Both the position numbers and the translations under genes were made by a program. From the NCBI GenBank assembly GCA_963768625.1, contig CAVYIK010000003.1, forward strand, positions 454,715 through 518,714: 64,000 nt of DNA, in the 5' to 3' direction. The first letter of the stretch is position 1; each line of letters begins with the position of its first letter. Positions 1 through 64,000 of this stretch are shown here, in pieces. The notes beneath the pieces were generated by a model. That model was not told where the DNA came from. It was given only the letters and a program-made list of their open reading frames with translations, and made no database searches. The stretch is from an uncultured bacterium (GTDB lineage: Bacteria; Patescibacteriota; Minisyncoccia; UBA6257; 2-01-FULL-56-20).

Positions 1-178
1 TAGACCAGTCTAGATATCAGATCACTTTTTCTGTCCTAGGATTGGGCAAGTAATACCAACGCTGTTCGAAGATCGTCCAGGCCGATGGCAGTTTGAAATC
101 GTTTTATTTCAATTTAATTTTCGTTTGTTACTATAGCGGGATGGCCGCGAAGCGAGGCCGGAACATTAAGAGAAAAAA

Positions 179-751
179 GTGGTTTATATAAATGAATGGC
201 TGCCGAACCCTACAGGCGTGGATGCGAAGGGCGAATTCGCCGAACTTTATAACAGCGGCAGTGTTGCGATCAGCTTGAGTGGATGGATTTTGAAAACCGA
301 GAATGGGAAAAAGTTTTCGCTTGCGGGCCGGAGCGTCCCAGCGCATGGGTATCTCTTACTCCCGCGGAGCACTACAAAGTTGCCCTTACGGAATACCGAT
401 GGCGGATTGTTTCTTTACGGCCCGGGAGGCGCGCTCGTTGATTCGGGAAATTTTTTAGGGACCGCGCCTGAGGGGCAAAGTTTCTCGCGCATTGATTACC
501 GCACGGGCCCCGCACAGCATTTTGCGTTCGTGGATCCTACGCCCGGCGCGCCGAACAAGACCATGGGCGCCGCGATTGCGGTCAACGAATATCCAAGAGG
601 GATCCCTCTTAGCCGTCCATTGGAAAATTCGCAATTTTTCGCCATAATGATGGGAACCGCAGCGCTCATTACGGGACTCCTTATTTACGTCATTAGATCT
701 AATGAAGACCTATCAAAGCTTTTCCTCGAAGGAGACAAAAAAACTGGGTGA
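179..751 (+). CDS. Lamin-tail-domain (LTD) protein with C-terminal membrane anchor
   Basis: 190-aa ORF. INEWLPNPTGVDAKGEFAELYN...LSGWIL is the LTD signature. Hydrophobic helix FFAIMMGTAALITGLLIYVI lies near the C-terminus. GTG start, so the true N-terminus is uncertain. Confidence 0.6.
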   Translation: MVYINEWLPNPTGVDAKGEFAELYNSGSVAISLSGWILKTENGKKFSLAGRSVPAHGYLLLPRSTTKLPLRNTDGGLFLYGPGGALVDSGNFLGTAPEGQSFSRIDYRTGPAQHFAFVDPTPGAPNKTMGAAIAVNEYPRGIPLSRPLENSQFFAIMMGTAALITGLLIYVIRSNEDLSKLFLEGDKKTG

Positions 752-1208
752 AAAACTTGCGAGAGAGATCGCGGCCGCGGCGCCGCGACGCAATAAAAAG
801 AAGGGTGCGCTCGTTTTTGCCCTGCAGGGCGAGCTCGGCGCAGGAAAAACGACCTTCGTGCAAGGTTTTTTCGGCGGCCTCGGCCTTCGGAAGCGCGCGC
901 CAAGTCCGACATTCATCATCATGCGCCGACATGCTTTGCCGCGCCGGAAGGGGCGCCACCGCAATCCCCGGGGGACCCGGGCATTTTCGAACGTTTTTCA
1001 CGTGGACGCCTACCGCCTCAAAAAGGCAGCCGACCTTAAAATGCTCGGCGTTAAGGACATCGCAGCCGACCCCGCGAACATCATTCTCGTTGAGTGGGCG
1101 GACCGCGTGCGGAGCATCATTCCTAAAAATGCGCAGTGGCTGCGATTTGAGCACGGCAAGCGGGAAAATGAAAGGCGTATTATCATGAAACAGCAACCGC
1201 ACGCATGA
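702..1208 (+). CDS. tsaE: tRNA t6A37 biosynthesis ATPase TsaE (YjeE)
   Basis: Intact 168-aa ORF. Walker A GELGAGKTTFVQG plus SPTF, HVDAYRL and ILVEWA motifs are typical of TsaE. Confidence 0.8.
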   Translation: MKTYQSFSSKETKKLGEKLAREIAAAAPRRNKKKGALVFALQGELGAGKTTFVQGFFGGLGLRKRAPSPTFIIMRRHALPRRKGRHRNPRGTRAFSNVFHVDAYRLKKAADLKMLGVKDIAADPANIILVEWADRVRSIIPKNAQWLRFEHGKRENERRIIMKQQPHA

Positions 1209-2172
1209 AAACACTTCTCCTTATCGACGCGAACTCCATCATCCACCGCTCGTTCCATGCGTTGCCGCCATTCACGACGCCCGACGGCAGGCCGTCGGGC
1301 GCGATCTATGGCATCGCGAGTATCCTCCTTAAATTGTGGCGCGAAGAACGTTCGGATTACGTCGCGGCGCTTTTTGACCGGCCGGAGCCGACATTCCGCG
1401 ACAAGATCTATGCCGAGTATAAAGCGCAGCGGCCGCCGGCGCCGAACGAGCTCATTTCCCAGATAATCGAGGCGCGCAAGCTTTTCGACGCATTCGGCGA
1501 TAAAGACGTTTGAGAAAGCGGGGTTTGAGGCGGACGACCTCATCGCCACGTTCGCGGAAAAATTCAAGAAAGAAAAAGATTTGCAGGTAGTCATCTTGAC
1601 CGGCGACAGAGACACACTTCAGCTCGTCACGGACGCAAAGATCGTCGTGCGGACATTCAATAAGGGCGTGAGCGATACGACTATTTATGACGAGAAGGCG
1701 GTGGCGGAGAAATATGGCCTCAATCCGTCGCAGCTCATTGACTATAAATCGCTCGTCGGCGATGCGTCGGACAACGTGAAGGGCGTGCCGGGCGTGGGGC
1801 CGAAGACGGCCACCGACCTTCTTAAAAAATTCGGAAGCTTGGAAAAGATATATGAAGCCCTTCCGTCCGATCCGAAGCTCGAGAAAAGATTCGGGCCTTA
1901 TCGGAAGGAGGCGGAGCTTTCCGGACGAACTCGTGACGCTCGAAAGGAAAGTGCCGGTGGAGATGCCCGGCCTTCACGCACTTGTTTCTCAAAGCGAGCC
2001 GCCCGCGCTGCAGCAGTATTTTGAAGAGATGGGTTTCGCTACGCTTTTGAAACGTCTTTTGAACAAGGAGCCGATTCCGCCGCGAAGCCGGCGAAGCCAA
2101 AAGCCGAGGGCCCCAAAAGCGTCCAAGGAACAATATTCTAAGGGCAAGGCGACCTGGGGTGGTGTAGAATGA
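1205..2172 (+). CDS. Stand-alone 5'-3' exonuclease (FEN / Pol I N-terminal domain homologue), frameshifted in this assembly
   Basis: Fragments 1205-1513, 1581-2024 and 1852-2172 lie in three frames. Motifs: LLIDANSIIHRSFHA, GFEADDLIA (readable only after the break near 1497), LTGDRDTLQL and the H3TH motif GDASDNVKGVPGVGPKTA. No polymerase domain follows. Confidence 0.75.
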
Positions 2173-2181
2173 AAGAAAGCC

Positions 2182-3511
2182 GTGAACCGGGGAATATCAA
2201 AATTTAAAGAAGTTATCCTCTGGCCGGAATTTCAGGTGGCCTGGATCCTGCTTGCCGTGATTATTGTGGCGTTCGTGCTTGACGCGATGGTCTTTACGAA
2301 CAATATACTGCTTCTCATCGCGGGAGGGCTCCTTGCCATCGTTTTCGTGCTCGTTGTGCTTACCGCTTATAAGGCGGCGCGGACCGACCGCGATACAAAA
2401 ATAGAGCGGAGCGAACTGAACAGCATCCTGGGTAGCCTGGACGACGCGCTCATCGTCTACGACGAGAATTTCCGGGCGATCTTTTTCAATCCTGCCGCCG
2501 AGCGCATCTTCAAGATCACCGGCGAAGAAAGTGCTGGGGCACAAGTTTGCTCCGCAGGATGTGGAGCGCCAGGGATGGCGGACGCTCATCCAGGTCATTT
2601 TCCCGTCGCTCGCGCCGCGCGTCATCTCGCGCTCAAAAGAAGGCGAGTATCCGCAAGTGGTGGACGTTTCCTTTACCGACCCGCAACTTGAGTTCCGCGT
2701 GACGACGGCGCCGATCAACGGCGACGAATGGGCACACGCTCGCGTTCATGAAGATCGTCCGCGACCGCACGGCGCAGATCGCGGCGCTCCGTTCGCGGAG
2801 CGAGTTCGTGACCGTCGCTTCGCACCAGCTCCGCGGGCCCGTCACGGACATCAACTGGGCGCTTGAATCGCTTGCGCCACGCAACCGGGCTTTCGGAGAG
2901 CAACAAGCTTATCGTTGCGAACGCGCTCGCGGCGAGCCAGGGGCTTCTCCGCCGCATCGAGGGCTTGCTGAACATCTCAAAAATGGAAGAAGGGCAGTTC
3001 GGATATCAGTTTGAAGAAACGAATATAGTGGATTTTGTCGGGAAGATCCTGGCGGACGTTCTGCCTGCCGCGCGCAAAGCAGGAGTAAAGATCTATTTCG
3101 ACCGGCCGGCAGGGGGACTGCCGCGCGTCATGATCGATCCGAACCGGCTCTCGCTCGCGCTCACGAATATTCTGGAGAATGCAGTCCGCTATAACGTGGA
3201 GAACGGCGAGGTCATCGTGAAGGTGGACGTCATGCCCGGCAAGCCATTCCTGGAGGTGAGCGTCAAGGATACCGGCATCGGCATCCCGCCGGAAGCGATA
3301 GAAAAGATTTTCAGCAAGTTCTACCGGGCGGACAACGCCATGAAGTCTCCAGACCGAGGGGTCGGGGCTCGGCCTCTACATCGCAAAGAGCATCATGGCC
3401 GCCCACGGCGGCGAGATCTGGGTGGAATCGGAGCTCAACCGCGGCACGACGGTTCATTTCACCCTTCCGACCGACCCGAACCTTGATCCCCAGGCGCGAA
3501 GTTGGGCTTGA
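2182..3511 (+). CDS. Membrane sensor histidine kinase (PAS-like + HisKA + HATPase_c), frameshifted
   Basis: Fragments 2182-2691, 2531-2866, 2748-3014 and 2863-3486, plus a final frame to 3511. Two N-terminal TM helices. H-box SHQLRGP, N-box NAVRYN, DTGIGI, and [24 protein letters not shown] (seen only after a frame switch). No response regulator is adjacent. Confidence 0.75.
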
Positions 3512-3551
3512 CGGAGGTTTTCTAATGGGATGCAGTAATCAGTAAATCTGC

Positions 3552-5211
3552 ATGGGCGCACAAGCGAAGGAACCGAAATATATTTTTATTGTCGGAGGCG
3601 TGATGTCGGGCGTCGGGAAGGGCGTCGCTTCGGCATCCATCGGAAAAATTTTGCAGTCGCGCGGCCTCGAGGTGACCTCCATCAAGATCGATCCCTATGT
3701 GAACGTTGACGCGGGCACCATGAACCCCACCGAACACGGTGAGGTTTTTGTTTTGGATGACGGCACGGAGTGCGACCAGGATATGGGGAACTACGAGCGC
3801 TTCTTGGACCGCGATCTCTCCGGCGCGAACTATATGACGACGGGGAGCATCTATAAAGCGGTCATCGAGCGCGAGCGGCGCATGGAATACGGCGGCAAAT
3901 GCGTTGAGGTGGTGCCGCACATCCCGCTGGAGGTGATCGACCGCATTGAACCGCGCCGCGGCGAAGGCGAAAGCGGACCTCGTGATCACGGAGATCGGCG
4001 GCACGGTCGGCGAATACCAGAATATTCTTTTTCTGGAAGCGATCCGCATGCTGCAGATCGAGCATCCGGAGGACGTGCTGCTCGTGCTCGTGAGCTATCT
4101 GCCGATTATGAGCGACGAGAACGAGCTGAAGACGAAGCCGACACAGTACGCGGTGCGCTCGCTGAATTCCGCGGGCTTCAGCCGGACATCATCCTCGCGC
4201 GCGCGAAGCATCCGCTCGACGAAAAGCGCAAAGAGAAGATCGCGTTCAACTGCAATCTTGCGCGAGAAGGACATCATTTCCGCGCCGGACGTGTCGAGCT
4301 TATACGACGTGCCGATCAATTTTGAAAAGGATAATCTCGGCAATTTGCATCTTGGAAAAGCTTGGCATCCGTGCGCGCGAAGAAGGATCTGAAGGAATGG
4401 CGGCGCCTTGCGGACCGCATCCACGATGCGAAGGAGCGTGTGAAGATCGGCATCGTCGGAAAATATTTTTCGAGCGGAAAGTTCGTCCTCGCCGATTCGT
4501 ACATTTCCGTGATCGAGGCGATCAAGCATTCGTGCGGCGTACTGGAAAGTGAGGCCGGAGATCGAATGGCTGGAGTCGGAACAATTTGAGAACGGGAAGC
4601 GGCCGACTTCGCGCGAACTTGAACGATATGACGGCATCATCGTTCCCGGCGGCTTCGGAAGCCGCGGCATCGAAGGGAAACTGGCCGCCATCCGCTATTG
4701 CCGCGAGAACAAGATCCCGTATCTCGGGCCTTTGCTACGGCATGCAGCTCGCCGTCGTGGAATTCGCCCGGGACGTCCTGAAGCTCGAAGGCGCGAATAC
4801 CACCGAGATCGATCCGAAGACGAAATATCCCGGTGATCGACATCCTGCCGGAGCAGAAGAAGCTGATGGCGGAGAAAAAATATGGCGGGACGATGCGGCT
4901 CGGCGCCTATCCGGCGGTGCTTGCGAAGGGGAGCATCGCGGAGACGGCATACGGCAAGACGAAGATCTCCGAGCGGCACCGCCACCGCTACGAAGTGAAT
5001 CCCGCATTCATCAAAAGGCTCGAGAAAGCGGGGATGGTGTTTTCCGGCCAGTCGCCCGACCGCCGCCTCATGGAGGTGATGGAGCTTCCCGCGCGAAAGC
5101 CATCCGTTCTTTGTGGGCTCGCAGTTCCATCCCGAGCTCAAGTCCCGCCCGCTCTGGCCGCATCCGCTTTTCCGCGAGTTCATGAAGGCCGCCGCGAAGC
5201 GGAAGCGCTAA
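3552..5211 (+). CDS. pyrG: CTP synthase, heavily frameshifted in this assembly
   Basis: Motifs [36 protein letters not shown], glutaminase [15 protein letters not shown] and FHPE. The protein reconstructs only by switching frame about 8 times across fragments 3552-4325, 3946-4392, 4362-4589, 4549-4836, 4586-5185 and 4833-5363. Confidence 0.9.
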
Positions 5212-6000
5212 TGTTCATCTTTTTGTACGGTCCGGACGATTACCGCCGGCTCAAAAAAAAGAACGGGATCATCGCTGAGTTTGGAAAGAAACATTCTGGC
5301 CTCGGGCTCGGCCGTTGTTTTCGCGCTTCGAGGGCGCCACAGATGCACTCTTTGAATTCTTGAGGAACCAGTCAATATTTGAAACCGCAAAGCTCGCGGT
5401 TATTGAAAACGCGTTTGAGATGGAGCCGAAAAACTTGCGAAAGTTTTGAAGCCGCTCGTTACCGAGAAAAGCACCACATCCTCATCGCGGAAAAAGAGAA
5501 GCCAGTGAAGGCGCTCGCGTTCCTGCTTGAAAAGCCGTCGCTCGCCCAAAAATTCGAAAACCTTGAGGGCGCCGAGTGGACGCATTCATAAAACGGAGGC
5601 AAAAGGGTGGTGTTCGCGCTTGCCGACGCCGCCGCGCAGTTTTCGGGACGGTTTACCAGGGAAACTCATGGGCGCTTGTGACGGAGCTCGAAACTGAGCG
5701 CGCTCGCTGCGGCGGGCAGCGGCGTGGCGCGACGATCGAGAAAAAGGACCTGGAGTGCTTGACCTTGAGGCCGCGCCGAACTACTGGGGGCTTCTGAACG
5801 GCATGAAGAGCTTTGACGCGCGGACCCGCCTGTACGCGCTTGAGAAACTTTTTCGCCATCGAACGACCCGCCGCCAAAAATATTCAATATTCTAGCTGCG
5901 CAAGCCGGCGAAAAAACCCCGCGCATGGCGGAGTATGACCTTGCGGTGAAGTCCGGGAAGCTGGAATACGAAGAAGTTTTGCTTGACCTCGTGCTGCGCT
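5211..6000 (+). CDS. holA: DNA polymerase III delta subunit-like (HolA-like), frameshifted; 3' end uncertain
   Basis: The ATG overlaps the pyrG stop (TAATG). [17 protein letters not shown]... resembles HolA N-termini. Later pieces ([47 protein letters not shown]) lie in different frames. The call comes from general family resemblance only. Confidence 0.4.
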
Positions 6001-6233
6001 GCGCAAGCCGCATTTCAGGCGCGATGCTTTGTTCTTTTCGATCACCTTCGTTTTCGCCGCTTTATCGAGGGCCTTAAAGACCACGGGGCACACTTCCGTG
6101 CTTCATCACGCTTTTTGCGGCGATGAGTTTGCGGTAGTTCACCACCTTTTTATATTCTCTTTCTTGACCAGATTCCCCGCGTGCCGCGTCCGGTTCTGGC
6201 GCAGGCCTTTTTCGCTGATGAAGTGATTGGCAT
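5990..6233 (-). CDS. rpsT: 30S ribosomal protein S20, frameshifted; 3' end approximate
   Basis: Minus-strand reading gives MPITSSAKK, then LRQNRTRHAGNLVKKENIK, then VVNYRKLIAAK, then ALDKAAKTKVIEKNKASRLK spread over three frames. This is a typical S20 sequence. Confidence 0.6.
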
Positions 6234-6273
6234 ATAGGGCAGTATACTCAATTTGAAAAAAAGCGCAAGACGT

Positions 6274-6279
6274 TATAAT
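6274..6279 (+). promoter_or_regulatory. -10 box TATAAT 6 nt upstream of the ruvA ATG (leaderless-type promoter)
   Basis: gacgtTATAATgaaatcATG. No Shine-Dalgarno sequence fits between the box and the ATG. Confidence 0.4.
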
Positions 6280-6285
6280 GAAATC

Positions 6286-6867
6286 ATGCTCTACAGCGTC
6301 TCCGGAAAATTGGCTTTGAAATCGGACCATTTCGCCGTCATTGAAGCGGGAGGGCTGGGATTGAAGGTCGCGAGAGCGGGCGGACGATCGCGGCGCTTGC
6401 CGCACCGGGCGCCGCGGTCAAAATCTTCACGTACCTGCATGTGCGTGAGGACGCGCTGGACCTCTACGGCTTTTTAAACGAAAAGGAACTTACGTTTTTT
6501 GAGATGCTCATCTCGGTCTCGGGCGTCGGGCCAAAATCGGCGCTTGCGATCCTGGACGTGGCAAGCTCGACGAATTTTCCGCCGCGATCAAAGAAGGCCG
6601 GCCGGACCTTCTCACGCGCGCCTCGGGCATCGGCCGGAAGACAGCGGAGCGGATCATCGTAGAATTAAAAACAAAAGTGCAATCGGCGAAATCGGGGCTC
6701 GATCGTCGAAAAAATGGAAGACAGATGCGGACATTGTTGGAGGCGCTCATGGGCCTTGGCTATCGGCGCGAGGAAGCGCGCGCGGCGCTCGCGAAGGTTG
6801 ACCCGAAGCTGCGTGAGCATGGAAGAGCGGCTCAAGGCCGCGCTCGGGATCCTCGGGAAACGAAATC
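6286..6867 (+). CDS. ruvA: Holliday junction DNA helicase subunit RuvA, frameshifted; stop not resolved
   Basis: MLYSVSGKL...[58 protein letters not shown] and domain [21 protein letters not shown] are spread over 3 frames. Confidence 0.75.
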
Positions 6868-8150
6868 ATGGAGAAGGAAAAAATTCCCCCTCGTCCAATT
6901 TTTCTATAATCTCCCGGGCGGCCCGTCGACGTACCATTTTCTGTGGGCGTGGCTCGGCGCGAAGGGCGCACAAACATCCGAGCAGGAAAATATTCGTGAT
7001 CGGCGTCACGGGCACCAAAGGGAAGACGACTACGCTCGAACTTTTGAATGCAATTCTTGAGGCGGCGGGCAAGCGGACGGCGCTTCTTTCTTCGCTCCGC
7101 GTGAAGATCGGCGACGAGAGCCAGAAAAATCCGAAAGGGAATTCCATGCCGGGGCAGGGCGTATATCCAGGATTTTCTCGCGCGAGCGGTACGGGCGAAG
7201 TGCGGCTATGCGCTTATCGAGGTGACCTCGCAGGGGTGGCGCAGCACCGCCACCGTTTCATTGATTGGAACATGGGCGCGATCACAAATCTTGCGCCGGA
7301 GCATATCGAATCCCACGGCTCGTTTGAAAATTACCGGAAGCGAAGCTGGATTTCCTAATACGTCATTAAAAAAGGCGGCAAGGTGTTTTTGAACCGCGAC
7401 GACGCACAATTCGATTTTTTCGCCGCGGCGCTCGGCAGACGAAAAGACCCTATCGTATTCGCGCGAAGACGATTGGCTCCGGAACTATCTTCCTCGCCTG
7501 CAGCCCGTCCGTTCGGCCTCCGGCAGCGCTTTCAGGTTCCTCTTGAGCGGTTCAATGAGGAAAATATCGCCGTTGCCGTCGCGATCGCAAGGGAGCTTGG
7601 CATAGGCGACTCCGCGATCGGCGAAGCGCTCGCGGGCTTCCGGGGCGTTCCGGGGAGGATGGAGTTCGTTGAAGAGGGGCCCTACACCGCGATTGTCGAC
7701 TATGCGCACACGCCCGACTCGCTTGAGGCGGCGTACAAGGCCGCGAAGCCCACGCCCTACTGGAAACTATCCGGCGCCCCGCCTGATCTGCGTCCTCGGG
7801 GCCGCGGGCGGCGGCCGCGATAAATGGAAGCGCCCCCAGTTCGGGAAGATCGCCGCGGAATATTGCGACGAGATCATCCTTACGGATGAAGATCCTTACG
7901 ATGAAGATCCGACAGTTGTCGTGAAGGAGATTCGGTCCGGCATCCTGGGTGGCGATCCGGAACTTGCGAATGTGCACGAAGTGCTTGACCGCCGGGAGGC
8001 GATAAAAAAAGCGGTCGCGCTTGCGCGCCCGGGCGACGTCATGATCGGCACCGGCAAGGGAAGCGAAGATTGGATCCACGTTGCGCACGGCAAAAAAGTG
8101 CCATGGAACGAACGGCGGGTTTTTGAAGAAGCTCTTAGAGAAAAAGAAGC
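6868..8150 (+). CDS. Mur ligase family protein (MurE-like UDP-N-acetylmuramyl-peptide ligase), frameshifted; 3' end uncertain
   Basis: P-loop IGVTGTKGKTTT, plus NLAPEHIESHGSFENY, DYAHTPDSLEAAY, VLGAAGGGRDKWKR and ILTDEDPYDEDP. At least 5 frame changes. The last frame runs open to 8340 through a probable RNA gene. Confidence 0.65.
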
Positions 8151-8178
8151 CCAACCTACTTGGAGCAGTAGGTTGGGC
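8141..8178 (-). terminator. Rho-independent terminator (minus strand)
   Basis: Perfect 12-bp stem, gcccaacctact (8149-8160) with agtaggttgggc (8167-8178), and a 6-nt loop. Followed on the minus strand by TTCTTTTT. Confidence 0.65.
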
Positions 8179-8406
8179 CGATGCCAGTCATCGAGCCGAA
8201 TAGGAGACTTTTCATTAGATGTGAATGTTCGGTTCCACCTCCCTCCTGGACGACGTCGGTCGCCACGTTTTAGGGGGCTATCCCTGGGAGCTCGAGGCTC
8301 CGTTGGCCTCGTGGGCATAAGAAGCTTCGCTTGGTACTGACGGTTGAAGTTCAGTTCGTGGTTCAAGTTCGCCGGTGCCTCCTCATTGGCGAAGAGTCGC
8401 GATACT
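8141..8406 (-). ncRNA. Candidate ~260-nt structured ncRNA of unknown family (6S-like is one possibility)
   Basis: Own extended -10 promoter (TGTTATAAT, 8413-8421 minus) and own terminator. 8379-8390 pairs with 8195-8206, closing a ~170-nt domain. Internal hairpin GGAGCCTCGAGCTCC. The only ORF here (part of 7896-8519 minus) is low-complexity and lacks an RBS. Confidence 0.35.
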
Positions 8407-8412
8407 GTTTTC

Positions 8413-8421
8413 ATTATAACA
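8413..8421 (-). promoter_or_regulatory. Extended -10 promoter (TGTTATAAT) for the candidate ncRNA
   Basis: Minus strand reads tttGTTATAATgaaaacag. The -35 is weak. Confidence 0.4.
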
Positions 8422-8424
8422 AAC

Positions 8425-8433
8425 TGATATAAT
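8425..8433 (+). promoter_or_regulatory. Extended -10 promoter (TGATATAAT) 7 nt upstream of the beta-CASP hydrolase ATG
   Basis: acTGATATAATaaaccgtATG. Divergent with the ncRNA promoter. Confidence 0.4.
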
Positions 8434-8440
8434 AAACCGT

Positions 8441-9792
8441 ATGAAATTGACTTTTTACGGCGGGGTGGGCGAGGTGACGGGATCGAACTACTTCTTGAAT
8501 CCGGCGGGACGAAGATCATGGTGGATTGCGGGCTGCACCAGGGGAGCCACTACGCCGAGCGGGAGAATTTTGAGCCGTTTCCGTACGATCCGAAGGAGAT
8601 TACGCGCCGTTTTCGTCACGCACTCGCACCTTGACCATACCGGCCGCCTGCCGTCGCTCGTGCAGGCGGGTTTCAAGGGAACGATCTATTCCACGCGCGC
8701 GACGAAGGATTTTGCGGAATTGATGCTCCTTGACTCGGAACATATTCTTGAGCAGGAGGCGGAGCGCGAAGAGCGCCCGCCGCTTTACACGACGGAGGAT
8801 ATCATGCAGGCGCGGCAGCATTGGGAAGGGCTGCGCTACCACGCGCCGGTCGCAGGTAGGCCCTTTCACGGTGGAACTTTTTGACGCGGGGCACATTCTC
8901 GGCTCGGCGATCATAAAAGTACGCGCAGAAGGGAAGACGATCGTTTTTTCCGGTGATCTCGGCAATTCACCGGCGCCGATCATCCAGCCCACGGAACACG
9001 ATTGATGCGGCGGATTATTGCCTCATCGAATCCACCTACGGCGACCGCGTGCACGAGAACGTTGACCGGCCGCGAGGAACAACTGGAGGACGTCGTGGAA
9101 GATACGGTGAAGGCGGGCGGCACGCTCATGATCCCGACGTTCGCGATGGAGCGAACGCAGGAATTGCTCTATCACCTGCACCAGCTTTTCGAGGGGGGCC
9201 GCATCCCGCGCGTGCCGGTATTCATCGACAGCCCGCTCGCGATCAAGCTCACCGCGGTCTATAAAAAATATGAAAGCTATTTCAACGCCGAGACGCAGCA
9301 CATCGCGAAGTCCGGCGAGGACATCCTGAACTTCCCCGGCCTGCGCCTCACGCTCACCACCGAGCAGTCAAAGGAGATCAACGACGTCCCGCCGCCGAAG
9401 ATCGTGATCGCCGGTTCCGGCATGTCGAACGGCGGGCGCATCCTGCACCATGAGCAGCGCTATCTTCCCGATCCGAAGAGCACGATTTTGTTTATCGGTT
9501 ACCAGGCGAAGGGAACGCTCGGCCGCGCAGATTATGGACGGCGCGAAGGAGGTGCGCATCTTTGGCGAAAAGGTGCCCGTGCGATGCAAGAAGGTGAACA
9601 TCCCCGGCTATTCCGCGCATGCGGACCAGCCGCTGCTCCTCGCATGGCTCACGCCCATGCGCCATTCGCTCAAAAAGGTATTCGTGGTGCAGGGCGAGGA
9701 ACAGTCAAGCGAGCGCCCTTGCGCGGAAGATCGTGGACGATTTTGCCGTCGAAGCCGAAGTGCCGAAACCGGGCGAAACCGTGATATTATAG
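8441..9792 (+). CDS. MBL-fold beta-CASP RNA-metabolising hydrolase (CPSF/RNase J-like), frameshifted
   Basis: HxHxDH motif VTHSHLDHTGRLP, plus DAGHILGSA, IESTYGDRVH, MIPTFAMERTQELLY and the C-terminal YSAHADQ motif. Fragments 8441-8884, 8730-9005, 8953-9264, 9002-9784 and 9450-9965 must be joined, with a final frame to 9792. Confidence 0.75.
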
Positions 9793-9796
9793 AAGC

Positions 9797-10447
9797 ATGC
9801 CGAAGGAAAAGGAAAAAAGACGATGCGAAAACCGGTGGAAGAGCGACCACGTATCACTTGAAATATAAGATCTGCGTCTCCGGGTCGGCGGTGACGGATA
9901 CCGCGCGCCGGGCACGGTGGAAAAGGCCGAAGCGATCGGCCGGCTCATCGCGGAGCGCGGGATGATCCTCGTCACGGGCGCTACGACCGGCATCCCGTAT
10001 TGGGCGGCGAAAGGCGCGAAGGAGGCGGGCGGCATCGTGATCGGTCTTTCGCCGGCGGCCTCAAAGGCGGCGCATGTAAAAAGTTATCACTTGCCGGTTG
10101 ATTACCACGACCTCATCATCTACACCGGATTTGAATATTCGGGGAGGAACCTTCTCCTTATGCGTTCCGCGGATGCGGTGATTACTATTTCCGGCCGTAT
10201 GGGGACGCTCAACGAATTCACGATCGCGTTTGAGGACCAGAAGCCACAGGGGGTCCTTACGGAAACCGGCGGGATGAGCGATATGCTTCAAGAGATACTT
10301 GAAAGGTCGCATCGTGGGATGGGCAAGACCGTTTTTGAATCCGATCCCGAGCGCCTCCTTGATAAGGTGGTCGCGCTCATAGAGGCCGAGGAGGCCGAGC
10401 TGGACTCGGACGATTACGCGGTGTCTGCGCGCCGTGCCCGCGGATAA
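9797..10447 (+). CDS. TIGR00725/LOG-like Rossmann-fold nucleotide-binding protein, one 5' frameshift
   Basis: LVTGATTGIPYWAAKGAKEAGG...ITISGRMGTLNEF matches the LOG/TIGR00725 family. The KICVSGSA segment sits in another frame upstream of 9917. Confidence 0.6.
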
Positions 10448-10460
10448 TTTTATAAACAAC

Positions 10461-10772
10461 ATGCCGGAAAAGGCGAAAGCGAAAAAGACCGCCGGGGCGC
10501 CGAAGGCGAAGAAGGCCAAGAAAGAGCCGAAGCCGATCGGCGAGGTCACGCATTTCTACAGCAATATTGACGTCGCCATCGTGAAATTCAATAAAGCGGT
10601 GCCTGCGGGAACAAAGCTCGCATTCAAAGGCGCCACAACGGATTTTGAGCAGGTGGCGGAATCCATGCAGTTGGACCACGCGCCGATCGATTCGGCGCCA
10701 AAGGGCAAGCAGGTCGGCATCAAGGTGAAGGGAAAGGTGCGCGAGGGGGATTCGGTGTACGCAGTTGAATGA
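10461..10772 (+). CDS. Small hypothetical protein (Lys/Ala-rich N-terminus + beta-barrel-like domain)
   Basis: ORF 10434-10772 has a GTG start, so I prefer the ATG at 10461. The sequence is MPEKAKAKKTAGAPKAKKAKKEPKP followed by IGEVTHFYSNIDVAIVKF...GDSVYAVE. No family recognised with confidence. Confidence 0.45.
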   Translation: MPEKAKAKKTAGAPKAKKAKKEPKPIGEVTHFYSNIDVAIVKFNKAVPAGTKLAFKGATTDFEQVAESMQLDHAPIDSAPKGKQVGIKVKGKVREGDSVYAVE

Positions 10773-11860
10773 GGACTGCGGCGATCGTCGCAGCGGCCAC
10801 AATAGGGGACGGCGTCTTCGCGCTGCCCTTCGTATTTTATGAAGCCGGCTGGGTCGCCGGACTTTTTTATCTGGTCGTTCTCGGGATTTTTGTGGGTGTG
10901 GCGCACGTAGTGTACCTGAAAACGCTTGAAAAGATCGGCGAGAAAGAGCGACTCCTTGGGCTCACGGAAAAGTATTTCGGCAGAAGCGGATTTTGGATCG
11001 GCTTTGTCGCGATCGTCCTCGGCCTGCTCCTTACGCTCGTCGCCTACCTTATTTTAGGGACGCAGTTCATCCGCCTTGCGGTCCCATCGGCCGTGCCCGG
11101 TGTCGCCTTCCTCGTCTTTTGGCTCATCATATCGCTTCCCGTTCTCCTCGGCGACCGGAAAGTGGTGGACCTTGAGCTTGTGGGGGTCGCCTGTTCCTCG
11201 GCCGTCATCGTTTTAATATTCGCGACCGCCTGGCCGAACATCACCTTCGCGGGCGTTCCCGCACTGAATGCCGCAAAGTTGTTCCTTCCTTTCGGCGCCG
11301 TGCTTTTCGCGCTTGCAGGGTGGACGGGCGTGGAGCCCGCCTATGAATCGCGAAAGAAATTCGGCGAAAAAAGAGATCCGTGGCGCCCTCTCGTCTTGGG
11401 AACCTTTTTCGCGGGCGCCCTCTATCTGCTCTTCGCCGCCGGCATCCTCGGTTCGGCGCCGATCGTAACGTCCGACACCGTTTCCGGCCTTGTGGCCTGG
11501 CCGCTCTGGAAAAAGGAAATTGTCGCCATCCTCGGTCTGCTCGCAGTCGCGACGGTATATCTGCCTATCTCGCGCGAGGTCAGGAACTCGCTCGAGAAAG
11601 ATCTCCATTGGAATAAATTTACGGCCCGTTCGCTCATCATATTCGCGCCGCCCGCACTCGTCCTCCTCGGTTTCAACAATTTCCTAATCATCATTGGCCT
11701 CGTTGGTGGGCTTTTCATCAGCTTGCAGTACCTGCTCATCATCTTCGTCGGCCGGCGCGTGCTTTCTCTTTCGCCTCCGAAGAAATTCTTTCTTGACCTC
11801 ATCGCCACCGCATTCGTGGCCGCCGCCGTTTACTCGCTCTATGGTTTCGTAGTACATTAG
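10769..11860 (+). CDS. Amino-acid permease-like polytopic membrane transporter
   Basis: Intact 363-aa ORF with about 11 hydrophobic segments. The N-terminal IGDGVFALPFVFYEAGW resembles the Trp/Tyr-permease/Aa_trans families. Start overlaps the upstream stop (ATGA). Confidence 0.55.
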   Translation: MRTAAIVAAATIGDGVFALPFVFYEAGWVAGLFYLVVLGIFVGVAHVVYLKTLEKIGEKERLLGLTEKYFGRSGFWIGFVAIVLGLLLTLVAYLILGTQFIRLAVPSAVPGVAFLVFWLIISLPVLLGDRKVVDLELVGVACSSAVIVLIFATAWPNITFAGVPALNAAKLFLPFGAVLFALAGWTGVEPAYESRKKFGEKRDPWRPLVLGTFFAGALYLLFAAGILGSAPIVTSDTVSGLVAWPLWKKEIVAILGLLAVATVYLPISREVRNSLEKDLHWNKFTARSLIIFAPPALVLLGFNNFLIIIGLVGGLFISLQYLLIIFVGRRVLSLSPPKKFFLDLIATAFVAAAVYSLYGFVVH

Positions 11861-11867
11861 AAGCGTT

Positions 11868-11939
11868 GCCCCCGTAGTTCAACGGATAGAATATCTCCCT
11901 CCGAAGGAGGTGATTGAGGTTCAATTCCTCACGGGGGCA
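11868..11939 (+). tRNA. tRNA-Arg (anticodon CCG)
   Basis: Hand-folded cloverleaf. Acceptor GCCCCCG/CGGGGGC, D-arm GTTC..GAAT, anticodon stem TCTCC/GGAGG with loop CTCCGAA, T-arm TGAGG-TTCAATT-CCTCA, discriminator A. CCA is not encoded. Confidence 0.9.
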
Positions 11940-12009
11940 CAGGCAAGGCAAAAGGGCTCTGGGAAGAGTACTAAGAAGGGCTCTTCCCAGAGCCCTTTTG
12001 CCTTGCCTG
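11940..12009. repeat. Perfect 29-bp inverted repeat (70-nt hairpin) immediately 3' of tRNA-Arg
   Basis: The arm caggcaaggcaaaagggctctgggaagag (11940-11968) is the exact reverse complement of 11981-12009. The loop is 12 nt. Confidence 0.9.
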
Positions 12010-12137
12010 TGCTATCTCTTGTTGAGAGGAATTGAACGACGGAGGGGGTCGGGGAACCGCTCGCGGTTCCCCGTGTAGGAGGGTTGTTTGGAACCGAGGG
12101 TTCCGAAAGCGCAGGCGGCGAAGCCGCCGAGCAGTGA

Positions 12138-12153
12138 AATTCCTCACGGGGGC
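12138..12153 (+). repeat. Direct repeat of the tRNA-Arg 3' end (att-like scar)
   Basis: aattcctcacgggggc at 12138-12153 is identical to 11923-11938. The upstream ~8 nt are a degenerate copy of the T-arm. An inverted T-loop fragment, gaggaattgaac, lies at about 12027-12038. Confidence 0.8.
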
Positions 12154-12207
12154 TCGTACGTCGGAGAGCACGCAACGATGTTCGAGCAATCTTGCTAGCT
12201 GACCTTG

Positions 12208-12738
12208 CTAACTAAGTAAGTAATCGCTAACTACTTCTGTATATTCTTCAAAGGTGGGGAAGTCTGTTATGTCGAAGTATCCGAATTTATTATTAACAGC
12301 CCTCTTCTTAAGATCTTCGCTCTCGGGGATACCAGTTGTCATCCAACTTCTTATGGTTTGTTCCGTATAACGCCCAGCTTGTATTTCATTAAAAACCCAG
12401 TCCTTTATTTTGTAGGCATAGGCAAGTATGGCATCCGCATGAGATTCGCGGCCGAATCCAACAAACACAACATTTCCTAATACAAAGTTTTCTAATTTTA
12501 GGTCGCGAACACCTTCGGGAGTAATTGCCTTGCCTTCAATGACCACCTCTGATTTAAACGTGCCCTCTTTTAAGTGATTGACAAGGTTAAGCCAGCCTTG
12601 ATTGTCATTGCCGCCAGGACGGAAACGGTCTACCGATAATATCTCAAGGCAGCTATGCTTCTCCTTCATTTTTAGGGCAACTAAAGTTTTGCCCACTCTA
12701 GACATTCCGCCAATCACATATAATTTGTTTTTTTGCAT
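12208..12738 (-). CDS. P-loop NTPase / small-molecule-kinase-like protein
   Basis: Intact 176-aa ORF with Walker A GGMSRVGKT at the N-terminus. AT-richer than the flanks. Family not resolved. Confidence 0.45.
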   Translation of the reverse strand: MQKNKLYVIGGMSRVGKTLVALKMKEKHSCLEILSVDRFRPGGNDNQGWLNLVNHLKEGTFKSEVVIEGKAITPEGVRDLKLENFVLGNVVFVGFGRESHADAILAYAYKIKDWVFNEIQAGRYTEQTIRSWMTTGIPESEDLKKRAVNNKFGYFDITDFPTFEEYTEVVSDYLLS

Positions 12739-12760
12739 ACAGGAGGGTCGTCGCGCTGAC

Positions 12761-12961
12761 CTATGCTTTTTGGATGGCCAACTTGATCTGTTCAGTGAGG
12801 GGAAACCCCTGCTTTGAATAATTCAAAATCTCAAATCCGAGAAGGTTACCCCGTTGGTCATAGTCAGCAAGGTGGCCGTCTTCGCCTTTCGTCCTCGATA
12901 TTTTGCCCTGTTTCAGTCGAACATAAAGGGCATCTGCTTTGGGGTCGTACTTTATTTTCAT
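12761..12961 (-). CDS. DUF2283-family protein (putative antitoxin partner)
   Basis: MKIKYDPKADALYVRL...GNLLGFEILN is the DUF2283 signature. The start is taken at the internal ATG of ORF 12761-12982. Overlaps the upstream DUF4258 gene. Confidence 0.65.
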   Translation of the reverse strand: MKIKYDPKADALYVRLKQGKISRTKGEDGHLADYDQRGNLLGFEILNYSKQGFPLTEQIKLAIQKA

Positions 12962-12972
12962 AATAATTGTAT

Positions 12973-13185
12973 TTATTCCCAATATGTCGTAACGATAATG
13001 GTTTTTTCGGGGCCTTTCATGTTGTATATAACGATCAATGTCCCCTTTTGGTTTCTATGAATAGACCTCCGGAGTCCATTGCCAGCATCTTCTTGTACGC
13101 CCTCGCAGAGCGCTGTCTCAACCTCTTGTTTAGTGATCCCTCTTTCCTTCAGTCGCGCTAAAGCATGGTCAGTGTATCTTATCAC
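12973..13185 (-). CDS. DUF4258-family protein (putative toxin)
   Basis: The 70-aa sequence MIRYTDHALARLKERGITKQEVETAL...TLIVIY...IIVTTYW is the DUF4258 pattern, which is usually paired with DUF2283. Confidence 0.65.
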   Translation of the reverse strand: MIRYTDHALARLKERGITKQEVETALCEGVQEDAGNGLRRSIHRNQKGTLIVIYNMKGPEKTIIVTTYWE

Positions 13186-13237
13186 CGACGCATCATGCCA
13201 TATGGGGCATTAAATCTTCTTTAAGCGCGCCTTGCGG

Positions 13238-13243
13238 TATAAT
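13238..13243 (+). promoter_or_regulatory. -10 box TATAAT 7 nt upstream of the UDG ATG (leaderless-type)
   Basis: gcggTATAATgtcctatATGgac. The first ATG of ORF 13242 lies inside the box, so the ATG at 13251 is preferred. Confidence 0.35.
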
Positions 13244-13250
13244 GTCCTAT

Positions 13251-13883
13251 ATGGACAAACAGGCCGAACTCGCAAAGCTGGAATCCGAACTCATTGCCGA
13301 CGCCGCGCTCCCGCTTCGGGAGTCAAATCTGGTCTTCGGCGAGGGGAACATCAACTGCGACGTTATGTTCATCGGCGAGGGGCCCGGTTACAACGAAGAC
13401 AAATTAAAGCGCCCGTTCGTGGGGCGGGCGGGGCAGCTCCTAGATGACCTCATAAAGGGCATCGGCTGGAAGCGCGAGGACGTCTATATCACGAATATCA
13501 TCAAACGCCGGCCGCCGGAGAACCGCGATCCGCTGCCTCACGAGATAGAGGCATATAAGCCATATCTTACGAAGCAGATAGAGATCATGAATCCAAGGGT
13601 TATTGTCACGCTCGGCCGTTTTTCCATGAACTATTTCCTCCCCGATGCGAAGATCACGCGCGACCACGGGAGGGTGCTCACGATCGGAGGAAGGATTATT
13701 TTCCCGCTCTATCATCCGGCCGCGGCTCTCCGCTCGCCAGTGGAAATGATGGGCGTGCTTAAAGAGGACTTCAAAAAGCTCCCGAAGATATTGAAAGGAG
13801 AGCTTGCTCCCGAAGTGCCTCCGTCTGTCGTGACCGCCGTGGCCAAAAAACCCGCAAAACCGAAGCAGCCCGGCTTGTTTTGA
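13251..13883 (+). CDS. Uracil-DNA glycosylase, family 4
   Basis: Motifs GEGNINCDVMFIGEGPGYNED, PFVGRAGQLL, ITNIIKRRPPENR and LYHPAAALR are characteristic of family-4 UDG. Confidence 0.8.
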   Translation: MDKQAELAKLESELIADAALPLRESNLVFGEGNINCDVMFIGEGPGYNEDKLKRPFVGRAGQLLDDLIKGIGWKREDVYITNIIKRRPPENRDPLPHEIEAYKPYLTKQIEIMNPRVIVTLGRFSMNYFLPDAKITRDHGRVLTIGGRIIFPLYHPAAALRSPVEMMGVLKEDFKKLPKILKGELAPEVPPSVVTAVAKKPAKPKQPGLF

Positions 13884-13897
13884 GGTATCATTAAGGC

Positions 13898-14246
13898 ATG
13901 GATTTTGCGCCGATCTACCTTTTAGAGAGGTTCTTCTACCGCCTCGTCGATTTTTTCCACCATTGGTACATTGACGGCTCGCGCGTGATCGGGCATCGCT
14001 TCATCACGGCGCTCGAGTCGGCGGATCGGTCATTGGCGATTAAAGATCACGATCCGCTATTTCTTCCAGCCGCTTTACAGCGATTACACCGTGATCGGGC
14101 GCATTTTAGGCGTCATTTTCCGGTCGGGGAGGATATTGATCGGCGTCGTGGTTTACCTCGTGGTAGTCGCCCTCTTTTTGCTCTTCTATCTTGCGTGGCT
14201 CGCGACGCCCGCCATCATCATTTTCTATGCTGCAAAAGGCCTCTGA
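13898..14246 (+). CDS. Small membrane protein, one frameshift
   Basis: MDFAPIYLLERFFYRLVDFFHHWYIDGSR..., then (after a shift near 14045) IRYFFQPLYSDYTVIGRILGVIFRSGRILIGVVVYLVVVALFLLFYLAWLATPAIIIFYAAKGL*. Confidence 0.45.
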
Positions 14247-16740
14247 TTACGAATTGTATTTTGACGATCCGCGGCTCCGGATGACGATCGCGGGGAGGTT
14301 CACGGTCCGCGTCGTGAGCTATATCACCTACCTTGTCCTCGCGTTCGCCGCAGTGACGTTCCTCCTGTCGGAGGTGCAACCCATAAAGTATCTTGGGATA
14401 TTTCTCCTGCTCTTTTTTTTAGACCTCCTCGTGCACCGTGGCGAAGCGGACCTGCCTATCGCGGAATTGCCCTCGCACGGGAAGATCAACCTCGCGCGGA
14501 TCGTGCGGCCATCCGCCTTTTCCGCCTTGAGCCGGGCGTTTGATCGCGGCCTCGTCGCGCGGCAGGATTTTTTCCTCGGCGTCACCGAACGGCTGATGGA
14601 GCTGCGAACACATGGACGAGGGACTGCGCCGCCTTGACGTGAAGCCCGAAGAGTTCAAGGCGAAGCTCAACGAATTTCTCTGCGAAGTCGGCGCCGGAGT
14701 CAGCCGTCTCGCGGGAAGAGTATTTAAAGAGCGCCGAGGCGCTCGTTGTGGCTGCGTTCGGCGAAGCGCTCGCCGCCGGCCATAATTTCATTGAGCCGAG
14801 CGACCTTTTCTCGGCGCTCGCCAAGATGAAATCGGAAGGCGTGGAGCGGCTGCTTGAACGTTTTCTCCATAGAGGCGGGCGACCTTGCGCGCGCGCTCAT
14901 TTTCTCCGCGGAGCGGCACCTCTTAGGCAGCCTGCCGCGCTCGCTTGGCGGGTTCATCTTTGAATCGAACCGGCACATTCGGCACCGGATCATGAACCGC
15001 GCCTGGACCTCGCGCCCGACGCCCACCCTGGATCGCTACTGCACCGACTTCACCGATCTTGCGCGCGAGCGGGAATCGGGCTTCCTTGTCGGGCACGATG
15101 CCGAATATGCACGACTCGTCGAAACCCTCGCACGTCCTATAAATCCGAACGCTCTCCTCGTCGGCGACCCGGGCATCGGGAAGGAATCCATCATTCAGCC
15201 ACCTTGCGTTCGCGCTCACGAAGGATGACGTGCCGAAAGCGCTTTTTGACAAGCGGCTCGTGGCGCTTGAGCTTCAGAACCTCGTCGCGGGCGCGCCGCC
15301 GGACGAGCTCTCCGCGCGTCTCAAGAAGATCGTGGAGGAGATCTACATGGCGGGGAACGTCATCCTCTATATTCCGGATATCCACAATCTTGTGCGTACC
15401 TCCGGCACTGCGTATCTTTCTGCCGCGGATATTCTGATGCCCATCATCATGGATAATGCATTCCCGATCGTCGGCGCGACCTATCCGAAAGAGTTCAAGG
15501 AGCTCGTGGAGCCGCGGAGCGATTTCGTGGGGGTCTTTGAGGTTATCCGCGTGAACGAAGTGACGCGAAGCCGAAGCGGAGAAAATATTGGCCTACGAAA
15601 GCTTGATCCTTGAGCGCGGCCAGCGACATTACGATAAGCTTCGGCGCGATCAAGCGCGCAGTCACGCTCGCAAAGAAATATTTCAGGGACAAGTTCCTGC
15701 CTTCAAGCGCCGAAGAGCTTTTGAAGAGCGCGCTCGTGGATGCGGAGCGGCGCGGTGAAAAGACGCTTGCGGCGGACCGCGTGACGGCGGTCGCGGAAAC
15801 AAAGACGAACGTGCCGTTGCGCGAGGCAGGCGGCGAGGAAGCCGCGAAGCTCCTGCATTTGGAGGACATCATCCATGAGCGGCTCGTGGATCAGGAAGAA
15901 GCGGTCGCGGCGGTCGCGGAAGCGCTCCGCGAGTACCGGAGCGGCCTTGCCCGCAAGGGCGGCCCCATCGCAAGTTTCCTCTTTGTGGGGCCAACCGGCG
16001 TGGGGAAAACCGAGCTTGCGAAGATCCTCGCGAGCGTGCAGTTCGGTTCGGAAAAAATGATGACGCGGTTTGATATGACGGAATACCAAGACAAGACGAG
16101 CTTCTTCCGTTTCATCGGGTCGCCGGACGGCGCCACGCACGGCGTGCTTACGGACGCCATCCGCGAAAAGCCGTACAGCTTGATCCTCCTTGATGAGTTC
16201 GAGAAAGCATTCCCCGACATTTTAGACCTTTTCCTCCAGGTGTTTGACGACGGGCGGCTCACCGACAATCTTGGGCGCACGGTGGATTTTGCGAATACGA
16301 TCGTGATTGCGACCTCAAACGCCCATTCAGACATCATTAATGAATCGCTCGCAAAGGGGGAGTCAATGGCCGACATCGCCGAATATCTGAAGAAGCGCCT
16401 CGTGGACGTCTTCAAACCGGAGCTTTTAAATCGCTTCTCCAAAATAATCATTTTCAAAAACCTTGAGACGGCGCAGCTCGGGAAGATCGCGGAAATAAAC
16501 CTTAAAGAGCTCGCGGAAACCGTGAAGGGGCAGGGCATATTCCTGGATTTTGACCAGGCGGCGATAACGGCGCTCGCGAAGCTCGGCTACGACCCCGCGT
16601 TCGGCGCGCGCCCCCTGCGCCGCGTGATCGACGAAAAGATAAAGGCGCCGCTCTCGCGCGCTATCCTCGCGAAAAAAGTAGGGAAGGGCAGCCGCCTAAA
16701 GCTCGTGCTCAAAAACGACAACACTTTTGATTTCGAATAG
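14227..16740 (+). CDS. ClpA/ClpB/ClpC-family double-AAA+ chaperone with N-terminal TM segment, frameshifted in its first half
   Basis: N-terminal hydrophobic helices (VVSYITYLVLAFAAVTFLL, YLGIFLLLFFLDLL) and Clp_N-like repeats. D1 Walker A GDPGIGKES; D2 FLFVGPTGVGKTELAK with sensor GARPLRRVI. 15610-16740 is intact, and 14227-15610 needs about 6 frame changes. Confidence 0.8.
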
Positions 16741-16745
16741 GCATC

Positions 16746-18482
16746 ATGGCGAAGGTCTCAAACCAATCCGTTGCCGAACTACTCCGCGAGATCGGGGAAT
16801 ACCTCGCCATGCAGAACATTCCGTTCAAGCCGCGGGCATATGAAAAAGCCGCAGGGGTGGTGGAGGCGCTTGAAGAGGAGATTGCCGATATCTATGCGCG
16901 CGGCGGCATAAAGGCGCTTGAAGAGATCCCGGGCGTCGGCGTCTCCATTGCGGAAAAGGTAGAGGAATTCATACGGACGGGCAAGGTGAAATATTATGAA
17001 GGCCTCAAAAAGAAGACACCAGTGGACCTCGGCAGCTTGTCGCGCGTGGAAGGGCTTGGGCCGAAATCGATAAAGAAATTGTATCAAACGCTGGGCGTAG
17101 GGAACCTCGCCGACCTTGAAAAGGCGGCGAAGGCGGGGAAGATCGCGAAGCTCGAGGGGTTCGGCGCGAAGAGCGAAGAGAAGATATTGAAGGGCATTGG
17201 CTTCGCCAAGAAATCCGGCAACCGCTTTGTGCTCGGCTTTATGATGCCGCGCATCCGCGACATTGAAGCGAGCCTGAAGAAACTGCCGGGTGTGCAGAAA
17301 GCGGTCGTCGCGGGCTCCGCGCGGCGCCGGAAGGAAACGATCGGCGACGTGGACATCCTCGTCGTCTCCCCAAAACCAAAGGCGGTCATGGACTTTTTTG
17401 TTTCCATGCCGGAGGTTATTTCCGTGATCGCGCACGGAGAAACAAAATCATCGGTGAAAATAAAACCCGGGTTGAACGTTGACCTCCGTGTGGTGCCCGA
17501 AGAATCCTACGGCGCAGCCATGAATTATTTCACGGGCTCAAAGGACCACAACGTTGCCCTGCGGCAAATCGCGGTAACGAAAGGATGGAAGCTGAACGAA
17601 TACGGACTTTTTAAAGTGGTGGGCGGGCGCGAGACGGTGATCGCGGGCAGGAGCGAGGAGGAGGTCTACAAAGCGTTCGGCATGGATTATATAGAACCGG
17701 AATTGCGTGAGGAGACCGGCGAGATCGAAGCCGCCCGGACGCACCGGTTGCCGAAGATCGTGGGCTATGGCGACCTTGAGGGCGACCTCCAGGTGCAGAC
17801 GAGCTGGACGGACGGCTCGGATTCTATTGAAGCGATGGCGAAGGCAGCCATGGCGCACGGCCTCAAATATATGGCAGTCACCGACCATACGAAGCGGCTT
17901 GCGATGACGCACGGCCTGGATGAAAAGCGCATCCTGCAACAAATGGCGGAGATAGACAAGCTCAATAAAAAATTTGCCGGCAAGTTCAAAATATTGAAGG
18001 GGAGCGAGTGCGACATTCTGAAGGACGGCACGCTGGACCTCCCAGACGCCGTGCTTTCAAAGCTGGACGTTGTGGGCGCCTCGGTTCATTCATTCTTCAA
18101 TCTCTCCCGCGCCGAGCAGACCGAGCGAATAAAGCGCGCAATGGCAAACCCGAACGTGGACATCCTTTTCCATCCGACCGGCCGCATCATCAACCGCCGC
18201 GAGGCCTATGACGTAGATATGGAGGCGATCATCGCACATGCCAAAAAGACAGGGATAATCCTTGAAATAGACGCTTTCCCGGACCGCGCGGACCTTAAGG
18301 ACGAATACATCCGGAAGTGCGTTGAGGCGGGCGTCAAAATGTCCATTGATTCCGACGCCCATTCGCCGGCGCACTTTGCCTACCTTGAATATGGCATTGC
18401 GCAAGCCCGCCGCGGCTGGGCCACCCGCCACGATATCATAAACGCCTGGCCGCTCGAAAAGATGTTACAATTTTTGAAATGA
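16746..18482 (+). CDS. Family X DNA polymerase with C-terminal PHP phosphoesterase domain (PolX)
   Basis: Intact 578-aa ORF. HhH motifs (IPGVGVSIAEK, VEGLGPKSIKK), nucleotidyltransferase GSARRRKETIGDVDILV, and PHP histidines (DHTKRL...SVHS...DSDAH). Confidence 0.85.
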   Translation: MAKVSNQSVAELLREIGEYLAMQNIPFKPRAYEKAAGVVEALEEEIADIYARGGIKALEEIPGVGVSIAEKVEEFIRTGKVKYYEGLKKKTPVDLGSLSRVEGLGPKSIKKLYQTLGVGNLADLEKAAKAGKIAKLEGFGAKSEEKILKGIGFAKKSGNRFVLGFMMPRIRDIEASLKKLPGVQKAVVAGSARRRKETIGDVDILVVSPKPKAVMDFFVSMPEVISVIAHGETKSSVKIKPGLNVDLRVVPEESYGAAMNYFTGSKDHNVALRQIAVTKGWKLNEYGLFKVVGGRETVIAGRSEEEVYKAFGMDYIEPELREETGEIEAARTHRLPKIVGYGDLEGDLQVQTSWTDGSDSIEAMAKAAMAHGLKYMAVTDHTKRLAMTHGLDEKRILQQMAEIDKLNKKFAGKFKILKGSECDILKDGTLDLPDAVLSKLDVVGASVHSFFNLSRAEQTERIKRAMANPNVDILFHPTGRIINRREAYDVDMEAIIAHAKKTGIILEIDAFPDRADLKDEYIRKCVEAGVKMSIDSDAHSPAHFAYLEYGIAQARRGWATRHDIINAWPLEKMLQFLK

Positions 18483-18994
18483 CCCCTCCGCGCGAACCCA
18501 TGTCCGTTGAAAAACCTCCTACCAGGAAGCAGGTAGTGGCGGGCTTTGTCGTCTATCGCCGGACGAGCGACGGGATAAAATTTCTCCTCCTCTACCGCCG
18601 CGGCAATTATTGGAACTTTCCGAAGGGCCACTTTGAGCCGGGCGAGAGGAGCATTGAGACCGCCCTCCGGGAGCTTGAGGAGGAAACCGGCATCAAGAAA
18701 ACAGAGGTCCACATCGCGCCGAACTTCCGGGCATACGAAAGGTTCTATTTCAAGATCGGGAACCAGGGCATCTACGACACCGTTATCCTCTTTTTGGCCG
18801 AAACGCATAAGGCCGAGATAACGATCCGCCCGCGCGAGCATAGCGGCTACGGATGGTTCCTTTACCACGACGCAGTGAACGTCATTGGCAAGAAATACGG
18901 CGATACGCGCAAGGTATTGCGTCAGGCGCAGGATTTCCTCCGCGCGCGAAGCAGGCAATACCACCGGCCGCAGCGTCCCCCGCAGCGTCCTTGA
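18479..18994 (+). CDS. NUDIX hydrolase (Ap4A-hydrolase-like)
   Basis: Canonical Nudix box GHFEPGERSIETALRELEEETGI. Start overlaps the PolX stop. Confidence 0.8.
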   Translation: MTPPREPMSVEKPPTRKQVVAGFVVYRRTSDGIKFLLLYRRGNYWNFPKGHFEPGERSIETALRELEEETGIKKTEVHIAPNFRAYERFYFKIGNQGIYDTVILFLAETHKAEITIRPREHSGYGWFLYHDAVNVIGKKYGDTRKVLRQAQDFLRARSRQYHRPQRPPQRP

Positions 18995-18998
18995 GGTC

Positions 18999-19343
18999 CT
19001 ATTTCACGAACGCCACTATCTTCTTGAACACTTCCGGTTCGTGCTCGGCGAGGTCCGCGAGTATCTTCCGGTCAAGCTGCACATTCTTCTTTTTGAGCGC
19101 GGCGATGAAGCTGCTGTAGTTCATCCCTTCGGCGCGGATGGTGGCGTTGATCTTCACGTTCCAGAGGCGGCGGAACATGCGCTTCTTTTCTTTGCGGCCC
19201 TGGAAGGCGTGCGTCCATGCGTGCAGGAGCGCTTCCTTCGCGGCGCGTTCCTTTGATTTGCGGCCCCAACGGAAGCCCTTTGTATATTTAAGGACCTTCG
19301 CGCGCCGCTTATTGGCCATGGTGCCCCGTTTTACTCTCGGCAT
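18999..19343 (-). CDS. rplT: 50S ribosomal protein L20
   Basis: MPRVKRGTMANKRRAKVLKYTKGFRWGR...NRKILADLA is the typical L20 sequence. Confidence 0.9.
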   Translation of the reverse strand: MPRVKRGTMANKRRAKVLKYTKGFRWGRKSKERAAKEALLHAWTHAFQGRKEKKRMFRRLWNVKINATIRAEGMNYSSFIAALKKKNVQLDRKILADLAEHEPEVFKKIVAFVK

Positions 19344-19355
19344 GTCAAGCGATGA

Positions 19356-19523
19356 TTAATAGTTTTTTAATGTTTTCAGGGAAAAATCGAGCGAACGGCT
19401 TTTGCGCTTGTTCCGGATGGACTTCGCGTTCGTGCGCGTGCGAAAATGGCCCACCGCCATCGGGCGGCGCACCATTTTATTGTTTCTCGTAATCCTTATC
19501 CGCGAGGTGCGTGACTTCGTCAT
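19356..19523 (-). CDS. rpmI: 50S ribosomal protein L35
   Basis: 55-aa ORF below the ORF-track cutoff, translated by hand: MTKSRTSRIRITRNNKMVRRPMAVGHFRTRTNAKSIRNKRKSRSLDFSLKTLKNY. Sits between infC and rplT as in the conserved operon. Confidence 0.7.
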   Translation of the reverse strand: MTKSRTSRIRITRNNKMVRRPMAVGHFRTRTNAKSIRNKRKSRSLDFSLKTLKNY

Positions 19524-19559
19524 GGTTCGTGTGCAACAGAGGACAGTGTAGCACGGCCT

Positions 19560-20090
19560 CTATTTCTTTGCAATCTGGATGCTCAAACCGTAGCCGCCGA
19601 AACGTGGTTCGGAAAGGCGCTTGTACTCCACGGTGGGCGGGATCATTTTCATGAATTCCTCAAGCTTCAGCCGCGCCCAATCCTTATTGTATTTCTCGCG
19701 GCCGCGCAGGCGCAGGTTGATGTCCACCTGGTGCCCCTCTGCGAGGAACTTCTCGAGCTGCCGCATTTTTATCATAAGGTCGTTTTGCGCGGCGCGGGCG
19801 CTGATCTGCACTTGTTTCAGGCCGCCGCTTTTCTGCGCGAGCCGCTCTTTTTTCTCGCGTTTTGCCTCTTCGTAGCGGAACTTGTCATAGCTCATAAGCC
19901 GCGCCACGGGCGGTTTCGCGGTCGGCGATATCTCAATGAGGTCCATCCCTTCCTCCGGGCGCGCGAGCGCGAGCGCTTTCTCGCGGGAAAGGACGCCAAG
20001 ATTCTCCCCCCTTTCATTGATGACGCGGAGTTCCGGCGCAGTGATTTTATTGTTGATCTTCGGGATGAGTATGGCAGTAGGTTGAGGCAA
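19560..20090 (-). CDS. infC: Translation initiation factor IF-3
   Basis: ELRVINERGENLGVLSREKALALA...DLIEISPTAKPPVARLMSYDKFRYE plus the C-domain. Non-ATG start (TTG in the ORF track), and the real start codon is uncertain, as is usual for infC. Confidence 0.9.
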   Translation of the reverse strand: MPQPTAILIPKINNKITAPELRVINERGENLGVLSREKALALARPEEGMDLIEISPTAKPPVARLMSYDKFRYEEAKREKKERLAQKSGGLKQVQISARAAQNDLMIKMRQLEKFLAEGHQVDINLRLRGREKYNKDWARLKLEEFMKMIPPTVEYKRLSEPRFGGYGLSIQIAKK

Positions 20091-20160
20091 GACCGCCTTG
20101 AATACTTATTACTCCTTCATTGTAGCGGAAAATCGGCGCCCGTCAAAGTTCTTTTAATCT

Positions 20161-20169
20161 TGCTATAAT
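20161..20169 (+). promoter_or_regulatory. Extended -10 promoter (TGCTATAAT) about 10 nt upstream of ATG 20180
   Basis: cttGCTATAATgattgaaaccATG. The first ATG (20168) lies inside the box. Confidence 0.4.
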
Positions 20170-20179
20170 GATTGAAACC

Positions 20180-20758
20180 ATGGAAGAAGCCCCCGTAACC
20201 CATCCCGGCGTCCCCGCCGACACCTATCATACGCTCGGGCCGAAGACCCTTTGGATATTTATTCTGGAGCGCGTCCAGACCTCCGCAGTACTTCTGATTG
20301 TTTCAATCGTACTTTTCGCGGTCAAAGACCAATCGTTCCTTAAAAAGATCCCCGTTGTAGGCGACGTAACCGGCTATATGAATATAATCAGCTGGAGCGT
20401 ATTCGGTCTTTTCGTCATCGCTTTTTTGATTACGTTCCTCGTTGCATGGCTCATCTATGTGAACTACAAATTCTGCCTTGGTGAAGATGCGCTGAGGATC
20501 AAGCGCGGGATTTTTAATAAGGAGGAGATCGCGATGCCTTATCGGCAGATCCAGGATGTGGATATTGAACGCGACCTTGAGTTTCAGATGCTCGGATTGA
20601 GCAAGCTCGTTATTCTCACCGCCGGCGAACAGATGGAAAAATCGGAAGAAAGCGAATCGGAGGGGGTTTTGCCGGCGGTCGACAAGGACCTCGCCGAGTG
20701 GCTCCAGGCGGAACTTTTGAAGCGCACGAACGTGCAGAAGGTGGTGGAGGAGAAATAG
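20180..20758 (+). CDS. Membrane protein with bacterial PH domain (bPH_2, YdbS/YdbT-like)
   Basis: Two TM helices followed by YKFCLGEDALRIKRGIFNKEEIAMPYRQIQDVDIERDLEFQMLGLSKLVILTAG, which is the bPH_2 pattern. Confidence 0.65.
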   Translation: MEEAPVTHPGVPADTYHTLGPKTLWIFILERVQTSAVLLIVSIVLFAVKDQSFLKKIPVVGDVTGYMNIISWSVFGLFVIAFLITFLVAWLIYVNYKFCLGEDALRIKRGIFNKEEIAMPYRQIQDVDIERDLEFQMLGLSKLVILTAGEQMEKSEESESEGVLPAVDKDLAEWLQAELLKRTNVQKVVEEK

Positions 20759-20761
20759 GCG

Positions 20762-20770
20762 TGGTATAGT
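20762..20770 (+). promoter_or_regulatory. Extended -10 promoter (TGGTATAGT) for ssrA
   Basis: gTGGTATAGTgggggcctgacGGGGACG. Lies 11 nt upstream of the mature tmRNA 5' end. Confidence 0.45.
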
Positions 20771-20781
20771 GGGGGCCTGAC

Positions 20782-21087
20782 GGGGACGCACTGGTATTGA
20801 TGGGGATGCGGGATGGGTTTGCGGGCCGATGGCAACGCCGTAAGCGTTGCATCAACTAACTGCCAATCAAAAGGCGGCTCCAGCGTTCGCTTACGCGTAA
20901 CGTTGGGATCGGCGGATCCGGGTTCCTTGGGTCCATGTCCGGTCTTATATAAGGGGACTAGCGCGGGGTGGACGATTCTAAACCGCGCGCGAAAAACAGA
21001 ATCACGTTGCTAGTGTTCCACTAGACACGCCCGTAGACGGCCCATTCTCAGTATCTTCAGACGAGGGTTCGATTCCCTCCGTCTCCA
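20782..21087 (+). ncRNA. ssrA: tmRNA (SsrA)
   Basis: 5' GGGGACGCACUGGUAUUGAUGGGG. Acceptor GGGGACG pairs with CGTCTCC (21080-21086) including the G3:U pair. T-arm GAGGGTTCGATTCCCTC, discriminator A. Tag reading frame 20862-20900 encodes ANQKAAPAFAYA*. Confidence 0.85.
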
Positions 21088-22600
21088 CACCCCGTGAGTT
21101 AGAGATAGCAAAATGCTCAAAAACCCTTAAAGGAAGGGCTAACGGAGCGGTTCTAAATCCAATTCCTCGGTCATAGGAAAGCACACCCTCAAAAACGAGG
21201 TTCATTACAAGGTTCTTATCGCTCAAGTTGCCGTATTTCCACTGGCTATATGGGTTTTCTAGATAATTAAACACCATTCGCAAGGCGGTTCTAAACTCAA
21301 TTTTAGACTTCTTCGCCGGATCGTTATTTTCTTTCAGCTTTTCTTCCCGTGTTGCAAATTCTTCAATCTGCTTTTCATACTCAAGTCGGACACGATCATT
21401 ACTTGCCCGCTTCGCCAATTTAACGAGGTTTTTAATTTCATCCTCAATCCGCACAATTTCTCCCAATTCCTTCTTTTCGCTTGCGGCACGGTTTGCGATG
21501 CGCTTTCCCCATTGTTCATAAAGCATCGCTTCGCTGATCTTCAAGACGAGTGGCTTCGGCTTTATCTCTCGCAAGATGGTCTCAAATTGCCCTTCGATAA
21601 CACCAATCGGAATACTTTTTGTGTGTTCAGGGCAAGCAGTATTGTTGCAACGATAATATCCCCGCTTGTAGCCCTTCGTTTTTGTTGTATAGGAAGCCGT
21701 ATATTGACGACCGCAATTTCCGCACGCTACGAGTGTATGCCGCAGCGGAAAATCCTCTCGTATGTCCTTTCGTGTCCGCACCGGCCTACGTCCATCGAGC
21801 TTCGCGCAAATCTTTTGGAAGGTCGCCAAATCTATAAGCGGTTCGTGATGTCCTTGTCTCCGCGACACTTCCCAAGGCGTATATTCGATGAAGCCCGCGT
21901 ATATTGGGAGGCGGCTAAAAAGACGGCTCACCAACTGGAAATGGATTTTGTCTTTGCCGCAAAACTTTTCCGATTCGAGATAATGTAACACGTCGCCCTG
22001 CGTTTCAAACCGATCTACTGCAAACCCTTCGAGCGCAGTTTTAATTATCGCCGCTTCCGGTTCGTAAGGCGTTAAGAGCTTTCCATGTCCGGCTGTTTTG
22101 ACGTGTCGAAAGCCAGGTGGCGGACAAAACGGCCAGTAGCCAAGCTCCGTTCGAGCTTTTTGTTTCTGTATAACCTGCCGACGATTTAGTGCGCGATGGA
22201 GTTCAGCGTTGCCAGCCATAATAACCTCAACGTATTTCCCTTCTGGGCTATCATCAAAATCAAAATTTAAGCACTCTAGCTCCGTTTTACGATAATGAAA
22301 TGCCGCTCGCAATTTAATATGCATCTCAACATCTCGCGCCAAGCGTGAGATGTCGTCAAAAATGACGATATAGTTTTTATGAGGATGCTTGTCTATATGT
22401 TTAAGCAATTCCGTCATAGCGGGGCGACGCATAAAATCACCACCACCAGTAAAACTATCTCTAAAAACCTTCTCGATTTCATAGTTTTTCTGTTCGCAAC
22501 GAAGGCGGCATCGTTGCTCTTGGCTATCGAGGCCATGCCCTTCGGTTTTCTGCCGCTCGGATGAAACGCGGCAATATATTAATGCCTTTAGTTGGCTCAT
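21002..22600 (-). CDS. Large serine recombinase (integrase)
   Basis: Intact 532-aa ORF. Resolvase catalytic domain ALIYCRVSSERQ...DDISRLARD, a recombinase domain, zinc ribbon CGNCGRQY...YYRCNNTACPEH, and a coiled-coil. The last ~29 codons are antisense to the tmRNA 3' end. Confidence 0.85.
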   Translation of the reverse strand: MSQLKALIYCRVSSERQKTEGHGLDSQEQRCRLRCEQKNYEIEKVFRDSFTGGGDFMRRPAMTELLKHIDKHPHKNYIVIFDDISRLARDVEMHIKLRAAFHYRKTELECLNFDFDDSPEGKYVEVIMAGNAELHRALNRRQVIQKQKARTELGYWPFCPPPGFRHVKTAGHGKLLTPYEPEAAIIKTALEGFAVDRFETQGDVLHYLESEKFCGKDKIHFQLVSRLFSRLPIYAGFIEYTPWEVSRRQGHHEPLIDLATFQKICAKLDGRRPVRTRKDIREDFPLRHTLVACGNCGRQYTASYTTKTKGYKRGYYRCNNTACPEHTKSIPIGVIEGQFETILREIKPKPLVLKISEAMLYEQWGKRIANRAASEKKELGEIVRIEDEIKNLVKLAKRASNDRVRLEYEKQIEEFATREEKLKENNDPAKKSKIEFRTALRMVFNYLENPYSQWKYGNLSDKNLVMNLVFEGVLSYDRGIGFRTAPLALPLRVFEHFAISNSRGVETEGIEPSSEDTENGPSTGVSSGTLAT

Positions 22601-22758
22601 AGCTTTTTATGATTGGTTTTTTTATTCATTCGCCGTGCTTTGAGCGCATTCGCCGCCCAGTCGCCCATCTTCCCGCTCTTGCGTCGTGCCTCAACAGAAG
22701 CCAGCCCGCCACGCTTACCCATTTCCCGCATAACTTTGCTGATCGTCTTTTTGTCCAT
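22597..22758 (-). CDS. Small basic protein (53 aa) translationally coupled to the recombinase; possible directionality/DNA-binding factor
   Basis: Hand translation: MDKKTISKVMREMGKRGGLASVEARRKSGKMGDWAANALKARRMNKKTNHKKL. Its stop overlaps the recombinase ATG (ATGA). No clear RBS. Confidence 0.35.
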   Translation of the reverse strand: MDKKTISKVMREMGKRGGLASVEARRKSGKMGDWAANALKARRMNKKTNHKKL

Positions 22759-22987
22759 AGTTATTAATACAATCTAACCGCTTAATACCATTGTACCAAA
22801 CGCAATCATTCGCGCAAGTCGCCGGAATAGGATAGGTTTCCTGCCTCGTCAAAATACCTGTTAAGGACTTTCTCTAGGATGGGATGAAGCGCGTCGCGCA
22901 ATTCAAGAAGCTCCTGATCGGAGAGTTGATTTTCTGCATCTATTGTTCTTAGTTGTTCTGGCGATAACACTATTCACGGCCCGTGAA

Positions 22988-23025
22988 TTAAAAAGGACAC
23001 GAACGCTGAACGCGCCCGTGTCCTT
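22988..23025 (-). terminator. Terminator-like hairpin (minus strand) upstream of the recombinase module
   Basis: 9-bp stem aaggacacg/cgtgtcctt, followed on the minus strand by TTTTTAATT. Confidence 0.4.
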
Positions 23026-23027
23026 AA

Positions 23028-23057
23028 TTGTCAATTTCTACTTGTTGCCCCTATATT
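23028..23057 (+). promoter_or_regulatory. Candidate sigma70-type promoter (TTGTCA-18-TATATT) for the long leader of gene 23316
   Basis: aaTTGTCAatttctacttgttgccccTATATTatac. Confidence 0.35.
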
Positions 23058-23188
23058 ATACACCAACTATGTTTAGAAAGCCAGCGCTTAGAGGGATTCC
23101 TTGTTAAACGCCTCATTCGGCTCTATCATCAGGTTATAACTTAATAAAAGTCGCCTAAACCTTGCAGTAATGTGGGGCATGGCGCAAA

Positions 23189-23285
23189 AACGTTTCAGCG
23201 TATAAAGCTCCTAGTCAGAGCACGCTGAAACGTCATAGTCCGAAAGGATTATGGGTTCGCAAGAACCGCTGGCTGGGAGCTTTAT
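23189..23285 (+). promoter_or_regulatory. Structured RNA leader: 16-bp helix enclosing two GNRA-capped hairpins, plus a competing 11-bp helix (candidate riboswitch or cis-regulator)
   Basis: Helix B is 23203-23218 with 23269-23284 (16 bp, 2 G-U). Hairpin 23234-23253 has an 8-bp stem and GAAA loop. Hairpin 23254-23267 has a 5-bp stem and GCAA loop. Helix A is 23190-23200 with 23223-23233 (11 bp). The G-U pairs and GNRA loops are valid only on the plus strand. Confidence 0.5.
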
Positions 23286-23315
23286 GTTTCCGGCTCAATA
23301 AAATCCAATAAAGAC

Positions 23316-24269
23316 GTGATTAAGAAAATACTTATAATCTCATGTATTCTTGGGTTTGCAGGCTATCATATCGCTGGGGCTACATCAGGCGCGTGCTCGT
23401 CTCATGGAGGCGTAAATTGTTCGGCAATAGGTGTATATGCAACTTGCAACGATTGGACTCAAAGCAGTGTATTTTACACGGACGTGGTCGAATGCAAAAA
23501 TTCTGTTAGTTGTTATTATCCAATAGCGGCAGGATGCGTAAGCCAAGACCAATATAATCTCCTACTGAACCAAGAAGCTCAGGCGACCAATGTGAGCAAT
23601 TGGCGAGGATTTGGATATAGTGCGGATGAGATAAACCAAAAAGTAGCAGAAATATCTCAGGAGTACGATCAGAAACTTTCTCAATGCCAAACTCAAATAC
23701 AGGGATATGAACTTCAAAAAACTGCTTATCAGGAATGTCTTAATAATCAACTCAAACAGTCAGCGCAACTATTTAATCCAACGCCACTCGTCGCTCCACA
23801 AGCAACCAGCCAAAACAGTTCGAGTATAGAAGCGTACGTAAATGCGGAGATGCAAAAAGAATGCGTTGGGCGAGATCCAAATAGCTTCTATGACACACAG
23901 CGCCCAATAAAAGGGTGCAGTTGCAATGCTGGGTATATTATGAATCACAGCAATCAATGCATTCTAGTAACTCCGACCTCCACAACGACCATCTCCGCGC
24001 CGCTTCCTGCCACGACTCCCTCTACGCCTCCTGCTATACAAGGTTTTACTATTACTGCCAGTCTTTCTTTGGGAAGTTCAGGGTCAAACGTGGTTAGTCT
24101 ACAAAAGCTTTTAGAAGGGCACGGGTTCCTAGTCATGCCATCAGGGGTGTTCGAGGGATATTTTGGCGGCCTTACAAAACAAGCGCTCGTCGCCTTCCAA
24201 GCCTCTATAGGACTACCGGCAACGGGGAATTGCGGCCCAATGACCAGATCGGCGATAAACGGCCAATAA
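23316..24269 (+). CDS. Secreted Cys-rich protein with C-terminal peptidoglycan-binding domain (PG_binding_1-like)
   Basis: Signal-like N-terminus MIKKILIISCILGFAGYHIAGA. Many Cys residues and a Thr/Pro linker. C-terminal SSGSNVVSLQKLLEGHGFL...GYFGGLTKQALVAFQASIGLPATG is the PGBD pattern. GTG start. Confidence 0.6.
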   Translation: MIKKILIISCILGFAGYHIAGATSGACSSHGGVNCSAIGVYATCNDWTQSSVFYTDVVECKNSVSCYYPIAAGCVSQDQYNLLLNQEAQATNVSNWRGFGYSADEINQKVAEISQEYDQKLSQCQTQIQGYELQKTAYQECLNNQLKQSAQLFNPTPLVAPQATSQNSSSIEAYVNAEMQKECVGRDPNSFYDTQRPIKGCSCNAGYIMNHSNQCILVTPTSTTTISAPLPATTPSTPPAIQGFTITASLSLGSSGSNVVSLQKLLEGHGFLVMPSGVFEGYFGGLTKQALVAFQASIGLPATGNCGPMTRSAINGQ

Positions 24270-24275
24270 GTTTTC

Positions 24276-24938
24276 ATGGAAAACAAAACCCTTTCCCATC
24301 TGAACTCAAAAGTGTGGTACAGACTTTTGAAGGTAATTTTTATTGTTGCGTTCTTTATTGTTTTGGCGGCCTATAATTTCATCATTTTTTCTAGCGGGAT
24401 TAGGCAGCTCGACCAAAATAGAACAACCATTAAATGCAATGTTTTCGGTAACGCATCGTTTAGCCCCGCGAGCATCAACATTTCCATTGATCCATCTTAC
24501 TTCAGCAATGGACAGTTCAACTATATAGGTTTCTTTCACGGCTATAACGACTATGAAACGATGGCGATATTGAAGCGCTGCGGGAATTTTACTCCGGTGG
24601 TCGCCAATGCCGACAGCTACGACGAACAGGAATTACAAGATATTATCTACGACAATGGGTTCACCGGTATCACTAATTGGACGCCCCAACAGGTTGATAC
24701 CATCAACACCGCATTTGAAATTTACCAACAACGAACGAAGGACTCTTTTGAAGGCGACAATCAAAAAGCCCAATACTTAGATTTCAGTTCCACAATGTTT
24801 GAGGTTCAGCCGGTATTCGCCTACAACCAATTTCGAGAACTTTTCGTTATCGGCAATCTGCTAATCCTACTCGTCTTTGAAGCGATGAGAAGGATATTCT
24901 ATTACGTAATTTTAGGGAGTTTAGGGCCTGCGAAATAG
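24276..24938 (+). CDS. Hypothetical membrane protein (N- and C-terminal TM helices)
   Basis: Intact 220-aa AT-rich ORF. TM helices VIFIVAFFIVLAAYNFIIF and LFVIGNLLILLVF. No family recognised. Confidence 0.45.
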   Translation: MENKTLSHLNSKVWYRLLKVIFIVAFFIVLAAYNFIIFSSGIRQLDQNRTTIKCNVFGNASFSPASINISIDPSYFSNGQFNYIGFFHGYNDYETMAILKRCGNFTPVVANADSYDEQELQDIIYDNGFTGITNWTPQQVDTINTAFEIYQQRTKDSFEGDNQKAQYLDFSSTMFEVQPVFAYNQFRELFVIGNLLILLVFEAMRRIFYYVILGSLGPAK

Positions 24939-24942
24939 CCGA

Positions 24943-25410
24943 TCACGAATACTCCGGCCGGACAAGATGCTTGCGCATGTTTCTTACATAATCTTCGCCC
25001 TCTAAATCTTGGAGCATTCGCAATACCCGTTGTATTTTTTCTTGATCTTCAGGGCAGTTACCAAACATAATCGGGATTGGTAGTTTATTATTGGCATTCT
25101 GTTCTTGTCTCGCCCTATCGGTCAATCCAAGCAGCTTAAAGGCGAGGAGAAGCTCACTTACTCGATCCTGTGGCTTGTCTTTAATGTCCTCAACGAGTGA
25201 TTTTACGACCAAATCAGCATCCAGCCCGTTGGCCGTCAGAGATTCGCTGATAGTCCTTTGAATGTTAGGTTTTGTTAGGTTTTCGCTCCCTATAGCCCGC
25301 GCCGTAGCCCTTTTCGCTGGCTTGTAGACGCGATTAGCCGCTTCAGTAGCATTTCCCCTTTCAATGTACTCCTGAATGAACTGGCTTTGCTTTGAGGTTA
25401 ATTTCCGCAT
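24943..25410 (-). CDS. Terminase small subunit-like HTH protein (Terminase_2-type), copy 1
   Basis: LTSKQSQFIQEYIERGNATEAANRVYKPAKRATARAIGSENLTKPNIQ matches the TerS N-terminal HTH signature. Confidence 0.65.
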   Translation of the reverse strand: MRKLTSKQSQFIQEYIERGNATEAANRVYKPAKRATARAIGSENLTKPNIQRTISESLTANGLDADLVVKSLVEDIKDKPQDRVSELLLAFKLLGLTDRARQEQNANNKLPIPIMFGNCPEDQEKIQRVLRMLQDLEGEDYVRNMRKHLVRPEYS

Positions 25411-25426
25411 AACGCTTCCATTTCGT

Positions 25427-25870
25427 TTAATCGCTTTTTTGAATTTCCTCTGCGCGGGTGGCGATCATCATATCTCCTATAACCGTTCCATGTTTAACGC
25501 CATTTTGCTCAGCGATTTCCGGCGCAACGACAATAATTTTTGTTACCTGAGGCTTATCTTGAAGTTGGGGTTTCGATTTATCGACGAAATAGCCAGCCCG
25601 ATCAAGAATATCCCGACTGGCGTTTAGTCGGACAGCCTCATTCTTTGCCCTCTGAGAGAGCCGATATACCTCAGCCATCGCATCAGCCGCACTTGCCTCT
25701 AAATACGCCTTAATCGTAGGTTTCCGTAGGTTCTCTGCCCCTATGGCGTGCGCTGTATTGCGGTTCTTGGCCTTATAGGCGCGATCTGTCGCTTCGGTAG
25801 CATTTCCCGTTTCTAAATATGACGCAACGAATTTAGTTTGTTTTTTCGTTAATTCTGCCCTCATATTCAA
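25427..25870 (-). CDS. Terminase small subunit-like HTH protein (Terminase_2-type), copy 2
   Basis: LTKKQTKFVASYLETGNATEATDRAYKAKNRNTAHAIGAENLRKPTIK. Tandem paralogue of 24943-25410. Confidence 0.65.
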   Translation of the reverse strand: MNMRAELTKKQTKFVASYLETGNATEATDRAYKAKNRNTAHAIGAENLRKPTIKAYLEASAADAMAEVYRLSQRAKNEAVRLNASRDILDRAGYFVDKSKPQLQDKPQVTKIIVVAPEIAEQNGVKHGTVIGDMMIATRAEEIQKSD

Positions 25871-26086
25871 ATCCTCTCATGTGTACCAGGACGCCCCATT
25901 TTATTGGCTTATTTCAGCCATTTTTCGGCTCTGTAGGATTTCTCCCCATCGGAAAATATAGGATTCAAGAGAGTTCCAACTTTTCTGAACCATGTCCACA
26001 TCGCGGGAATTGAACTCGAACTCGGGAGTAGGCGGCTTTACAGATTTTCACCTTCCTGTTATATAAGTTCCTAGGAGGGGCCAGAC

Positions 26087-26317
26087 ATGATCGTGAGGTT
26101 AGATGTTTCGAGCGATGAGGAAGAAGAGATTCTGCGCCTTGCTACTGAAGATGAGATCTCGGTTGACGAGCTTTTTAGGAGACTTGCGGCGGCAGAGGAT
26201 GCCCGTCGGCATATCGATAGACCGCCTTTCTCGGGGGAAGTGCGGGCGAGATGTTCAAGAGAGCTCTGTTCCGAGACGCAGCAAAGGCAGAACGCGGTTG
26301 GAGCGGAAGAGTCGTAA
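26087..26317 (+). CDS. Ribbon-helix-helix (CopG-like) small protein
   Basis: Strong RBS ctAGGAGGGGccagacATG. MIVRLDVSSDEEEEILRLATEDEISVDELFRRL fits the strand-helix-helix pattern. Confidence 0.45.
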   Translation: MIVRLDVSSDEEEEILRLATEDEISVDELFRRLAAAEDARRHIDRPPFSGEVRARCSRELCSETQQRQNAVGAEES

Positions 26318-26337
26318 AGGGTTTGTATTCGCTTGAC

Positions 26338-26374
26338 GGCCGGGTCCGCGTCTCTGGGTCCGGCCCTTTTTATT
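26338..26374 (+). terminator. Rho-independent terminator after the RHH gene
   Basis: GC-rich stem ggccgggtcc...gggtccggcc followed by TTTTTATTT. Confidence 0.6.
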
Positions 26375-26407
26375 TCCGATAACGCACCATGGACTCTACT
26401 TGCAGCT

Positions 26408-27427
26408 TCAATCGTCGTACACGTGCCGTGGCCAGCGGGAGCGGGAATATGATTCTATCTCGCTCAGCTTCAGCGAAGTGGAAATGTTCCCCGTTCTCAC
26501 GTAGAACTGTTCATTATTGTCGGCTTTGAGATAAACCGGCCGGGGGCTCGCGAGCACTTGGACAATGCAGAGATCGTGACTATCTAATTTGTGGAACCAT
26601 AGTTTGATCAAGCTGCGGAATTCCGGACCGATCATGCTGTTGAATGCCTGAGTAAAATGGTTTTCAAAGCCATCCGCGTCTTTTCTTTGAAGCGTTTGAT
26701 AGTCGTCCTCAAGGCCTAGGGGCGTCCGCGAGTCGTTTACCCCCAGGATCAAGTGCCCGCCCCTTGAGTTCAAAAAGGCAGCAACCGTTTTCATCCCCGC
26801 CTTTTCGATCTCGCGGTTTGCTTGGCCGGTTTTATGGTCAAACCGCAAAGACGATTTAAACTCCAGCCTGTCGTGCTCATTTTCCGAGAGGAGCTGCCGG
26901 AGGTCAGGCGCTCCCTTGAATGTGCTCTCGTGAGTATTGTTCTCGCGCCGAACGAGGTTGATAAAATTCCCCGGTCGCGAGATGCAAGTTAAGTTGAAAG
27001 ATGATGTGCCGGTCTCTGCGTGGATGGATCCATAATGAAAAAGTTTTCCCAGAAGATTTGATGAAGCAGTAAACGTCGTAGCATTGTTCACCCGAAATGC
27101 CCCTTCCTTCTTTAAGAAAATGCCCCGCGCGTAAGCAATCGAACCGGGGCGGATAACGTAGTACTCGTAATACCAAGAAAGGAACGCATATACGGTGACC
27201 GCAAATTGCGCTCCGGAGAGGAATAATATTTTTGCGATCTGGTAGGAAAGAAAGCTTGAAAAAGAAAGCTGCGTGTAAAGTTCATACTTTACATTGCCGA
27301 GCATGGCGGCTCCGAGATAAAGCAAAAATCCCGCAATCTCAATGATTGCGAATTTCCATACGAGAACAACGGGGCTCCGCTTGATCATGCGGCCCTCGTC
27401 CCATCCATGGACGCCCGGGGTTTTCAT
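26408..27427 (-). CDS. Membrane bPH_2-like module fused to an AlbA_2 (Schlafen-type putative nucleic-acid-binding) domain
   Basis: Intact 339-aa ORF. Three or more N-terminal TM helices and YYVIRPGSIAYARGIFLKKEGAFRVNN (bPH_2-like). The C-terminal ENEHDRLEFKSSLRFD...FLNSRGGHLILGVND...FYVRTGN is the AlbA_2 signature. Confidence 0.6.
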   Translation of the reverse strand: MKTPGVHGWDEGRMIKRSPVVLVWKFAIIEIAGFLLYLGAAMLGNVKYELYTQLSFSSFLSYQIAKILFLSGAQFAVTVYAFLSWYYEYYVIRPGSIAYARGIFLKKEGAFRVNNATTFTASSNLLGKLFHYGSIHAETGTSSFNLTCISRPGNFINLVRRENNTHESTFKGAPDLRQLLSENEHDRLEFKSSLRFDHKTGQANREIEKAGMKTVAAFLNSRGGHLILGVNDSRTPLGLEDDYQTLQRKDADGFENHFTQAFNSMIGPEFRSLIKLWFHKLDSHDLCIVQVLASPRPVYLKADNNEQFYVRTGNISTSLKLSEIESYSRSRWPRHVYDD

Positions 27428-27469
27428 AGATTGAGCATATCAAAGGTGGATGAACTTGGACAAGCTTTG

Positions 27470-27478
27470 TGGTAGAAT
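27470..27478 (+). promoter_or_regulatory. Extended -10 promoter (TGGTAGAAT) upstream of small ORF 27497
   Basis: ttgTGGTAGAATgg. The identical 9-mer recurs at 61905-61913. Confidence 0.35.
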
Positions 27479-27496
27479 GGGTTTGGGCGTAAGTCC

Positions 27497-27664
27497 ATGA
27501 TCGGAAGCTTTATCCTCGCATTTATTATCTGCGCTATCCCGATCGCTGCCGCTCTCTACGGCTTAACGCTCCTTACGAGTTCCATCGTTTTCAATTGGAT
27601 TTTTGTAATAATCGTATCTGCGGTCCTCGCGGTTGTCTGGACGGTGAAGTCGGAGATGAGCTAG
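27497..27664 (+). CDS. Small two-TM membrane protein (55 aa)
   Basis: Hand translation: MIGSFILAFIICAIPIAAALYGLTLLTSSIVFNWIFVIIVSAVLAVVWTVKSEMS. Below the ORF-track cutoff. Confidence 0.4.
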   Translation: MIGSFILAFIICAIPIAAALYGLTLLTSSIVFNWIFVIIVSAVLAVVWTVKSEMS

Positions 27665-27739
27665 CGTCGCGTGAGAGGTTGTGCGGAAAAAAATGACCCA
27701 GAGCGAACTCTGGGTCTTAGGGTGTCTCCTTCCGAACGG

Positions 27740-28021
27740 TCACCGTGGCTGGTGTTGCGCAAGGGCTTTTTTCTGCTTCGCCTCGATCTTTCCCATATGC
27801 GCAAGCCTTCTCTCCAGGTATCCCGCGAGCTTAACGCTCGGGCACTTCGTGACGTCCTTTAGGGTTCCAAGCTCGGCCACGGTATTGCTGAACTTGGCCG
27901 CCCTCCTGTAGGTCTCGTGCCATCGATTGTAGAGCCGCGCCCTCTCCTTCTCGTCTCTTGCGCCCTCATAGGACGCATGGGCGTTTAGGACTTCGTCGAC
28001 AAGGATCTTCACCGGTATCAC
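27740..28021 (-). CDS. Hypothetical helical protein (93 aa from the GTG start)
   Basis: Part of ORF 27740-28168. The start is moved to GTG 28021 because of the strong RBS cAGGAGGGttacGTG, and because a near-consensus plus-strand promoter occupies the ORF's upstream part. Confidence 0.4.
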   Translation of the reverse strand: MIPVKILVDEVLNAHASYEGARDEKERARLYNRWHETYRRAAKFSNTVAELGTLKDVTKCPSVKLAGYLERRLAHMGKIEAKQKKALAQHQPR

Positions 28022-28105
28022 GTAACCCTCCTGACGTGAATTTGCAGCAGCACTTATCCTATGATTTTCATATCTGGGTGTCAAACCTTCATTGGCGTGC
28101 GCCCA

Positions 28106-28134
28106 TTGACAAAGTGCATTTTGTATGCTAAATT
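28106..28134 (+). promoter_or_regulatory. Near-consensus sigma70 promoter TTGACA-17-TAAATT with TGc extension
   Basis: caTTGACAaagtgcattttgtaTGcTAAATTgt. Lies about 75 nt upstream of ORF 28211. Confidence 0.55.
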
Positions 28135-28210
28135 GTATTCGTGCACTCGTGTGGCATGTTCTTTCCAAATCTTATCCGTTCCCAATGAGGGGCGGAGAAA
28201 CAGGTGAATT

Positions 28211-28708
28211 GTGGAAAAGGCGGAAAAGCGTGTGATGATGGGCTTCGCCATTCTCGTACTTGCGGTCATCGCTGGCGCCGTGCTCATAGAAGTTACCCAG
28301 TACTACGTAAATAAGTACGATGCCGAGTATGCGAGAGTTGCCGCGACGAAGAAGGACTACGAGATGCGGATCAAGGCCGCGATGGACGTGACCAAGAAAC
28401 CGTGCGGTAACCACTACCAATTCGTCGAGCAGCCGTTCACGAGTGGAAAGTTCGCGCTGGTCTTTAATGGATACGTTATCGGCGAGGACTTTCCCTCGGA
28501 AGAAATAATCAAGTTCCACGAAGAGTGCGACAAAGAGGGCGGGTGCACTCTTTGGCGGACATACAAGGAAAACCTTCCGGATTATCGATTCGCGGATTTC
28601 GGTCCGAGCCCGACGATAAAAGCGTGCCCGGCGGACACGCGCAAATCACTTAACCACAAGCATCACCGTCAGAAAAGGCATGGATTTCTCCATGCCTTTC
28701 TTTTTTAA
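28211..28708 (+). CDS. Membrane-anchored hypothetical protein
   Basis: 165-aa ORF with a GTG start (ATG 28235 is the alternative). N-terminal TM helix MMGFAILVLAVIAGAVLIEV, then a Cys-containing soluble domain. No family recognised. Confidence 0.45.
   Translation: MEKAEKRVMMGFAILVLAVIAGAVLIEVTQYYVNKYDAEYARVAATKKDYEMRIKAAMDVTKKPCGNHYQFVEQPFTSGKFALVFNGYVIGEDFPSEEIIKFHEECDKEGGCTLWRTYKENLPDYRFADFGPSPTIKACPADTRKSLNHKHHRQKRHGFLHAFLF
28674..28706. terminator. Bidirectional terminator hairpin between convergent genes
   Basis: 11-bp stem aaaggcatgga/tccatgccttt with loop tttc. Followed by TTTTTT on the plus strand and TTTTCT on the minus strand. Confidence 0.7.
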
Positions 28709-29133
28709 TGCGCCCCGAGATTGGGGAGATCGCTCAAGAAAGAGTCGGCGTCAATATAGAACTTTTGACAGACAAGATAGAACACCTCCGGCTGCTCAAT
28801 GGGGCCTATCGTGATGACCGCTTTTCCCATGCCGTAGCCGATGCCCGCCTCAAGAAGCGAAGAATGCCCTGCCGGCTGGAGCAGGATGACCATGTCGCTA
28901 TTTTTGAGGCCTTCAAGCTCGGAGTCAAAGATCTTCTTGATGTTCGGGTCGCTTTCCCAGTTCACGAGCGCTTCGCCGAAGGTCTTTAATTCCTCTGTGA
29001 TAGAAAGTCCTGTGGACAGGTTTGAGCCGCTTTGCAAAAAGGAATATACCTCCACGCCGCGCTTCGCGAGTTCCTCGCTCAATTTTTGTACCGCCTCCCT
29101 GTTCCTCCAGGGAGAAGCAATAAAAACTTTCAT
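28705..29133 (-). CDS. Nucleoside 2-deoxyribosyltransferase-like protein
   Basis: MKVFIASPW... at the N-terminus and SDMVILLQPAGHSSLLEAGIGYGMGKAVITIG fit the Nuc_deoxyrib_tr fold pattern. Lies 4 nt downstream of the preceding gene in the smpB transcription unit. Confidence 0.45.
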   Translation of the reverse strand: MKVFIASPWRNREAVQKLSEELAKRGVEVYSFLQSGSNLSTGLSITEELKTFGEALVNWESDPNIKKIFDSELEGLKNSDMVILLQPAGHSSLLEAGIGYGMGKAVITIGPIEQPEVFYLVCQKFYIDADSFLSDLPNLGAH

Positions 29134-29137
29134 ACGG

Positions 29138-29635
29138 TTATTGCCCGCCGAACAAGTTCGAGAACCAATTTTTTATCATCGAGAAAAAGTCGCCGGATTG
29201 TGCATTGACGTTCGCCGTCTGGTTCTGCCCTCCGTTCAGGGCTGCGGCTGCACCGGGGACGGTGATGCTGTAGACCGTCTGGTTATTGGAGTTCGAGATG
29301 AGCGTGCGAACCGGGTCGATGGTGACCGTCACTGAATATGTTTTGCCCGTCCGCATACTGAGCGCGCCATAGGTGAGATAGCTATACGCGCAGGCCTTTG
29401 GCTGGATCGAAGAAGCGGAAGTGACCGTTGCCGTTTGGCCGCCGACGGCGACCGTGACCGGCACCGCTTGGGTCACTGCCTTCGCGCCGCCGTTGCACAC
29501 CGCCACGCCGAAATTCTGCATATCTCCGGCAACCTGCCCGAGGCCTCCATTATAGAGGTTCACGCCTGCGGCCAGCACCGCGAGGGGAAGTGCGAGCGCC
29601 GCAACGCCCGCGGACACGATTAATATTTTTTTCAT
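29138..29635 (-). CDS. Secreted hypothetical protein (signal peptide, Gly/Thr/Val-rich beta-type domain)
   Basis: The start is taken at MKKILIVSAGVAALALPLAVLAAG within ORF 29138-29704. No family recognised. Confidence 0.5.
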   Translation of the reverse strand: MKKILIVSAGVAALALPLAVLAAGVNLYNGGLGQVAGDMQNFGVAVCNGGAKAVTQAVPVTVAVGGQTATVTSASSIQPKACAYSYLTYGALSMRTGKTYSVTVTIDPVRTLISNSNNQTVYSITVPGAAAALNGGQNQTANVNAQSGDFFSMIKNWFSNLFGGQ

Positions 29636-29675
29636 ATTTGCAGTATAGCACAAACGGCGTCGGTCTGCAACGCCC

Positions 29676-30113
29676 TTATCCTGCGGCGCGCATTTCCCGC
29701 TCATGGGAGCGCTTTTTTAGCGCCTCGCGCTGGTCGGATTTCTTCTTTGAGCGCCCGAGGCCGAGCGCGAGCTTTATAAAACCCCTTTGGAGGTAGGCAC
29801 GAAGCGGAACAAGCGTCCGTCCTTTTTCCTGGAGCGCGCCCGTCAGGCGTTTTATCTCTTCCTTTGTAAGCAGGAGCCGCCGCGAGCGATCCTCTTCGTA
29901 TCCTGCCGGAGTGTTCTTCGGTTGGTACGGCGGGATGTGGGAGTTTACGAGCCATGCCTCGCCGCCGCGGATAAGAACGCGGGCGCCCGCGATCTGGAAG
30001 CGGCCGCCCTTCGCACTTTTCACCTCATGACCCAAGAGCTCAATGCCGGCGTTGTAGGTTTCCTCGATGTTGTAATCGAATCCCGCCCGTTTGTTTTCCG
30101 CGATGTTCTCCAT
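29676..30113 (-). CDS. smpB: SsrA-binding protein SmpB
   Basis: The 145-aa sequence contains NKRAGFDYNIEETYNAGIELLGHEVKS...LLLTKEEI...GRTLVPL...G.IKLALGLGRSKK, which is typical of SmpB. Confidence 0.9.
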   Translation of the reverse strand: MENIAENKRAGFDYNIEETYNAGIELLGHEVKSAKGGRFQIAGARVLIRGGEAWLVNSHIPPYQPKNTPAGYEEDRSRRLLLTKEEIKRLTGALQEKGRTLVPLRAYLQRGFIKLALGLGRSKKKSDQREALKKRSHEREMRAAG

Positions 30114-30119
30114 AGGTTC

Positions 30120-30128
30120 ATTCTAGCA
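30120..30128 (-). promoter_or_regulatory. Extended -10 promoter (TGCTAGAAT) 6 nt upstream of the smpB ATG (leaderless-type)
   Basis: Minus strand reads ttTGCTAGAATgaacctATG. Confidence 0.45.
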
Positions 30129-30170
30129 AAGAAAACCCGCTTTGGCGGGTTGTGGGTTTTGCGGTATCGT

Positions 30171-30261
30171 AAAGAAAAAGGGCGGCAGGAGTTGCGCCAC
30201 CGGGGACGGAGCCGAGAGCTCCGGTAGAGTTCCCCGGCTTCTCCCACCGCCAGTTGCAACC
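30171..30261 (-). ncRNA. Candidate ~90-nt hairpin sRNA between smpB and argS
   Basis: Minus-strand promoter TTGCAA-16-TATAGT (30268-30295). A long imperfect hairpin spans 30181-30251 (11 + 7 + 6 bp). Two positions are G-U on the minus strand but C-A mismatches on the plus strand. Followed on the minus strand by CTTTTTCTTT. Confidence 0.35.
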
Positions 30262-30274
30262 AAGAACACTATAT

Positions 30275-31963
30275 ATGAAAAAGAGGATCTTGCAAATATT
30301 GAAAAAAGCGTTGGGCGCAGGCGCGCTGCCGGCCGAGGTTTCTGTCCCTGAAAAGGAGAATTTCGGGCATTACACGACGAACATCGCGATGCGGCTCGCG
30401 GGCGGCGGCGCGCCGCTCGCGCGGGCACAGGCGCTTGCGGAAAAAATAAAAAAGGCGGCTCCTGTGGGTTTTTTTGAAAAAGTGGAGGCCGTGCCGCCCG
30501 GCTTCGTGAATTTCTGGTTGAGTAAAAAAACGTTACAGGAGGAATTTCGGGATGTTGCGGGAGAAAAAGAGTACGGCAGGGGCAGCATCGGCGCCAAGAA
30601 GACGGTGATCGTGGAATATTCCGATCCGAACATCGCAAAGATGATGCACGTTGGGCATTTGCGGACCACGATCATCGGCGACGCGCTTGCGAACATCCTT
30701 GCGGCCTCGGGCTACAAGGTGGTCCGATGGAACTATCTCGGCGACTGGGGCACGCAGTTCGGCAAGCTCATTGCGGCATACAAACTGTGGGGCGACGAGG
30801 CGGCGATCAAAAAGAACCCGATCGAGGAACTGCAGAAGCTCTATGTCCGTTTCCATGACGAGATGAAGTCGAAACCCGAGCTTGAAAAGCGCGGCCAGGA
30901 AGAGTTCAAGAAATTGGAGGAAGGCGACGCGGGGAACAAGAAGCTTTGGGAACGGTTCAAGAAAGAATCACTTAAGGAATTTGAGAAAGCATACGAAACG
31001 CTCGGCGTGAAGTTTGATCTGTGGATCGGCGAGAGCTTTTTTGAGCCGGAGATGAAGCCGCTCGTCAAAGAACTTTCAAAAAAGAAGATCGTGGAGCGGA
31101 GCGAGGGATCGCTCGTCGTAAAACTGGACGATCAGGGCCTCCCGCCGGCGCTCATTGAGAAATCCGACGGCGCGAGCTTGTACCTTACGCGCGACATCGC
31201 GAATCTCCGCTATCGGCTCAAAAAATACAAGCCGGCGAAGATCCTTTATGTGGTCGGGAACGAACAGTCGCTCCACTTTGAACAACTTTTTGCCATCGCG
31301 AAGATATTGGGCCTTGATGCTGCGGAGATCAAGCATGTAAAATACGGCCTTGTTCTCGGTGAAGCGGGCAAGAAGCTTGCGACGCGGGAAGGGCGGACGC
31401 AGTTGCTTAGCGAGGTGGTTGACGAAGCGGTCGTGAAAGCGAGGGAGATCGTCCAAGAAAAGAGTCCGGACCTCTCCGATGTGGAAAAGCACGAGATCGC
31501 GTATGCGGTCGCGCTCGGCGCGCTCAAATACAACGACCTTAAGGAGAATCGCACGACAGATATTATTTTTGACTGGGATAAAATGCTTGATTTTACGGGG
31601 GACAGCGCGCCCTACCTCCAATATACCTACGCCCGCCTCACGAGCATCTTGCGCAAGGCAGGAAAGGCAGGAAAAGCGGATTTTGGCGCACTTGACACGG
31701 AACCCGAGCTCGGACTCATGCGGAAGATTTTTGAATTCCCGGACATTGTGGAGCGGGCGGGCGAACTGTATTCCACGAGCACGCTCGCCACGTATCTTTA
31801 TAAGCTGGCCGTCGCGGCAAACAAATTCTACGAGACCACTCCCATATTGAAGGATGAAAACGCGCCGCGCCGCAGCGCGCGCCTCGCGCTCGCGGGAGCC
31901 GCTGCACGAACGCTCCGCGTGGGCCTCGCGCTCCTCGGCATCAAAACGCCCGAGAAGATTTAA
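30275..31963 (+). CDS. argS: Arginyl-tRNA synthetase
   Basis: Intact ORF. Class I motifs PNIAKMMHVGHLR and the DALR anticodon-binding region (YLQYTYARLTSILRK). The start is taken at MKKRILQ, the second ATG of ORF 30254. Confidence 0.9.
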   Translation: MKKRILQILKKALGAGALPAEVSVPEKENFGHYTTNIAMRLAGGGAPLARAQALAEKIKKAAPVGFFEKVEAVPPGFVNFWLSKKTLQEEFRDVAGEKEYGRGSIGAKKTVIVEYSDPNIAKMMHVGHLRTTIIGDALANILAASGYKVVRWNYLGDWGTQFGKLIAAYKLWGDEAAIKKNPIEELQKLYVRFHDEMKSKPELEKRGQEEFKKLEEGDAGNKKLWERFKKESLKEFEKAYETLGVKFDLWIGESFFEPEMKPLVKELSKKKIVERSEGSLVVKLDDQGLPPALIEKSDGASLYLTRDIANLRYRLKKYKPAKILYVVGNEQSLHFEQLFAIAKILGLDAAEIKHVKYGLVLGEAGKKLATREGRTQLLSEVVDEAVVKAREIVQEKSPDLSDVEKHEIAYAVALGALKYNDLKENRTTDIIFDWDKMLDFTGDSAPYLQYTYARLTSILRKAGKAGKADFGALDTEPELGLMRKIFEFPDIVERAGELYSTSTLATYLYKLAVAANKFYETTPILKDENAPRRSARLALAGAAARTLRVGLALLGIKTPEKI

Positions 31964-32001
31964 TAGGAAAATCGGCAAAAATCTGGTATTTTAAGGGGAT
32001 A

Positions 32002-35000
32002 ATGGAGGAAGAGAAAATACTGGCGTTCTGGGACTCGCATAAGACGTTCGAAAAAAGCTTGGAGAGGACGAAGGATGGCAAACCGTTCACGTTCTACGAC
32101 GGCCCGCCGTTCGCGACCGGTCTCCCGCATTACGGTCATATTCTCGCGTCTACGATCAAAGACGTAATACCGCGGTATCAGACGATGAAAGGACATTTTG
32201 TGCGCCGGCGCTGGGGTTGGGATTGCCACGGCTTGCCGATAGAAGAGATCGTTGAGCGGAAGCTCGGCATCTCGGGCAAAAAACAGATCGAGAAGATCGG
32301 CATCAAAAAGTTCAACGAGACCTGCCGGAGCATGGTCTTGGAGTATGCCGCGGAATGGAAAAAGATGGTTCGCCGCATCGCGCGCTGGGTGGAGTTTGAT
32401 GATTCCTATAAGACGATGGACGCGAGCTATATGGAATCCGTCTGGTGGGCGTTCAAAAAGATCTACGACAAGAAACTCGTATATGAAGGAAGAAAAGTGC
32501 TCCTCTATTGCCCTCGTTGCGAGACGCCCGTTTCCAACTTTGAGGTCGCGATGGATAACAGCTACAAAGACGTCACCGAGGAGTCAGTGACGGTGAAGTT
32601 CAAGATTGTCATTGAAGATCAAACAAAAGGACTCAATTTGCCACCGGATACATTCCTTTTGGCCTGGACAACTACCCCGTGGACGCTGCCTGGCAATGTT
32701 GCGCTTGCCGTGAACACCGATCTGGAGTACGGCGTTTATGAGCGCGGCGATGAAGCTTTCGTTCTCGCCGTGAGTAGGGCGGAAGCGTATGGCTTCCAAA
32801 ATCCGAGAGTCAGATTTCCCGGAAGCCAATTACGGGGAGTCGCATACGTGCCACTTTATAAAATTGCGGCAATGGAGAGCCAGAAATCCCACAAGGTCTA
32901 TGGCGCGGGCTTTGTGACGGCGGAGGATGGTACGGGCGTTGTCCATACTGCAGTGGTCTACGGCGAAGATGACTATAATCTTGGCATCCAGCAAGGCCTT
33001 CCCGTCGTGCCGATGCTTGATGAGAAGGGTATTTTCAACGACAAAGCACCAGAGTTCTTGCGCGGACAATACTTCAAAAAGGCGGATGCGCTCGTGATCG
33101 CGGACTTGGAAAAGCGCAGCATGCTCTTCAAGAAAGAGAAACATACGCACTCGTATCCGCACTGCTGGCGCTGCGGCAACGTGCTCTTTTATAACGCGAT
33201 ACCTGCGTGGTTTATCAATATCCAAAAGATAAAGCCGCAGCTTTTGAAGTCCAATAAAAAAGAGATCAATTGGTTCCCGGAGCACCTGAAGCACGGCCGC
33301 TACGAAAAGAGCGTGGAGGCGGCGCCGGATTGGAATATTTCGCGCAATCGCTATTGGGGGAACCCCATTCCGGTCTGGAAATGCGCTAGCTGTGATCATG
33401 AAGAAGTGGCGGGCAGCACGGAGGAGCTCGCCAAGCTCGCAGGCGGCGGGAAGAACCATTATTGGGTGATGCGGCATGGCCAGGCGGAAAGCAATATGTT
33501 CGACATTATCGATTCCGGGGAGAGAAAGTTCCTCCATCTCACGCCGACCGGCCGGAAGCAGGTCGAGACGTCTATCAAGAATTTCAAGGCGGAGCTCGCC
33601 CGGAAGCATAAAAAGATAGACCTCATCATTTCGTCAGACATCGTGCGTACCAAGGAGACCGAAGCGATCGATGAAAAAATATTGGGCGAGGAGAACGTGA
33701 TATTTGATAAGCGGTTGGAGGAGGTCCACTTGGGACCGACGCTCGTGGGTTACAAGGACAAGAAATATTTTGATCTTTTTCCCACCTACCGGATGCGTTT
33801 TGAGAAACGGCCTGAAGGAGGGGAATCATTGCGCGACCTCCGTGCACGCATGTGGGGATTCTTGGCCGATTGCGAAGATAAGTATGAGGGGAAGAATATT
33901 CTACTCGTCACCCATGACTATCCGTCCTGGATGCTCTTCCATACGGCCGAAGGATGGAGCGAAAGCCGCGCGATCGAAGAAAAAGAAAAGCGGGGAGACG
34001 ATTTCATTAATTTCGCCGAGGTGCGCGAGCTTGAGTTCGCAAAGCTACCCAGGAATGATGCGGGAGAGGTTGATCTCCACCGGCCGTACATTGATGAGGT
34101 CGTGTTCCCGTGCCCATCCTGCAAGGGCACAATGAAGCGGACGCCGGAGATCTTTGATTCCTGGATGGAAGCGGGTTCAATGCCTTTCGCGGAATATCAC
34201 TATCCCTTTGAGAACAAGAAGCTTTTTGAGAGCCGTTTTCCGGCGCAGTTCGTCGCCGAGTACATCGCGCAAACTCGGGCGTGGTTCTACGTGATGCACG
34301 TCATCTCGCTCATCCTCTTCGACAAGGCGCCCTTCGAGAACGTCGTCACGACCGGGACAATCCTCGCGGAGGACGGTTCCAAGATGAGCAAATCAAAAGG
34401 GAACTTCCCGGACCCGTGGATCGTGCTTGAAAAATACGGCGCCGACAGCTTGCGATTCTATCTAATGGACTCGGTTGTCATGCAAGCGGACAACCTGAAC
34501 TTTTCCGAGAAGGGCGTGGAGAGCGCCCACCGGAAGGTGTCGCTCCTGCTTTGGAACGTGTATCAATATTTTGCAACCTATCATGGCGAGTCCGCGCCGG
34601 GCACCGTCGCGTCGGCCTCGGAGAACATCCTTGACCAGTGGATTGGCGCGCGCACTGCGGAGCTCGTCCAGGAGGTGACCAAATGCCTGGATGCATATGA
34701 CACGGTGCACGCGACGCGGGCGATCCAAAATTATATTGATGATCTTTCCACGTGGTACCTCCGCCGCAGCCGCAAGCGGAAGGACGCCGCGTTCTTCGGG
34801 ACGCTGCACGGCGCGCTTCTTACGGCAAGCAAGGTGATCGCGCCGTTCACGCCGTTCCTCGCAGAGACGTTATATGGGCGGTTGAAGGGCGCCGGAGCCG
34901 AGGAATCTGTCCACTTGACAGCATGGCCCAGCGCCGAGGTTGCCATGTCCGTAGGCGAGCGGAAGAAACTTATGGAATTCATGACCGAGACGCGGCGACT

Positions 35001-35466
35001 CGCGAGTTTGGCGCTCGCAAAGCGCGCCGAGGCGGGCGTGAAAGTGCGGCAGCCGCTCGCGAAGCTCATCATCAAGGGCACGGCCTCGCGGTTGGCTAAG
35101 GAATTCGTTGATATCCTCGCAAGCGAAGTGAACGTGAAAGAAGTCGTGTTCGATCCGGCGTTGAAAGACGAGATGGAGATCGACACCGCAATATCGACGG
35201 AACTGCGCGACGAGGGATTGCTCCGCGAGGTCGCAAGGATGGCCCAGGGGTTGCGCCAGAAAGCGGGGCTTCAGCCGAAAGATAAAATAGTCCTCATGCT
35301 CGCGCTTCCCGCGGAGATAAAAGACGCCGTTTCAAAACACGAAACAGCGCTGCGCTCCGACGTCGGCGCGAAATTAGTGGAATATGGCAAATCCGAAAAA
35401 TTCACCGCCGAAGCGGCGGCGAAGATAGACGGGCAGGAGGTTTGGATCGCGATACGGAAGGTTTAG
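32002..35466 (+). CDS. ileS: Isoleucyl-tRNA synthetase (type 2-like) carrying an inserted histidine-phosphatase domain
   Basis: Intact 1154-aa ORF. Motifs PPFATGLPHYGHIL (HIGH), WTTTPWTLPGN (CP1 editing) and KMSKSKGN. Residues ~484-689 form a His_Phos_1-like domain (RHGQAESN...VRTKET...LLVTHDYP) between the Zn-knuckle region and DLHRPYID. Confidence 0.9.
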   Translation: MEEEKILAFWDSHKTFEKSLERTKDGKPFTFYDGPPFATGLPHYGHILASTIKDVIPRYQTMKGHFVRRRWGWDCHGLPIEEIVERKLGISGKKQIEKIGIKKFNETCRSMVLEYAAEWKKMVRRIARWVEFDDSYKTMDASYMESVWWAFKKIYDKKLVYEGRKVLLYCPRCETPVSNFEVAMDNSYKDVTEESVTVKFKIVIEDQTKGLNLPPDTFLLAWTTTPWTLPGNVALAVNTDLEYGVYERGDEAFVLAVSRAEAYGFQNPRVRFPGSQLRGVAYVPLYKIAAMESQKSHKVYGAGFVTAEDGTGVVHTAVVYGEDDYNLGIQQGLPVVPMLDEKGIFNDKAPEFLRGQYFKKADALVIADLEKRSMLFKKEKHTHSYPHCWRCGNVLFYNAIPAWFINIQKIKPQLLKSNKKEINWFPEHLKHGRYEKSVEAAPDWNISRNRYWGNPIPVWKCASCDHEEVAGSTEELAKLAGGGKNHYWVMRHGQAESNMFDIIDSGERKFLHLTPTGRKQVETSIKNFKAELARKHKKIDLIISSDIVRTKETEAIDEKILGEENVIFDKRLEEVHLGPTLVGYKDKKYFDLFPTYRMRFEKRPEGGESLRDLRARMWGFLADCEDKYEGKNILLVTHDYPSWMLFHTAEGWSESRAIEEKEKRGDDFINFAEVRELEFAKLPRNDAGEVDLHRPYIDEVVFPCPSCKGTMKRTPEIFDSWMEAGSMPFAEYHYPFENKKLFESRFPAQFVAEYIAQTRAWFYVMHVISLILFDKAPFENVVTTGTILAEDGSKMSKSKGNFPDPWIVLEKYGADSLRFYLMDSVVMQADNLNFSEKGVESAHRKVSLLLWNVYQYFATYHGESAPGTVASASENILDQWIGARTAELVQEVTKCLDAYDTVHATRAIQNYIDDLSTWYLRRSRKRKDAAFFGTLHGALLTASKVIAPFTPFLAETLYGRLKGAGAEESVHLTAWPSAEVAMSVGERKKLMEFMTETRRLASLALAKRAEAGVKVRQPLAKLIIKGTASRLAKEFVDILASEVNVKEVVFDPALKDEMEIDTAISTELRDEGLLREVARMAQGLRQKAGLQPKDKIVLMLALPAEIKDAVSKHETALRSDVGAKLVEYGKSEKFTAEAAAKIDGQEVWIAIRKV

Positions 35467-36449
35467 ATTACAAGGCCAACTTTCGCTTTCACTTCCGCCA
35501 TCTTTTTCTCGGCAACTTTCGCAGCGCGCGCCGAGCCGTCTTCCAATATTTTTTTGAGCCCGGCCGGTTTTGCAAGAAACGCCTTTTTCTCCGCGCGAAA
35601 CTCCGCGAAATGCTGTGCCACGAATTTCGCGAGATGTTCCTTTAGCGCCGAATAGTTCTGGCCGGAAAATTCCTTTGTGACTGCCTTTGGTTCCTTATGC
35701 GAAAGCGCGGCATAGATGTCCAAAAGGTTTGCGAGGCCGGGCCGCTTCTCCGGCTCATAGGCGATCTCCGAACCGGAATCGGTGACTGCGCGCGCGATCT
35801 TCGTTTTTATTTCTTCAGGCGAGTCATCCAGAAAGAGGCATCCTTCCGGCTGCGACTTGGACATTTTTTTCTCCGGACTTTTTAAACTCATTACGCGCGG
35901 CGTCTCCGTGAGCAACCCCTTCGGCTCAATGAAGGTCTTCCCAAAGCGGGCATTGAACTTCCGCGCGAGCGTGCGCGCGAGTTCAATATGCTGCAGTTGG
36001 TCCTCGCCGACGGGAACCGCCGCCGCGTCGTAGAGTAGGATGTCCGCCGCCATAAGAACCGGGTACATGAGAAGTCCTGTGTTTGCTTCCGTCTTTTTGA
36101 CCACCACTTTGTCTTTATATTGGGTCATGCGCCGCAGCTCGCCTTCGGAGGTGATCGTCGTGAGGAGCCACATAAGCTCCGAGTGCGCGGGGACCATGGA
36201 TTGCAGGAAGATGGTCGATTTCGCGGGATCAAGTCCGGCGGCGAGATATTCCGCTGCAAGCTCAAGTATCTGCACCCGCTTTTTCTGCGGTTCGAATTCT
36301 TCCGTGAGCGAGTGGAGGTCGGCAAGGAAAAAATAACAATCGTATTTGCCCGAATTCTGGAGGTCAACGAAATTCTTCAAACTGCCGAGATAGTTGCCGA
36401 GGTGCGCGTGGCCTTCCGGCTTTATTCCCGAAACAAGCACTGGTTTCAT
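35463..36449 (-). CDS. trpS: Tryptophanyl-tRNA synthetase
   Basis: Intact 328-aa ORF. SGIKPEGHAHLGNYLG (HIGH-type) and KMSKSQ motifs. Its 3' end overlaps the ileS stop by 4 nt (convergent). Confidence 0.9.
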   Translation of the reverse strand: MKPVLVSGIKPEGHAHLGNYLGSLKNFVDLQNSGKYDCYFFLADLHSLTEEFEPQKKRVQILELAAEYLAAGLDPAKSTIFLQSMVPAHSELMWLLTTITSEGELRRMTQYKDKVVVKKTEANTGLLMYPVLMAADILLYDAAAVPVGEDQLQHIELARTLARKFNARFGKTFIEPKGLLTETPRVMSLKSPEKKMSKSQPEGCLFLDDSPEEIKTKIARAVTDSGSEIAYEPEKRPGLANLLDIYAALSHKEPKAVTKEFSGQNYSALKEHLAKFVAQHFAEFRAEKKAFLAKPAGLKKILEDGSARAAKVAEKKMAEVKAKVGLVI

Positions 36450-36468
36450 GCTTTGATGATATCACGGA

Positions 36469-36494
36469 CAAAAAACTCCCGCATCTGCGGGAGT
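36469..36494 (-). terminator. Rho-independent terminator downstream of rnj
   Basis: 8-bp stem actcccgc/gcgggagt with loop atct, followed on the minus strand by TTTTTT. Confidence 0.6.
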
Positions 36495-36520
36495 TTCGGC
36501 GACTAGCGAGTGCCCGGCGG

Positions 36521-38460
36521 CTATATCTCGATGATGACCGGCAAGATCATCGGCCGGCGCTTGGTCTTCGTGTAAAGATACTGCCCGATCTGGTCGCGGA
36601 TGAGCGTCTTTAAATAGTCGGGTTCCATTTCGCGGTAGGAGGGGAGCCGCTGCATGAGCGCGCGGATGCGCTTGCGGATCTCGTCCAAAAGCTCCTGGCT
36701 CTCTTTGAGGTAGATGAAACCGCGCGAGATGATGTCGGGATTTTTGAGCAGCCGGCCCTTGTCGCGGTCGATCGTGAGGATGATGACGATCATGCCTTCC
36801 TGCGCGAGCGCGCGGCGGTCGCGGAGCACGACTTCTTCCACGTCGCCCACGCCCAGGCCGTCCACCATCACGTAGAATGCCGGGCACGGTTTCCTTGGTC
36901 ATCGTGAAATCGTCTTTCGTGAGTTCCGCCACCTGGCCGTTGTCCATCAAGATGACGTTCTCTTTGGGGATGCCGACTTCCCGCGCCGAAATGCCGTTCG
37001 CGGCGCGCATGAAGTAATAGCCGTGCACGGGCACGAGGAATTTCGGTTTGATGAGCTTCATGACGAGCTTCAGGTCTTCTTTCGGCGCATGGCCGGAGGA
37101 GTGGATGTCGACGAGCGCTGAGTGGTAGACGATCGCGCCCTGCCGCGCGAGATTGTCCTTCACCGACTGCACGCTCCGTTCGTTGCCCGGGATGATGGAG
37201 GACGAAAGCACCATCGTGTCGCCCGGCTTGATCTTCACGTGCCGGTGTTCGCCGTTGATGATCTTCATCAGGCTTGCGTTCGATTCGCCCTGCGCGCCGG
37301 TCGAGAGGATGAGCACCTTATCGTCCCTCACTTTGTTGGCTTCTTCAATGGGGATGATCGTGCCTTCCTTCGCCTTGATGAAGCCGAGCGATTGCGCGAT
37401 TTGGATGTTCGTCTTCATGGAGTAGCCGGTGAGCGCGACCTTGCGGCCGAGGCGTTCGCAGATCTTGATGATCTCCGCGATGCGGGTGAGGAGCGATGCG
37501 AACGTGGCGACGATGATGCGCCCTTCGGCCGCCTTGAAGATCTCCTCAAGGTTTCGTTCCACTGTTTTTTCCGAGAGCGAGTGGCCTGGCTTTTCGGCAT
37601 TCGTGCTGTCCACCATGAACGTGTGGACGCCCATTTTCCCGATCGCTTCGAACTCTTCAAGTCCTTGCGGCTCGTCCTTATCGTTATAGTCCACGCGGAA
37701 GTCGGCGAAGTGGACGATGTTGCCGATCGGGCGTTTTCATGAGAACGCCGGTCGTTTCGGGAATCGTGTGCGGCACGCCGAAGAAAAGCGCGCTGAAATA
37801 GTTCGAGATTTTTATCTCGTCGCCGTTTTTCACGATGATCACGTTCATCTTCGGCGAGTTCGGAAAGTCCTCCTGCCGCCGTTCGATGATCGCTTTCGTG
37901 ATGGAGGTGGCGTAGATCGGGGGATTGCCGAGCTTCTGGAGCAGATGTGGCAGGGCGCCGATGTGGTCGTAGTGGCCGTGCGTAAGAATGATCGCCTGGA
38001 CGTTCTGTTTTTTCTTCTCGAGATAGGCGATGTTCGGGATGATGTAGTCAATGCCCGGCGTTTCTTCTTCCGGGAATTGCAAGCCGACGTCGATCACGAC
38101 GATCTCGTTCTTGTATTCCAGAAACATGCAGTTCCGGCCGACCTCTTCAAGGCCGCCGAGCGGTACGAAGCGAAGGACGTCGTCGCGGCGTTCCCGCGTG
38201 TTCACGGCTGCCGCGTTCTCTCCCATCGGTTCGCCGTGCATCGGCTCGCGCGGTTTGATCGCGCTTTTCGGGGTGTGGACCGGATTTCCCGCGGAAGTGG
38301 GGCGCCCAGAACGGCCGCCGCGTCCTCCGCCTGGACGCGAAAATCGCTGCGGCGGGGTTCCTGAAGGCCGCGGCCCGGCGGGCGCAGCAGGCGCTGGCCT
38401 TGGACGGATCTCCGGCGGCCGTATCCTCGGCCGCTCTTTCTCTTCGATTTTTTTGATCAT
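36521..38460 (-). CDS. rnj: Ribonuclease J with Arg/Gly/Pro-rich N-terminal extension, two frameshifts
   Basis: Motifs LGGLEEVGRNCMFLEY, ILTHGHYDHIGALP, beta-CASP, HSSGHA and a C-terminal domain. Fragments 37684-38460, 36462-37694 and 36521-36871. The break near 37729-37731 is at a G3/C3 run. Confidence 0.85.
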
Positions 38461-38478
38461 TTCTTTCTCTTAGTTGGG

Positions 38479-38562
38479 TGGGCAGGGAGGGATTTGAACC
38501 CTCATGACCTTGCGGCCACAGCGACCTGAACGCTGCGTGTCTGCCAGTTCCACCACCTGCCC
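38479..38562 (-). tRNA. tRNA-Leu (anticodon CAG)
   Basis: Minus strand reads GGGCAGGTGGTGGAACTGGCAGACACGCAGCGTTCAGGTCGCTGTGGCCGCAAGGTCATGAGGGTTCAAATCCCTCCCTGCCCA. Long variable arm. Anticodon loop TTCAGGT. Confidence 0.9.
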
Positions 38563-38655
38563 GTCAGGAAACGGCGTTGCCGAAGGAGGGGTTCGTCATG
38601 GAAAATTCAGTCTAGCATGCCTCTTTTTGATCTGTCAAACGCCGCACGGTTTCCC

Positions 38656-40301
38656 CTATTTCAGTACCCGCGCGGTGTTCAGATACCAGCTTCCGACCTC
38701 CCTGAACCGGTCCGAAGGATCGGGCAGGAAATGCGGCATTTATCCCTTGCACGCTCTTATCGGTCACATAAAGGTAGTCCGGCGAGTAAAGGAAGATCGC
38801 CGGGGTGTCATTCACGATCGCGCTTTCCGCGTTTGCGAACTGCTGCGCGCGCGAAGCGTCGTTAAGGTTCCCGCGCGCCGCTTCAACGAGCGAATCCACT
38901 TTCTTGTTGCTATAGATGGCGAGGTTCAATCCCGGGGAGAACCGTTCAGAAGAATCCCAGAAGGCATACAGGTCGGAGCTTCGGCCCGAGGACATTCCCG
39001 AAGAGCAGCGATTCATAGTCGCGGTTCTTACGGCATCGCTCATAAGGTCCGTGGGCGATGCCGGCGAGATATTGACCCGTACGCCTATCGCCTGCCACGC
39101 GTTCTGGAGGTCCTGCGCGGTCTCCGTGAGGGAATCAATTTGAGGAACCGTGAGATTCACGGCGAGCGGCACGGAGGTGTTCTGTATGGTCTTTGCGCGG
39201 AAGCCGTCCGCGCCCGGCGTCCATCCGGCGGCAGTAAGGGTCTCCGAAGCGAGATCAAGCGAAGTGCTCACGACGGTCGGGACAAAATACGGCGCGCTGT
39301 CCGGGACGGGACCGTATTCGGGCTGCCCGTGGCCGCCGAGCACGTTCGCGACGAGCGCGTTGCGGTCGGTCGCGAGGGAGAGCGCCTCACGCACGGCGGG
39401 GTCCTGGAGCGGCAAGCTCTTGCTTTGGTTGAAGAAGACGGCGTAATAGCTTGAATCGCGCCACGAGAAAAGGTCGTAAGGCCGTTTGATGGAGGCGAGG
39501 TCCGCGGGCGCCGCGTTCCCCGTGCCGTTGATCTGCCCCGCGTTGAAGCTTTTTACAAGATCGCTGTCGTTCGCGAAGAATTGGAAATCAAAATTTTGGA
39601 TGAGGGGTTTTGTTCCGGAATAGTCGTCCCATGCCTCAAGATGGTAGGCCGAGATCGTTCCATCAGCTTGTTTTTCGTAGGAAACGAACGCGTAAGGGCC
39701 GCTACCGACCGGCTTCAGATTGTAGTCGGACAGGCGCCAGTTGCCGGGCGGCGCGTTTGCAAAGAGATGCTTAGGAAGGACGTAGAGATTTTTTAGATTG
39801 TCGGCAAAGAAAGCATAAGGATTCGCCAGGCTGAATTGAAGTTCGAGCTCGCTCACGCGGTTCACGGTAACGCCCTGCCATGCTTGGTTCTGCGGCGATC
39901 CGGCATCGGGGTCTTGGATGGACTGGACGGTGAAGATCACGTCGTCCGAAGTGAGCTTTGGTGCCGTCTTGGCAGTGGAGATTTTCTTTGAGGCGCACCG
40001 TCCACGTTTTTCCGTCAGGGGAGCTCTGGACGCTGTCCGCGATGTCGTAAAGGTTGCTGTAGATCATCTTCACGAGGGCCAGATCGGTTTCGCTCGCCGC
40101 GGTCACCGGGTTCACATACTCCGGCTGGCCGATCATCCCCTCCGTGTAGCTCCCGCCCGCGGCGGGAACGACCGTCGTCGCCTGCGCGACAAACAGGCTC
40201 ATGACGACGACGAAGCTTACGGCGGCGACAGTGGCAGCGGACAGAAATATTGCGCGTTCACTTTTCGTGAGGGCGGAAAATATTTTTTTGAACCGTTGCA
40301 T
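38656..40301 (-). CDS. ABC transporter substrate-binding protein, family 5 (peptide/nickel type), frameshifted
   Basis: N-terminal TM/signal segment, then GGSYTEGMIGQPEYVNP..., YNLKPVGSGPYAFVSYE and a C-terminal ...RFREVGSWYLNTARVLK* seen after a frame switch. At least 3 frame changes. Confidence 0.7.
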
Positions 40302-40355
40302 GGGAAATAGTTCTCAAAAAGAAAGCTTGGGTCCATGCCCGCCCGCGCAAGCACG

Positions 40356-40571
40356 CTAGGCGTGCGCAGTGAGCCGGTAAACGGCGATCCCGATGAAGAT
40401 GATGATCAAAACGATCGTGGCATAAAAAACGATCTTCTCCATGCCCCGCCGCGCCTGATAAAACCCGCCGCCGTCGCCGCCAAGAAGCCCCGACATGCCG
40501 GAGGACCGTTCCTGGAGCAGGATAAGGACGACGATTGCGACCGCGATGATGATTTGGATGATGCCGATCAT
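40356..40571 (-). CDS. secG: Preprotein translocase subunit SecG
   Basis: 71 aa with two TM helices and the LLQERSSGMSGLLGG motif. Confidence 0.8.
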   Translation of the reverse strand: MIGIIQIIIAVAIVVLILLQERSSGMSGLLGGDGGGFYQARRGMEKIVFYATIVLIIIFIGIAVYRLTAHA

Positions 40572-40940
40572 TTATATGGCGAGATGTATGACGAAGTTCA
40601 CGGCGCTTACGATGAGCGTCACGAGGACGAGCGCTGGGATTGTTTGAATACTAATACTTCCGCGAAGCATGTCAAGATGATCGGCGAGGACGGGGAGCAG
40701 ATAGATGATGATGACGTTCACGATGATCACGCCGAGGCCGAGCGTGAGGACGATGATGGGGCCGAGGATGAGCGTAAGGGCGGGCTTCAAGATGAAGTTG
40801 AGGAGGGCAAGGATGAGGGCAATGACCGCGAGTTGGAGCCAGTTCGCGTTTAAAACGAACCCCGGGACGTATTGGTTCGCAAGCCACAAGGCGAAGCCGT
40901 TGCCCGCGATCACGAAAGCGATCTTCAAAAGCCAATGCAT
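40572..40940 (-). CDS. Phage-holin-4_2/DUF360-family membrane protein
   Basis: 122 aa with four TM helices. VPGFVL...ALILALLNFILKPALTLILGPIIVLTLGLGVIIVN matches the DUF360 pattern. Confidence 0.55.
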   Translation of the reverse strand: MHWLLKIAFVIAGNGFALWLANQYVPGFVLNANWLQLAVIALILALLNFILKPALTLILGPIIVLTLGLGVIIVNVIIIYLLPVLADHLDMLRGSISIQTIPALVLVTLIVSAVNFVIHLAI

Positions 40941-41045
40941 GCCTTTATTTTAGCAGATTTGTCAGGCAATTGACGGACTATCTATTTTATGGTATATTGG
41001 CCAAGCATTTTGTTGCGGTTCATTGACATAAGAACGAGGTGAACA

Positions 41046-41849
41046 GTGCGAGAAACAGGCATCGATTTCTTGAAGACCTCCTCAAGCCTCCGGGATTTTT
41101 TCGCCGAGCATCTTGATGTTTTTCGGCCCCAGCGTCGCGAGACGATGAGGCGGAAAGCTGACGGGAGCATGGTGGGTCCGGGTGATATGAAAATGGACGA
41201 GGCGCTCCGCGAATTTCTTCGGGGACACTGGGAGATCCCAGTGGTAAGCGAAGAAAAAGAATGCGTTTGGCCTCCTCCTCACGACCATTTCTGGCTGGTC
41301 GATCCGTGGGATGGATCAAATAACGCGGCGCGAGGATTGTATCTTCTCACCGGTTCCATGGTATCTCTCTTCGTCAACGGCGAGCCGGTCTTCGGCGGTA
41401 TTTTTATCCCCGCCGAGGAACGGGAATGCGGAAACGGATTCTACTCTGCCGCTCACGGTTGCGGAGCATGGCAGTGGGAAGCAGATCGTGCCGCGAGGAT
41501 CCACGTCTCGAAGATCAATACGATAGAGGACGCAGGGCTTCTCCTTGAAGGGTCTTCCCGCAAGACAGCGGCCAACGATCGCGTTCGGAGACTGCAACAA
41601 GCGATAGCTTGGCGCAACGGTCTTACGTGCGCATGGACTTTCACGCGCTTGGCCTCTGGCTTTGACGAGGTCGCTGTATCTGCCCATAACAAACCAACCG
41701 ATGCGCTGCACGGCATCCTCTTCGTCCGCGAAGCGGGCGGCGAAGTGACCGATTTTGAAGGCAATCCGCCAACGCTGGAGAATTGCACCGATCTGGTTTA
41801 TTCCAACGGTGTGTTGCACCAAGCGGCACTCGACATACTACGCGCCTAA
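41046..41849 (+). CDS. Inositol monophosphatase/CysQ-family phosphatase
   Basis: VVSEEKE and WLVDPWDGSNNAARG (the metal-binding WxxDPxDG[ST] motif). GTG start. Confidence 0.65.
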   Translation: MRETGIDFLKTSSSLRDFFAEHLDVFRPQRRETMRRKADGSMVGPGDMKMDEALREFLRGHWEIPVVSEEKECVWPPPHDHFWLVDPWDGSNNAARGLYLLTGSMVSLFVNGEPVFGGIFIPAEERECGNGFYSAAHGCGAWQWEADRAARIHVSKINTIEDAGLLLEGSSRKTAANDRVRRLQQAIAWRNGLTCAWTFTRLASGFDEVAVSAHNKPTDALHGILFVREAGGEVTDFEGNPPTLENCTDLVYSNGVLHQAALDILRA

Positions 41850-41862
41850 GGAGGGCACGATT

Positions 41863-43089
41863 ATGACGTTGACGTTGCTCAGTCGCAGAGAGGTACCATT
41901 CGCCACTGAAGGCGAGGACACGCATGGCCTCAGGGTCATACGCGAGGATTGGACGGAGTACAATGACACGGGAATAATGACGCATTGGAAGTACGATCTT
42001 CCCGATGGCGTCGTTGTTTTCGGGCTCACGACCGACAAGAAGGTGATTGCTATCAAGAAGTGGCAGCCGGGGATCGGAGAGTATCCGCAGATTCCCGCCG
42101 AAACCCTTGAACCTGGCGAGCTCGCGAAACTTCGCGCAGCTCTCGCCGACAAGAATGACGTAGCGGTCGAGGGCGTCGCCGTTCGGGTCGCCCGTCGGTG
42201 CCTCTTTGAGGAAACGGGCTACACGGCAGAGACCGTCCGATTGCTCACCGTGCTCTCGCAGCACAGCGGCAAAACCCCGATGGTCCACTGTTTCTGCCTT
42301 GCGGAGGGCTGCACAAAGGCCCAAAGCGAAGGATCGGGACAGAAAGAAGAGGGCATCACGCTTCTCCCGCCCGCCGAAACGACTCGGATATGGGAGGCGC
42401 TCACGAAGTACGTGAACGACCGACCAACCGAACCCCACGGCGGCAAGAACAGCATCGTCGCCGCGGCACTCGCCATGGAGAAGGTCGGCGCATTGCGCGT
42501 TGAGCCTATCCCCGAGTTCCGCGGTACACCGACGGTGGTCGCGCTTCGCGGCCTCCCGCTTTCAGGCAAGAGCACATTGGCGCGGGGGCTCGTGGAGAAG
42601 TTCGGATGGCACCTCATCGACGTGGATGATATGCGCCACGTTGGTGCCGGTGAACCGAATCGCAGCGAAGTTCCCAATCCTTGGCTCGAGGAGGCTTCGA
42701 AGCAGAAAGAGGGCGAGGACATGCGGATTGCCTATACGTTGATGCACGAGGCCGTTCGGGCCAACATCAATCTTGGGCGATCGGTGATCGTTGTGGCAAC
42801 GTATTCCAGGCAGCCAGCGCAGCAGTTTCTGCTCGATATCGTGAAGGCGCATCCAGGTGCCCGTCTCAAAGGCATCCGATGTGTTTTCAACGATACCCTG
42901 GAGGAAGTCGAGCGGCGCATCGCGGCAAAAGACCGCGGGCGCGGCGGTTGCAAGACCGTCGAGCACTATTTCATCGACAAAAACGAGCGGCATGATTATA
43001 CCGATCTCTGGGGAGTCTGCGAGGTCAATACATCCGAGCCGCCGGAGGCCTGCGTGAAGCGGGCCGCACAGTTCATTGCAGAAGATTAG
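41863..43089 (+). CDS. Fusion protein: Nudix-like hydrolase domain + P-loop kinase (AAA_33-like) domain
   Basis: RBS ctAAGGAGGGcacgattATG. Degenerate Nudix box VEGVAVRVARRCLFEETGY. C-terminal half has Walker A LRGLPLSGKSTLARGL. Confidence 0.55.
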   Translation: MTLTLLSRREVPFATEGEDTHGLRVIREDWTEYNDTGIMTHWKYDLPDGVVVFGLTTDKKVIAIKKWQPGIGEYPQIPAETLEPGELAKLRAALADKNDVAVEGVAVRVARRCLFEETGYTAETVRLLTVLSQHSGKTPMVHCFCLAEGCTKAQSEGSGQKEEGITLLPPAETTRIWEALTKYVNDRPTEPHGGKNSIVAAALAMEKVGALRVEPIPEFRGTPTVVALRGLPLSGKSTLARGLVEKFGWHLIDVDDMRHVGAGEPNRSEVPNPWLEEASKQKEGEDMRIAYTLMHEAVRANINLGRSVIVVATYSRQPAQQFLLDIVKAHPGARLKGIRCVFNDTLEEVERRIAAKDRGRGGCKTVEHYFIDKNERHDYTDLWGVCEVNTSEPPEACVKRAAQFIAED

Positions 43090-43093
43090 CCAA

Positions 43094-43138
43094 GAGGGCG
43101 TTGCGCAGTTTGTTTGTTTGCGCAACGCCTCTTTTTTA
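43094..43138 (+). terminator. Rho-independent terminator after the Nudix-kinase gene
   Basis: Stem gagggcgttgcgca / tgcgcaacgcctc (one bulge) followed by TTTTTT. Confidence 0.65.
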
Positions 43139-43150
43139 TATTCGCCCAAG

Positions 43151-44686
43151 CTAGACGATCTGGTCGAGCAGGCTTCTGCCGGTCATGTCGGGGGGTTTCG
43201 GGATGCCCATGGCTTCAAGGAGGGTCGGCGCGACGTCGGCGAGCGAACCCAGCGTTTCAGAGGTCAGCGAATCGGCGTTCACGAATTTCCTTCCGCGATA
43301 TTTGTCCATGATGAGATGAAGCGGCACGGGGCTTGCATCATGCTGGCTTTCGGGGAGGCCGGTCACCGGGCTGATCATCTCCTCGATGTTCCCGTGGTCG
43401 CCGGTGATCGCAAGGATGACATCGGGGCCCGTCGCCACCCGGAGAACGCGGCCGATCTCGCGGTCGATCACGCGCACCGCTTCCATAGCGGCATTGTAAT
43501 CGGCGGTATGGGCGATCGTGTCGGGATTTGCATAATTCACGAGGATGAAATCGAACGCCTTGTTTTGGATCGCTTCTATCAGGCGGTCGGTGACAGCGTT
43601 TGCCATCATCGCGGGATGTTCTTCGGGATGCAGCCCGGATGCGGAGGGGATGAGCGTCCGGTATTCCCCCTTGAAAGGCGGCTCGCGCAGTCCGTTGAAG
43701 AAATAAGTTACGTGGGCGTATTTATAGGTTTCAGCGAGGCGGAGTTGGCTCATGCCGAGGTCGGAGATCACTTTCCCGAAGGGCGTCTCCACTTTGTCGG
43801 CGGGATAGATGACGGGAACGTCAAAAGAATCGTCGTAGTGGCTCATCGTGGCGAGGTAAAGATTTTTGAAGCCAAGCACGGGGAATTTATCGAAGTCCTT
43901 GAGTATGAAGGACGAAGCAAGCTGGCGAATACTGTCTTCGCGATAGTTAAAGAAGACCACCGAGTCGCCATCCTGAATCTTCTTGTCGTCTGCGAAGCGA
44001 ATAGGCGGCAGGTATTCTTCAGTGCCGCTCTCCGCATAAGCGGCTTGGATGATGGGCTCGGGATCGTCCACGACTTTGCCTATTTGCCCCGTGAGGGTTT
44101 GGTAGGCGGTCTCCGTAAGCCGCCAATTCTCGTTCCGGTCCATTGCGTAATAGCGGCCGATGAGCGAGGCGAAATATTCGCGCGGGAGCTCTGCAAGGAA
44201 ACCCTCAATCGTCCGCGGCGGGCTGTCCTTGGCGTCGGCGAAGAGCTGCAAATTGATCTTCGGGACGTTCTCTTGCTGCGCCATTTTGATGAGCGCTTTC
44301 AAGTGATCAAGCGACGCGTGGACGTTCGCCTTCGTAAGAAGCCCTACGAAGTTCACGGCGCCACCCGTCTCGCGGGCATGAGCGCAGGCGGCCTTGAGTA
44401 CTGGGTTCTCAAAAAAGCTGCCATCCTGGATGGCCATTGTGATCTTCGGAAAGTATTGATAAAGCACCTTTCCTGCGCCGAGCGTGAGGTGCCCCACCTC
44501 ACTGTTCCCGACCTCGCCCCACGGAAGGCCGATGGCGATCCCTGATGCCTGTAGGCTCGTCATGGGGTAATTCTGCCGCAGCCACTCGAAATTCTGCGGC
44601 TTCACCATGTAGATTGGGTTTGATTCGTTGTCGGCGCCGATGCCCCATCCGTCGAGCACGATGAGTACCGCGGTCTTCTTCGCCAT
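43151..44686 (-). CDS. gpmI: 2,3-bisphosphoglycerate-independent phosphoglycerate mutase
   Basis: Motifs VLIVLDGWGIG, GNSEVGHLTLGAG and ITGDHGN. The start is taken at MAKKTAV within ORF 43151-44722. Confidence 0.9.
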   Translation of the reverse strand: MAKKTAVLIVLDGWGIGADNESNPIYMVKPQNFEWLRQNYPMTSLQASGIAIGLPWGEVGNSEVGHLTLGAGKVLYQYFPKITMAIQDGSFFENPVLKAACAHARETGGAVNFVGLLTKANVHASLDHLKALIKMAQQENVPKINLQLFADAKDSPPRTIEGFLAELPREYFASLIGRYYAMDRNENWRLTETAYQTLTGQIGKVVDDPEPIIQAAYAESGTEEYLPPIRFADDKKIQDGDSVVFFNYREDSIRQLASSFILKDFDKFPVLGFKNLYLATMSHYDDSFDVPVIYPADKVETPFGKVISDLGMSQLRLAETYKYAHVTYFFNGLREPPFKGEYRTLIPSASGLHPEEHPAMMANAVTDRLIEAIQNKAFDFILVNYANPDTIAHTADYNAAMEAVRVIDREIGRVLRVATGPDVILAITGDHGNIEEMISPVTGLPESQHDASPVPLHLIMDKYRGRKFVNADSLTSETLGSLADVAPTLLEAMGIPKPPDMTGRSLLDQIV

Positions 44687-44795
44687 AGCTCCATTGTAGC
44701 CCAGGCAGGGTTGACGCACCAATCTTTTCGAGTTAATCTTAGAGTAATTAAAGAGTCATTAATAAAAATGAAGACATCGGGAATTAACTATCATT

Positions 44796-46262
44796 ATGGC
44801 AACAGCGCTTATCGCGGCGGCCTGTCTTTTGGTTGGCGTAACGGCAGGCTACTTTGCCCGCCGATACTGGGCCGCTAGCCGCTTAGGGGAGACCGAAGAA
44901 AAAATACGTCGTAATCTTGCAGAAGCGGAAGCCAAGGCCGCGTCGCTTCTTGTTGAGGTAAGGAACGAGGAGAAGGAACGGCGGAAGGAGATCGACGCGC
45001 TCGAGAAGCGCCTGCTCAACAAGGAAGAAGCGCTCGACAAGCGGTCGGGCGACCTTCTGGGCCAGGAAAAGGAAATGCGCGTCCGCGAGGACAAGGTAAA
45101 GGTGGGGGAGACGGAGATGGAAACGCGCCTGCAAAAAATAAGCGGGCTTTCGGCGGCTGAAGCAAAGGAGGAGATCATCCGCCGCGTGCGGGAGAGCCGC
45201 GCGCAGGACCTGGCGCAGCTCGTCCAGAAAATGGACCGGGAGAATCATGACGAGATTGAGAAGAAGGCCTCGGATATCATTACGACCGCACTCCAGCGCT
45301 ATGCCCGCTCGCACGTTTCGGAGATCACGACGACGCTCCTTCCCTTGAGCGACGAAGAGCTGAAGGGGAAGATCATCGGCCGGGAAGGCAGGAACATACG
45401 GGCCTTGGAGCGCGCGACCGGCGTGGAATTCATAATCGACGAAGCGCCGGAGGCCATCATCATTTCCTCATTTGACCCGTACCGGCGCGAAGTGGCCCGA
45501 CTCGCACTTGAGCGTTTGATCAAGGACGGTCGTATACAGCCGGCAAAGATAGAGGAGAAAGTGGAGGAAGCGAAAGCGGACCTCGCGAAGCGCACACAGG
45601 AGATCGGCGAAGCGGCGGCACAGGACCTCGGTGTTTTTGATCTGCCGAAGGAACTCTTGCAGATGGTCGGACGCCTCCATTTCCGGACAAGCTACGGGCA
45701 GAACGTGCTCACGCACTCCGTAGAAATGGCCTACATTTCCGAAATGATGGCGCGGGAGCTCGGATTGAACGCGGAGGTCGCAAAAAAAGGTGCACTCCTT
45801 CACGATATCGGGAAAGCGATCGACCACGAGGTCGAGGGGACGCATGTGGACCTTGGCATGAAGCTCCTCAAGAAATATAACATTGACGAGCGCGTGATCG
45901 AAGCGATGCAATCGCACCACGACGACTATCCGTACGCCCGGCCGGAGGCATATGTGGTAACTGCGGCGGACGTGCTCTCGGCGGCCCGGCCCGGCGCGCG
46001 GCGCGGCACACTCGAGAATTACGTGAAGCGCCTCGGCGACCTCGAAAAGATCGCGATGGAGTTTCCGGGCGTAAAACAGGCCTACGCCATCTCCGCGGGC
46101 CGCGAATTGAGGGTTTTTGTGGTTCCGGAGAAGGTAGACGACTTCCGCGCGCTCGAGCTTGCGGGGGAGATTGCGAACCGGATACAATCCGAGTTAAAAT
46201 ATCCTGGAGAGATAAAAGTGAATGTCATCCGGGAGATCCGGGCCGTGGAGTACGCCAGATAA
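44796..46262 (+). CDS. rny: Ribonuclease Y
   Basis: N-terminal TM helix, a coiled-coil, KH domain (IIGREGRNIRALE) and HD domain (HSVEMAYISEMMA...LLHDIGKA). Confidence 0.9.
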   Translation: MATALIAAACLLVGVTAGYFARRYWAASRLGETEEKIRRNLAEAEAKAASLLVEVRNEEKERRKEIDALEKRLLNKEEALDKRSGDLLGQEKEMRVREDKVKVGETEMETRLQKISGLSAAEAKEEIIRRVRESRAQDLAQLVQKMDRENHDEIEKKASDIITTALQRYARSHVSEITTTLLPLSDEELKGKIIGREGRNIRALERATGVEFIIDEAPEAIIISSFDPYRREVARLALERLIKDGRIQPAKIEEKVEEAKADLAKRTQEIGEAAAQDLGVFDLPKELLQMVGRLHFRTSYGQNVLTHSVEMAYISEMMARELGLNAEVAKKGALLHDIGKAIDHEVEGTHVDLGMKLLKKYNIDERVIEAMQSHHDDYPYARPEAYVVTAADVLSAARPGARRGTLENYVKRLGDLEKIAMEFPGVKQAYAISAGRELRVFVVPEKVDDFRALELAGEIANRIQSELKYPGEIKVNVIREIRAVEYAR

Positions 46263-46291
46263 ATTTTCAATTTACCAACTTTCAATTTTCA

Positions 46292-47740
46292 ATGGATAGC
46301 ATTGCAAATCACCCCGTCACGCTCGCCGTCATCATCGCGCTGCCGCTCATGGGCATCGTCGCGCGGTTTTTCGGGATCACCTTCAAGCGTATCGCGACGT
46401 GGTATCTTTACGTCGCGGTCTTCGCGATCGTCATCGTGATGAACTCGGTCTTTTTCCCCTTCATCGGCGGAAAGGATTATTTCTTCCGGTTTGCGGTTGA
46501 GCTCGCGCTTATCTTCTTTGTGCTTTGGTGGGCATTTGAAGCGCGGGTAGGGGAAGCGAAGGAACTTTTCAATTCAATAAAGAAGAGGCCGCTCTTCCTT
46601 GCGGTTTCGGCATTCGTCCTCATGGTCCTTCTCTCCTGCCTTTTTGCATATGACATGCATGCGGCGTTCTGGTCCAACTATGAACGCGGCGAAGGCGGTT
46701 TTCAGATGATCCACTACTATATCTTTTTCGTCCTGCTGCTGCTTCTCTTGCGAACAGAAAAGGAGTGGCAGAACATCTTCAAATACTCGCTTGTTGCAGC
46801 CGGCCTCATGATCCTCTACGGCCTCGGTGGCAGCTTTGTTGTCTCGGGTTTTATCGGCCCTTATGCGGGCGGCGGACCTCCCGCTGGTTGGTGGCACGAA
46901 TTAGTGGATGGTCGCTTCCAGGGGTCTCTTGGTAACCCTGCCTACGTCGCTCCCTACCTTATTTTCTCCATGTTTTTCGCTGCCTATCTTTGGGTCAAGC
47001 GTAAAGCGGCTGGCACTGCGAGCGCCTTCGTGCAATGGGGCTACGGCGTTCTCATCGCGATCTTCTTGTTCTTCTTTGTCTTAAGTCAGACGCGTGGCGC
47101 TTTCTTGGGCTTGGCCGCCGGCGTATTCGTGCTCCTGCTCTACTTCGTCGTCGCTGGCCGCGGTGCGCTCCGAAAGTGGTCCACGATCGCTTTGGCCATT
47201 GTGATCGTTTTGGGCGGCGGAGCATTCGCTCTCAGAAATACCTCTTTTGTGCAGAGTTTTCCGGAAGGCCGGCTTCTGCAGATAAGCACTTCCGACTACA
47301 CGGCCCAGACCAGGTTCTGGGTTTGGGGCGAGGCATGGAAAGGTTTTTTGGAACGCCCCGTGTTCGGATGGGGCCCGGAGAATTTCACCGCCGTATACGA
47401 TAAATTTTTCGATCCCCGGTTCTTCGTCCCCGGGCAGAGCACCGAGACGTGGTTTGACCGCGCGCACAGCGTATTCTTCGATTACCTCGCGGAGACCGGC
47501 GCGCTCGGCCTTTTGAGCTACCTCTCCATTTTCTTTATTTTCTTCTGGTCGTTCTTCCGCCGGAAGGGCGATGCATCAACGCCCCTCTTGGAACGCGGGC
47601 TTATTCTTGCGCTTCCCGTAGCGTATCTCGTGCAAGGCGCCGCGATCTTTGATGTGCTGCCGATGTATCTCAACCTGTTCCTTTTCATCGCTTTCGCCTG
47701 TTATCATTTTTCTTCACACAACAATGGACAGAACCATTAA
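46292..47740 (+). CDS. O-antigen ligase/polymerase-like (Wzy_C) polytopic membrane protein
   Basis: 482 aa with more than 10 TM helices. LSQTRGAFLGLAAG loop and a periplasmic WGPENF...FDRAHSVFFDYLAETGALG segment. Confidence 0.55.
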   Translation: MDSIANHPVTLAVIIALPLMGIVARFFGITFKRIATWYLYVAVFAIVIVMNSVFFPFIGGKDYFFRFAVELALIFFVLWWAFEARVGEAKELFNSIKKRPLFLAVSAFVLMVLLSCLFAYDMHAAFWSNYERGEGGFQMIHYYIFFVLLLLLLRTEKEWQNIFKYSLVAAGLMILYGLGGSFVVSGFIGPYAGGGPPAGWWHELVDGRFQGSLGNPAYVAPYLIFSMFFAAYLWVKRKAAGTASAFVQWGYGVLIAIFLFFFVLSQTRGAFLGLAAGVFVLLLYFVVAGRGALRKWSTIALAIVIVLGGGAFALRNTSFVQSFPEGRLLQISTSDYTAQTRFWVWGEAWKGFLERPVFGWGPENFTAVYDKFFDPRFFVPGQSTETWFDRAHSVFFDYLAETGALGLLSYLSIFFIFFWSFFRRKGDASTPLLERGLILALPVAYLVQGAAIFDVLPMYLNLFLFIAFACYHFSSHNNGQNH

Positions 47741-48371
47741 GCAGACAATAGGGGTAGTCGTCACGGCGGCCATTTTGGGGGTTGCATATTATGGTTCGTA
47801 TCTTCCTTTAGGGAAGGCCCAGTCCTTCATCGCAACGCTGCAGGATTTCCAATCAAAGCCACCGGTATCGTTGCAGGACCTTGAGGATAGGCTCTCGCCC
47901 CCGTTGGACGCGCCGTCCCCGATCGGGCAGGAAGAGCTTGTACGAAATGCGGCAAACAGCGTCCTTGGCCTCGTGCAGAGAGGCATTGATGCGACTTCAA
48001 CTGCCGGCCTCGTCGCCTACTTGAACTCCTATTACAACCCTATCCTTTCCACGGGGAAGGGCATGAGCTTCGGCCAGGATGCCTATCTTGAAGGTGCGAT
48101 CAATGAGATCGCGTTCGCCCACACGGGCGACCCCAATTATCTTTTGGCAGCAAAACAGAGCTATCTTATGGGAGAAGCACTCGGCCCCAACCGTCCACAG
48201 CCGCTCTATGGATTGTTTGATGTGTACCGGGCGATGGGCGACGTGACGGACACGACGGCAATCGCGCAAAAGATACTCGCCAATTGGCCGACGGATTCAA
48301 ACATAGGGCCGGCGCTCGCGCAATTTTTGACTTCCGTGAAGGCTGCGAAATCGAATACCAAGAGCAAGTAA
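47724..48371 (+). CDS. Membrane-anchored hypothetical protein
   Basis: The start is taken at MDRTIKQTIGVVVTAAILGVAYY within ORF 47649-48371. It overlaps the preceding gene's end. Helical soluble domain. Confidence 0.4.
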   Translation: MDRTIKQTIGVVVTAAILGVAYYGSYLPLGKAQSFIATLQDFQSKPPVSLQDLEDRLSPPLDAPSPIGQEELVRNAANSVLGLVQRGIDATSTAGLVAYLNSYYNPILSTGKGMSFGQDAYLEGAINEIAFAHTGDPNYLLAAKQSYLMGEALGPNRPQPLYGLFDVYRAMGDVTDTTAIAQKILANWPTDSNIGPALAQFLTSVKAAKSNTKSK

Positions 48372-48375
48372 GGCT

Positions 48376-49356
48376 ATGCCGCAAAAAACGGCTCTCGTCT
48401 GCGGGGCGGGCGGGTTCATCGGGGCCCATTTGGCAAGACGCCTTGTGCGGGAGGGCTATTGGGTGCGTAGCACCGACCGGAAAGAGTCGCAGTTCAACAA
48501 GAGCAAAGCCGCTGATTTTATGAACGGCGACCTTTCGGACCAGGTGTTCGCGAAGAAGGTATTTGACCGTCCGTTTGACGAGGTCTATCAGCTTGCCGCC
48601 GACATGGGCGGTGCGGGATACGTCTTCACGGGCGAACATGACGCCGACATTTTGCAGACCTCCGCGGCGGTGAACCTGAACGTTTTGAGATACGGCTGCG
48701 CGAGCGGGATGAAAAAGATATTTTATTCTTCTTCCGCCTGTATCTATCCCGCGTACAACCAGGAAGACCCGGACAACCCCAAGTGTTCCGAAGATTCCGC
48801 CTATCCCGCGGCGCCGGACAGCGAATATGGATGGGAAAAACTTTTCAGCGAGCACCTTTATCTTGCGATGCACCGGAACTACGGCCTTGCGGTGCGCGTC
48901 GCCCGCTTCCACAACATATTCGGTCCCGAAGGCACATGGAACGGCGGCCGCGAAAAAGCGCCCGCCGCGATGTGCCGAAAAGTGGCGGAGACGCCGGATG
49001 GCGGGACGATCGAGATGTGGGGCGACGGCAAACAGACGCGTTCATTCCTCTACGTTGATGAATGCCTGGAGGGCGTGCGCCGGCTCATGGATTCCGATTT
49101 CATAGGGCCGGTGAACATCGGCTCGGAGGAAATGGTCACGATCAACCAGCTTGCGGAAATGACGATGAAGATCGCCGGCAAAAAGCTTTCAATAAAACAC
49201 GTTCCGGGCCCGCTCGGTGTGCGCGGGCGCAATTCCGACAATCGGCTGATCCGCGAGAAGCTCGGTTGGGCGCCGAAGGTATCGCTTGAAGACGGCATGC
49301 GTAAGACGTATGCGTGGATCCGCGAACAGGCCGAGAAGGCTGGCACGGCGAAGTAG
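48376..49356 (+). CDS. GDP-mannose 3,5-epimerase-like SDR
   Basis: GAGGFIGAHL, SSACIYP, and the long block FHNIFGPEGTWNGGREKAPAAMCRK...MWGDGKQTRSF..DEC.EG closely resembles plant/bacterial GME. Confidence 0.7.
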   Translation: MPQKTALVCGAGGFIGAHLARRLVREGYWVRSTDRKESQFNKSKAADFMNGDLSDQVFAKKVFDRPFDEVYQLAADMGGAGYVFTGEHDADILQTSAAVNLNVLRYGCASGMKKIFYSSSACIYPAYNQEDPDNPKCSEDSAYPAAPDSEYGWEKLFSEHLYLAMHRNYGLAVRVARFHNIFGPEGTWNGGREKAPAAMCRKVAETPDGGTIEMWGDGKQTRSFLYVDECLEGVRRLMDSDFIGPVNIGSEEMVTINQLAEMTMKIAGKKLSIKHVPGPLGVRGRNSDNRLIREKLGWAPKVSLEDGMRKTYAWIREQAEKAGTAK

Positions 49357-49357
49357 C

Positions 49358-50254
49358 ATGGTCACTGTTTTTTTGCGCGGCGGACTGGGCAACCAGATGT
49401 TCCAATACGCGGCCGGCCTGTCCCTCGCGAAGAAGAACAGGGCAGAGCTCGTCCTCGACACCGTCCATCTCCGCGACCGTTTCCCGCGGCCCCGGTTTTC
49501 CTACCGCGCCTACGACCTCGGCGTGTTCGCGATCGAGCCGCAGTTCACGGCGCTCTCGCGCCTCGCGGATAAGTTTCCCGTTCCCGGCGCCTGGCTTGGC
49601 CTCGACCTTTTGGGCATCGCTTTCGGGCACGCGTTTGGGGCGAAAAAGGTGATCCGCGAAAAGAGCAGCGCATTCGATCCGTCCGTGCTCGCCGCGCGTG
49701 GGAAAGTCCTTTTATATGGCAGGTGGCAGAGCGAAAAATATTTTGCGGACGTAAAAGACGATGTCCGCGCCGCATTCCGGTTCCGCCAGCCGCTCGCGGG
49801 CGATGCGAAAGCGCTCGCGGGGAAGATCGCGGGTTGCAATTCCGTTTCGCTCCATGTGCGCCGCGGCGATTACGCCGCCTTCAAGAACGTGGAGCAATTG
49901 ATGGGCAAGACCGACCTCGCTTACTACAACCGCGCGGCGAACTATATCGCCGGGCGTGCGAAAGACCCGCAGTTCTTCGTCTTTTCGGACGACATCGCAT
50001 GGTGTCGCGCGAATCTCAAGCTTCCGTTCCCGGCAACCTACGTGGACGATGCTTCGCGCGGCCCGAAAGCCGCGTTCCACCTCGAACTTATGTCGCGGTG
50101 CAAGCACAATATAATTACGAACAGCACCTTTTCCTGGTGGGGCGCATGGCTGAATGCGAATCCGGGAAAGATGGTCATCACGCCCGCGCATTGGTATGCC
50201 GATAAGACGAAGATCAACGAGGATATCATTCCCGCCGGTTGGGTGAAAATCTGA
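49358..50254 (+). CDS. Glycosyltransferase family 11 (alpha-1,2-fucosyltransferase-like)
   Basis: GGLGNQMFQYAAG, SLHVRRGDY and NSTFSWWGAWLN motifs. The start is taken at MVTVFL within ORF 49286. Confidence 0.8.
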   Translation: MVTVFLRGGLGNQMFQYAAGLSLAKKNRAELVLDTVHLRDRFPRPRFSYRAYDLGVFAIEPQFTALSRLADKFPVPGAWLGLDLLGIAFGHAFGAKKVIREKSSAFDPSVLAARGKVLLYGRWQSEKYFADVKDDVRAAFRFRQPLAGDAKALAGKIAGCNSVSLHVRRGDYAAFKNVEQLMGKTDLAYYNRAANYIAGRAKDPQFFVFSDDIAWCRANLKLPFPATYVDDASRGPKAAFHLELMSRCKHNIITNSTFSWWGAWLNANPGKMVITPAHWYADKTKINEDIIPAGWVKI

Positions 50255-50290
50255 CGCGGGAATTGACTTACCGTTTGTTTTGCAGCATTA

Positions 50291-50862
50291 TTGATAGCGA
50301 TGATAAAAGAATACCTTGCTGAATCGCAGGCGCTTGCGGGGGTGCTCGCTAAAGATGCTACGCTTCCGCAACGATTCGAAAAAACCGTGGACACGGTTGT
50401 TACTGCGTTCAAGACGGGCCATAAGGTGCTTGCGGCAGGGAATGGCGGGAGCGCCGCGGACGCCCAGCACTTTTCCGCAGAGTTTGTGGGGAAGTATAAG
50501 ATGGTTCGCGATGCGTATCCCGCGATCGCGCTTACGACAGATGTTTCCGTCCTCACCGCGTGGGCAAACGATGTCGCGTTCGAAGGTATTTTTGAGCGCC
50601 AGATAGAGGGGCTTGGGAAGAAGGGAGATGTGTTTTTTGGGATTTCAACAAGCGGCAATTCAAAGAATGTCATAGCGGCTCTCGCAAAGGCGAAGAGCAT
50701 GGGGCTCACGACCGTTGCCATGCTTGGTGGTGATGGCGGGCAGACAAAGGGGATGGCCGACATCGAATTTATCATCCCTTCAAAAAACACCCCCGAATCC
50801 AGGAGATGCACAAGCTTTTTCTCCACAGCATTGCCGAGGAGGCCGAGAAGCGAATGTCATGA
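50291..50862 (+). CDS. gmhA: SIS-domain sedoheptulose-7-phosphate isomerase (GmhA-like), one 3' frameshift
   Basis: [18 protein letters not shown] and [12 protein letters not shown]. The C-terminal [15 protein letters not shown] appears only after a shift at the C5 run 50790-50794. Its stop overlaps the gmd ATG. Confidence 0.75.
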
Positions 50863-51890
50863 ACACAACGAATAAAAAAGCCCTTATCACCGGCGTCACT
50901 GGCCAGGATGGGAGCTATCTCGCGGAGCTTTTGCTTAAAAAAGGATACGAAGTGCACGGGATCATCCGGCGCTCTTCATCGTTGAATACCGCCCGTCTCG
51001 ATCATATTTACGTTGACCCTCGCGAGAGAGGAGCGCGGCTCTATACCCATTATGGCGATCTCGCCGATGCGAATACGATCCGGAAGTTGATCTACGCGAT
51101 CAAGCCGGACGAGATCTATAATCTTGGGGCGCAATCCCACGTACGCGTTTCGTTCGACATCCCGGAATATACCGGTAATATAACTGGCCTTGGGACCCTT
51201 CGCATCCTTGAGGCCATAAAGGATTACGAGGCGGATACCGGTAATAAGGTAAGGTTTTATCAGGCCTCGAGCTCCGAAATGTTCGGCGCTGCGCCGCCGC
51301 CGCAGAATGAAGAGACAAAATTCTATCCGCGGAGTCCCTATGGCACGGCAAAAGTATTTGCATTTGATACGACGCGTAACTATCGCGAGGCCTACGGTAT
51401 TTTTGCGGCGAACGGCATACTTTTCAACCACGAATCGGAGCGCCGCGGCCATAATTTCGTTACGCGGAAAGTTACGACTGGTATCGCGCGGATCCTCGCG
51501 GGATTGGACAAAAAGCTCTATCTTGGCAATTTGAGCGCGCACCGCGATTGGGGCTACGCTCCCGAATACGTTGAAGCGATCTGGCTGATGCTTCAGCAGC
51601 CGGAACCAGAGGACTATGTGATTGGCAGCGGAGTGTCGCACAGCGTGGAAGATTTTGTCTCCACCGCTTTTAAGCAGGTAGGCATCACCGATTGGAAAAA
51701 GTATGTTGAGATAGATTCGCGCTATTACCGCCCTACGGAGGTGGAACGTCTCGTGGCTGATGCTACGAAGGCAAAGAGGAAATTGCATTGGGAGCCGAAG
51801 ACCGGATTCGAAGCATTAGTAAAAAAGATGCTCAAGCATGATCTTGAAAATCACGGCCTCCGTGACTACGCGGAGAAAATAATATTATAA
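50859..51890 (+). CDS. gmd: GDP-mannose 4,6-dehydratase
   Basis: [52 protein letters not shown] and FNHESERRG. Confidence 0.9.
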
Positions 51891-51893
51891 GAC

Positions 51894-53168
51894 ATGAGCC
51901 AGGATCTTATTGCACTTAGAGAAACCTGCCGGGTCTGCGGCGGGAAAAACCTTGACCCAATTCTTTCGCTCGGGAACCTCTATGTCTCCGATTTTTTGGG
52001 CGAGAGCGAAGGCGACCGCTCTTTTAAGGCACCGCTTGACGTCGTATTTTGCAATGCCGAGAAAGGCGGATGTGGATTATTGCAGCTTCAGCATACTGTT
52101 TCCCATGAAGCGATGTACCGGAATTATTGGTATCGCTCGGGCGTGAATAAAACAATGACCGATGCGCTGCACGGCATCGCGCGCACCGTCGAATCTCTTG
52201 CCGGACTGCACACCGGCGATTACGTGATCGATATCGGCGCCAATGATGGGACGCTGCTCCGCGGCTACGGGGTGAGCGATCTCAATCGGATCGGTTTTGA
52301 GCCTGCGAGGAATCTTGCGCAGTACAACAAAGCAGGGACGACCGAGATCATCAATGATTTCTTCAATTATGGAGCATGGGCTAAAAAATTTCCCGGAAAG
52401 AAAGCTAAAGCGATAACCGCTATCGCCATGTTCTACGACCTTGAAGATCCGAACCTTTTCGTTTCGGAAGTGGGGCGGTGCCTGGACGATGACGGAGTGT
52501 TCATCATTCAAATGAGCTATCTCCCGCTCATGCTTTCCACGAACGAGCTGGGGAATATTTGCCATGAACACATTGAATATTACTCCCTCTTTTCGCTTGA
52601 GAACCTCCTCGGGCGAAATGGGCTTGAGGTTTTTGACGTTGAGCTGAATGATGTGAACGGCGGCAGTTTCCGCACTTATATCCGGCACAAGGGGAAAGGG
52701 GGACGCCTTTCTGCCCCTATCGGGGCTGATATACGCGTTGAAGCCTTGAGAGAATACGAAAAGAAGCTCGGCCTCGCCAGTAAGAAAGTGTACGAAGATT
52801 TCGTGCGCCGCGTAGAGGGCATAAAGAAAGAGCTGACTGCTTTTTTGGAAAAAGAGACCGCGCGCGGGAAAAAGATCCATGTCTATGGAGCATCAACGAA
52901 AGGCAACACGGTCCTCCAGTATTTCGGTATTGATCATTCGATGATCGGAGCCGCCGCCGAGCGGAATCCGGACAAGTGGGGGAAAAAGACCGTCGGCACG
53001 CTTATCCCCATCATCTCGGAGGAACAGGCGCGAAATGAAAAACCGGATTATTTCCTCGTGCTGCCGTGGCATTTTTTGAGGGAATTCCGGGCTCGCGAGC
53101 AAGAGTTTTTCAAGCGTGGAGGTAAGTTCATCGTGCCGTTCCCCGAGCTCAAGATCATTGAACGCTAA
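51894..53168 (+). CDS. NDP-hexose C-methyltransferase (TylCIII-like), copy 1
   Basis: N-terminal Zn-ribbon CRVCGGKNL, SAM fold VIDIGANDGTLL, and a C-methyltransferase C-terminal domain (HVYGASTKGNTVLQYFG). Confidence 0.7.
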   Translation: MSQDLIALRETCRVCGGKNLDPILSLGNLYVSDFLGESEGDRSFKAPLDVVFCNAEKGGCGLLQLQHTVSHEAMYRNYWYRSGVNKTMTDALHGIARTVESLAGLHTGDYVIDIGANDGTLLRGYGVSDLNRIGFEPARNLAQYNKAGTTEIINDFFNYGAWAKKFPGKKAKAITAIAMFYDLEDPNLFVSEVGRCLDDDGVFIIQMSYLPLMLSTNELGNICHEHIEYYSLFSLENLLGRNGLEVFDVELNDVNGGSFRTYIRHKGKGGRLSAPIGADIRVEALREYEKKLGLASKKVYEDFVRRVEGIKKELTAFLEKETARGKKIHVYGASTKGNTVLQYFGIDHSMIGAAAERNPDKWGKKTVGTLIPIISEEQARNEKPDYFLVLPWHFLREFRAREQEFFKRGGKFIVPFPELKIIER

Positions 53169-54238
53169 TGAGCGATACTCAAGTTATCGTCGTGGGTGCC
53201 GATTGGCACGGCGAGTGGGCCAAGGACGTTTATCTCGCTTTCCGTGAGTCCGGCGCGGATGCGGAGATAATTTATACGAATACGCTCTTCGGGGGGATGG
53301 GCAGCAGCAAGGTCGCCGCGAAGGCGCGCGTGGAGATTATCAAGCAATTTTTCAGGAAACGCATGCCTTCCCTTTTTGATTTCGTAAGAGAGGCGCGGCG
53401 GCGGATGTCGGAGCGGACGGTGCTCAAAAAGATCGCATCGTTCCACAAACCGGGGCGCAAGCTGCTGGTTCTTTTTATCTGGACGCCGCCCGGCGTCTCG
53501 CTTCTTAAGGCCCTCGGGGCGAACAAGGAGATAGCGCTTGTGCTCTGGCAGGGTGAAGCGCCTTCGCGCAATGCCCAGTGGCCCCTTTCCTTCCCTTATT
53601 TCCACCATGTTTTTTCCGTGGATGAAGAGTGGCTCCCGCTTTTCGATGAGGAAACGAGGAAAAAGGCGACCTACTTGCCCCTCTCTTCGAGTTCAGCGAC
53701 GCACTTCCCGCTTTCCAGGGAGGCGCAGGATCAGAAATTTGTTTCCGATATCGCCTTCGTCGGGCATTATCGGCCCGAGCGCGCGGAAAAACTGTCAGCC
53801 CTCAAAGATAACGATCTTAAAATTTATGGCTATTGGTGGGAGGCCGGGGCGAGCCAGTTTCCCTGGCTTAAGGAGAAATATTGCGGACCCGTATCGGATA
53901 AAGATGCAAACCAGGTGTTCAATGGAGGAAAGATCCAGATCGGCCGCCTATCAACGCCTGTCGCGTACGGCAATACTATCACCCAGCGGGTTTTCGACGC
54001 CGCCCTTGCCGGGAGTTTCCAATTGAGCGAGTACTCGCCAGCCATTGAAAAGATATTCGGCAAGTCGGTCGTTATGTTCCGCGACGGCAAGGAACTTAAA
54101 AAACTTGCGGATTATTACCTTCTTCATGCCGAAGAGCGGCAGCGGCTCGCTGCTCAAGCGCACGCTATCGCCCTCAAGGACCATACTTACGCGAGCCGCA
54201 CAAAAACAATCATGAAGGTTTCTCACGCAATGCGATGA
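53168..54238 (+). CDS. CgeB-like glycosyltransferase (DUF3880 + Glyco_trans_1_2), copy 1
   Basis: IAFVGHYRPERAEKL...TQRVFDAALAGSFQLSEY...LLHAEERQRLAAQAHAIALKDHTYASR. Confidence 0.55.
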   Translation: MSDTQVIVVGADWHGEWAKDVYLAFRESGADAEIIYTNTLFGGMGSSKVAAKARVEIIKQFFRKRMPSLFDFVREARRRMSERTVLKKIASFHKPGRKLLVLFIWTPPGVSLLKALGANKEIALVLWQGEAPSRNAQWPLSFPYFHHVFSVDEEWLPLFDEETRKKATYLPLSSSSATHFPLSREAQDQKFVSDIAFVGHYRPERAEKLSALKDNDLKIYGYWWEAGASQFPWLKEKYCGPVSDKDANQVFNGGKIQIGRLSTPVAYGNTITQRVFDAALAGSFQLSEYSPAIEKIFGKSVVMFRDGKELKKLADYYLLHAEERQRLAAQAHAIALKDHTYASRTKTIMKVSHAMR

Positions 54239-55329
54239 AGATATTGCTCATAACTAATAAATACGTATACAATCCGCGGACGCTCTCGGTGCTCCGGCGG
54301 GCCGACGGCATCTATTCAATGGAAGATTCGCTTCGGGAAACGCTCGGCGCGCGCGGGCACTCGATGGACGTTTTTTATATTGACGAAGCCGTGAGTTCGC
54401 ACGGACTCGATGCCGCGCGTAAAGAATTATGGGACCACATTTGCAAGACGGTGCCCGATGTGTGCATCCCGATCGCGGTCGACGAATATATCTACGGCAA
54501 AGAACTTTTTCGGAAGATGCGCGACCAGAATTTTACCCAGTTCGTCTACCTCGGCGAAGATGATGCGTGGACGTGGGCGCGGCAGGGGCGCCATCTCGGA
54601 AAATATTTTCAGTGGATCGTAACGTACGACGGGAGAGCGGTTGCGAAATATAAAAGCATGGGTTGCCGTAATGTTGCACATCACCAGCCCGGCATTGATA
54701 TAAGCATTTTCAGAAAGCTTCAAGGAAGGCCGAAAAACATCGATGTGAGTTTTATAGGGCTTTGGAGCAAGCCGCGGGAAAAGGTTATCCAGTACCTTCG
54801 GGCGGCGGGCGTGGACGTGTTCGTGAGAGGAAGGGGATGGCCGGAAGGGCCCATTGAGAGCGACGAAGGAATGGTCGACATCATTAACCGGAGCAAGATA
54901 TGCCTTTCTCTCAATACGCCGGCGTTCTATTTCGGCTGGCGGCCGATCGCGAGCTTGTTCTTCCGCCGCGCGAGCTTGGGCGAAGGAGGTTTCCGCGTCA
55001 AGCTTGATATCTGGAACTTTTTCGGCAATCTGCGCCTGTGGCTCGACAAAAGAAATGCGCAGGTAAAGTCGCGACACTTTGACGTGCCTGCTTGCGGGAC
55101 CATGGAAATGACTAAAGACGCCGACGATCTTAGGGATTATTACAAACTCGGAGAAGAGATCGTCGTTTACAAAGATAACAAGGACCTCGTGGAGAAGATA
55201 AAGTATTATCTCGCGCATCCCGAAGAGCGGGAGGCGATAGCGAAGCGTGGCTACGAGCGCACGATACGCGAGCACTCGAAGAAGAAAAGATACGAGGATA
55301 TCTTTCGAATGATCGGGAAACCGCTGTAG
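54235..55329 (+). CDS. CgeB-like glycosyltransferase (Glyco_trans_1_2), copy 2
   Basis: DVSFIGLW...SRHFDVPACGTMEMT...YLAHPEEREAIAKRGYERTIREHS. Overlaps the upstream gene by 4 nt. Confidence 0.55.
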   Translation: MKILLITNKYVYNPRTLSVLRRADGIYSMEDSLRETLGARGHSMDVFYIDEAVSSHGLDAARKELWDHICKTVPDVCIPIAVDEYIYGKELFRKMRDQNFTQFVYLGEDDAWTWARQGRHLGKYFQWIVTYDGRAVAKYKSMGCRNVAHHQPGIDISIFRKLQGRPKNIDVSFIGLWSKPREKVIQYLRAAGVDVFVRGRGWPEGPIESDEGMVDIINRSKICLSLNTPAFYFGWRPIASLFFRRASLGEGGFRVKLDIWNFFGNLRLWLDKRNAQVKSRHFDVPACGTMEMTKDADDLRDYYKLGEEIVVYKDNKDLVEKIKYYLAHPEEREAIAKRGYERTIREHSKKKRYEDIFRMIGKPL

Positions 55330-55379
55330 GCACAAGGCAAATAGTTGCAATTACCCTTTTCCAAAGGTATTCTTGGTAT

Positions 55380-56642
55380 GTGCAAAATAACCGTCCCCGG
55401 AACCTCGTCTGTGATCCAGCCCAGCTGATCAAGCGGTGCCGCGTATGCGATTCGAAGAACTTGGAGATGGCCATCGATCTTGGCTTCCAGCCGTGGTGCA
55501 ATCATTTTTTAAAAAAAGAGGAGATCGGCACGGAGCCGTTCTATCCTTTACGCGTCGTTTTCTGCATGGATTGTCGGACGCCGCAGCTTGATTATACGGT
55601 TCCGAAGGAGACCATGTTCGGCCACCACACCTACCTGTCCGGCGTTACGAAAACGTTGAGCGACCATTTTAAATCCGTAGCCGAGAAGGTTAACGAAAAG
55701 TTTTTCAAAAATGCGCCAAAGAAATCGGTGCTTGATATTGGCTCGAATGACGGTACGCAGCTGAAATACTTCAAACAGCTTGGGTATGATGTGTTGGGGA
55801 TTGACCCAGCGGAGACGCCCGCACGGCTTGCGAATGAAGCAGGCATACCGACGGTCCACGATTTCTTCAATCTGGATTCTGCGAAAAAGCTAGGCCGGAA
55901 ATTCGACGTGATCAATGCCGCGGGCGTATTCTTTCACCTCGAAGAATTGCATTCCGTCTGCGATGCCATAAAACAGGTCCTCGCGGATGACGGTGTTTTC
56001 GTCGTCCAATTTTTGTACATGAAGAGCATCGTGGAAAATATGGCGTTTGACCAGATCTACCACGAGCATTTGCTGTACTACAATCTTAAAAACATCGAGA
56101 CGCTTTTGAACCGGCACGGACTTTCTTTATTTGACGCGTATCTCGCGCCCATCCACGGCGGCTCTATGATCGCCTACGCCACCCACAAGGGGCGAAAGAG
56201 CCCCTCGCCCGAACTCGTCGCGTTCAGGGATGAAGAAGCGGAGCATGGAATCAACGAGCTCCCGACCTATCTGCGGTTCGCCGAAAATATAAAAAAGAGG
56301 AAGGAGGAGGTCTTGGCATACCTTCAGGATGCCAAAAAGCGGGGGAAAAGGATTTTCGGCATGGGAGCGCCGGTCAAGGGGAACACCATGCTGAATTATT
56401 TCGGGGTCGGAACCGACCATATAGAATGTTTGGTTGAGAAAAACGAATTACGCCGCGGTCTTTACGCGCCCGGGTCGCACATCCCGATCGCGATCGAAAA
56501 GGAGCTTACCGAGCTGCCGGACATTTATTACTTCCTTGCATGGAATTTCAAAAAAGAGATCTTAGCGAACAATCAATTCCTGATCGACAAAGGCGTAGAA
56601 TTCTATTTTCCCGTTGACCCGGATAAAAAGTCTGGTAGTTGA
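55380..56642 (+). CDS. NDP-hexose C-methyltransferase (TylCIII-like), copy 2
   Basis: Zn-ribbon CRVCDSKNL, SAM fold VLDIGSNDGTQL, and a C-terminal domain with IFGMGAPVKGNTMLNYFG. Paralogue of 51894-53168. Confidence 0.7.
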   Translation: MQNNRPRNLVCDPAQLIKRCRVCDSKNLEMAIDLGFQPWCNHFLKKEEIGTEPFYPLRVVFCMDCRTPQLDYTVPKETMFGHHTYLSGVTKTLSDHFKSVAEKVNEKFFKNAPKKSVLDIGSNDGTQLKYFKQLGYDVLGIDPAETPARLANEAGIPTVHDFFNLDSAKKLGRKFDVINAAGVFFHLEELHSVCDAIKQVLADDGVFVVQFLYMKSIVENMAFDQIYHEHLLYYNLKNIETLLNRHGLSLFDAYLAPIHGGSMIAYATHKGRKSPSPELVAFRDEEAEHGINELPTYLRFAENIKKRKEEVLAYLQDAKKRGKRIFGMGAPVKGNTMLNYFGVGTDHIECLVEKNELRRGLYAPGSHIPIAIEKELTELPDIYYFLAWNFKKEILANNQFLIDKGVEFYFPVDPDKKSGS

Positions 56643-56717
56643 GCTACGACTCGTACGGTGATGGACAAAGATTGGGATTTTTTATACCATAACCATGAAA
56701 GATTACACGGGTGACGT

Positions 56718-57614
56718 ATGAAAATAATCGTAACCGGCTCGGAAAGTTTTGTCGCGCGGGAGCTTATTGCGCAATGCCTTAAAGAAGGAATTGAGGTTTT
56801 CGGGTTCGATTTCGCGAAGAACAGCGATTTGCCCTACGAATTCCAAAAAGGCGATATCAACGATCCGAAGATCGGCGATCTTTTCCCGGAGGGGGCGGAC
56901 GCGCTTGTGCACCTTGCTGCTCTCTCGCGCGATAAAGACTGCGCCGGCAGGGCGTATGAGTGTTTTTCGACGAACGTGCTGGGGACGCTGAATCTCGTGC
57001 GCGCGGCTAAAACTCGCGGCGTGAAGCAGTTCATTTTTTCTTCAAGCGACTGGGTGTACGAGAAATTCGCACCCGGCGAGGTGAAAGACGAGACCTCGCT
57101 TATTGACATCGCGGGGCACACTTCCGAGTACGCGCTCTCAAAGCTTGTGAGTGAAGCGAATTTGCGTCAGGAGTACTTGCGGGGGCAGTCCATGGGGATT
57201 ACCGTCCTTCGTTTCGCCATCATCTACGGGCCGCGCCCGCTCACGGTGGCGGGTTCCGTCGAGAGGATCATGAGCGAAGCGAAGACAAGCGAGGCCATAA
57301 CGTTTTCCGGGTCGCGCAAATCGGGACGTTGTTATATGCACGTGCATGATATCGCGCGCGGCATCCGTGCGGCGCTAGGAAGAAAGGATTTTCAGATCGT
57401 GAATCTTGCCGGCGACGAATTTGTCACGCTTGAAGATATCGTCCGCATAACCGAGAAGCTGTGCGGCAAGACAAAGCCGGCCGAGATCATCGAGAAGGAT
57501 CCTGCGGCTGTTGTTGCGAGGAATATATCGAACAAAAAAGCCAAAGAGATGCTTCACTGGAAGCCAGAGATCAATATAGAAGCCGGCTTCAAAACGATCC
57601 TGCCCTTTATCTAA
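56718..57614 (+). CDS. NAD-dependent sugar epimerase/dehydratase (SDR)
   Basis: Rossmann motif IIVTGSESFVAREL and the catalytic YALSK triad region. Confidence 0.65.
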   Translation: MKIIVTGSESFVARELIAQCLKEGIEVFGFDFAKNSDLPYEFQKGDINDPKIGDLFPEGADALVHLAALSRDKDCAGRAYECFSTNVLGTLNLVRAAKTRGVKQFIFSSSDWVYEKFAPGEVKDETSLIDIAGHTSEYALSKLVSEANLRQEYLRGQSMGITVLRFAIIYGPRPLTVAGSVERIMSEAKTSEAITFSGSRKSGRCYMHVHDIARGIRAALGRKDFQIVNLAGDEFVTLEDIVRITEKLCGKTKPAEIIEKDPAAVVARNISNKKAKEMLHWKPEINIEAGFKTILPFI

Positions 57615-58547
57615 ATGCCAACCGGCTCTGATACGAAGAAAAAAATTGCCGGGGAAGTGATCCGCCTGCGCGTGAGCCAGATGATCGTGAATGAAGAATA
57701 CAAGGCGGGGAAATTTAAGGTTCCGATCCATCTCGCCTTGGGGCACGAAGCTATTGCCGTTGCCGTAAGCGAGATGATGGAGCAAGGAGACAGCCTGCTC
57801 CCGACGCACCGCAACATCGCCTACAATCTCGCCCGCGCCGGCAGGTTGCGGCCCATTCTTGACGAATATCTTTTGAAGTCGACGGGCTTGAACGGGGCGC
57901 GCTCCGGGTCTATGAACCTCTTGAACCCGGAGAGGGGGATCCTTTACGCTTCAAGCATCCTCGGAAACCAGTTTTCCGTGGCGACGGGGATCGCGATGGC
58001 AGATAAAATATCGGGGAAAAAGAATATCGTGATCGTCATGGGAGGAGATGGTTCGATGGAGGAAGGTTCGTTCTATGAAAGCATGCTTATGGCGCGGAGC
58101 CTTGAATTGCCGGTGCTTTTCGTTGTGGAAAATAACGAGTGGTCCATGGCGACCCGCATTGGTGAACGTCGTTCGCCCATCGACCTTTCACTTTTCGCCG
58201 AATCCCTGAATATCCGCTATGCCCATCTTCACGACAATGACGTCTACCGCTATATCGATACGCTAAAAGACATACGGAAAGCCGCCATCAAGAATAACGC
58301 CCCGATGTGTATTGAGGTGCGCGTCTCGACGTTGGGGGATTGGCGCATGAAGACGGAGGGGTTTCCGGAGGGAGAATTCATTAACTATCACGCCGGTCCT
58401 GCGCCCGAGGTGTCGCTTACCGAATGGCCGATCATCCGTGAGAACGACGAAGATCCCGTGTTTGCGCTGACGCGCCACATTGAGCAGTCGGTGCTTGAGG
58501 AAGACGCACGCAGGCAATTTGCGGAACTTCAAAAAGAGATCTCGTAG
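57615..58547 (+). CDS. Thiamine-diphosphate-dependent dehydrogenase E1 alpha-like subunit
   Basis: HLALGHEAIAVA...THRN and the TPP-binding motif GGDGSMEEGSFYESMLMARSLELPVLFVVENNEW. Confidence 0.75.
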   Translation: MPTGSDTKKKIAGEVIRLRVSQMIVNEEYKAGKFKVPIHLALGHEAIAVAVSEMMEQGDSLLPTHRNIAYNLARAGRLRPILDEYLLKSTGLNGARSGSMNLLNPERGILYASSILGNQFSVATGIAMADKISGKKNIVIVMGGDGSMEEGSFYESMLMARSLELPVLFVVENNEWSMATRIGERRSPIDLSLFAESLNIRYAHLHDNDVYRYIDTLKDIRKAAIKNNAPMCIEVRVSTLGDWRMKTEGFPEGEFINYHAGPAPEVSLTEWPIIRENDEDPVFALTRHIEQSVLEEDARRQFAELQKEIS

Positions 58548-58553
58548 AAAAAT

Positions 58554-59492
58554 ATGCCTAAATATCTTGAACACATAAATTCGGTTTTGAAAAAAGAGGT
58601 CGGCGCGCACGACGGGCTTGTTGTGTTCGGCCAGAACGTGAGCGCGGGTTCGCGCATCAGCGGGTTCACGAAGGGCTTTAAGGTAAAAGCGTCAGGGAAA
58701 ATAATAAATACGACGAATACGGAAAACTCGCTTGTCGGTTTTGGATTTGGCGTGATGCTCGCCGGCGGCACGTCAGCGTTCTTTATGAAGCAACTCGACT
58801 TTCTTTTCCTCGGCATAGACCAATTGGTGAATACGTATAATATTCTCCGCAATTCTCGTGAGGCCAAGGGTTCATTCACGATCCTGCCGCTTGTTGTCGA
58901 CATGGGCTATCAAGGCCCGCAATCGAGCGCAAACAATTTCGGCGACTTTTGCTCGATCGCGCGCATCCCGGGCTATGCCGTGACGAATAAGTATGATGCC
59001 GAACAGATCGTAGGGAGTCACCTCGTTTCTCCGGGATTCCGCATTATTGCTTTCAGCCAGCGGATGTTCAAGGACGAGGTCATCGATCCGGGTGTGCCCG
59101 TGCACGCCGATAGAGGTCTGAAGTTCGCGCAGTACAAAGACGGTCCCGATGCGACGATTGTTTCGTTCAATTTTTCTTTCCCGTACGCATGGAAGCTCGG
59201 CCTTGAGCTCGAAAAAGCAGGAAAGAGACCCGCGGTATTCAATGTGAACTATATGACGCCGATCGATTGGGCGCCGATTTTGGAAAGCGTAAAGAAAACA
59301 AAAAGGCTTGTCGTTCTGGACGACAGCAAGAGCGAAAATCTATCATGCTTCTCGCTTCTTGCCGAAGCGCGTGCCCTGGGCCTTAAGAAAGATATTTTTA
59401 TCAAGCGCACGCTGAATGATAATTGGCTCAACCCTGTTTCCGACGCGATGGATATCGATTACGAAGCGATCATGCGGGGGTTGGGTATCTAA
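58554..59492 (+). CDS. E1 beta-like subunit (transketolase pyrimidine-binding + C-terminal domains)
   Basis: VFGQNVSAGSRISGFTKGF, TENSLVGFGFGVMLAGG, and a C-terminal VVLDDSKSEN segment. Confidence 0.7.
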   Translation: MPKYLEHINSVLKKEVGAHDGLVVFGQNVSAGSRISGFTKGFKVKASGKIINTTNTENSLVGFGFGVMLAGGTSAFFMKQLDFLFLGIDQLVNTYNILRNSREAKGSFTILPLVVDMGYQGPQSSANNFGDFCSIARIPGYAVTNKYDAEQIVGSHLVSPGFRIIAFSQRMFKDEVIDPGVPVHADRGLKFAQYKDGPDATIVSFNFSFPYAWKLGLELEKAGKRPAVFNVNYMTPIDWAPILESVKKTKRLVVLDDSKSENLSCFSLLAEARALGLKKDIFIKRTLNDNWLNPVSDAMDIDYEAIMRGLGI

Positions 59493-59514
59493 CTTCGACA
59501 TCTCTAGAGAAACA

Positions 59515-60318
59515 ATGGGTGAAAAGAAAAAGAATCTCATTCTCGGGAAAGGCCTTATCGGGTCCCACTTGGCCGCCGTCCTCAAGGAACGGAAGGAAGA
59601 AGTTTCGGTGCTCTCCCGTGGCGACGGTCAGGATCTAAAAAGCGCCGAAAAATATTTTGACCGGTTCCAGTGGGCGGACCGGGTGTGGTTTGTGGCATGG
59701 GACGTGGGCGTCTGGAAAAAATCCACCTCGTCCGCCTACGAAAGCGAAGTTTTGGATTCCAATCTTGCGCTGTGCCGGTCTGTATTCAAGTGTCTGGAGC
59801 GGTCCGGGAAACCATTTCTTTTTGTGAGCTCGCAAGCCGCGCTCGCGCCGGATATGGTCACGCTGGGCGTTACGAAGCGGGTCGGCGAATTTTGGACGCG
59901 AATTTTGGGAGGGCATATCGCGCGGCTCTGGAACGTGTATGGCTGGGAGTTGCCCGGAGAGAAAAGCCATCTTATCCCCGACCTGGTCCACCAGGGTCTC
60001 CGGGGGAAAATTCAACTGATGACGAACGGCGAGGAAACGAGGCAGTTTTTGTATGCCCGGGATTGCGCGGAGGCTTTCGTGCACCAATTTGATATCGGCC
60101 AAAAGGAGGCGGATGTCACAAGCGGCGAATGGATTTCCGTAAAAGAGATGGCCCGACGCATCGGCCAGAAATTGAGGGCAGAAGTCGTGTTCGGGTCAAA
60201 ACCCGGCAGGCCTCCTTTCTGGATCCCAAAAACTCCGCTCGCATCATGGAAGCCGAGGTTCTCTCTGGATGAAGGGTTGGATGAGGTCATAAGAGATGCA
60301 AAGTCGAGCATTGTGTGA
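59515..60318 (+). CDS. Short NAD(P)-binding SDR (sugar reductase/epimerase-like)
   Basis: The start is taken at MGEKKKNLILGKGLIGSHL within ORF 59416. Rossmann fold. Contains ETRQFLYARDCAEAF. Confidence 0.55.
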   Translation: MGEKKKNLILGKGLIGSHLAAVLKERKEEVSVLSRGDGQDLKSAEKYFDRFQWADRVWFVAWDVGVWKKSTSSAYESEVLDSNLALCRSVFKCLERSGKPFLFVSSQAALAPDMVTLGVTKRVGEFWTRILGGHIARLWNVYGWELPGEKSHLIPDLVHQGLRGKIQLMTNGEETRQFLYARDCAEAFVHQFDIGQKEADVTSGEWISVKEMARRIGQKLRAEVVFGSKPGRPPFWIPKTPLASWKPRFSLDEGLDEVIRDAKSSIV

Positions 60319-60331
60319 TATCCTTGGCACT

Positions 60332-60844
60332 ATGAAAATCACGGAGACAAAATTGGAGGGAGTCCTTCTCATAGAACCCGAGGTTTTCAAGGACTTCCGC
60401 GGCTCGTTCACCGAGATCTATAACGAAGATGCATATGCGAAGGCGGGGATCGCGGACCGCTTCGTTCAGGACGACATGTCACTTTCAAAAAAGAATGTCC
60501 TGCGCGGCATTCATGTCGAGAATAAGATCGCGAAGTTGGTCATGTGCGGTCACGGTCGCCTGTATTGCGTTGTCGTAAACTGCGACAAGGCATCTAAAAA
60601 GTTTGGAGCGTGGGAATCGTTCATTTTGACCGATGAAAATCGTCACCAACTTTTTATTCCTCCGAAGCATGGCACCGCATACCTCGTACTGTCCGACTGG
60701 GGAATGTTCCACTATAAACAATCGGGATATTACAATCCGGCCAATCAGGATAGTTATCGCTGGAACGATCCAAAATTCAATATTTCGTGGCCGATAGAAA
60801 ATCCGATTCTTTCCGCGCGAGACGAGGCGGGGAAGTATGTTTAG
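60332..60844 (+). CDS. RmlC-like cupin sugar-nucleotide 3,5-epimerase
   Basis: LEGVLLIEPEVFKDFRGSFTEIYN...LRGIH...FIPPKHGTAYLVLSD...YKQS.YY are the dTDP-4-dehydrorhamnose 3,5-epimerase family motifs. Confidence 0.75.
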   Translation: MKITETKLEGVLLIEPEVFKDFRGSFTEIYNEDAYAKAGIADRFVQDDMSLSKKNVLRGIHVENKIAKLVMCGHGRLYCVVVNCDKASKKFGAWESFILTDENRHQLFIPPKHGTAYLVLSDWGMFHYKQSGYYNPANQDSYRWNDPKFNISWPIENPILSARDEAGKYV

Positions 60845-60896
60845 GGCGAGAAACACTTGTTAAAATGCCCGGAGGGGGATATGATAGCAAGCATTG

Positions 60897-61859
60897 ATGG
60901 CGAAACAGAATAATATCTCAAAAAAGATTTTGGTGACGGGCGGCGCCGGCTATATCGGATCGGTCTTGGTGCCCGAACTCCTGCGCGCCGGGCACGAAGT
61001 GACCGTCGTGGATAATTTTATGTACGGCCAGCATTCGTTGCTTGACGTGGCCAACATGAAGACACTCACCGTGGTCCGTGGCGATGCGCGCGATGAAGCG
61101 CTTATAAAAAAGCATATCGCCGGGAAAGACTTCATTATTCCTTTGGCATGCATCGTCGGAGCTCCGGCGTGCGATCGCGATCCGGCGAAGGCCCGCAGCA
61201 CGAACCTAGGAGCAGTCGAACTCATCCTTAAGCTCCGCACGCCGGACCAGAAGATCATTTTCCCAAATACGAACAGCGGCTATGGCCGGATGGCGGCCGG
61301 GGTCGCATTTTGCGATGAAAATAGCCCGCTTGAGCCCATTTCCCTTTACGGCAAGCTTAAGGTCCAGGCAGAAAAGGAGCTTTTGGAGGCGGGGAACGCG
61401 ATCACGCTGCGCCTCGCGACGGTGTTCGGCGCAAGCCCCCGGATGCGCATAGACCTCCTTGTGAATGATTTCGTCTATCGCGCCGTGACCGACCGATCGA
61501 ATCTTATCTTTGAAGGTCATTTCAAACGGAATTATATCCATGTGCGCGATGTCGCCCGCGCTTTCATGCACGCAATGGACCACTTTGAGACAATGAAAGA
61601 CCAGGCATACAACGTCGGCCTTTCCAGCGCGAACTTGAGCAAGCTTGAGCTTTGTGAAGAGATCAAAAAGCAGCTCCCACAGTTCGTTTTCGTGGAGTCC
61701 GAGATCGGCAAGGACCCTGACCAGCGCAACTATATCGTTTCCAATGCAAAGATAGAGGCGACCGGGTATAAGCCGATCGTCTCGCTCGCAGACGGCATCG
61801 CCGAGCTCATCAAGGCGTATCAGATCGTTCGGCGGGACCACTTTACGAATTTAGTATAG
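60897..61859 (+). CDS. NAD-dependent sugar epimerase/dehydratase (SDR)
   Basis: ILVTGGAGYIGSVLV, YGKLK catalytic motif, and NYIHVRDVARAF. ATG 60897 is preferred over TTG 60894. Confidence 0.7.
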   Translation: MAKQNNISKKILVTGGAGYIGSVLVPELLRAGHEVTVVDNFMYGQHSLLDVANMKTLTVVRGDARDEALIKKHIAGKDFIIPLACIVGAPACDRDPAKARSTNLGAVELILKLRTPDQKIIFPNTNSGYGRMAAGVAFCDENSPLEPISLYGKLKVQAEKELLEAGNAITLRLATVFGASPRMRIDLLVNDFVYRAVTDRSNLIFEGHFKRNYIHVRDVARAFMHAMDHFETMKDQAYNVGLSSANLSKLELCEEIKKQLPQFVFVESEIGKDPDQRNYIVSNAKIEATGYKPIVSLADGIAELIKAYQIVRRDHFTNLV

Positions 61860-61884
61860 CCATTGGCCGTTTTCGGGCGGCATC

Positions 61885-61913
61885 TTGCCATCCTGTTGAA
61901 ATAGTGGTAGAAT
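61885..61913 (+). promoter_or_regulatory. Sigma70-type promoter TTGCCA-17-TAGAAT with TGg extension
   Basis: cTTGCCAtcctgttgaaatagTGgTAGAATc. Lies about 48 nt upstream of the RBS-preceded ATG 61961. Confidence 0.5.
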
Positions 61914-61960
61914 CTCCGCAGCAGTAGCATTACAGAATCTTGTTCTGGGAGGAATTCCGA

Positions 61961-62689
61961 ATGTTCATTGATGAATTGGCCTGCCTGTTACGGGAGGAGT
62001 ACGTCTATCCGAACGTCAAGCTTGGCCACGATTTTTTTCACGTGGAAAGAATGGTCTCGCGTGGTCCGGAGATTTACGACGCCTTTCCATTGTTCGACCT
62101 CAACGAATTTGCCGTAGCGGTGTGGCTGCACAACGTGGACCGCTGCCGTACTTTAGGGGCCCGGATCGTCCAGAGCGGGGGACTCCGACAGTATCTCGAT
62201 GGCCTTTTAGGGGATGACTTTCCCCGCGAGGCCAAGGAGAGGATCATCATCGCCGACATCGACCACCCGAAGAAATATGATGAGCCCGGAGACATCCCAT
62301 TGCTCACCGCGGTCCGCGTGGCAGACAAGCTGGATCGTTTCAACCCGACGCTGTTGGTGGAAGCCCCCGCTTCATGGGCGCATCTCCCCATCTTTGATCC
62401 GGAAGATCCATTCGGCTATGACGACACCGAGCCGGGCGAGCACGGCCAATCCGGCGGGGGGCACAAAAGCATCTACGAGACCTACTATCGCGTGCTTGGG
62501 TGGGTCCCGATGATGCCTGAATGGGCCCGTAAGCTCATTCCGCGCGAACATCTGCGGCTCTTCATCACTTTCCTTCGATTGCTTGGAGCCCAGGCAGCGA
62601 AGCAATTCCAGACGGATAATCTCGTCGAGAACGATATCCGCCGAGCCCTGGGCCCGTGCTATATGTGGGCGAATCGGTATATCGGTTAA
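61961..62689 (+). CDS. HD-domain-like hypothetical protein
   Basis: RBS GGGAGGAattccgaATG. H...HD-type residues (GHDFFHVERM, WLHNVDR, DIDHPKK, RVADKLDRF). Confidence 0.4.
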   Translation: MFIDELACLLREEYVYPNVKLGHDFFHVERMVSRGPEIYDAFPLFDLNEFAVAVWLHNVDRCRTLGARIVQSGGLRQYLDGLLGDDFPREAKERIIIADIDHPKKYDEPGDIPLLTAVRVADKLDRFNPTLLVEAPASWAHLPIFDPEDPFGYDDTEPGEHGQSGGGHKSIYETYYRVLGWVPMMPEWARKLIPREHLRLFITFLRLLGAQAAKQFQTDNLVENDIRRALGPCYMWANRYIG

Positions 62690-62714
62690 TTCTCGCGGGT
62701 TGGTTTTCTTCCAG

Positions 62715-62746
62715 CGCGCCGGTTGAGAAATCGGCGCGTTTTTTTT
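62715..62746 (+). terminator. Rho-independent terminator
   Basis: Stem cgcgccg/cggcgcg followed by TTTTTTTT. Confidence 0.7.
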
Positions 62747-62783
62747 ATTGCCACCAATTGAATTGTGTCCTATTATTCTCCTT

Positions 62784-63740
62784 ATGAGCGCTTATAAGCG
62801 TATTCTCGTTACGGGCGGCAGCGCTGTTGCGGGCGACGGCTTAAAAAGCGTGGTCGCGAAAGGGGAATATCCCGGCCGTGAATTTATTTTCCCGACATCC
62901 AAAGAATGTAATTTACTGGATGCCGAAGCGACGAAAAAATTCGTCGCCGATTGGAAGCCGGACGCCATCATCCATTTTGCTGCCATCTCCGGCGGCATCC
63001 AGCTTACCATTGATCATCCGGCGAGCGTCTTGCGGGACAATGTTGTGCTCAATTTCAATGTTATTGAAGCTGCGCGGCTTGCGGGCGTCAAGAAGCTCTT
63101 AATGACGCTTTCCGCCGCCATGTATCCGCTTGAAGCTCCGGTGCCGATGAAAGAAGAGTGGATCCATAAAGGGTATCCCCACGAGACAAACTATAGTTAC
63201 GCATTTGCGAAGCGACTTATGGATCCGATGGCGCGGGCTTACAAAAAAGAGTTCGGCATGAATGTCGTCGGTATCATTCCTGGGGGGATCATCGGGCCGC
63301 GTAACAACTTTGATCCAAAATTTTCAACCGCGATTCCGGGGATGATCAAGCGATTCTACGAAGATCGCGAGGGGAATGATCCGCTCATCATCTGGGGAGA
63401 TGGCACGCCGGTTCGGCAGTTCACCTCGGCTGAAGACATCGGCCGCATCGCGATGTGGTTCATCGATAATTACAATGATCCGCAGCCCCTCAATATCAGT
63501 ACCATGGAGGAGACATCCATCAAGGACGCTGCATATATGGTTGCGGAATTCCTCAAACTTGATCCAAAGCGCATAGCGTTTGACACCTCGAAACCTTCCG
63601 GGACGCCGCGCCAATCAATCGACAGTTCGAAATTCATAGCGCTCTCCGGATTTAAATATGCGCCGAGCCGGGAAGCGATAAAACAAACGGTGGAATATTT
63701 TGCGGCGAACTACCCCGACGCTAAAAAACTCCGTCTTTAA
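62784..63740 (+). CDS. fcl: GDP-L-fucose synthase-like (GDP-4-keto-6-deoxymannose 3,5-epimerase/4-reductase family)
   Basis: ILVTGGSA..G, ECNLLDAEATKKF, IHFAA.SGGI, YSYAFAKR, GPRNNFDP and IIWGDGTPVRQF parallel the E. coli Fcl layout. The start is taken at MSAYKR. Confidence 0.65.
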   Translation: MSAYKRILVTGGSAVAGDGLKSVVAKGEYPGREFIFPTSKECNLLDAEATKKFVADWKPDAIIHFAAISGGIQLTIDHPASVLRDNVVLNFNVIEAARLAGVKKLLMTLSAAMYPLEAPVPMKEEWIHKGYPHETNYSYAFAKRLMDPMARAYKKEFGMNVVGIIPGGIIGPRNNFDPKFSTAIPGMIKRFYEDREGNDPLIIWGDGTPVRQFTSAEDIGRIAMWFIDNYNDPQPLNISTMEETSIKDAAYMVAEFLKLDPKRIAFDTSKPSGTPRQSIDSSKFIALSGFKYAPSREAIKQTVEYFAANYPDAKKLRL

Positions 63741-63741
63741 T

Positions 63742-64000
63742 ATGAAATACCGCGCTATCGGGAAAACCGGCATCAAAGTTTCGGAGATCGGCTTCGGCGC
63801 GTGGGGGATCGGCGGCGAAACTTTTGATGGAGCGCATTCCTACGGCGCGACCGATGACAATGAATCAAAGCGGGCGCTCCAAAGGGCTTTTGAGCTCGGC
63901 ATCACTTTTTACGACACCTCGGATATCTATGGATATGGACACAGTGAAGATCTGTTGGGAGAGGTATTCGGAAAGCGGAGGGACAAAGTGGTCATCGCAG
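63742..64000 (+). CDS. Aldo/keto reductase (partial, runs off the window)
   Basis: MKYRAIGKTGIKVSEIGFGAWGIGG...ALQRAFELGITFYDTSDIYGYGHSEDLLG is the AKR N-terminal signature. Confidence 0.75.
   Translation, partial: MKYRAIGKTGIKVSEIGFGAWGIGGETFDGAHSYGATDDNESKRALQRAFELGITFYDTSDIYGYGHSEDLLGEVFGKRRDKVVIA

Follow-up and report, generated by a model that had tools for sequence, protein, structure and literature searches.

Integrative element at the 3' end of ssrA

The window (the whole 64,000-nt stretch of DNA analysed here) very probably contains, at 21089-25999, a 4.9-kb integrative element inserted at the 3' end of the tmRNA gene by its own large serine recombinase (LSR), through an attP that lies within the integrase gene (int). 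The junctions, the intragenic attP, the exchange of the integrase tail and the recurrence of this pattern across a family of elements are demonstrated. The host is a CPR genome whose relatives are annotated as Minisyncoccia or Paceibacterota MAGs. An earlier examination, the sequence-only reading, had proposed an integrative element at the ssrA 3' end of such a genome, and this is borne out by related genomes in which the site is either empty or variably loaded.

The ssrA gene (20782-21088, rightwards; ARAGORN and Rfam RF00023) was recognized correctly in that reading apart from its last base, and matches RF00023 over its full length (model positions 1-374) with 115.2 bits against a gathering score of 47. 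It specifies the tag peptide ANQKAAPAFAYA* (ARAGORN). The 3' strand of the acceptor stem, CGTCTCC, is at 21080-21086, followed by the discriminator A at 21087, and the terminal CCA is not encoded. The smpB gene (29676-30113) is likewise where it had been placed (PF01668) and is transcribed leftwards. The two genes are convergent and therefore were never one operon, and in L005, the closest empty relative, they are already separated by about 1.5 kb and two other genes; the statement that the insertion split ssrA from an smpB operon is thus too strong.

The LSR in its integrated form is encoded by a 532-aa leftwards-transcribed ORF (21002-22600) that is intact and reads antisense into the tmRNA gene as first described; the overlap is 87 nt (21002-21088). 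Residues 1-504 are encoded by the element (21089-22600), the last 28 residues are an antisense translation of the tmRNA (21005-21088), and the stop codon (21002-21004) is also host sequence. Pfam searches identify Resolvase (5.9e-22) and Zn_ribbon_recom (27.7 bits, above cut-off) domains; the Recombinase domain scores just 17.7 bits, under the 21.1 cut-off, but is supported by structure and by homologues. The protein matches PHROG 95 'integrase' (1.9e-57), retains the catalytic R11/S13 motif (alignment A3), and yields AlphaFold models matching full-length serine integrase structures (AF2 and Foldseek), including the integrase-att complexes 9dxh, 9iu2, 9tep and 4kis. Annotated LSRs of phages and plasmids are just 22-28% identical to it in sequence.

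Attachment sites and junctions

Comparison with relatives, including the attP of the circular contig L085, defines attL at 21062-21112. Its B half-site is formed by the T-arm and acceptor end of the tmRNA gene; the core TCCAC follows at 21084-21088, and then a P half-site (21089-21112) within the int coding region. Comparison with empty sites defines attR at 25972-26024, with a P' half-site (25972-25994), the core (25995-25999) and a B' half-site (26000-26024; ATCGCGGGAATTGAACTCGAACTCG). The core-to-core unit is 4,911 bp, and its GC content (0.452 in 21090-25994) is well below that of the flanks (0.561 to the left, and 0.543). A second copy of the tmRNA 3' end was not found, in agreement with the earlier report of no long direct repeat; attL and attR share only the 5-6 bp core.

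Placement of the junctions to the base was achieved from related genomes and their empty sites. The sequence following the core in attL is conserved across all occupied relatives and missing from empty sites, and comparison of L010 with L008 and L006 places the switch point within TCCAC: the left part of the L010 attL together with the right part of its outer attR is the continuous attB of L008 and L006. The attR flank of L004 is the post-tmRNA sequence of the empty L044 and L011 loci, and the window B' arm resembles that of the empty L034 and L024, with the same motif and spacing. The P arm of attL matches that of the L085 attP. The reconstructed sites are AACCATGTCCACACCCCGTGAG for attP and CCGTCTCCACATCGCGGGAATTG for attB. 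The dyad symmetry of attB between B' and the T-arm side is partial (14 of 25 positions, about a centre picked after inspection), and the B' arm is unlike the T-arm in some relatives.

Very probably, the LSR recombined attP, at the 3' coding end of int, with an attB at the very end of the tmRNA gene; this attB is made up of the T-arm and acceptor end, TCCAC, and the ~25 bp that come next. TCCAC covers the last bases of the acceptor strand, the discriminator and the base after it, and does not differ between attB and attP; exchange within it therefore gives no duplication and leaves the mature tmRNA sequence unchanged. Only the 3' trailer and the terminator context are replaced, so the suggestion of a partly element-encoded functional tmRNA 3' end is not supported.

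Exchange of the integrase C-terminus

At attR, 25901-25999 (leftwards) carries a displaced int 3' end encoding the native tail VDMVQKSWNSLESYIFRWGEILQSRKMAEISQ*. When joined to int at the core it is in frame and restores a 536-aa native integrase, a reconstruction that is absent from a collection of 15 billion proteins. The fragment matches the tails of the attP-form homologues P0012 and P0022, and homologous tail fragments are present at the far end of at least 13 other islands. Pairwise identity across tail codons 9-25 is 0.56, 0.65 and 0.41 at the first, second and third codon positions; the third positions vary most, indicating that the peptide is under selection. Most of the 120 best homologues terminate in peptides read antisense from a T-arm, such as GVEMGGIEPP, and roughly 16 carry a native tail. 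Two circular contigs, L085 (8,509 nt, with a 30-nt terminal overlap) and L086 (12,376 nt, with a 55-nt overlap), have int with the native tail, and the attP of each corresponds to the window attL P arm plus the attR P' arm.

attP thus lies within the int coding region, and integration replaces a conserved C-terminal helix with an antisense-tmRNA tail. In AF2 models of the two forms, for which the alignments differ, the native protein has confident helices at 493-539 (pLDDT 81-90 to residue 530 and 75 for the last ten), and residues 494-532 of the integrated form are predicted to be disordered (pLDDT of about 30). As attP is intragenic, integration removes the last 32 int codons, with the severed helix codons remaining at attR and the int body becoming fused in frame to antisense tmRNA to give the 28-residue tail. 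Either this exchange or read-through of ssrA antisense to int may modulate integrase activity.

Relatives and the state of the element

Related genomes provide both empty sites and sites occupied with other cargo. L003 and L004 share the left flank of the window (ClpB ... IF3, bPH_2, tmRNA) and have an LSR that is 69-74% identical and overlaps the tmRNA end, with cargo differing from that in the window. The bPH_2-tmRNA arrangement is present in 33 related species genomes, five of which are occupied and the rest empty. More broadly, in a set of 80 metagenomic LSR loci, 45 lie antisense against the 3' end of a tmRNA (21) or tRNA (24) gene. The element falls in a large and uncharacterised clade of LSRs found in CPR-type metagenomes with this same placement, and the members of that clade are about 5-12 kb long without virion genes (integrated islands, 4.9-10.6 kb).

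Decayed members of this family are known: L012 and L026 carry orphan tail fragments without int, and L010 has a second remnant. Together with the lack of replication or transfer genes, the lack of the conserved C-terminal helix in the integrated-form integrase, and the absence of an excised form of the window element from databases, this raises the question of whether the window contains an immobilised remnant, either a decayed element or a domesticated recombinase fixed beside ssrA. We consider this unlikely: the int ORF is unbroken and keeps its catalytic motif; neither att site is damaged, and the frame is recovered exactly when the two are rejoined; the strong GC break points to a recent arrival; and within the family, elements are present at some sites and absent from others, and free circles occur. 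For an integrated element of this type excision would probably require a directionality factor, and the element would have some means of moving between cells.

Gene content

Upstream of int are two small leftwards-transcribed ORFs for which family matches were sought and none found. The first (22597-22758; 53 aa, basic) has a stop codon overlapping the int start codon (ATGA) and is conserved 5' of int in L003, L004, L010, L039, L093 and L094 at 74-92% identity. The second (22806-22970; 54 aa, acidic and helical) is kept in close relatives, in the circular L085, and in the more distant elements L117, L128, L129 and L167. Each is a candidate regulator or directionality factor; in searches of the element with Pfam, PHROG and further families, nothing recognisable as a directionality factor or as a gene for replication or transfer was found. 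The adjacent region (22971-23151) is probably a divergent control region, where a consensus scan picks out a 14-bp hairpin (22993-23025) and two rightwards promoter-like sites (23028-23057 and 23101-23129).

Next is a LOOT RNA (Rfam RF03000; 23152-23267, rightwards), a structured RNA with a full-length match that is well over the gathering score (93.8 bits versus 46.4) and has a fold z-score of -7.95. Of the 17 elements delineated, 14 have LOOT, the two circular forms among them, and it is a conserved component of this mobile element family; as far as we could find in the literature it has no published biological context. The gene that follows LOOT encodes a signal-peptide or transmembrane protein in every element examined. 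In the window this is a 317-aa secreted protein (23316-24269, rightwards) that begins with a signal-like segment and carries a PG_binding_1 domain (PF01471, 2e-12) at its C-terminal end. A 220-aa membrane protein without a family match is encoded at 24276-24938 (rightwards).

The remaining two genes, both transcribed leftwards, encode paralogous small-terminase-like proteins of 155 aa (24943-25410; PF03592 7.4e-15 over residues 4-85, PHROG 51) and 147 aa (25427-25870; PF03592 2.1e-11 over residues 7-68, PHROG 51 and 2538). The phage-like content described earlier is thin, consisting of these partial matches and the peptidoglycan-binding domain; Pfam and PHROG turned up no gene for a capsid, portal, large terminase or tail. 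A satellite that a helper phage infecting the CPR host packages through these two proteins would account for the small size, the integrase, the two Terminase_2 matches and the absence of virion and replication genes. A size of about 5 kb, an integrase, small-terminase-like genes and a lack of virion genes are also features of the PICI and PICMI satellites, and small-terminase-like genes are present in the P0003 and L004 elements too. We regard this reading, too, as unlikely. The matches are confined to the N-terminal region of the terminase model, the part that binds DNA, just three of 88 cargo ORFs across 18 elements are of this type, with most cargo being methylases, nucleases, NTPases and other defence-like genes, and IMG/VR contains only five distant relatives. 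Unlike PICIs and PICMIs, the element has no primase or replicase, known regulators, or known helper phage, and most family members lack a small-terminase-like gene.

The right boundary

The island had been proposed to extend to a terminator at about 28.7 kb, where there is indeed a hairpin with a T-run (28674-28699). A single island of this extent would fit with synteny to L005 being regained no earlier than the nucleoside deoxyribosyltransferase gene (28705), and with the intervening 26.0-28.7 kb having no homologue at any related locus and a GC content (0.513 in 26001-28704) intermediate between element and flanks. We think this improbable, because the displaced int fragment and core already occur at 25901-25999, the sequence to the right of 25999 is B'-like, as after the tmRNA in empty sites, and neither a second core nor an int tail fragment was found near 28.7 kb; LSR excision would take only the core-to-core unit. 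The AT-rich block is not uniform up to 28.7 kb, and 26.0-28.7 kb is very probably separate, variable, non-syntenic DNA. Although metagenome assemblies are prone to misjoins at tRNA-like repeats, a chimera can be confidently discounted, since an independently assembled 11.5-kb Logan contig crosses both junctions identically and the architecture is repeated across dozens of unrelated assemblies.

Comparison with known systems

The element resembles those of phiC31, Bxb1, Listeria A118, TP901-1, SPbeta and skin in its Resolvase, recombinase and zinc ribbon domains with coiled coil, and in its short att sites with a minimal common core and no long repeat. It differs in targeting a tmRNA or tRNA end rather than a protein-coding gene or intergenic site, in having attP within int, in its 5-kb size without virion genes, and in its low integrase identity. 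Use of t(m)RNA genes by serine integrases accounted for 14 of 297 cases in a survey that termed it previously unreported and needing proof (Mageeney et al. 2020, PMC7192596). Islander-type tyrosine-integrase islands share the t(m)RNA target, the 3' end sublocation, the intact target gene and the adjoining int, but in the window the enzyme is of the serine family, with just 5 bp shared and no direct repeat of a t(m)RNA fragment.

SSV1-type archaeal integrases have attP within the int ORF, such that integration into a tRNA-type gene splits int and excision restores it. The window arrangement is similar, except that SSV1 Int is a tyrosine recombinase divided into two large parts, whereas here a serine integrase has its last 32 codons replaced in frame by a host-derived tail. 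The concept of attP within int is listed for the SSV1-type enzymes in a review (PMC8371274). Targeting of a tmRNA end with this layout is unusual for serine integrases, and is common to a large uncharacterised family. Mycobacteriophage integration-dependent immunity, reportedly described by Broussard and colleagues in 2013, is said to involve an attP inside the repressor gene, a tyrosine integrase, and an experimentally established effect on protein stability. There too integration alters the C-terminus of an element protein, although it is the repressor that changes, and in the window element, judging from its sequence, the integrase itself. An intragenic attP thereby writes the integration state into an element protein.

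A serine recombinase gene overlapping the tmRNA gene

The tmRNA gene (ssrA) lies at window positions 20782-21088 (+ strand) as predicted by ARAGORN, with the tag ANQKAAPAFAYA*. The family model RF00023 matches it end to end (model positions 1-374) at 115.2 bits, compared with a gathering score of 47, a match that covers the tRNA-like domain, the reading frame of the tag and the body rich in pseudoknots. A 532-aa open reading frame (int, 21002-22600, - strand) runs antisense into the tmRNA 3' end by 87 nt and is a large serine recombinase. Its N-terminal domain carries the catalytic serine and matches Pfam PF00239 (Resolvase, 5.9e-22), with R11, V12, S13 and S14 invariant in an alignment of 30 homologues. 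The match to PF07508 (Recombinase) is 17.7 bits, under the cut-off of 21.1, and many homologues have precomputed PF07508 matches. The zinc ribbon scores 27.7 bits with PF13408 (Zn_ribbon_recom; cut-off 25.3), and its inserted coiled coil is seen as paired long helices (residues 350-398 and 402-425) in the AF2 model. PHROG 95 ('integrase') matches at 1.9e-57, and solved full-length serine-integrase/att complexes align with the AlphaFold models of Int and one homologue; the nearest annotated phage and plasmid integrases are only 22-28% identical to it. The tmRNA gene and overlapping recombinase reported in the sequence-only reading are thus real, as are smpB at 29676-30113 (- strand) and the terminator near 28.7 kb, a hairpin followed by a T-run at 28674-28699.

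The attachment sites and ends of the element

In a tblastx comparison, a single short block at a distance from int (window 25898-26017) is conserved; it has matches in the related loci L003 and L004, where its spacing from the integrase varies. Nearly all Int homologues end ...LPLRVFEHFAxSKSQGVExGGIEPP..., the antisense translation of a T-arm and acceptor stem, and a minority end ...SNSQGVDVVKNNWNALESFIFDWGERL..., which matches window 25901-26017 translated on the minus strand. Two homologues of this second type were examined (P0012 and P0022); they are on contigs with 30- and 55-nt terminal overlaps, both of them circular (8.5 and 12.3 kb) and with no tmRNA adjoining int. The 3' end of int in the circles reads P arm, GTGGA, P' arm. 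Of these, the P arm corresponds to the window sequence that immediately follows the tmRNA, and the P' arm to window 25972-25994. The attP is therefore situated within the int coding region, and the window has its attL where the tmRNA ends and its attR near 26.0 kb. When the two parts of int in the window are joined at the core, they form an in-frame 536-aa integrase ending VDMVQKSWNSLESYIFRWGEILQSRKMAEISQ.

The sequence common to attL and attR is TCCAC(A), at 21084-21088(9) and 25995-25999(26000), and the element measures 4,911 bp from core to core. Three junction comparisons place the predicted exchange inside the 5-bp TCCAC. To the left of the attL core, L010 is identical to the empty sites of L008 and L006, and to the right of its outer attR it aligns with their post-tmRNA sequence (87-89% over 117 nt), the switch point falling exactly at TCCAC. 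The attR flank of L004 is the post-tmRNA sequence of the empty L044 and L011, and that of the window (ATCGCGGGAATTGAAC...) has the motif and spacing of the empty L034 and L024 (ATGCCCGGAATCGAAC...). The reconstructed junctions are ...GGGTTCGATTCCCTCCGTCTCCACATCGCGGGAATTGAACTC... for attB and ...TTTTCTGAACCATGTCCACACCCCGTGAGTTAGAG... for attP. Dyad symmetry in the attB is partial, at 14/25 positions, the T-arm facing an inverted T-arm-like motif across the centre, and is absent from attP around the same centre (7/25); we treat it as a feature of the window site and not as a rule, since some relatives lack it.

Of the five core positions, three are the final bases of the acceptor 3' strand, the fourth is the discriminator A and the fifth is the base after it; integration therefore leaves the mature tmRNA unchanged and replaces the 3' trailer alone. 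This corrects the earlier proposal that part of the tmRNA 3' end may now be element-encoded. Neither a long repeat nor a further copy of the tmRNA 3' end was found on searching, and the same reading had likewise reported no second copy. The element had also been extended to 28.7 kb as one AT-rich block. GC content is indeed lower than in the flanks (0.561 and 0.543), yet it changes in two steps, 0.452 in 21090-25994 and 0.513 in 26001-28704, and the element ends at attR (25995-25999), with 28.7 kb marking the point where synteny resumes. The original finding and its core idea hold, with its boundaries, the tmRNA-end claim and the 'phage-like' label corrected.

Occupied and empty sites in related genomes

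There are about a thousand int homologues in metagenomes, the closest being 60-74% identical. The left flanks of L003 and L004 are syntenic with the window (ClpB, MFS, PolX, NUDIX, L20, IF3, a bPH_2 protein, then tmRNA) and their integrases overlap the tmRNA 3' end in the same manner, with different cargo. When species-representative genomes were scanned with the bPH_2 protein that precedes ssrA, 33 loci were recovered in which bPH_2 is followed by the tmRNA and the sequence beyond can be read; the int family occupies five of them, and the others are empty. The empty sites sought in relatives are found, combining attL-left and attR-right sequence, and occupied sites vary in cargo; this presence/absence polymorphism was seen between species rather than within this one. 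The relatives are annotated as Minisyncoccia, Paceibacterota or Parcubacteria, all CPR.

Several of these sites have additional features. L010 contains two displaced int-tail fragments (17605-17688 and 18578-18661) separated by about 1 kb, which points to a second element, in tandem or decayed, and L012 (12141-12233) and L026 (11666-11749) have orphan tail fragments 3' of the tmRNA with no integrase; these, and the second L010 fragment, are remnants of lost elements. L005, of the 'empty' relatives the closest to the window, has ACCCC directly after its tmRNA core (region 11009-11016). These five bases are identical to the start of the element's P arm in the window, beyond which the sequences diverge, and this likeness could be chance or a scar. 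L033 has an inverted copy of the tmRNA 3' end (GGTGGAGATGGGCGGAATCGAACCGC) at about 11316-11393, some 45 nt past the tmRNA and following a hairpin, where the contig ends.

To the right of attR, positions 26000-28704 hold a 76-aa ORF, small ORFs and a gene for a 339-aa protein with both bPH_2 and Schlafen/AlbA_2 domains; another bPH_2 protein is encoded immediately upstream of ssrA (20168-20758). The segment is intermediate in GC, non-syntenic, and situated between attR and the conserved deoxyribosyltransferase-smpB block, with no homologue among the related loci compared. In L005 a different 331-aa gene comes after the tmRNA, and beyond it are genes for the nucleoside deoxyribosyltransferase, SmpB and an ArgS-like protein, from which the 28.7-kb point is recognized as resumed synteny and not as an end of the recombinase element; 26.0-28.7 kb is separate variable DNA. 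A 24-nt inverted repeat (26363-26386 and 30160-30183, 88% complementary) flanks the region that runs from the AlbA_2 gene through smpB; the genes of this region are oriented as in L005 and thus show no sign of an inversion. Elsewhere in the window (region 11868-12100), a tRNA-Arg gene (11868-11940) is followed by a perfect hairpin of about 70 nt and an inverted copy of its T-arm (12026-12038). Beside these is a low-GC patch (0.46-0.48; region 12000-13500) in which the overlapping ORFs 12761-12982 and 12973-13185 (- strand) look by eye like a toxin-antitoxin pair; no integrase is found at this patch.

Element content and the LOOT RNA

Besides int, the window element carries 53-aa and 54-aa ORFs, a LOOT RNA, a secreted PG_binding_1 protein, a membrane protein and two TerS-like proteins. 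The 53-aa ORF is basic, with a stop codon overlapping the int start codon, the 54-aa ORF is acidic, and both are conserved beside int in relatives; neither these nor the ORFs at 26-28.7 kb gave matches in Pfam or PHROG searches. PADLOC identifies no defence system in the window cargo or the 26-28.7 kb genes, and an exact look-up of the reconstructed native 536-aa integrase in a collection of 15 billion proteins, as a trace of the excised form of the window element, gave no match. Displaced tail fragments at the far ends delineate 16 integrated elements of 4.9-10.6 kb, which are joined by the two free attP-bearing circles described above, those of the relatives L085 and L086. Cargo in these 18 elements includes methyltransferases, Z1, KAP NTPase, PD-(D/E)XK and ABC-3C-type domains, a trypsin-like peptidase, Schlafen/AlbA_2, MazG, DUF3800, a kinase and one Prim-Pol.

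The window element is accordingly called a small integrative element. A satellite lifestyle is possible for this copy and weakly supported: the only candidates for a packaging function are the two TerS-like proteins, which match the N-terminal part of the small-terminase model, and such ORFs number three among the 88 cargo ORFs of the 18 elements. No replication module of its own (primase/replicase, origin), as would be expected of a PICI/PICMI-like satellite, is present in 21089-25999, and neither are conjugation or virion genes; L086 has a replication-type gene, Prim-Pol/AAA_25. Apart from the TerS-like matches, one peptidoglycan-binding domain is all that stands of the 'phage-like' content first described. 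A prophage is rejected, as Pfam and PHROG find no capsid, portal, large-terminase or tail gene in the window element, and these families are likewise missing from the 25 most frequent per library listed for the 88 ORFs. Scans of IMG/VR gave no match with the single Int protein and only five distant ones (29-40% identity) with the alignment, and the family is thus not represented among recognised viral contigs. A filamentous phage (inovirus), considered for the small size and the secreted and membrane proteins, has no counterpart in the window element to its Zot/pI-type ATPase or rolling-circle initiator.

The LOOT RNA (RF03000) is at window 23152-23267 (+ strand), matching the full model (positions 1-121) at 93.8 bits against 46.4. 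It is found in 14 of 17 delineated elements, including both free circles, and appears to be a core component of the mobile element (L003 8992-9105, L004 9371-9491, L010 13632-13768, L039 5186-5301, L085 510-627, L086 4858-4978, L093 4664-4782, L095 9490-9610, L096 4842-4963, L109 5302-5426, L119 3338-3453, L137 5621-5752 and L161 8552-8680). The gene just 3' of LOOT on the same strand (23316-24269 in the window, and in 13 other elements) always encodes an N-terminal signal peptide or transmembrane segment, and overlaps LOOT slightly in three elements; most of its products lack homology to one another. The arrangement points to a possible role of LOOT as leader or regulator of an exported protein; our literature search found no published function or context for it.

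A family at tmRNA and tRNA gene ends

Among 80 metagenomic loci with int relatives (40-72% identity), the 3' end of int overlaps antisense the 3' end of a tmRNA gene in 21 and of a tRNA gene in 24; many of the remaining loci are cut by a contig end and have the same tail signature. The tRNA-overlapping relatives are 37-50% identical to Int and have the same antisense overlap as at tmRNA. Their targets are mostly tRNA-Ala (L096, L099, L101, L113, L138, L145, L149, L150 and others), with Leu (L154, L160, L166), Tyr (L152, L158, L171), Ile (L116, L125), Glu (L104) and Ser (L090) also represented. All 19 of the P' fragments compared have an unchanged GTGGA core, which is also present in the displaced tails of the tRNA-Ala elements L096 and L113, where the fragment was found; the acceptor end common to tmRNA and tRNA-Ala (...CTCCA) fits such an invariant core.

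Replacement of the integrase C-terminus

Past its first eight codons, the native tail has pairwise identities of 0.56, 0.65 and 0.41 at codon positions 1, 2 and 3, a pattern expected when it is the peptide, and not a DNA site, that is under selection. The native C-terminus is predicted by AlphaFold to form three helices (493-503, 505-514 and 516-539; pLDDT 81-90 to residue 530 and 75 over the last ten), and residues 494-532 of the integrated form in the window are modelled with pLDDT of about 30 and no secondary structure; the two models were built on different alignments and their contrast is indicative only. Integration thus exchanges a conserved, probably structured C-terminal module for a host-templated and probably disordered tail. 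No terminator-like site is predicted on the + strand from the tmRNA end to about 22140, and ssrA transcription may therefore read through antisense into int.

A bolder scenario, to which we give only about one chance in four, is that the intragenic attP is a built-in state switch and that, with LOOT as the family's regulatory RNA, these are a new kind of minimal integrative element, widespread among CPR bacteria and specialized for t(m)RNA ends. In its free state the element would produce an integrase bearing the structured helical module, suited to integration. Once integrated, it would make a variant with a tail translated from antisense tmRNA, from a gene also read antisense from the strong ssrA promoter. 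Such a switch would alter the activity, stability or directionality of the integrase without a classical repressor.

Relationship to known systems and significance

Serine integrases are the workhorses of genome engineering and, to our knowledge, are thought to avoid tRNA and tmRNA genes. Islander-type t(m)RNA islands use tyrosine integrases and are bounded at their distal end by a direct repeat, the displaced 3' fragment of the target gene, whereas the window element uses a serine integrase and repeats only TCCAC(A). In SSV1-type integration attP is similarly within the integrase ORF and the gene is partitioned, but by a tyrosine recombinase. Use of t(m)RNA genes by serine integrases was seen in only 14 of 297 cases, and was called previously unreported and in need of proof (Mageeney et al. 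2020, PMC7192596). In the literature searched we found no description of this int clade, of a serine integrase whose gene contains its attP, of such CPR elements, or of a serine integrase at tmRNA genes in this arrangement. The features of the family are variations on known principles rather than a new category; its points of interest are that a large clade of serine integrases is dedicated to the ends of t(m)RNA genes, that attP is in int and integration rewrites the C-terminus, and that the LOOT RNA is conserved.

A large natural clade targeting the near-universal T-arm/acceptor end would change the view of serine-integrase targets and would offer integrases whose attB sites exist in almost any bacterium. 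An attP in the integrase gene, with the C-terminus rewritten on integration, would be a simple regulatory principle not described for serine integrases. The elements give the orphan LOOT RNA a biological context. We know of no genetic systems for CPR/Patescibacteria, and the int family would provide a first concrete handle on their mobile elements and possible genetic tools.

Follow-up and report, generated by a model that had tools for sequence, protein, structure and literature searches.

The structured RNA element upstream of a PG-binding gene in a 64,000-nt stretch of DNA from an uncultured bacterium (GCA_963768625.1 CAVYIK010000003.1:454715-518714; hereafter the window) is a complete LOOT RNA, a member of a catalogued family. 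An Rfam 15 covariance scan of the entire window matched LOOT RNA (RF03000) to positions 23152-23267 of the + strand with 93.8 bits (E = 1.1e-16), a score twice the gathering threshold of 46.4, and the match spanned the whole model (positions 1-121 of 121). The original prediction had left the element without a known class and is superseded on this point. Apart from LOOT, a permissive scan of 23080-23340 returned no Rfam match at E values up to 10, and no known riboswitch or ribozyme family was matched, either at the gathering threshold in the window or at E up to 10 in 23080-23340. Comparison with relatives further suggests that the catalogued LOOT motif falls short of the whole unit, to which a promoter-proximal leader, a second, exclusive helix and a terminator-like U tract also belong.

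The Rfam model of LOOT consists of a 5' hairpin, an AAAA linker, a long hairpin with helix A as its base and two hairpins with GNRA loops. All of these are shared by the window, including the CCUAAAC/GCAUGG loop of the 5' hairpin, with GCCUAAAC found at 23153-23160, GCAUGG at 23177-23182 and AAAA at 23186-23189. The apical stem of P3 is weaker in the window, with 4 bp compared to 8 in the LOOT consensus and several of its positions non-standard. Helix B lies outside the Rfam model, because the model ends at 23267 with P5. It covers neither the helix B 3' strand nor the U tract and tail hairpin beyond it, and the conserved 5' leader is not part of it either. The bounds first proposed for the element (23189-23285) proved too narrow, as the 5' domain at 23152-23184 was missed, and the element extends from ~23136 (the inferred transcription start) or 23152 (the Rfam start) to ~23295. 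The coordinates of the individual features are listed in Table 1.

Table 1. Features of the LOOT unit and of its neighborhood, numbered from the first nucleotide of the window.
Feature	Position	Strand	Description
tmRNA gene	20782-21090		Overlapped by recombinase 3' end
Large serine recombinase, 532 aa	21002..22600	-	Divergent from LOOT; 3' end overlaps tmRNA gene
Further promoter-like site	23028-23057	+	Consensus match; not the family-conserved promoter
Inferred LOOT promoter	23101..23129	+	-35 TTGTTA, 17-nt spacer, -10 TATCAT; 9/12 consensus match
Inferred transcription start and 5' leader	23136..23147	+	ATAACTTAATAA; family consensus ACAAYUNAAUA
LOOT 5' domain	23152..23184	+	Internal loop CCUAAAC / GCAUGG; letters upper case in Rfam consensus
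P1	23152-23155 with 23181-23184	+	Rfam alignment; 90.5% paired, compensatory changes
P2	23160-23166 with 23171-23177	+	Rfam alignment; 92.0% paired, compensatory changes
AAAA linker, 5' domain to helix A	23186..23189	+	Upper case in Rfam consensus
Helix A 5' strand (A5)	23190..23200	+	Partner 23223-23233; 11 Watson-Crick pairs
Helix B 5' strand (B5)	23203..23218	+	Covers P3 apical internal loop, apical stem and apical loop
P3 apical stem	23207-23210 with 23218-23221	+	4 bp
Helix A 3' strand (A3)	23223..23233	+	Partner 23190-23200; Rfam alignment and scripted pair check
P4 hairpin	23234..23253	+	8 bp, near-invariant GAAA loop; G115, A116, A117 and A118 conserved
P5 hairpin	23254..23267	+	5 bp, GCAA loop; end of Rfam LOOT model
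Helix B 3' strand (B3)	23269..23284	+	Beyond Rfam model; family alignment
U-rich tract	23281..23289	+	UUUAUGUUU; overlaps helix B end, then continues; terminator-like
Segment z	23286..23295	+	Can pair with 23271-23280 in B3 to give tail hairpin P6, putative rival of helix B
Co-oriented gene	23316..24269	+	GTG start, 317 aa; C-terminal PG_binding_1; N-terminus MIKKILIISCILGFAG signal-peptide-like
220-aa ORF	24276-24938	+	No Pfam match; 3' of PG-binding gene

LOOT is typed 'Gene; sRNA' in Rfam, and the origin of the motif is presumably Weinberg et al. 2017 (PMC5737381). It is among the metagenome-based motifs of the ZWD collection (Breaker and Weinberg groups) and entered Rfam 14 (PMC7779021). 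R-scape refinements of LOOT are mentioned in PMC11701678 and an unusual cross-covariation in PMC7657543; no function is given for LOOT in any of these three papers, and LOOT is absent from the discussion in the main text of PMC5737381. Helix B, the U tract, the promoter-leader layout, the receptor-like loop and the mobile context described below are found neither in the Rfam model nor in these three papers and the main text of PMC5737381.

Within the window, a scripted check of base pairs located helix A (11 bp), helix B (16 bp, two of them U-G, or 17 with A23202-U23285), both GNRA hairpins and the 2-nt link at the coordinates originally predicted for them. The same prediction had held the pairings to be exceptional and to form on the + strand. 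Both claims were borne out: the + strand of 23180-23300 folds at -55.5 kcal/mol (z = -7.99; 0 of 200 shuffles equally good), compared to z = -3.87 for the fold of the - strand, and the U-G wobbles of helix B are conserved. No ORF of at least 40 aa was detected over 23108-23315 on either strand.

Relatives of the element were sought by use of the conserved 5'-domain pattern in viral contigs, species-representative genomes and metagenome contigs. A first pattern applied to the viral contigs gave 73 matches, four of which were LOOT-like; the species-representative genomes gave at least 120 pattern matches, as did the metagenome contigs. Patescibacteria (CPR) names were carried by 53 of the 80 genome matches listed. 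When 18 loci with non-Patescibacteria MAG labels were re-scanned, 6 were true LOOT (labelled 'Gammaproteobacteria', 'Flavobacteriaceae' or plain 'bacterium'), and the other 12 (Bacteroidota, Deltaproteobacteria and others) were chance matches to the pattern. The collection comprised 213 unique LOOT copies with 3' flanks, mostly from Patescibacteria MAGs; 158 were cleanly parsed, and 105 low-redundancy representatives were retained. The window and these representatives were aligned with MAFFT over a region that begins 22 nt before the element and extends 36 nt beyond P5. This alignment (A1) is structure-naive, that is, fitted to no structure.

Helix B is a real, conserved feature of the family. 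Over the 106 sequences of A1, 88.8% of helix B cells were paired compared to 72.5% in shuffles, with 0 of 500 shuffles reaching 88.8%, and cells changed on both sides numbered 301 compared to 95 in shuffles. The covariation score was 0.542, against at most 0.196 when the partners were slid by 1-3 columns. Compensatory changes were detected in 15 of the 16 pairs of helix B; one pair, for example, occurs as GC (31), CG (27), AU (22), UG (17) and UA (5), and is unpaired in 2. An alignment-free comparison gave the same picture, B5 pairing with its own tail at -18.1 kcal/mol compared to -10.9 kcal/mol with the tails of other copies (p = 1.5e-17). The helix reaches at least 12 bp in 101 of the 106 copies and includes two conserved U-G wobble positions (in 69/106 and 84/106 copies). 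On the - strand these wobbles become C-A mismatches, and the element therefore acts as a + strand RNA. Of the hairpins enclosed by helix B, P4 was 96.8% paired in the family alignment, with compensatory changes in 8 of its 8 pairs.

Helix A is hypervariable in sequence and for this reason was misaligned by MAFFT (42-60% paired); it was therefore tested without alignment. By this approach, the A5 strand of a copy was found to pair with its own A3 strand at -16.4 kcal/mol, compared to -4.7 kcal/mol with the partner from another copy (p = 1e-18). At least 8 contiguous base pairs of helix A are formed in 91 of 105 copies, and all four Watson-Crick pair types occur across the family at positions 3-10. 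G-U pairs make up ~2% of helix A compared to 12-40% in the other helices. Thus, compensatory changes are present in both helices among the 105 representatives, as expected if the original claim of conservation in homologous regions is correct.

The two helices have zero nucleotides in common, and the original prediction that they exclude each other extends sterically to the whole family. The median length is 23 nt for the loop that helix A closes, 18 bp for helix B, and 0 and 2 nt for the two linkers that join helix B to helix A; in the window only 23201-23202 part the 5' strands. Since helix B fills nearly all of the loop closed by helix A, the full helices would not coexist. This exclusion is argued from A-form geometry, by which a strand of an 18-bp duplex would be unable, with so little slack, to return both its ends to one closing pair. 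Both helices are under selection, which points to two alternative states or an ordered succession. Taken together, the architecture of a two-state switch stands up as a family property, while switching itself is putative.

The stability of the two folds was compared as a function of transcript length. For a window transcript ending at 23288, fold B was the minimum free energy (MFE) structure at -61.0 kcal/mol compared to -55.8 kcal/mol for fold A. For a transcript through 23300, by contrast, fold A together with P6 was computed at -68.0 kcal/mol and fold B at -61.0 kcal/mol. Across the family the MFE structure was fold A in 94% of copies with 0-8 nt after P5, fold B in 57% with 24 nt after P5, and from 40 nt onward again fold A in ~70%, the tail hairpin being present in ~70% of MFE folds. 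RNAfold handles no pseudoknots, and the alternation between folds A and B in these scans is thus partly an artefact; what the scans show is that the two folds are nearly equal in stability and that B3 has a conserved competitor, and they do not describe kinetics. With regard to this competitor, P6 had a mean z of -1.44 over the family (-1.5 in the window), 37% of copies falling below -2, and an energy of -11.4 kcal/mol compared to -9.0 kcal/mol in the control region (p = 7e-4). Segment z and B3 also scored in the own-versus-other partner test (p = 1e-3). Support for P6 as a putative competitor for B3 is moderate.

The 5' domain carries a loop that resembles a tetraloop receptor. The classic 11-nt receptor for GAAA tetraloops is CCUAAG / UAUGG (PMC11381326), and LOOT has CCUAAA / CAUGG, identical in 9 of 11 letters and in the same helical setting. 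Both letter changes fall on one pair, the G-U wobble of the receptor, in place of which LOOT has an A-C juxtaposition. A GAAA partner is at hand in the near-invariant loop of P4, 50 nt downstream of the 5' domain, and we infer from these sequence likenesses that P4 probably docks on the receptor-like loop. The two hairpins flank helix A, so that docking would hold the ends of helix A together and favor fold A. The receptor/GAAA reading would explain most of the conserved unpaired letters and leave little for a ligand pocket. The letters of the receptor-like loop were fixed by the retrieval pattern, so that their covariation lies outside the data.

A promoter upstream of the element had been predicted. 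A consensus match is present at 23028-23057, but the family-conserved promoter is the one at 23101-23129. When upstream regions were aligned on the motif A[CT]A[AG][CT]T, which is found in 71 of 105 copies, these 71 loci displayed the TTG of a -35 element at position -36 and a TATAAT-like box spanning -13 to -8, preceded by a G at -14. By this layout the first A of the motif is the likely transcription start; the window has the same layout, with a start at ~23136. Leader positions +7 to +10 lie outside the search pattern yet are conserved (A 91%, A 80%, U 80% and A 59%), and the leader motif lies 8-32 nt upstream of P1, mostly 10-25 nt. A pairing of the 5' leader with the U-rich tail, which in the window (AUAA/UUAU) had the look of a compensatory change, was considered and dropped: other copies were discordant, and the own-versus-other comparison was marginal (p = 0.04).

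On the 3' side, a run of at least three T residues was found ~15 nt past P5, directly 3' of a G-rich block, in 97 of 105 representatives. At least six T residues within 9 nt are present in 93 of these 97 tracts, the background T fraction being 0.31. In sequence, a U tract after a G-rich block marks an intrinsic terminator, for which helix B would be the stem; in the window and across the family a U-rich tract follows the GC-rich helix B at once on its 3' side. Helix B is not a simple short-loop hairpin, in that its 'loop' of ~50 nt holds two hairpins, and it was not called as a terminator by a consensus scan in which loops of 3-8 nt were allowed. A branched insert of ~50 nt inside a terminator stem is atypical. 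In addition, the U residues at the start of the tract are base-paired in helix B, and for this reason their conservation may reflect structure and not termination.

The gene that starts at 23316 is co-oriented with LOOT, as originally predicted, and encodes a PG_binding_1 protein of 317 aa from a GTG codon. The proposed tie between the leader and a PG-binding gene did not hold for the family, and the link is incidental: 103 downstream proteins fell into 65 Pfam families, of which the commonest, Trypsin_2, was present in 5. The families include trypsin-like peptidases, DNA methylases, zinc ribbons, DUF805, PG_binding_1, Ltp, Mrr and SNase. The association with genes of one pathway that marks metabolite riboswitches was not found among these 103 proteins, and the spread over 65 families is evidence against a pathway-specific metabolite riboswitch. 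Orientation is constant by comparison, the dominant downstream ORF being co-oriented with LOOT in 85 of 97 loci and opposite in 2. The start of this ORF is no more than a few tens of nt from P5, in most loci too short a distance to fit a separate promoter. Genes on the upstream side were found in both orientations (43 and 37), and large serine recombinases were the commonest family among the 80 upstream neighbors (8). A tblastn search with the recombinase of the window detected a homologue in the flanks of 34 of 151 LOOT loci, 30 of them upstream and mostly divergent.

In the window, GC content drops from ~55% to ~44-46% between ~21.0 and 26.0 kb, and the bounds of the island were set by this drop. 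No direct repeat of the tmRNA 3' end was detected as an island boundary, with up to 3 mismatches allowed. The order of features is tmRNA 3' end, recombinase (-), two small ORFs (-), LOOT (+), PG-binding gene (+), 220-aa ORF (+) and terminases (-), the island ending with two Terminase_2 small-subunit genes on the - strand. LOOT heads the only + strand operon of this 5-kb serine-recombinase island. Similar layouts were seen at three other LOOT loci (L257, L180 and L294). LOOT is thus the leader of the cargo operon in a satellite-like island that is small and integrative.

A second copy of A5 was detected in a subset of loci. In 12 of 106 copies, compared to 3 of 630 controls, at least 10 nt of A5 recur; in 10 of these 12 the repeat lies 38-75 nt past P5, and in the copies inspected it directly precedes the start codon. 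The repeat is absent from the window. Complementarity of A3 to the downstream region was not significant over all loci (p = 0.18), and the A5 repeat was rejected as a general feature of LOOT and retained as one of a subset only.

The reading that we favor, plausible yet somewhat short of probable, is that LOOT is a promoter-proximal attenuator, a bistable leader ahead of cargo genes in which helix A would be the anti-terminator and helix B the terminator. LOOT would be transcribed from its own promoter, with a start near 23136. In fold A, the read-through state, helix A would close P3, and the GAAA loop of P4 would dock in the 5' domain and clamp the ends of helix A; B3 would be free or caught by segment z in P6, which would assist helix A after z has been transcribed. 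In fold B, the termination state, B3 would invade the apical loop of P3, so that helix B forms over 16-17 bp and helix A opens. Helix B is GC-rich at its top and is followed by the U-rich tract, and the transcript would end near 23286-23290, before the cargo genes, with release of a short LOOT RNA of ~150 nt. In about one in ten copies a second layer is conceivable, in which A3 freed in fold B could mask translation initiation by way of the A5 copy. We infer termination, the default fold, the tetraloop-receptor clamp and any trigger from sequence patterns. Known terminator/anti-terminator platforms resemble LOOT in having two exclusive helices, one with a U tract, between a promoter and a co-oriented gene, and in a predicted fold preference that shifts with transcript length. 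LOOT differs from them in that its stem is long-range and encloses two hairpins, in that its helices exclude each other by geometry and not through common nucleotides, and in that it shows no link to a ligand or pathway.

Several of these observations may be read otherwise. LOOT may be a stand-alone trans-acting sRNA of ~150 nt, with helix B and the U tract as a constitutive terminator, leaky read-through and no decision, and with helix A as a co-transcriptional intermediate or minor conformer. The 'Gene; sRNA' type in Rfam, the strong U tract 3' of a GC-rich stem, the downstream genes without common function, and fold B as the MFE structure at the U tract in the window and in 57% of the family are all consistent with this account. 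We nevertheless consider it unlikely, given that the strict compensation of helix A in 91/105 copies would be hard to explain for a mere intermediate, that the co-oriented gene of 85/97 loci is mostly too near for a separate promoter, and that segment z, the competitor for B3, is enriched. Less likely again is a self-specific attenuator of the immunity type, like Gifsy-1 IsrK or CI RNA of the satellite phage P4, with the short LOOT RNA as its trans-acting part: released in fold B with A3 and A5 exposed, it would pair with nascent LOOT transcripts that carry an identical helix A sequence, block their helix A and force termination at helix B. In copies with a second A5 it might hide the start region as well. 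What speaks for it is the hypervariable, near-pure Watson-Crick helix A, as scarce G-U pairs (~2% compared to 12-40%) are the pattern expected of an address that pairs perfectly with more than one partner. The mobile setting would also fit, as the islands carry serine recombinases and terminase small subunits. P4 has a CI segment with seqA and seqC (PMC4825925), and in about one in ten LOOT copies the complementarity of A3 to flanking direct repeats (A5 and its copy) parallels this seqA / CI / seqC arrangement. LOOT is also like P4 CI, P1 c4 and Gifsy-1 IsrK, which are promoter-proximal regulators from phages and their satellites, in being the leader RNA of a mobile element with possible short terminated and read-through forms. 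It differs from them in having no sequence or structure match, Rfam families of the C4/CI type being unmatched at E up to 10, and in lacking the repeat in most copies. The complementary direct repeats on both sides that mark C4 and P4 CI are missing from the window, which has no A5 copy. The p of 0.18 for A3 against the downstream region over all loci argues against this account as well, and no extra opposite-strand copies were found.

Still smaller is the chance that LOOT is a ligand-sensing riboswitch, in which a metabolite, an ion or a second messenger would lead the P1-P5 core to stabilize fold A or fold B. An aptamer ahead of a terminator platform would have such a layout, and genes of many kinds, some of them for secreted proteins, can lie behind riboswitches that sense global signals. 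On the other hand, the 65 downstream Pfam families include no dominant pathway, few conserved unpaired nucleotides are left to build a pocket once base pairs, GNRA loops and the receptor-like loop are discounted, and no known riboswitch family was matched at E up to 10. The least probable account, and a distinctly improbable one, is that shortened forms of helices A and B coexist in a single compact pseudoknot, possibly a ribozyme. The strand order (A5 < B5 < A3 < B3) is that of a pseudoknot, the two helices share no nucleotides, and self-cleaving ribozymes are common in mobile elements. Covariation, however, extends along the full helix B, including its A/U-rich end (columns 124-127 with 237-240), the linkers of 0 and 2 nt provide no slack, and no ribozyme family was matched at E up to 10. 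An HDV-like nested double pseudoknot was rejected: the strand order fits, but strong covariation supports a pairing between the apical loop of LOOT and its tail, which L3 of HDV-like ribozymes does not make.

For the window by itself, the result is mainly a correct annotation. For the family, the LOOT unit is found ahead of cargo genes of many kinds, often has a large serine recombinase nearby and occurs mostly in Patescibacteria, a group for which, to our knowledge, almost nothing is known of gene regulation. Should the less likely self-specific attenuator be true, it would provide control of dosage or immunity for the cargo genes of islands in Patescibacteria, and LOOT would be an analogue of P4 CI RNA built on an unrelated, tetraloop-receptor-clamped fold. 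If the switch of the favored attenuator reading is real, LOOT would represent another case of helices made exclusive by geometry and not by common nucleotides, its Rfam model would be due for extension, and this orphan family would gain a concrete, testable mechanism.

Immediately adjoining the tmRNA gene was found an island of approximately 5 kb with a GC content of 44-46%, compared to approximately 55% in the surroundings. Besides the gene for a large serine recombinase, the island contains two small ORFs, a LOOT RNA (Rfam RF03000) with two plus-strand genes, and two mutually paralogous Terminase_2 small-subunit genes. By this content it looks like a phage-satellite-type element, and comparable layouts were observed at other LOOT loci (L180, L294 and L257). 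The recombinase ORF overlaps the tmRNA gene at its 3' end by approximately its final 29 codons. A second copy of this 3' end was not present in the window and, thus, the far island boundary rests on GC content only. Proteins with a bPH_2 (bacterial PH) domain are encoded on either side of the island. The minus-strand protein also has a Schlafen AlbA_2 domain. A 41% identical homologue was detected upstream of the LOOT of locus L169.

Features of the LOOT-containing island and its flanks (window positions)
Feature	Position	Strand
bPH_2 protein	20168-20758	+
tmRNA gene	20782-21090	+
Low-GC island	21000-26000	
Recombinase ORF overlap with tmRNA 3' end	21002-21090	-
54-aa ORF	22806-22970	-
Terminator-like hairpin	22993-23025	-
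Promoter-like site	23028-23057	+
ACAAYUNAAUA motif	23136-23147	
LOOT	23152-23267	+
Helix A	23190-23200 with 23223-23233	+
Terminase_2 gene	24943-25410	-
Terminase_2 gene	25427-25870	-
Schlafen AlbA_2/bPH_2 protein	26408-27427	-

Between the 54-aa ORF and LOOT, approximately 165 nt upstream of this ORF, lies a strong terminator-like hairpin (14 pairs followed by TTTAATT) that is directly adjoined by a promoter-like site. The ACAAYUNAAUA motif at the inferred transcription start is conserved in homologues, where it is located 8-32 nt (mostly 10-25 nt) upstream of the start of the Rfam LOOT model. No convincing pairing partner for this leader motif was found.

Among the matches listed, the nearest relative of the island was L257 (metagenome contig VFSW01089789.1), with a recombinase 67% identical to that of the window and both small ORFs kept. 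Although the islands are this closely related, the helix A and helix B sequences of the two LOOT copies were wholly different with pairing retained; rapid turnover of LOOT helices follows from this.

The 5' strand of helix A was found to be repeated (10-13 nt exact) at 38-75 nt after P5, the last hairpin of the Rfam model, in ten LOOT copies (L077, L085, L096, L100, L106, L195, L217, L280, L292 and L299). In copies inspected by eye, the downstream gene has its start codon immediately 3' of the repeat. Loci L139 and L249 have a 10-nt repeat at a distance of >1 kb, and the LOOT locus of the window has no downstream repeat of this strand. Helix A and its homologues were hypervariable and nearly all Watson-Crick, with only approximately 2% G-U pairs; the G-U share in the remaining LOOT helices was 12-40%. 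This hypervariable helix of low G-U content may be a specificity determinant.

Follow-up and report, generated by a model that had tools for sequence, protein, structure and literature searches.

Why should an isoleucyl-tRNA synthetase (IleRS) carry what appears to be a complete histidine phosphatase in the middle of its polypeptide? The question is raised by an ileS gene of the Patescibacteria (CPR) located in a 64,000-nucleotide stretch of DNA, referred to here as the window. CPR bacteria are ultra-small and host-dependent and account for a large part of bacterial diversity, and aminoacyl-tRNA synthetases (aaRSs) are among the best-studied enzymes. The nested-domain sequences have long been present in public databases, where they are labeled only 'class I tRNA ligase family protein'. 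The preliminary description of this DNA was aware of no account of such an arrangement, and full-text literature searches likewise yielded no aaRS–histidine phosphatase architecture. A catalogue of synthetase accessory domains (editing, tRNA-binding, GST, WHEP, and others) contains no phosphatase.

The host IleRS and its CP3 region

The host gene (positions 32002..35466, + strand) is one uninterrupted ORF of 1154 amino acids, as first noted from the sequence and as is evident in the ORF listing. It scores 815.5 bits on the TIGR00392 ileS model (cutoff 621.4) even though the insert breaks the match in two, and Pfam detects tRNA-synt_1, Anticodon_1, and DUF5915 in it. The protein is a type-2 IleRS (the eukaryote-like, mupirocin-resistant type) and has the same full domain set as the solved enzymes 1ILE and 8C8U, i.e., the Rossmann domain with the HIGH and KMSKS signatures, the CP1 editing domain, CP2, the helical anticodon-binding domain, and the DUF5915 C-terminal domains, with a zinc-binding CP3 as in Thermus. 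The sequence match to 1ILE has an E-value of 2e-219. The IleRS core is predicted to remain native-like, the AF2 model (pLDDT 88) giving target-normalised Foldseek TM scores of 0.90 to 1ILE, 0.81 to 8C8V, and 0.83 to 7D5C. The HIGH signature (HYGH, residues 43–46; 32128..32139, +) and the KMSKS signature (residues 794–798; 34381..34395, +) are intact and kept in 116–117 of 117 homologues, and the editing-site motif WTTTPWTL (residues 222–229) is invariant among the homologues. With these three motifs intact, the synthetase appears functional.

The nested domain splits the CP3 zinc knuckle into an N-terminal half, CASC (Cys461, Cys464; 33382..33393, +), and a C-terminal half, CPSC (Cys704, Cys707; 34111..34122, +), which align with Cys461/Cys464 and Cys502/Cys504, respectively, of the T. 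thermophilus enzyme. Cys461 and both cysteines of CPSC are kept in 117/117 homologues, and Cys464 in 108/117. The translated linker between CP2 and CP3, APDWNISRNRYWG (residues 441–453; 33322..33360, +), lies 30 residues upstream of the insertion point. Its homologue in yeast IleRS, segment 453–465, lines the tRNA-A76/reveromycin pocket (PMC7955072).

The arginyl-tRNA synthetase gene (30254..31963, +) is located directly upstream of ileS. It is preceded by smpB (29676..30113, −), which marks conserved synteny, being found upstream of argS both in the window and at related loci. Elsewhere in the window the RNase J gene is split over three frames, probably by indel errors.

The nested histidine-phosphatase domain

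Compared with other type-2 IleRSs, the window protein has about 200 extra residues, a whole predicted enzyme domain, between the Cys pairs of the CP3 zinc knuckle, and no solved or described IleRS has such an insertion. As delimited by alignment to 1ILE and 8C8U, the insert comprises residues 484–689, which correspond exactly to nucleotides 33451..34068 (+), the range first proposed for it. The phmmer match with T. thermophilus IleRS (1ILE) stops at query residue 478 (1ILE 478) and resumes at query residue 690 (1ILE 488), about 9 residues in Thermus corresponding to about 211 in the window IleRS; in IleRS2 from P. megaterium (8C8U) the corresponding interval runs from 478 to 485. The Thermus spacing of about 15 residues given in the preliminary description was close to this value. 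The domain had also been placed in the catalytic core of the synthetase. It is indeed nested within IleRS, but at a peripheral site, the CP3 zinc-knuckle subdomain of the connective polypeptide, outside the Rossmann core proper.

HMM searches place the insert in the histidine phosphatase superfamily, as had been suggested, and the predicted fold agrees. Pfam His_Phos_1 (PF00300) matches residues 488–656 (33463..33969, +) with 75.2 bits (E = 7e-21) in the whole protein and 79.9 bits (E = 2.5e-22) in the excised segment (gathering cutoff 21.7). The AF2 model of the isolated domain has a pLDDT of 95 and a pTM of 0.91, and Foldseek matches it with a probability of 1.00 and TM scores of 0.67–0.74 to 6S2Q, 4IJ6, 1H2E, and 9MMH, the matches including Rv2419c, PspA, and PhoE. 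Among solved structures, a profile built from the domain finds PhoE best (1EBB/1H2E, E = 5e-32), with PspA at 5e-29 and CobC at 9e-24, and matches mutases over the N-terminal half only. PhoE (YhfR) of Geobacillus stearothermophilus, PspA (a metal-independent phosphoserine phosphatase), CobC, and Rv2419c share the fold, the length of about 190–200 amino acids, and the catalytic residues. However, these proteins, with 21–24% identity, are free-standing metabolic enzymes, whereas the domain described here is nested in synthetases or shares an operon with them.

A true phosphoglycerate mutase is rejected: the domain belongs to the phosphatase branch, and its scores are far too low for a mutase (53.8 bits against a cutoff of 225 for NF038349; 35.8 against 261 for PRK03482). 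Because these dPGM equivalog cutoffs are missed and mutases match only the N-terminal half of the profile, the term 'PGAM-like', originally applied to the insert, denotes the fold only. The specific phosphatase equivalogs are missed as well: CobC (TIGR03162) with 36.6 against 162.9 bits, PspA (NF045917) with 29 against 350, and SixA (TIGR00249) with 21.4 against 74.5. The domain resembles CobC, PspA, and SixA but fits none of these equivalogs, and it reaches the cutoff of no other NCBIfam equivalog. In sum, the insert is a discrete and complete PhoE-like domain of histidine phosphatase branch 1, its catalytic set intact.

The four catalytic motifs listed at the outset are all present in the translation: RHGQAESN (residue 491), SSDIVRTKET (residue 544), RLEEVHLG (residue 571), and LLVTHDYP (residue 634). 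Arg491, the nucleophile His492, and Gly493 constitute the RHG motif (33472..33480, +), in which Arg and His are found in 117/117 homologues and Gly in 112/117. Arg549 of the S-x-x-x-R-T motif (33646..33648, +), the second arginine of the phosphate pocket, and His638 of the V-[ST]-H motif (33913..33915, +), the second catalytic histidine, are each invariant (117/117). Glu574 of the RLxE motif (33721..33723, +) is the predicted proton donor, and this position is Glu in 112 and Asp in 5 of the 117 sequences. The insert is otherwise the least conserved part of the protein, with a mean column conservation in the alignment of 0.58 as against 0.80 for the synthetase core. Across all sites and hosts, 84/84 copies of the domain have the same catalytic residues, while the remainder of the domain drifts to about 30% identity. 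The proposal that the phosphatase is probably active is thus backed by the invariance of Arg-His...Arg...His in 117/117 homologues within an otherwise fast-evolving domain. In one fragment (P0004) the second His is replaced by Tyr, and activity may therefore not be universal.

Distribution, insertion sites, and other hosts

The nested domain is a clade-wide trait rather than a one-off. All of the best 120 full-length homologues (53–76% identity, Patescibacteria/CPR) share the nested architecture, distant copies with 33–42% identity occupy the same insertion site, and a single-protein genome scan found 13 insert-bearing genomes. In the 90% clustering, the window protein's own cluster is represented by a 208-amino-acid fragment. 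The alignment also indicates that the segment is no normal subdomain of IleRS: only 3–6 residues are found there in Streptomyces, Lachnospiraceae, Cloacimonadota, Chloroflexia, archaea, and several CPR lineages, and the domain is absent from all solved IleRSs and from 45 other type-2 IleRS loci (including those of CPR lineages L029, L051, L052, and L061).

An artefact, in which ileS had been chimerically misassembled or had trapped an intein or mobile element, might be suspected from the probable indel errors in the RNase J gene of the window, and real inteins do occur in IleRSs of related lineages, Pfam detecting them in those of L132 and L036. Yet the same architecture is found in more than 100 independent assemblies (NCBI, JGI, ENA, and Logan) with which the window ORF is colinear, and because of this recurrence chimeric misassembly is excluded, which settles the assembly question that the preliminary description had raised. 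Composition does not shift abruptly at the two junctions (GC content 0.513 in the insert and 0.552 in the rest of the gene), the insert is not flanked by meaningful repeats, and it has no relatives in phages. Inteins were recognized by Cys or Ser at the N-junction, His-Asn followed by Cys, Ser, or Thr at the C-junction, and a match to a Hint domain; the junctions here (...GGGK/NHYW... and ...DAGE/VDLH...) lack splice motifs, and the window protein has no Pfam intein or Hint match. We regard an artefact as almost certainly wrong.

The genomic comparison adds three features to the preliminary description: a separately encoded partner in an operon, further insertion sites in IleRS, and further synthetases as hosts. 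A sister family consists of standalone phosphatases of about 190 amino acids, usually encoded within an argS-hp-ileS operon, where 2–29 bp separate the gene from argS on one side and from ileS on the other. In 80 metagenome loci, the standalone gene is immediately upstream of ileS in 43 of 49 informative cases and within 2.3 kb of it in another 3, and in 2 of the 49 it is away from any synthetase gene. Some standalone copies adjoin unrelated genes, e.g., those for SecA and a Mur ligase. At 90% identity the 57 standalone ORFs fall into 52 clusters, and the hp-ileS order is kept across the 43 diverse loci despite only 39–52% identity to the query protein. Conserved gene order may partly reflect inherited synteny, not function. 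In neighbor-joining trees built from the domain and from the IleRS core, which are unbootstrapped and mutually inconsistent, the nested and operon states interleave, with at least 3–4 switches between them.

Within IleRS, the domain is found at three different loops, singly or doubled, and tandem copies are confirmed. Site 2, placed by landmark motifs (MAFFT aligned the homologous domains to each other), is the loop EYHYPFENKKLFESR (residues 731–745; 34192..34236, +), which is unoccupied in the window IleRS and holds a His_Phos domain in P0162, P0188, P0287, and P0158. Site 3, GESAPGTVASASEN (residues 862–875; 34585..34626, +), is the first loop of the anticodon-binding domain; it too is unoccupied in the window IleRS and is filled in P0152, P0162, P0188, and P0221. 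The cluster of the P0162 type comprises 6 members, whose contigs reach 1.06 Mb. Fusion of the phosphatase to the C-terminus of ArgRS is seen on two independent 70-kb contigs and could be a trivial read-through of neighboring genes. A ValRS-like protein with up to four domain copies and a TsaC fused to the phosphatase domain are each a single observation on a short contig. The domain belongs to a Patescibacteria-wide family whose members are either encoded by their own gene in the argS-hp-ileS operon or built into synthetases or TsaC. This physical or transcriptional tie to adenylate-forming enzymes of tRNA pathways suggests that the association has been kept by selection.

Several known systems resemble this arrangement in part. 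NCBIfam NF040702 ('isoleucine--tRNA ligase, N-acetyltransferase domain-containing') likewise has an extra enzyme domain in the connective-polypeptide region of IleRS, and one CPR IleRS (L009) has both a GNAT (Acetyltransf_3) and a His_Phos domain. The GNAT domain differs in fold, in its acetyl-transfer chemistry, and in its location in the CP1/editing region (model positions about 277–491); no paper describing the function of GNAT-IleRS was found in the full-text literature. Branch-1 histidine phosphatases are also joined to a second enzyme in PFK-2/FBPase-2 and in the mycobacterial RNase H/acid phosphatase (PRK07238, Rv2228c type), PRK07238 being among the best NCBIfam matches of the domain, but these fusions are end-to-end, not nested, and none involves an aaRS. 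The CP1 editing domain of IleRS, ValRS, and LeuRS is also hydrolytic, nested in the class Ia connective polypeptide, and inserted at lineage-dependent points, as in the alternative positions in LeuRS-A and LeuRS-B (PMC11580382). However, CP1 is universal and ancient and acts on an aminoacyl ester, whereas the His_Phos domain is lineage-restricted, occurs as a gene of its own too, and has phosphate esters or anhydrides as its predicted substrates.

Possible roles at the synthetase

The reading that we favor, tentatively and with somewhat less than even confidence, is that an active phosphatase has been selectively tied to adenylate-forming enzymes of tRNA pathways, where it would clear a by-product. 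Both roles suggested in the preliminary description, action on a nucleotide by-product and tRNA-end chemistry, are plausible candidates. From its catalytic motifs, the domain would act as a phosphohydrolase via a phospho-His492 intermediate, with Arg491, Arg549, His638, and Asn498 holding the phosphate and Glu574 protonating the leaving group. That the domain itself hydrolyses a small phosphorylated by-product of these enzymes, such as pyrophosphate (PPi), is possible but doubtful. The by-product would most likely be PPi, or another terminal phosphoanhydride or nucleotide species, and its local removal would pull amino-acid activation forward. aaRSs and TsaC share the chemistry ATP → adenylate + PPi, and by-product clearance would fit this common chemistry of the hosts, the variable attachment point, and the presence of 2–4 copies. 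In some eukaryotes, fusions of ATP sulfurylase, APS kinase, and pyrophosphatase (PPase) join a PPi-releasing enzyme to a pyrophosphatase. These share the logic of a product-clearing hydrolase tethered to an adenylate-forming enzyme, but they use the family-I metal-dependent PPase fold, whereas PPase activity of the His_Phos domain is hypothetical. To our knowledge, no branch-1 histidine phosphatase has demonstrated pyrophosphatase activity, and phosphomonoesters are the substrates of the nearest relatives of solved structure (3-phosphoglycerate and aryl phosphates, phosphoserine, α-ribazole phosphate, and glucosyl-3-phosphoglycerate), which counts against PPi. Ordinary soluble PPases are, as far as we know, near-universal, which counts against by-product clearance.

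The main rival to by-product clearance is removal of phosphate from the tRNA 3′ end, a repair or 'chemical proofreading' in which a 2′/3′-phosphate or 3′-pyrophosphate would be stripped from A76 so that the tRNA becomes chargeable, the phosphatase offering the flexible CCA end, by analogy with the CP1 editing domain, a second site of hydrolysis. Blocked 3′ ends are a real problem: toxins of the RelA-SpoT type (FaRel2 and CapRel) prevent charging by pyrophosphorylating the CCA end of tRNA, and 2′-nucleotidase and phosphatase activity resides in the HD domain of the CCA-adding enzyme from E. coli. Site 1 lies in CP3, 30 residues past the linker whose yeast homologue lines the A76 pocket; IleRS, ValRS, and ArgRS all bind tRNA acceptor ends; the connective polypeptide already houses a nested 3′-end hydrolase, with variable insertion points in LeuRS; and the substrates of relatives include nucleotide-like phosphomonoesters, e.g., that of CobC. 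Nevertheless, we consider this role unlikely: A76 is not obviously accessible from site 3 or from the C-terminus of ArgRS, a rare repair event hardly calls for 2–4 copies in one protein, TsaC makes TC-AMP without handling the tRNA 3′ end, and a general repair enzyme is not expected to favor ileS in particular. A broader form of the idea, in which the PhoE-like family is an unrecognized partner of the class I synthetases of Patescibacteria and gives IleRS a third active site, besides those of synthesis and editing, that checks or restores the chemical state of a substrate, for example by stripping a 3′-phosphate or a toxin-added 3′-pyrophosphate off the CCA end before charging, seems rather improbable; if it were true, the repeated capture into IleRS (at three loops), ValRS, ArgRS, and TsaC would record strong selection for coupling.

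An unrelated housekeeping phosphatase for metabolites such as phosphoserine or a sugar phosphate could be co-expressed with the synthetases without biochemical coupling, its fusions being near-neutral products of streamlining. In the JGI annotation the standalone members are called 'broad specificity phosphatase PhoE', the nearest relatives of solved structure work as phosphatases in metabolism, the ArgRS fusion is accounted for by a stop codon lost between neighbors, CPR genomes are compact and their IleRSs also tolerate GNAT domains and inteins, and the copies beside SecA and Mur ligase genes point the same way. Simple read-through cannot, however, yield the nesting seen at three IleRS loops, in tandems, and in the ValRS-like protein; the hosts that are not neighbors (ValRS and TsaC) are again ATP-dependent enzymes of tRNA pathways; and the hp-ileS order is maintained at low identity, and so we find this explanation not likely either. 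It is very unlikely that the domain is a protein phosphatase undoing inhibitory phosphorylation of the synthetase, e.g., by HipA-like toxin kinases at the ATP site or KMSKS region. HipA phosphorylates GluRS and HipT phosphorylates TrpRS, branch-1 histidine phosphatases include the protein phosphatases SixA, PGAM5, and Sts-1, the NCBIfam SixA model is weakly matched, and sites 1–3 flank the KMSKS loop on both sides in sequence. But there is no sign of such kinases here, we know of no Hip-type targeting of IleRS, ValRS, or ArgRS, an antidote to a toxin would be expected to be sporadic rather than kept through a whole bacterial class, and the nearest relatives use small molecules. A module without turnover, whether a structural replacement or extension of CP3, a binder of phosphate or of the tRNA backbone, or a regulatory sensor, would suit the plasticity of CP3, whose topology differs in every solved IleRS, the avidity that multiple copies could give, and the loss of the second His in fragment P0004; its probability is equally low, because the nucleophile His, both Arg, the second His, and the acidic donor are kept in the 117 homologues and the 84 copies while the rest of the domain drifts, and because the standalone relatives are ordinary single-domain enzymes.

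Whichever substrate applies, the phosphatase and the synthetase seem to work together in a way that has not been described, and this could reveal a new form of quality control or of product clearance at the synthetase. The insertion of one domain at several positions in an essential enzyme is a natural case useful for protein engineering, and the label 'class I tRNA ligase family protein' is a warning for annotation in that it conceals a predicted bifunctional enzyme. The nested, apparently active domain, the conserved operon, the three alternative loops, and the parallel fusions with ArgRS, ValRS, and TsaC speak independently for a functional link and together point to a previously unrecognized requirement of translation in CPR bacteria.

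The phosphatase domain nested in type-2 IleRS

The ileS gene of the window (32002–35466, + strand) is a single uninterrupted ORF encoding a 1154-aa protein that scores 815.5 bits against TIGR00392 (NCBIfam cutoff, 621.4 bits) and carries the Pfam domains tRNA-synt_1, Anticodon_1, and DUF5915, the last being usual at the C-terminus of type-2 IleRS. Across 117 full-length sequences aligned with MAFFT, the HIGH, KMSKS, and editing motifs are intact. In the full-length AF2 model (pLDDT 88, pTM 0.80), the synthetase part matches Thermus thermophilus IleRS (1ILE) with a target-normalised TM of 0.90, and ~210 extra columns remain unaligned. Both the unbroken reading frame and the ~206 extra residues in the preliminary description are therefore confirmed, the latter corresponding exactly to aa 484–689 (nt 33451–34068, + strand). 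Residues 3–478 align with 1ILE 14–478 and the alignment restarts at residue 690 (1ILE 488), so that ~211 residues replace ~9 in Thermus and ~6 in P. megaterium IleRS2 (8C8U). No compositional break was seen at the junctions of the insert.

The insert lies in the region that the structural literature calls CP3, flanked by Cys461/Cys464 and Cys704/Cys707, which correspond in the alignment to Thermus Cys461/464/502/504. CP3 is preceded by the CP2–CP3 linker. In yeast IleRS, this linker (453-ARDWNVSRNRYWG-465) helps to form the tRNA-A76/reveromycin pocket (PMC7955072); at the corresponding position, aa 441–453 of the window protein read APDWNISRNRYWG. CP3 is a zinc-binding region in Thermus IleRS, though not in the Candida and S. 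aureus enzymes, and its topology differs in each (PMC7191050); the insert-bearing CP3 is therefore a peripheral, structurally plastic subdomain rather than the Rossmann core itself. AF2 predicts the isolated segment with high confidence (pLDDT 95, pTM 0.91) and gives aa 482–690 the same secondary structure in the full-protein model, which supports a discrete excursion from IleRS.

Pfam assigns the insert to His_Phos_1 (PF00300, aa 488–656; E=7e-21 within the full protein, 2.5e-22 when the segment is excised), the superfamily previously named from four motifs, all of which are present (starting at aa 491, 544, 571, and 634). The host belongs to type-2 IleRS and the guest to His_Phos_1, with all testable defining features present. 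Arg491, His492, Arg549, Glu608, and His638 are invariant among the 117 sequences, and the positions of Glu574 (112 Glu, 5 Asp) and Gly493 (112 Gly, 5 Ala) are nearly so, within what is the least conserved region of the protein (mean top-residue frequency 0.58 vs 0.80 for the catalytic core). From its sequence, the domain looks catalytically alive, as the preliminary description had supposed in calling it probably active. The R-H…R…(E/D)…H pattern is retained in 84 of 84 domain copies examined across all sites and hosts. Separately, an IleRS-embedded copy on an 8.6-kb NCBI/ENA contig (P0004, a 223-aa fragment) reads …ILIVTYEGP…, with Tyr for the second catalytic His, and the RHG region is absent from its gene call; this copy may be a degenerate, inactive variant.

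Among solved structures, the domain profile best matches the phosphatase branch (PhoE 1EBB/1H2E, E=5e-32; PspA 4IJ5, 5e-29; CobC 6NRU, 9e-24) and matches true mutases only partially. Foldseek likewise returns Rv2419c, a riboflavin-pathway histidine phosphatase, PspA, TIGAR, and PhoE (TM 0.67–0.74). Because no NCBIfam equivalog cutoff is reached, it cannot be assigned to a named enzyme.

Distribution of nested and standalone forms

PF00300 occurs together with IleRS domains in all 120 best full-length homologues (53–76% identity, 1100–1240 aa), the source names of which are Minisyncoccia, Paceibacterota, Liptonbacteria, Jorgensenbacteria, Doudnabacteria, and 'Patescibacteria group', and which NCBI labels merely 'class I tRNA ligase family protein'. 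A syntenic 270-kb contig carries the same gene, interrupted by frameshifts only, and the IleRS of the window is itself recorded on a 588-kb NCBI/ENA contig; these three observations exclude a chimeric misassembly. Distant copies (33–42% identity), some of which lack the zinc cysteines, still carry the domain at this position. An ordinary IleRS subdomain is also excluded, since the site is uninterrupted, with 3–6 residues, in type-2 IleRS of Streptomyces and relatives, Lachnospiraceae, Cloacimonadota, Chloroflexia, Rummeliibacillus, and methanogen-related archaea, and several CPR lineages are insert-less as well (Portnoybacteria L029, and L051, L052, and L061). The nested phosphatase is real and clade-wide.

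When 1.84 billion cluster representatives were searched exhaustively with an HMM, 680 matched at E≤1e-30, the best 150 of which are IleRS-embedded copies, two-copy IleRS, and ~190-aa standalone proteins. A second profile search yielded >100 standalone members from Patescibacteria, which JGI annotates as 'broad specificity phosphatase PhoE'. In four loci (L073–L076), the gene order is smpB (−), argS, the standalone phosphatase gene (hp, 195 aa), insert-less ileS (963–967 aa), and recO, with gaps of 2–29 bp, and in locus L067 hp abuts ileS; the order in the window is smpB, argS, and ileS with the phosphatase nested.

Eighty metagenome loci retrieved with a standalone-family alignment, a sample biased to relatives of an operon member, comprise 24 with the nested form and 56 with standalone genes. 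Where downstream sequence is available, hp lies immediately upstream of ileS in 43 of 49 cases and within 2.3 kb of it in a further three; one is the upstream gene of a tandem pair whose second member abuts ileS (L146), and two have no synthetase nearby. Roughly three quarters of the standalone genes directly follow argS. Clustering at 90% identity divides the 57 standalone ORFs into 52 groups, and despite the bias the sampled loci are only 39–52% identical to the query protein. The L146 pair (L146:1762-2947) precedes an insert-less ileS, and locus L014 combines a standalone copy upstream of argS (L014:12-662) with a nested copy in ileS.

In an unbootstrapped NJ tree of the domain, the window copy falls in a main clade of copies from its own insertion site, interleaved with standalone genes. 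In a likewise unbootstrapped NJ tree of IleRS cores without the insert, which disagrees with that of the domain, CPR IleRS are monophyletic, but nested and operon states interleave at least 3–4 times.

Several other features were noted in the window. Rfam identifies a tmRNA (20782–21090, +; 115 bits), which is located ~9 kb from its partner gene smpB (29676–30113), a LOOT RNA (RF03000; 23152–23267, +; 93.8 bits), and two tRNAs (11868–11939, +; 38479–38562, −). The 3′ ends of convergent ileS (end 35466) and trpS (end 35463) share 4 nt (35463–35466), which illustrates very compact gene packing. Downstream of trpS, the RNase J gene (36524–38460, −) is split across three reading frames, with aa 67–223, 221–507, and 505–624 of an intact homologue matching 38199–37729, 37736–36876, and 36883–36524, respectively; two indel errors in assembly are more likely than a pseudogene.

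Other insertion sites and hosts

Pfam and NCBIfam coordinates and landmark motifs define three IleRS sites. At site 1, that of the window, the tRNA-synt_1 profile breaks at position 265, and tandem pairs occur here in homologues P0167, P0189, and P0245. Site 2 corresponds to the loop at aa 731–745 of the window protein (profile breaks 314–327; occupied in P0162, P0188, and P0287, and by the second copy in P0158), and site 3 to that at aa 862–875, just before Anticodon_1 (P0152, P0162, P0188, P0221). Six proteins make up the 90% cluster of the P0162 type (1419 aa), on contigs of up to 1.06 Mb. At locus L077 (ctg43262, ENA ERZ25074195), the neighbours of this IleRS with sites 2 and 3 occupied are adenylosuccinate synthetase, DAHP synthase, a SufBD fragment, and a large SLH-domain protein; because such gene content is unusual for CPR, the lineage may lie outside Patescibacteria.

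The domain also occurs outside IleRS. A complete ArgRS (P0218) carries it at the C-terminus and is encoded after smpB on two 70-kb contigs that were assembled independently. A ValRS-like protein (P0145; two short contigs) contains four copies, of which the fourth is truncated, and in P0235 (one 3.7-kb contig) the phosphatase follows a Sua5/YciO/YrdC (TsaC) domain. The ArgRS copy is 45–50% identical to standalone and operon members; site-2, site-3, tandem, and ValRS copies are 31–38% identical to everything and group by position.

IleRS also accommodates other guests. One CPR protein (L009:2120-4855, CAZPPV010000037.1) has two nested enzyme domains, a RimL/MccE-type GNAT (Acetyltransf_3, aa 282–408) in the editing-domain region, at the position implied for NCBIfam NF040702, and His_Phos (aa 661–824) at site 1. 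Inteins of ~550 aa (Intein_splicing, ~aa 190–742) interrupt ~1530-aa IleRS (L132:5558-10180, L133, L036:881-5455) at an identical position in a CPR bacterium (L132/L133, operon-type) and a DPANN archaeon (L036, Aenigmatarchaeota).

Possible function and known systems

The phosphatase is repeatedly linked, physically or transcriptionally, to ATP-dependent tRNA-pathway enzymes. A real functional relationship is indicated by the operon as well as by the alternative sites and further hosts. The alignments show an intact synthetase and an intact phosphatase active site under purifying selection. The domain would turn over a phosphorylated substrate via phospho-His492. Because the attachment point varies (CP3, Rossmann loop, anticodon-domain loop, C-terminus, or separate gene) and copies reach two to four, co-localisation or co-expression seems to matter more than precise geometry, a pattern easier to reconcile with a diffusible small substrate than with a fixed macromolecule.

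The role tentatively favored for the domain is to clear PPi, or some other by-product that is a terminal phosphoanhydride or a nucleotide, since IleRS, ValRS, ArgRS, and TsaC all convert ATP to an acyl-adenylate and PPi. Against this, no branch-1 histidine phosphatase is known to act as a PPase, the closest relatives of the domain act on monoesters, conventional PPases are near-universal, and each of the ValRS and TsaC fusions is a single case. The main rival, rather unlikely, is repair of the tRNA CCA end by removal of a blocking 2′/3′-phosphate or 3′-pyrophosphate; CP3 adjoins the A76 pocket and the connective polypeptide already houses an editing hydrolase, but site 3, the multi-copy forms, and TsaC are harder to reconcile with this role. 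That the linkage tethers an unrelated metabolic phosphatase, with neutral effect, is likewise rather unlikely; a protein phosphatase and a non-catalytic module are both very unlikely.

The earlier remark that no description of such an arrangement was known is consistent with the literature: full-text searches found no aaRS–histidine phosphatase description (absence of evidence, as most subscription-journal papers lie outside their coverage), and the combination is absent from a curated list of aaRS domain superfamilies. Near precedents are the NCBIfam IleRS with a nested GNAT, which differs in fold and site and for which the literature search found no paper; the CP1 editing domain, which has alternative insertion points in LeuRS; and proteins such as PFK-2/FBPase-2 and RNase H/acid phosphatase, in which His_Phos_1 is instead fused end-to-end. 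The nested form belongs with multidomain synthetases that carry an accessory catalytic module. The preliminary observation of a phosphatase within IleRS is confirmed and its interpretation supported, in sequences that are already public but uncharacterised.
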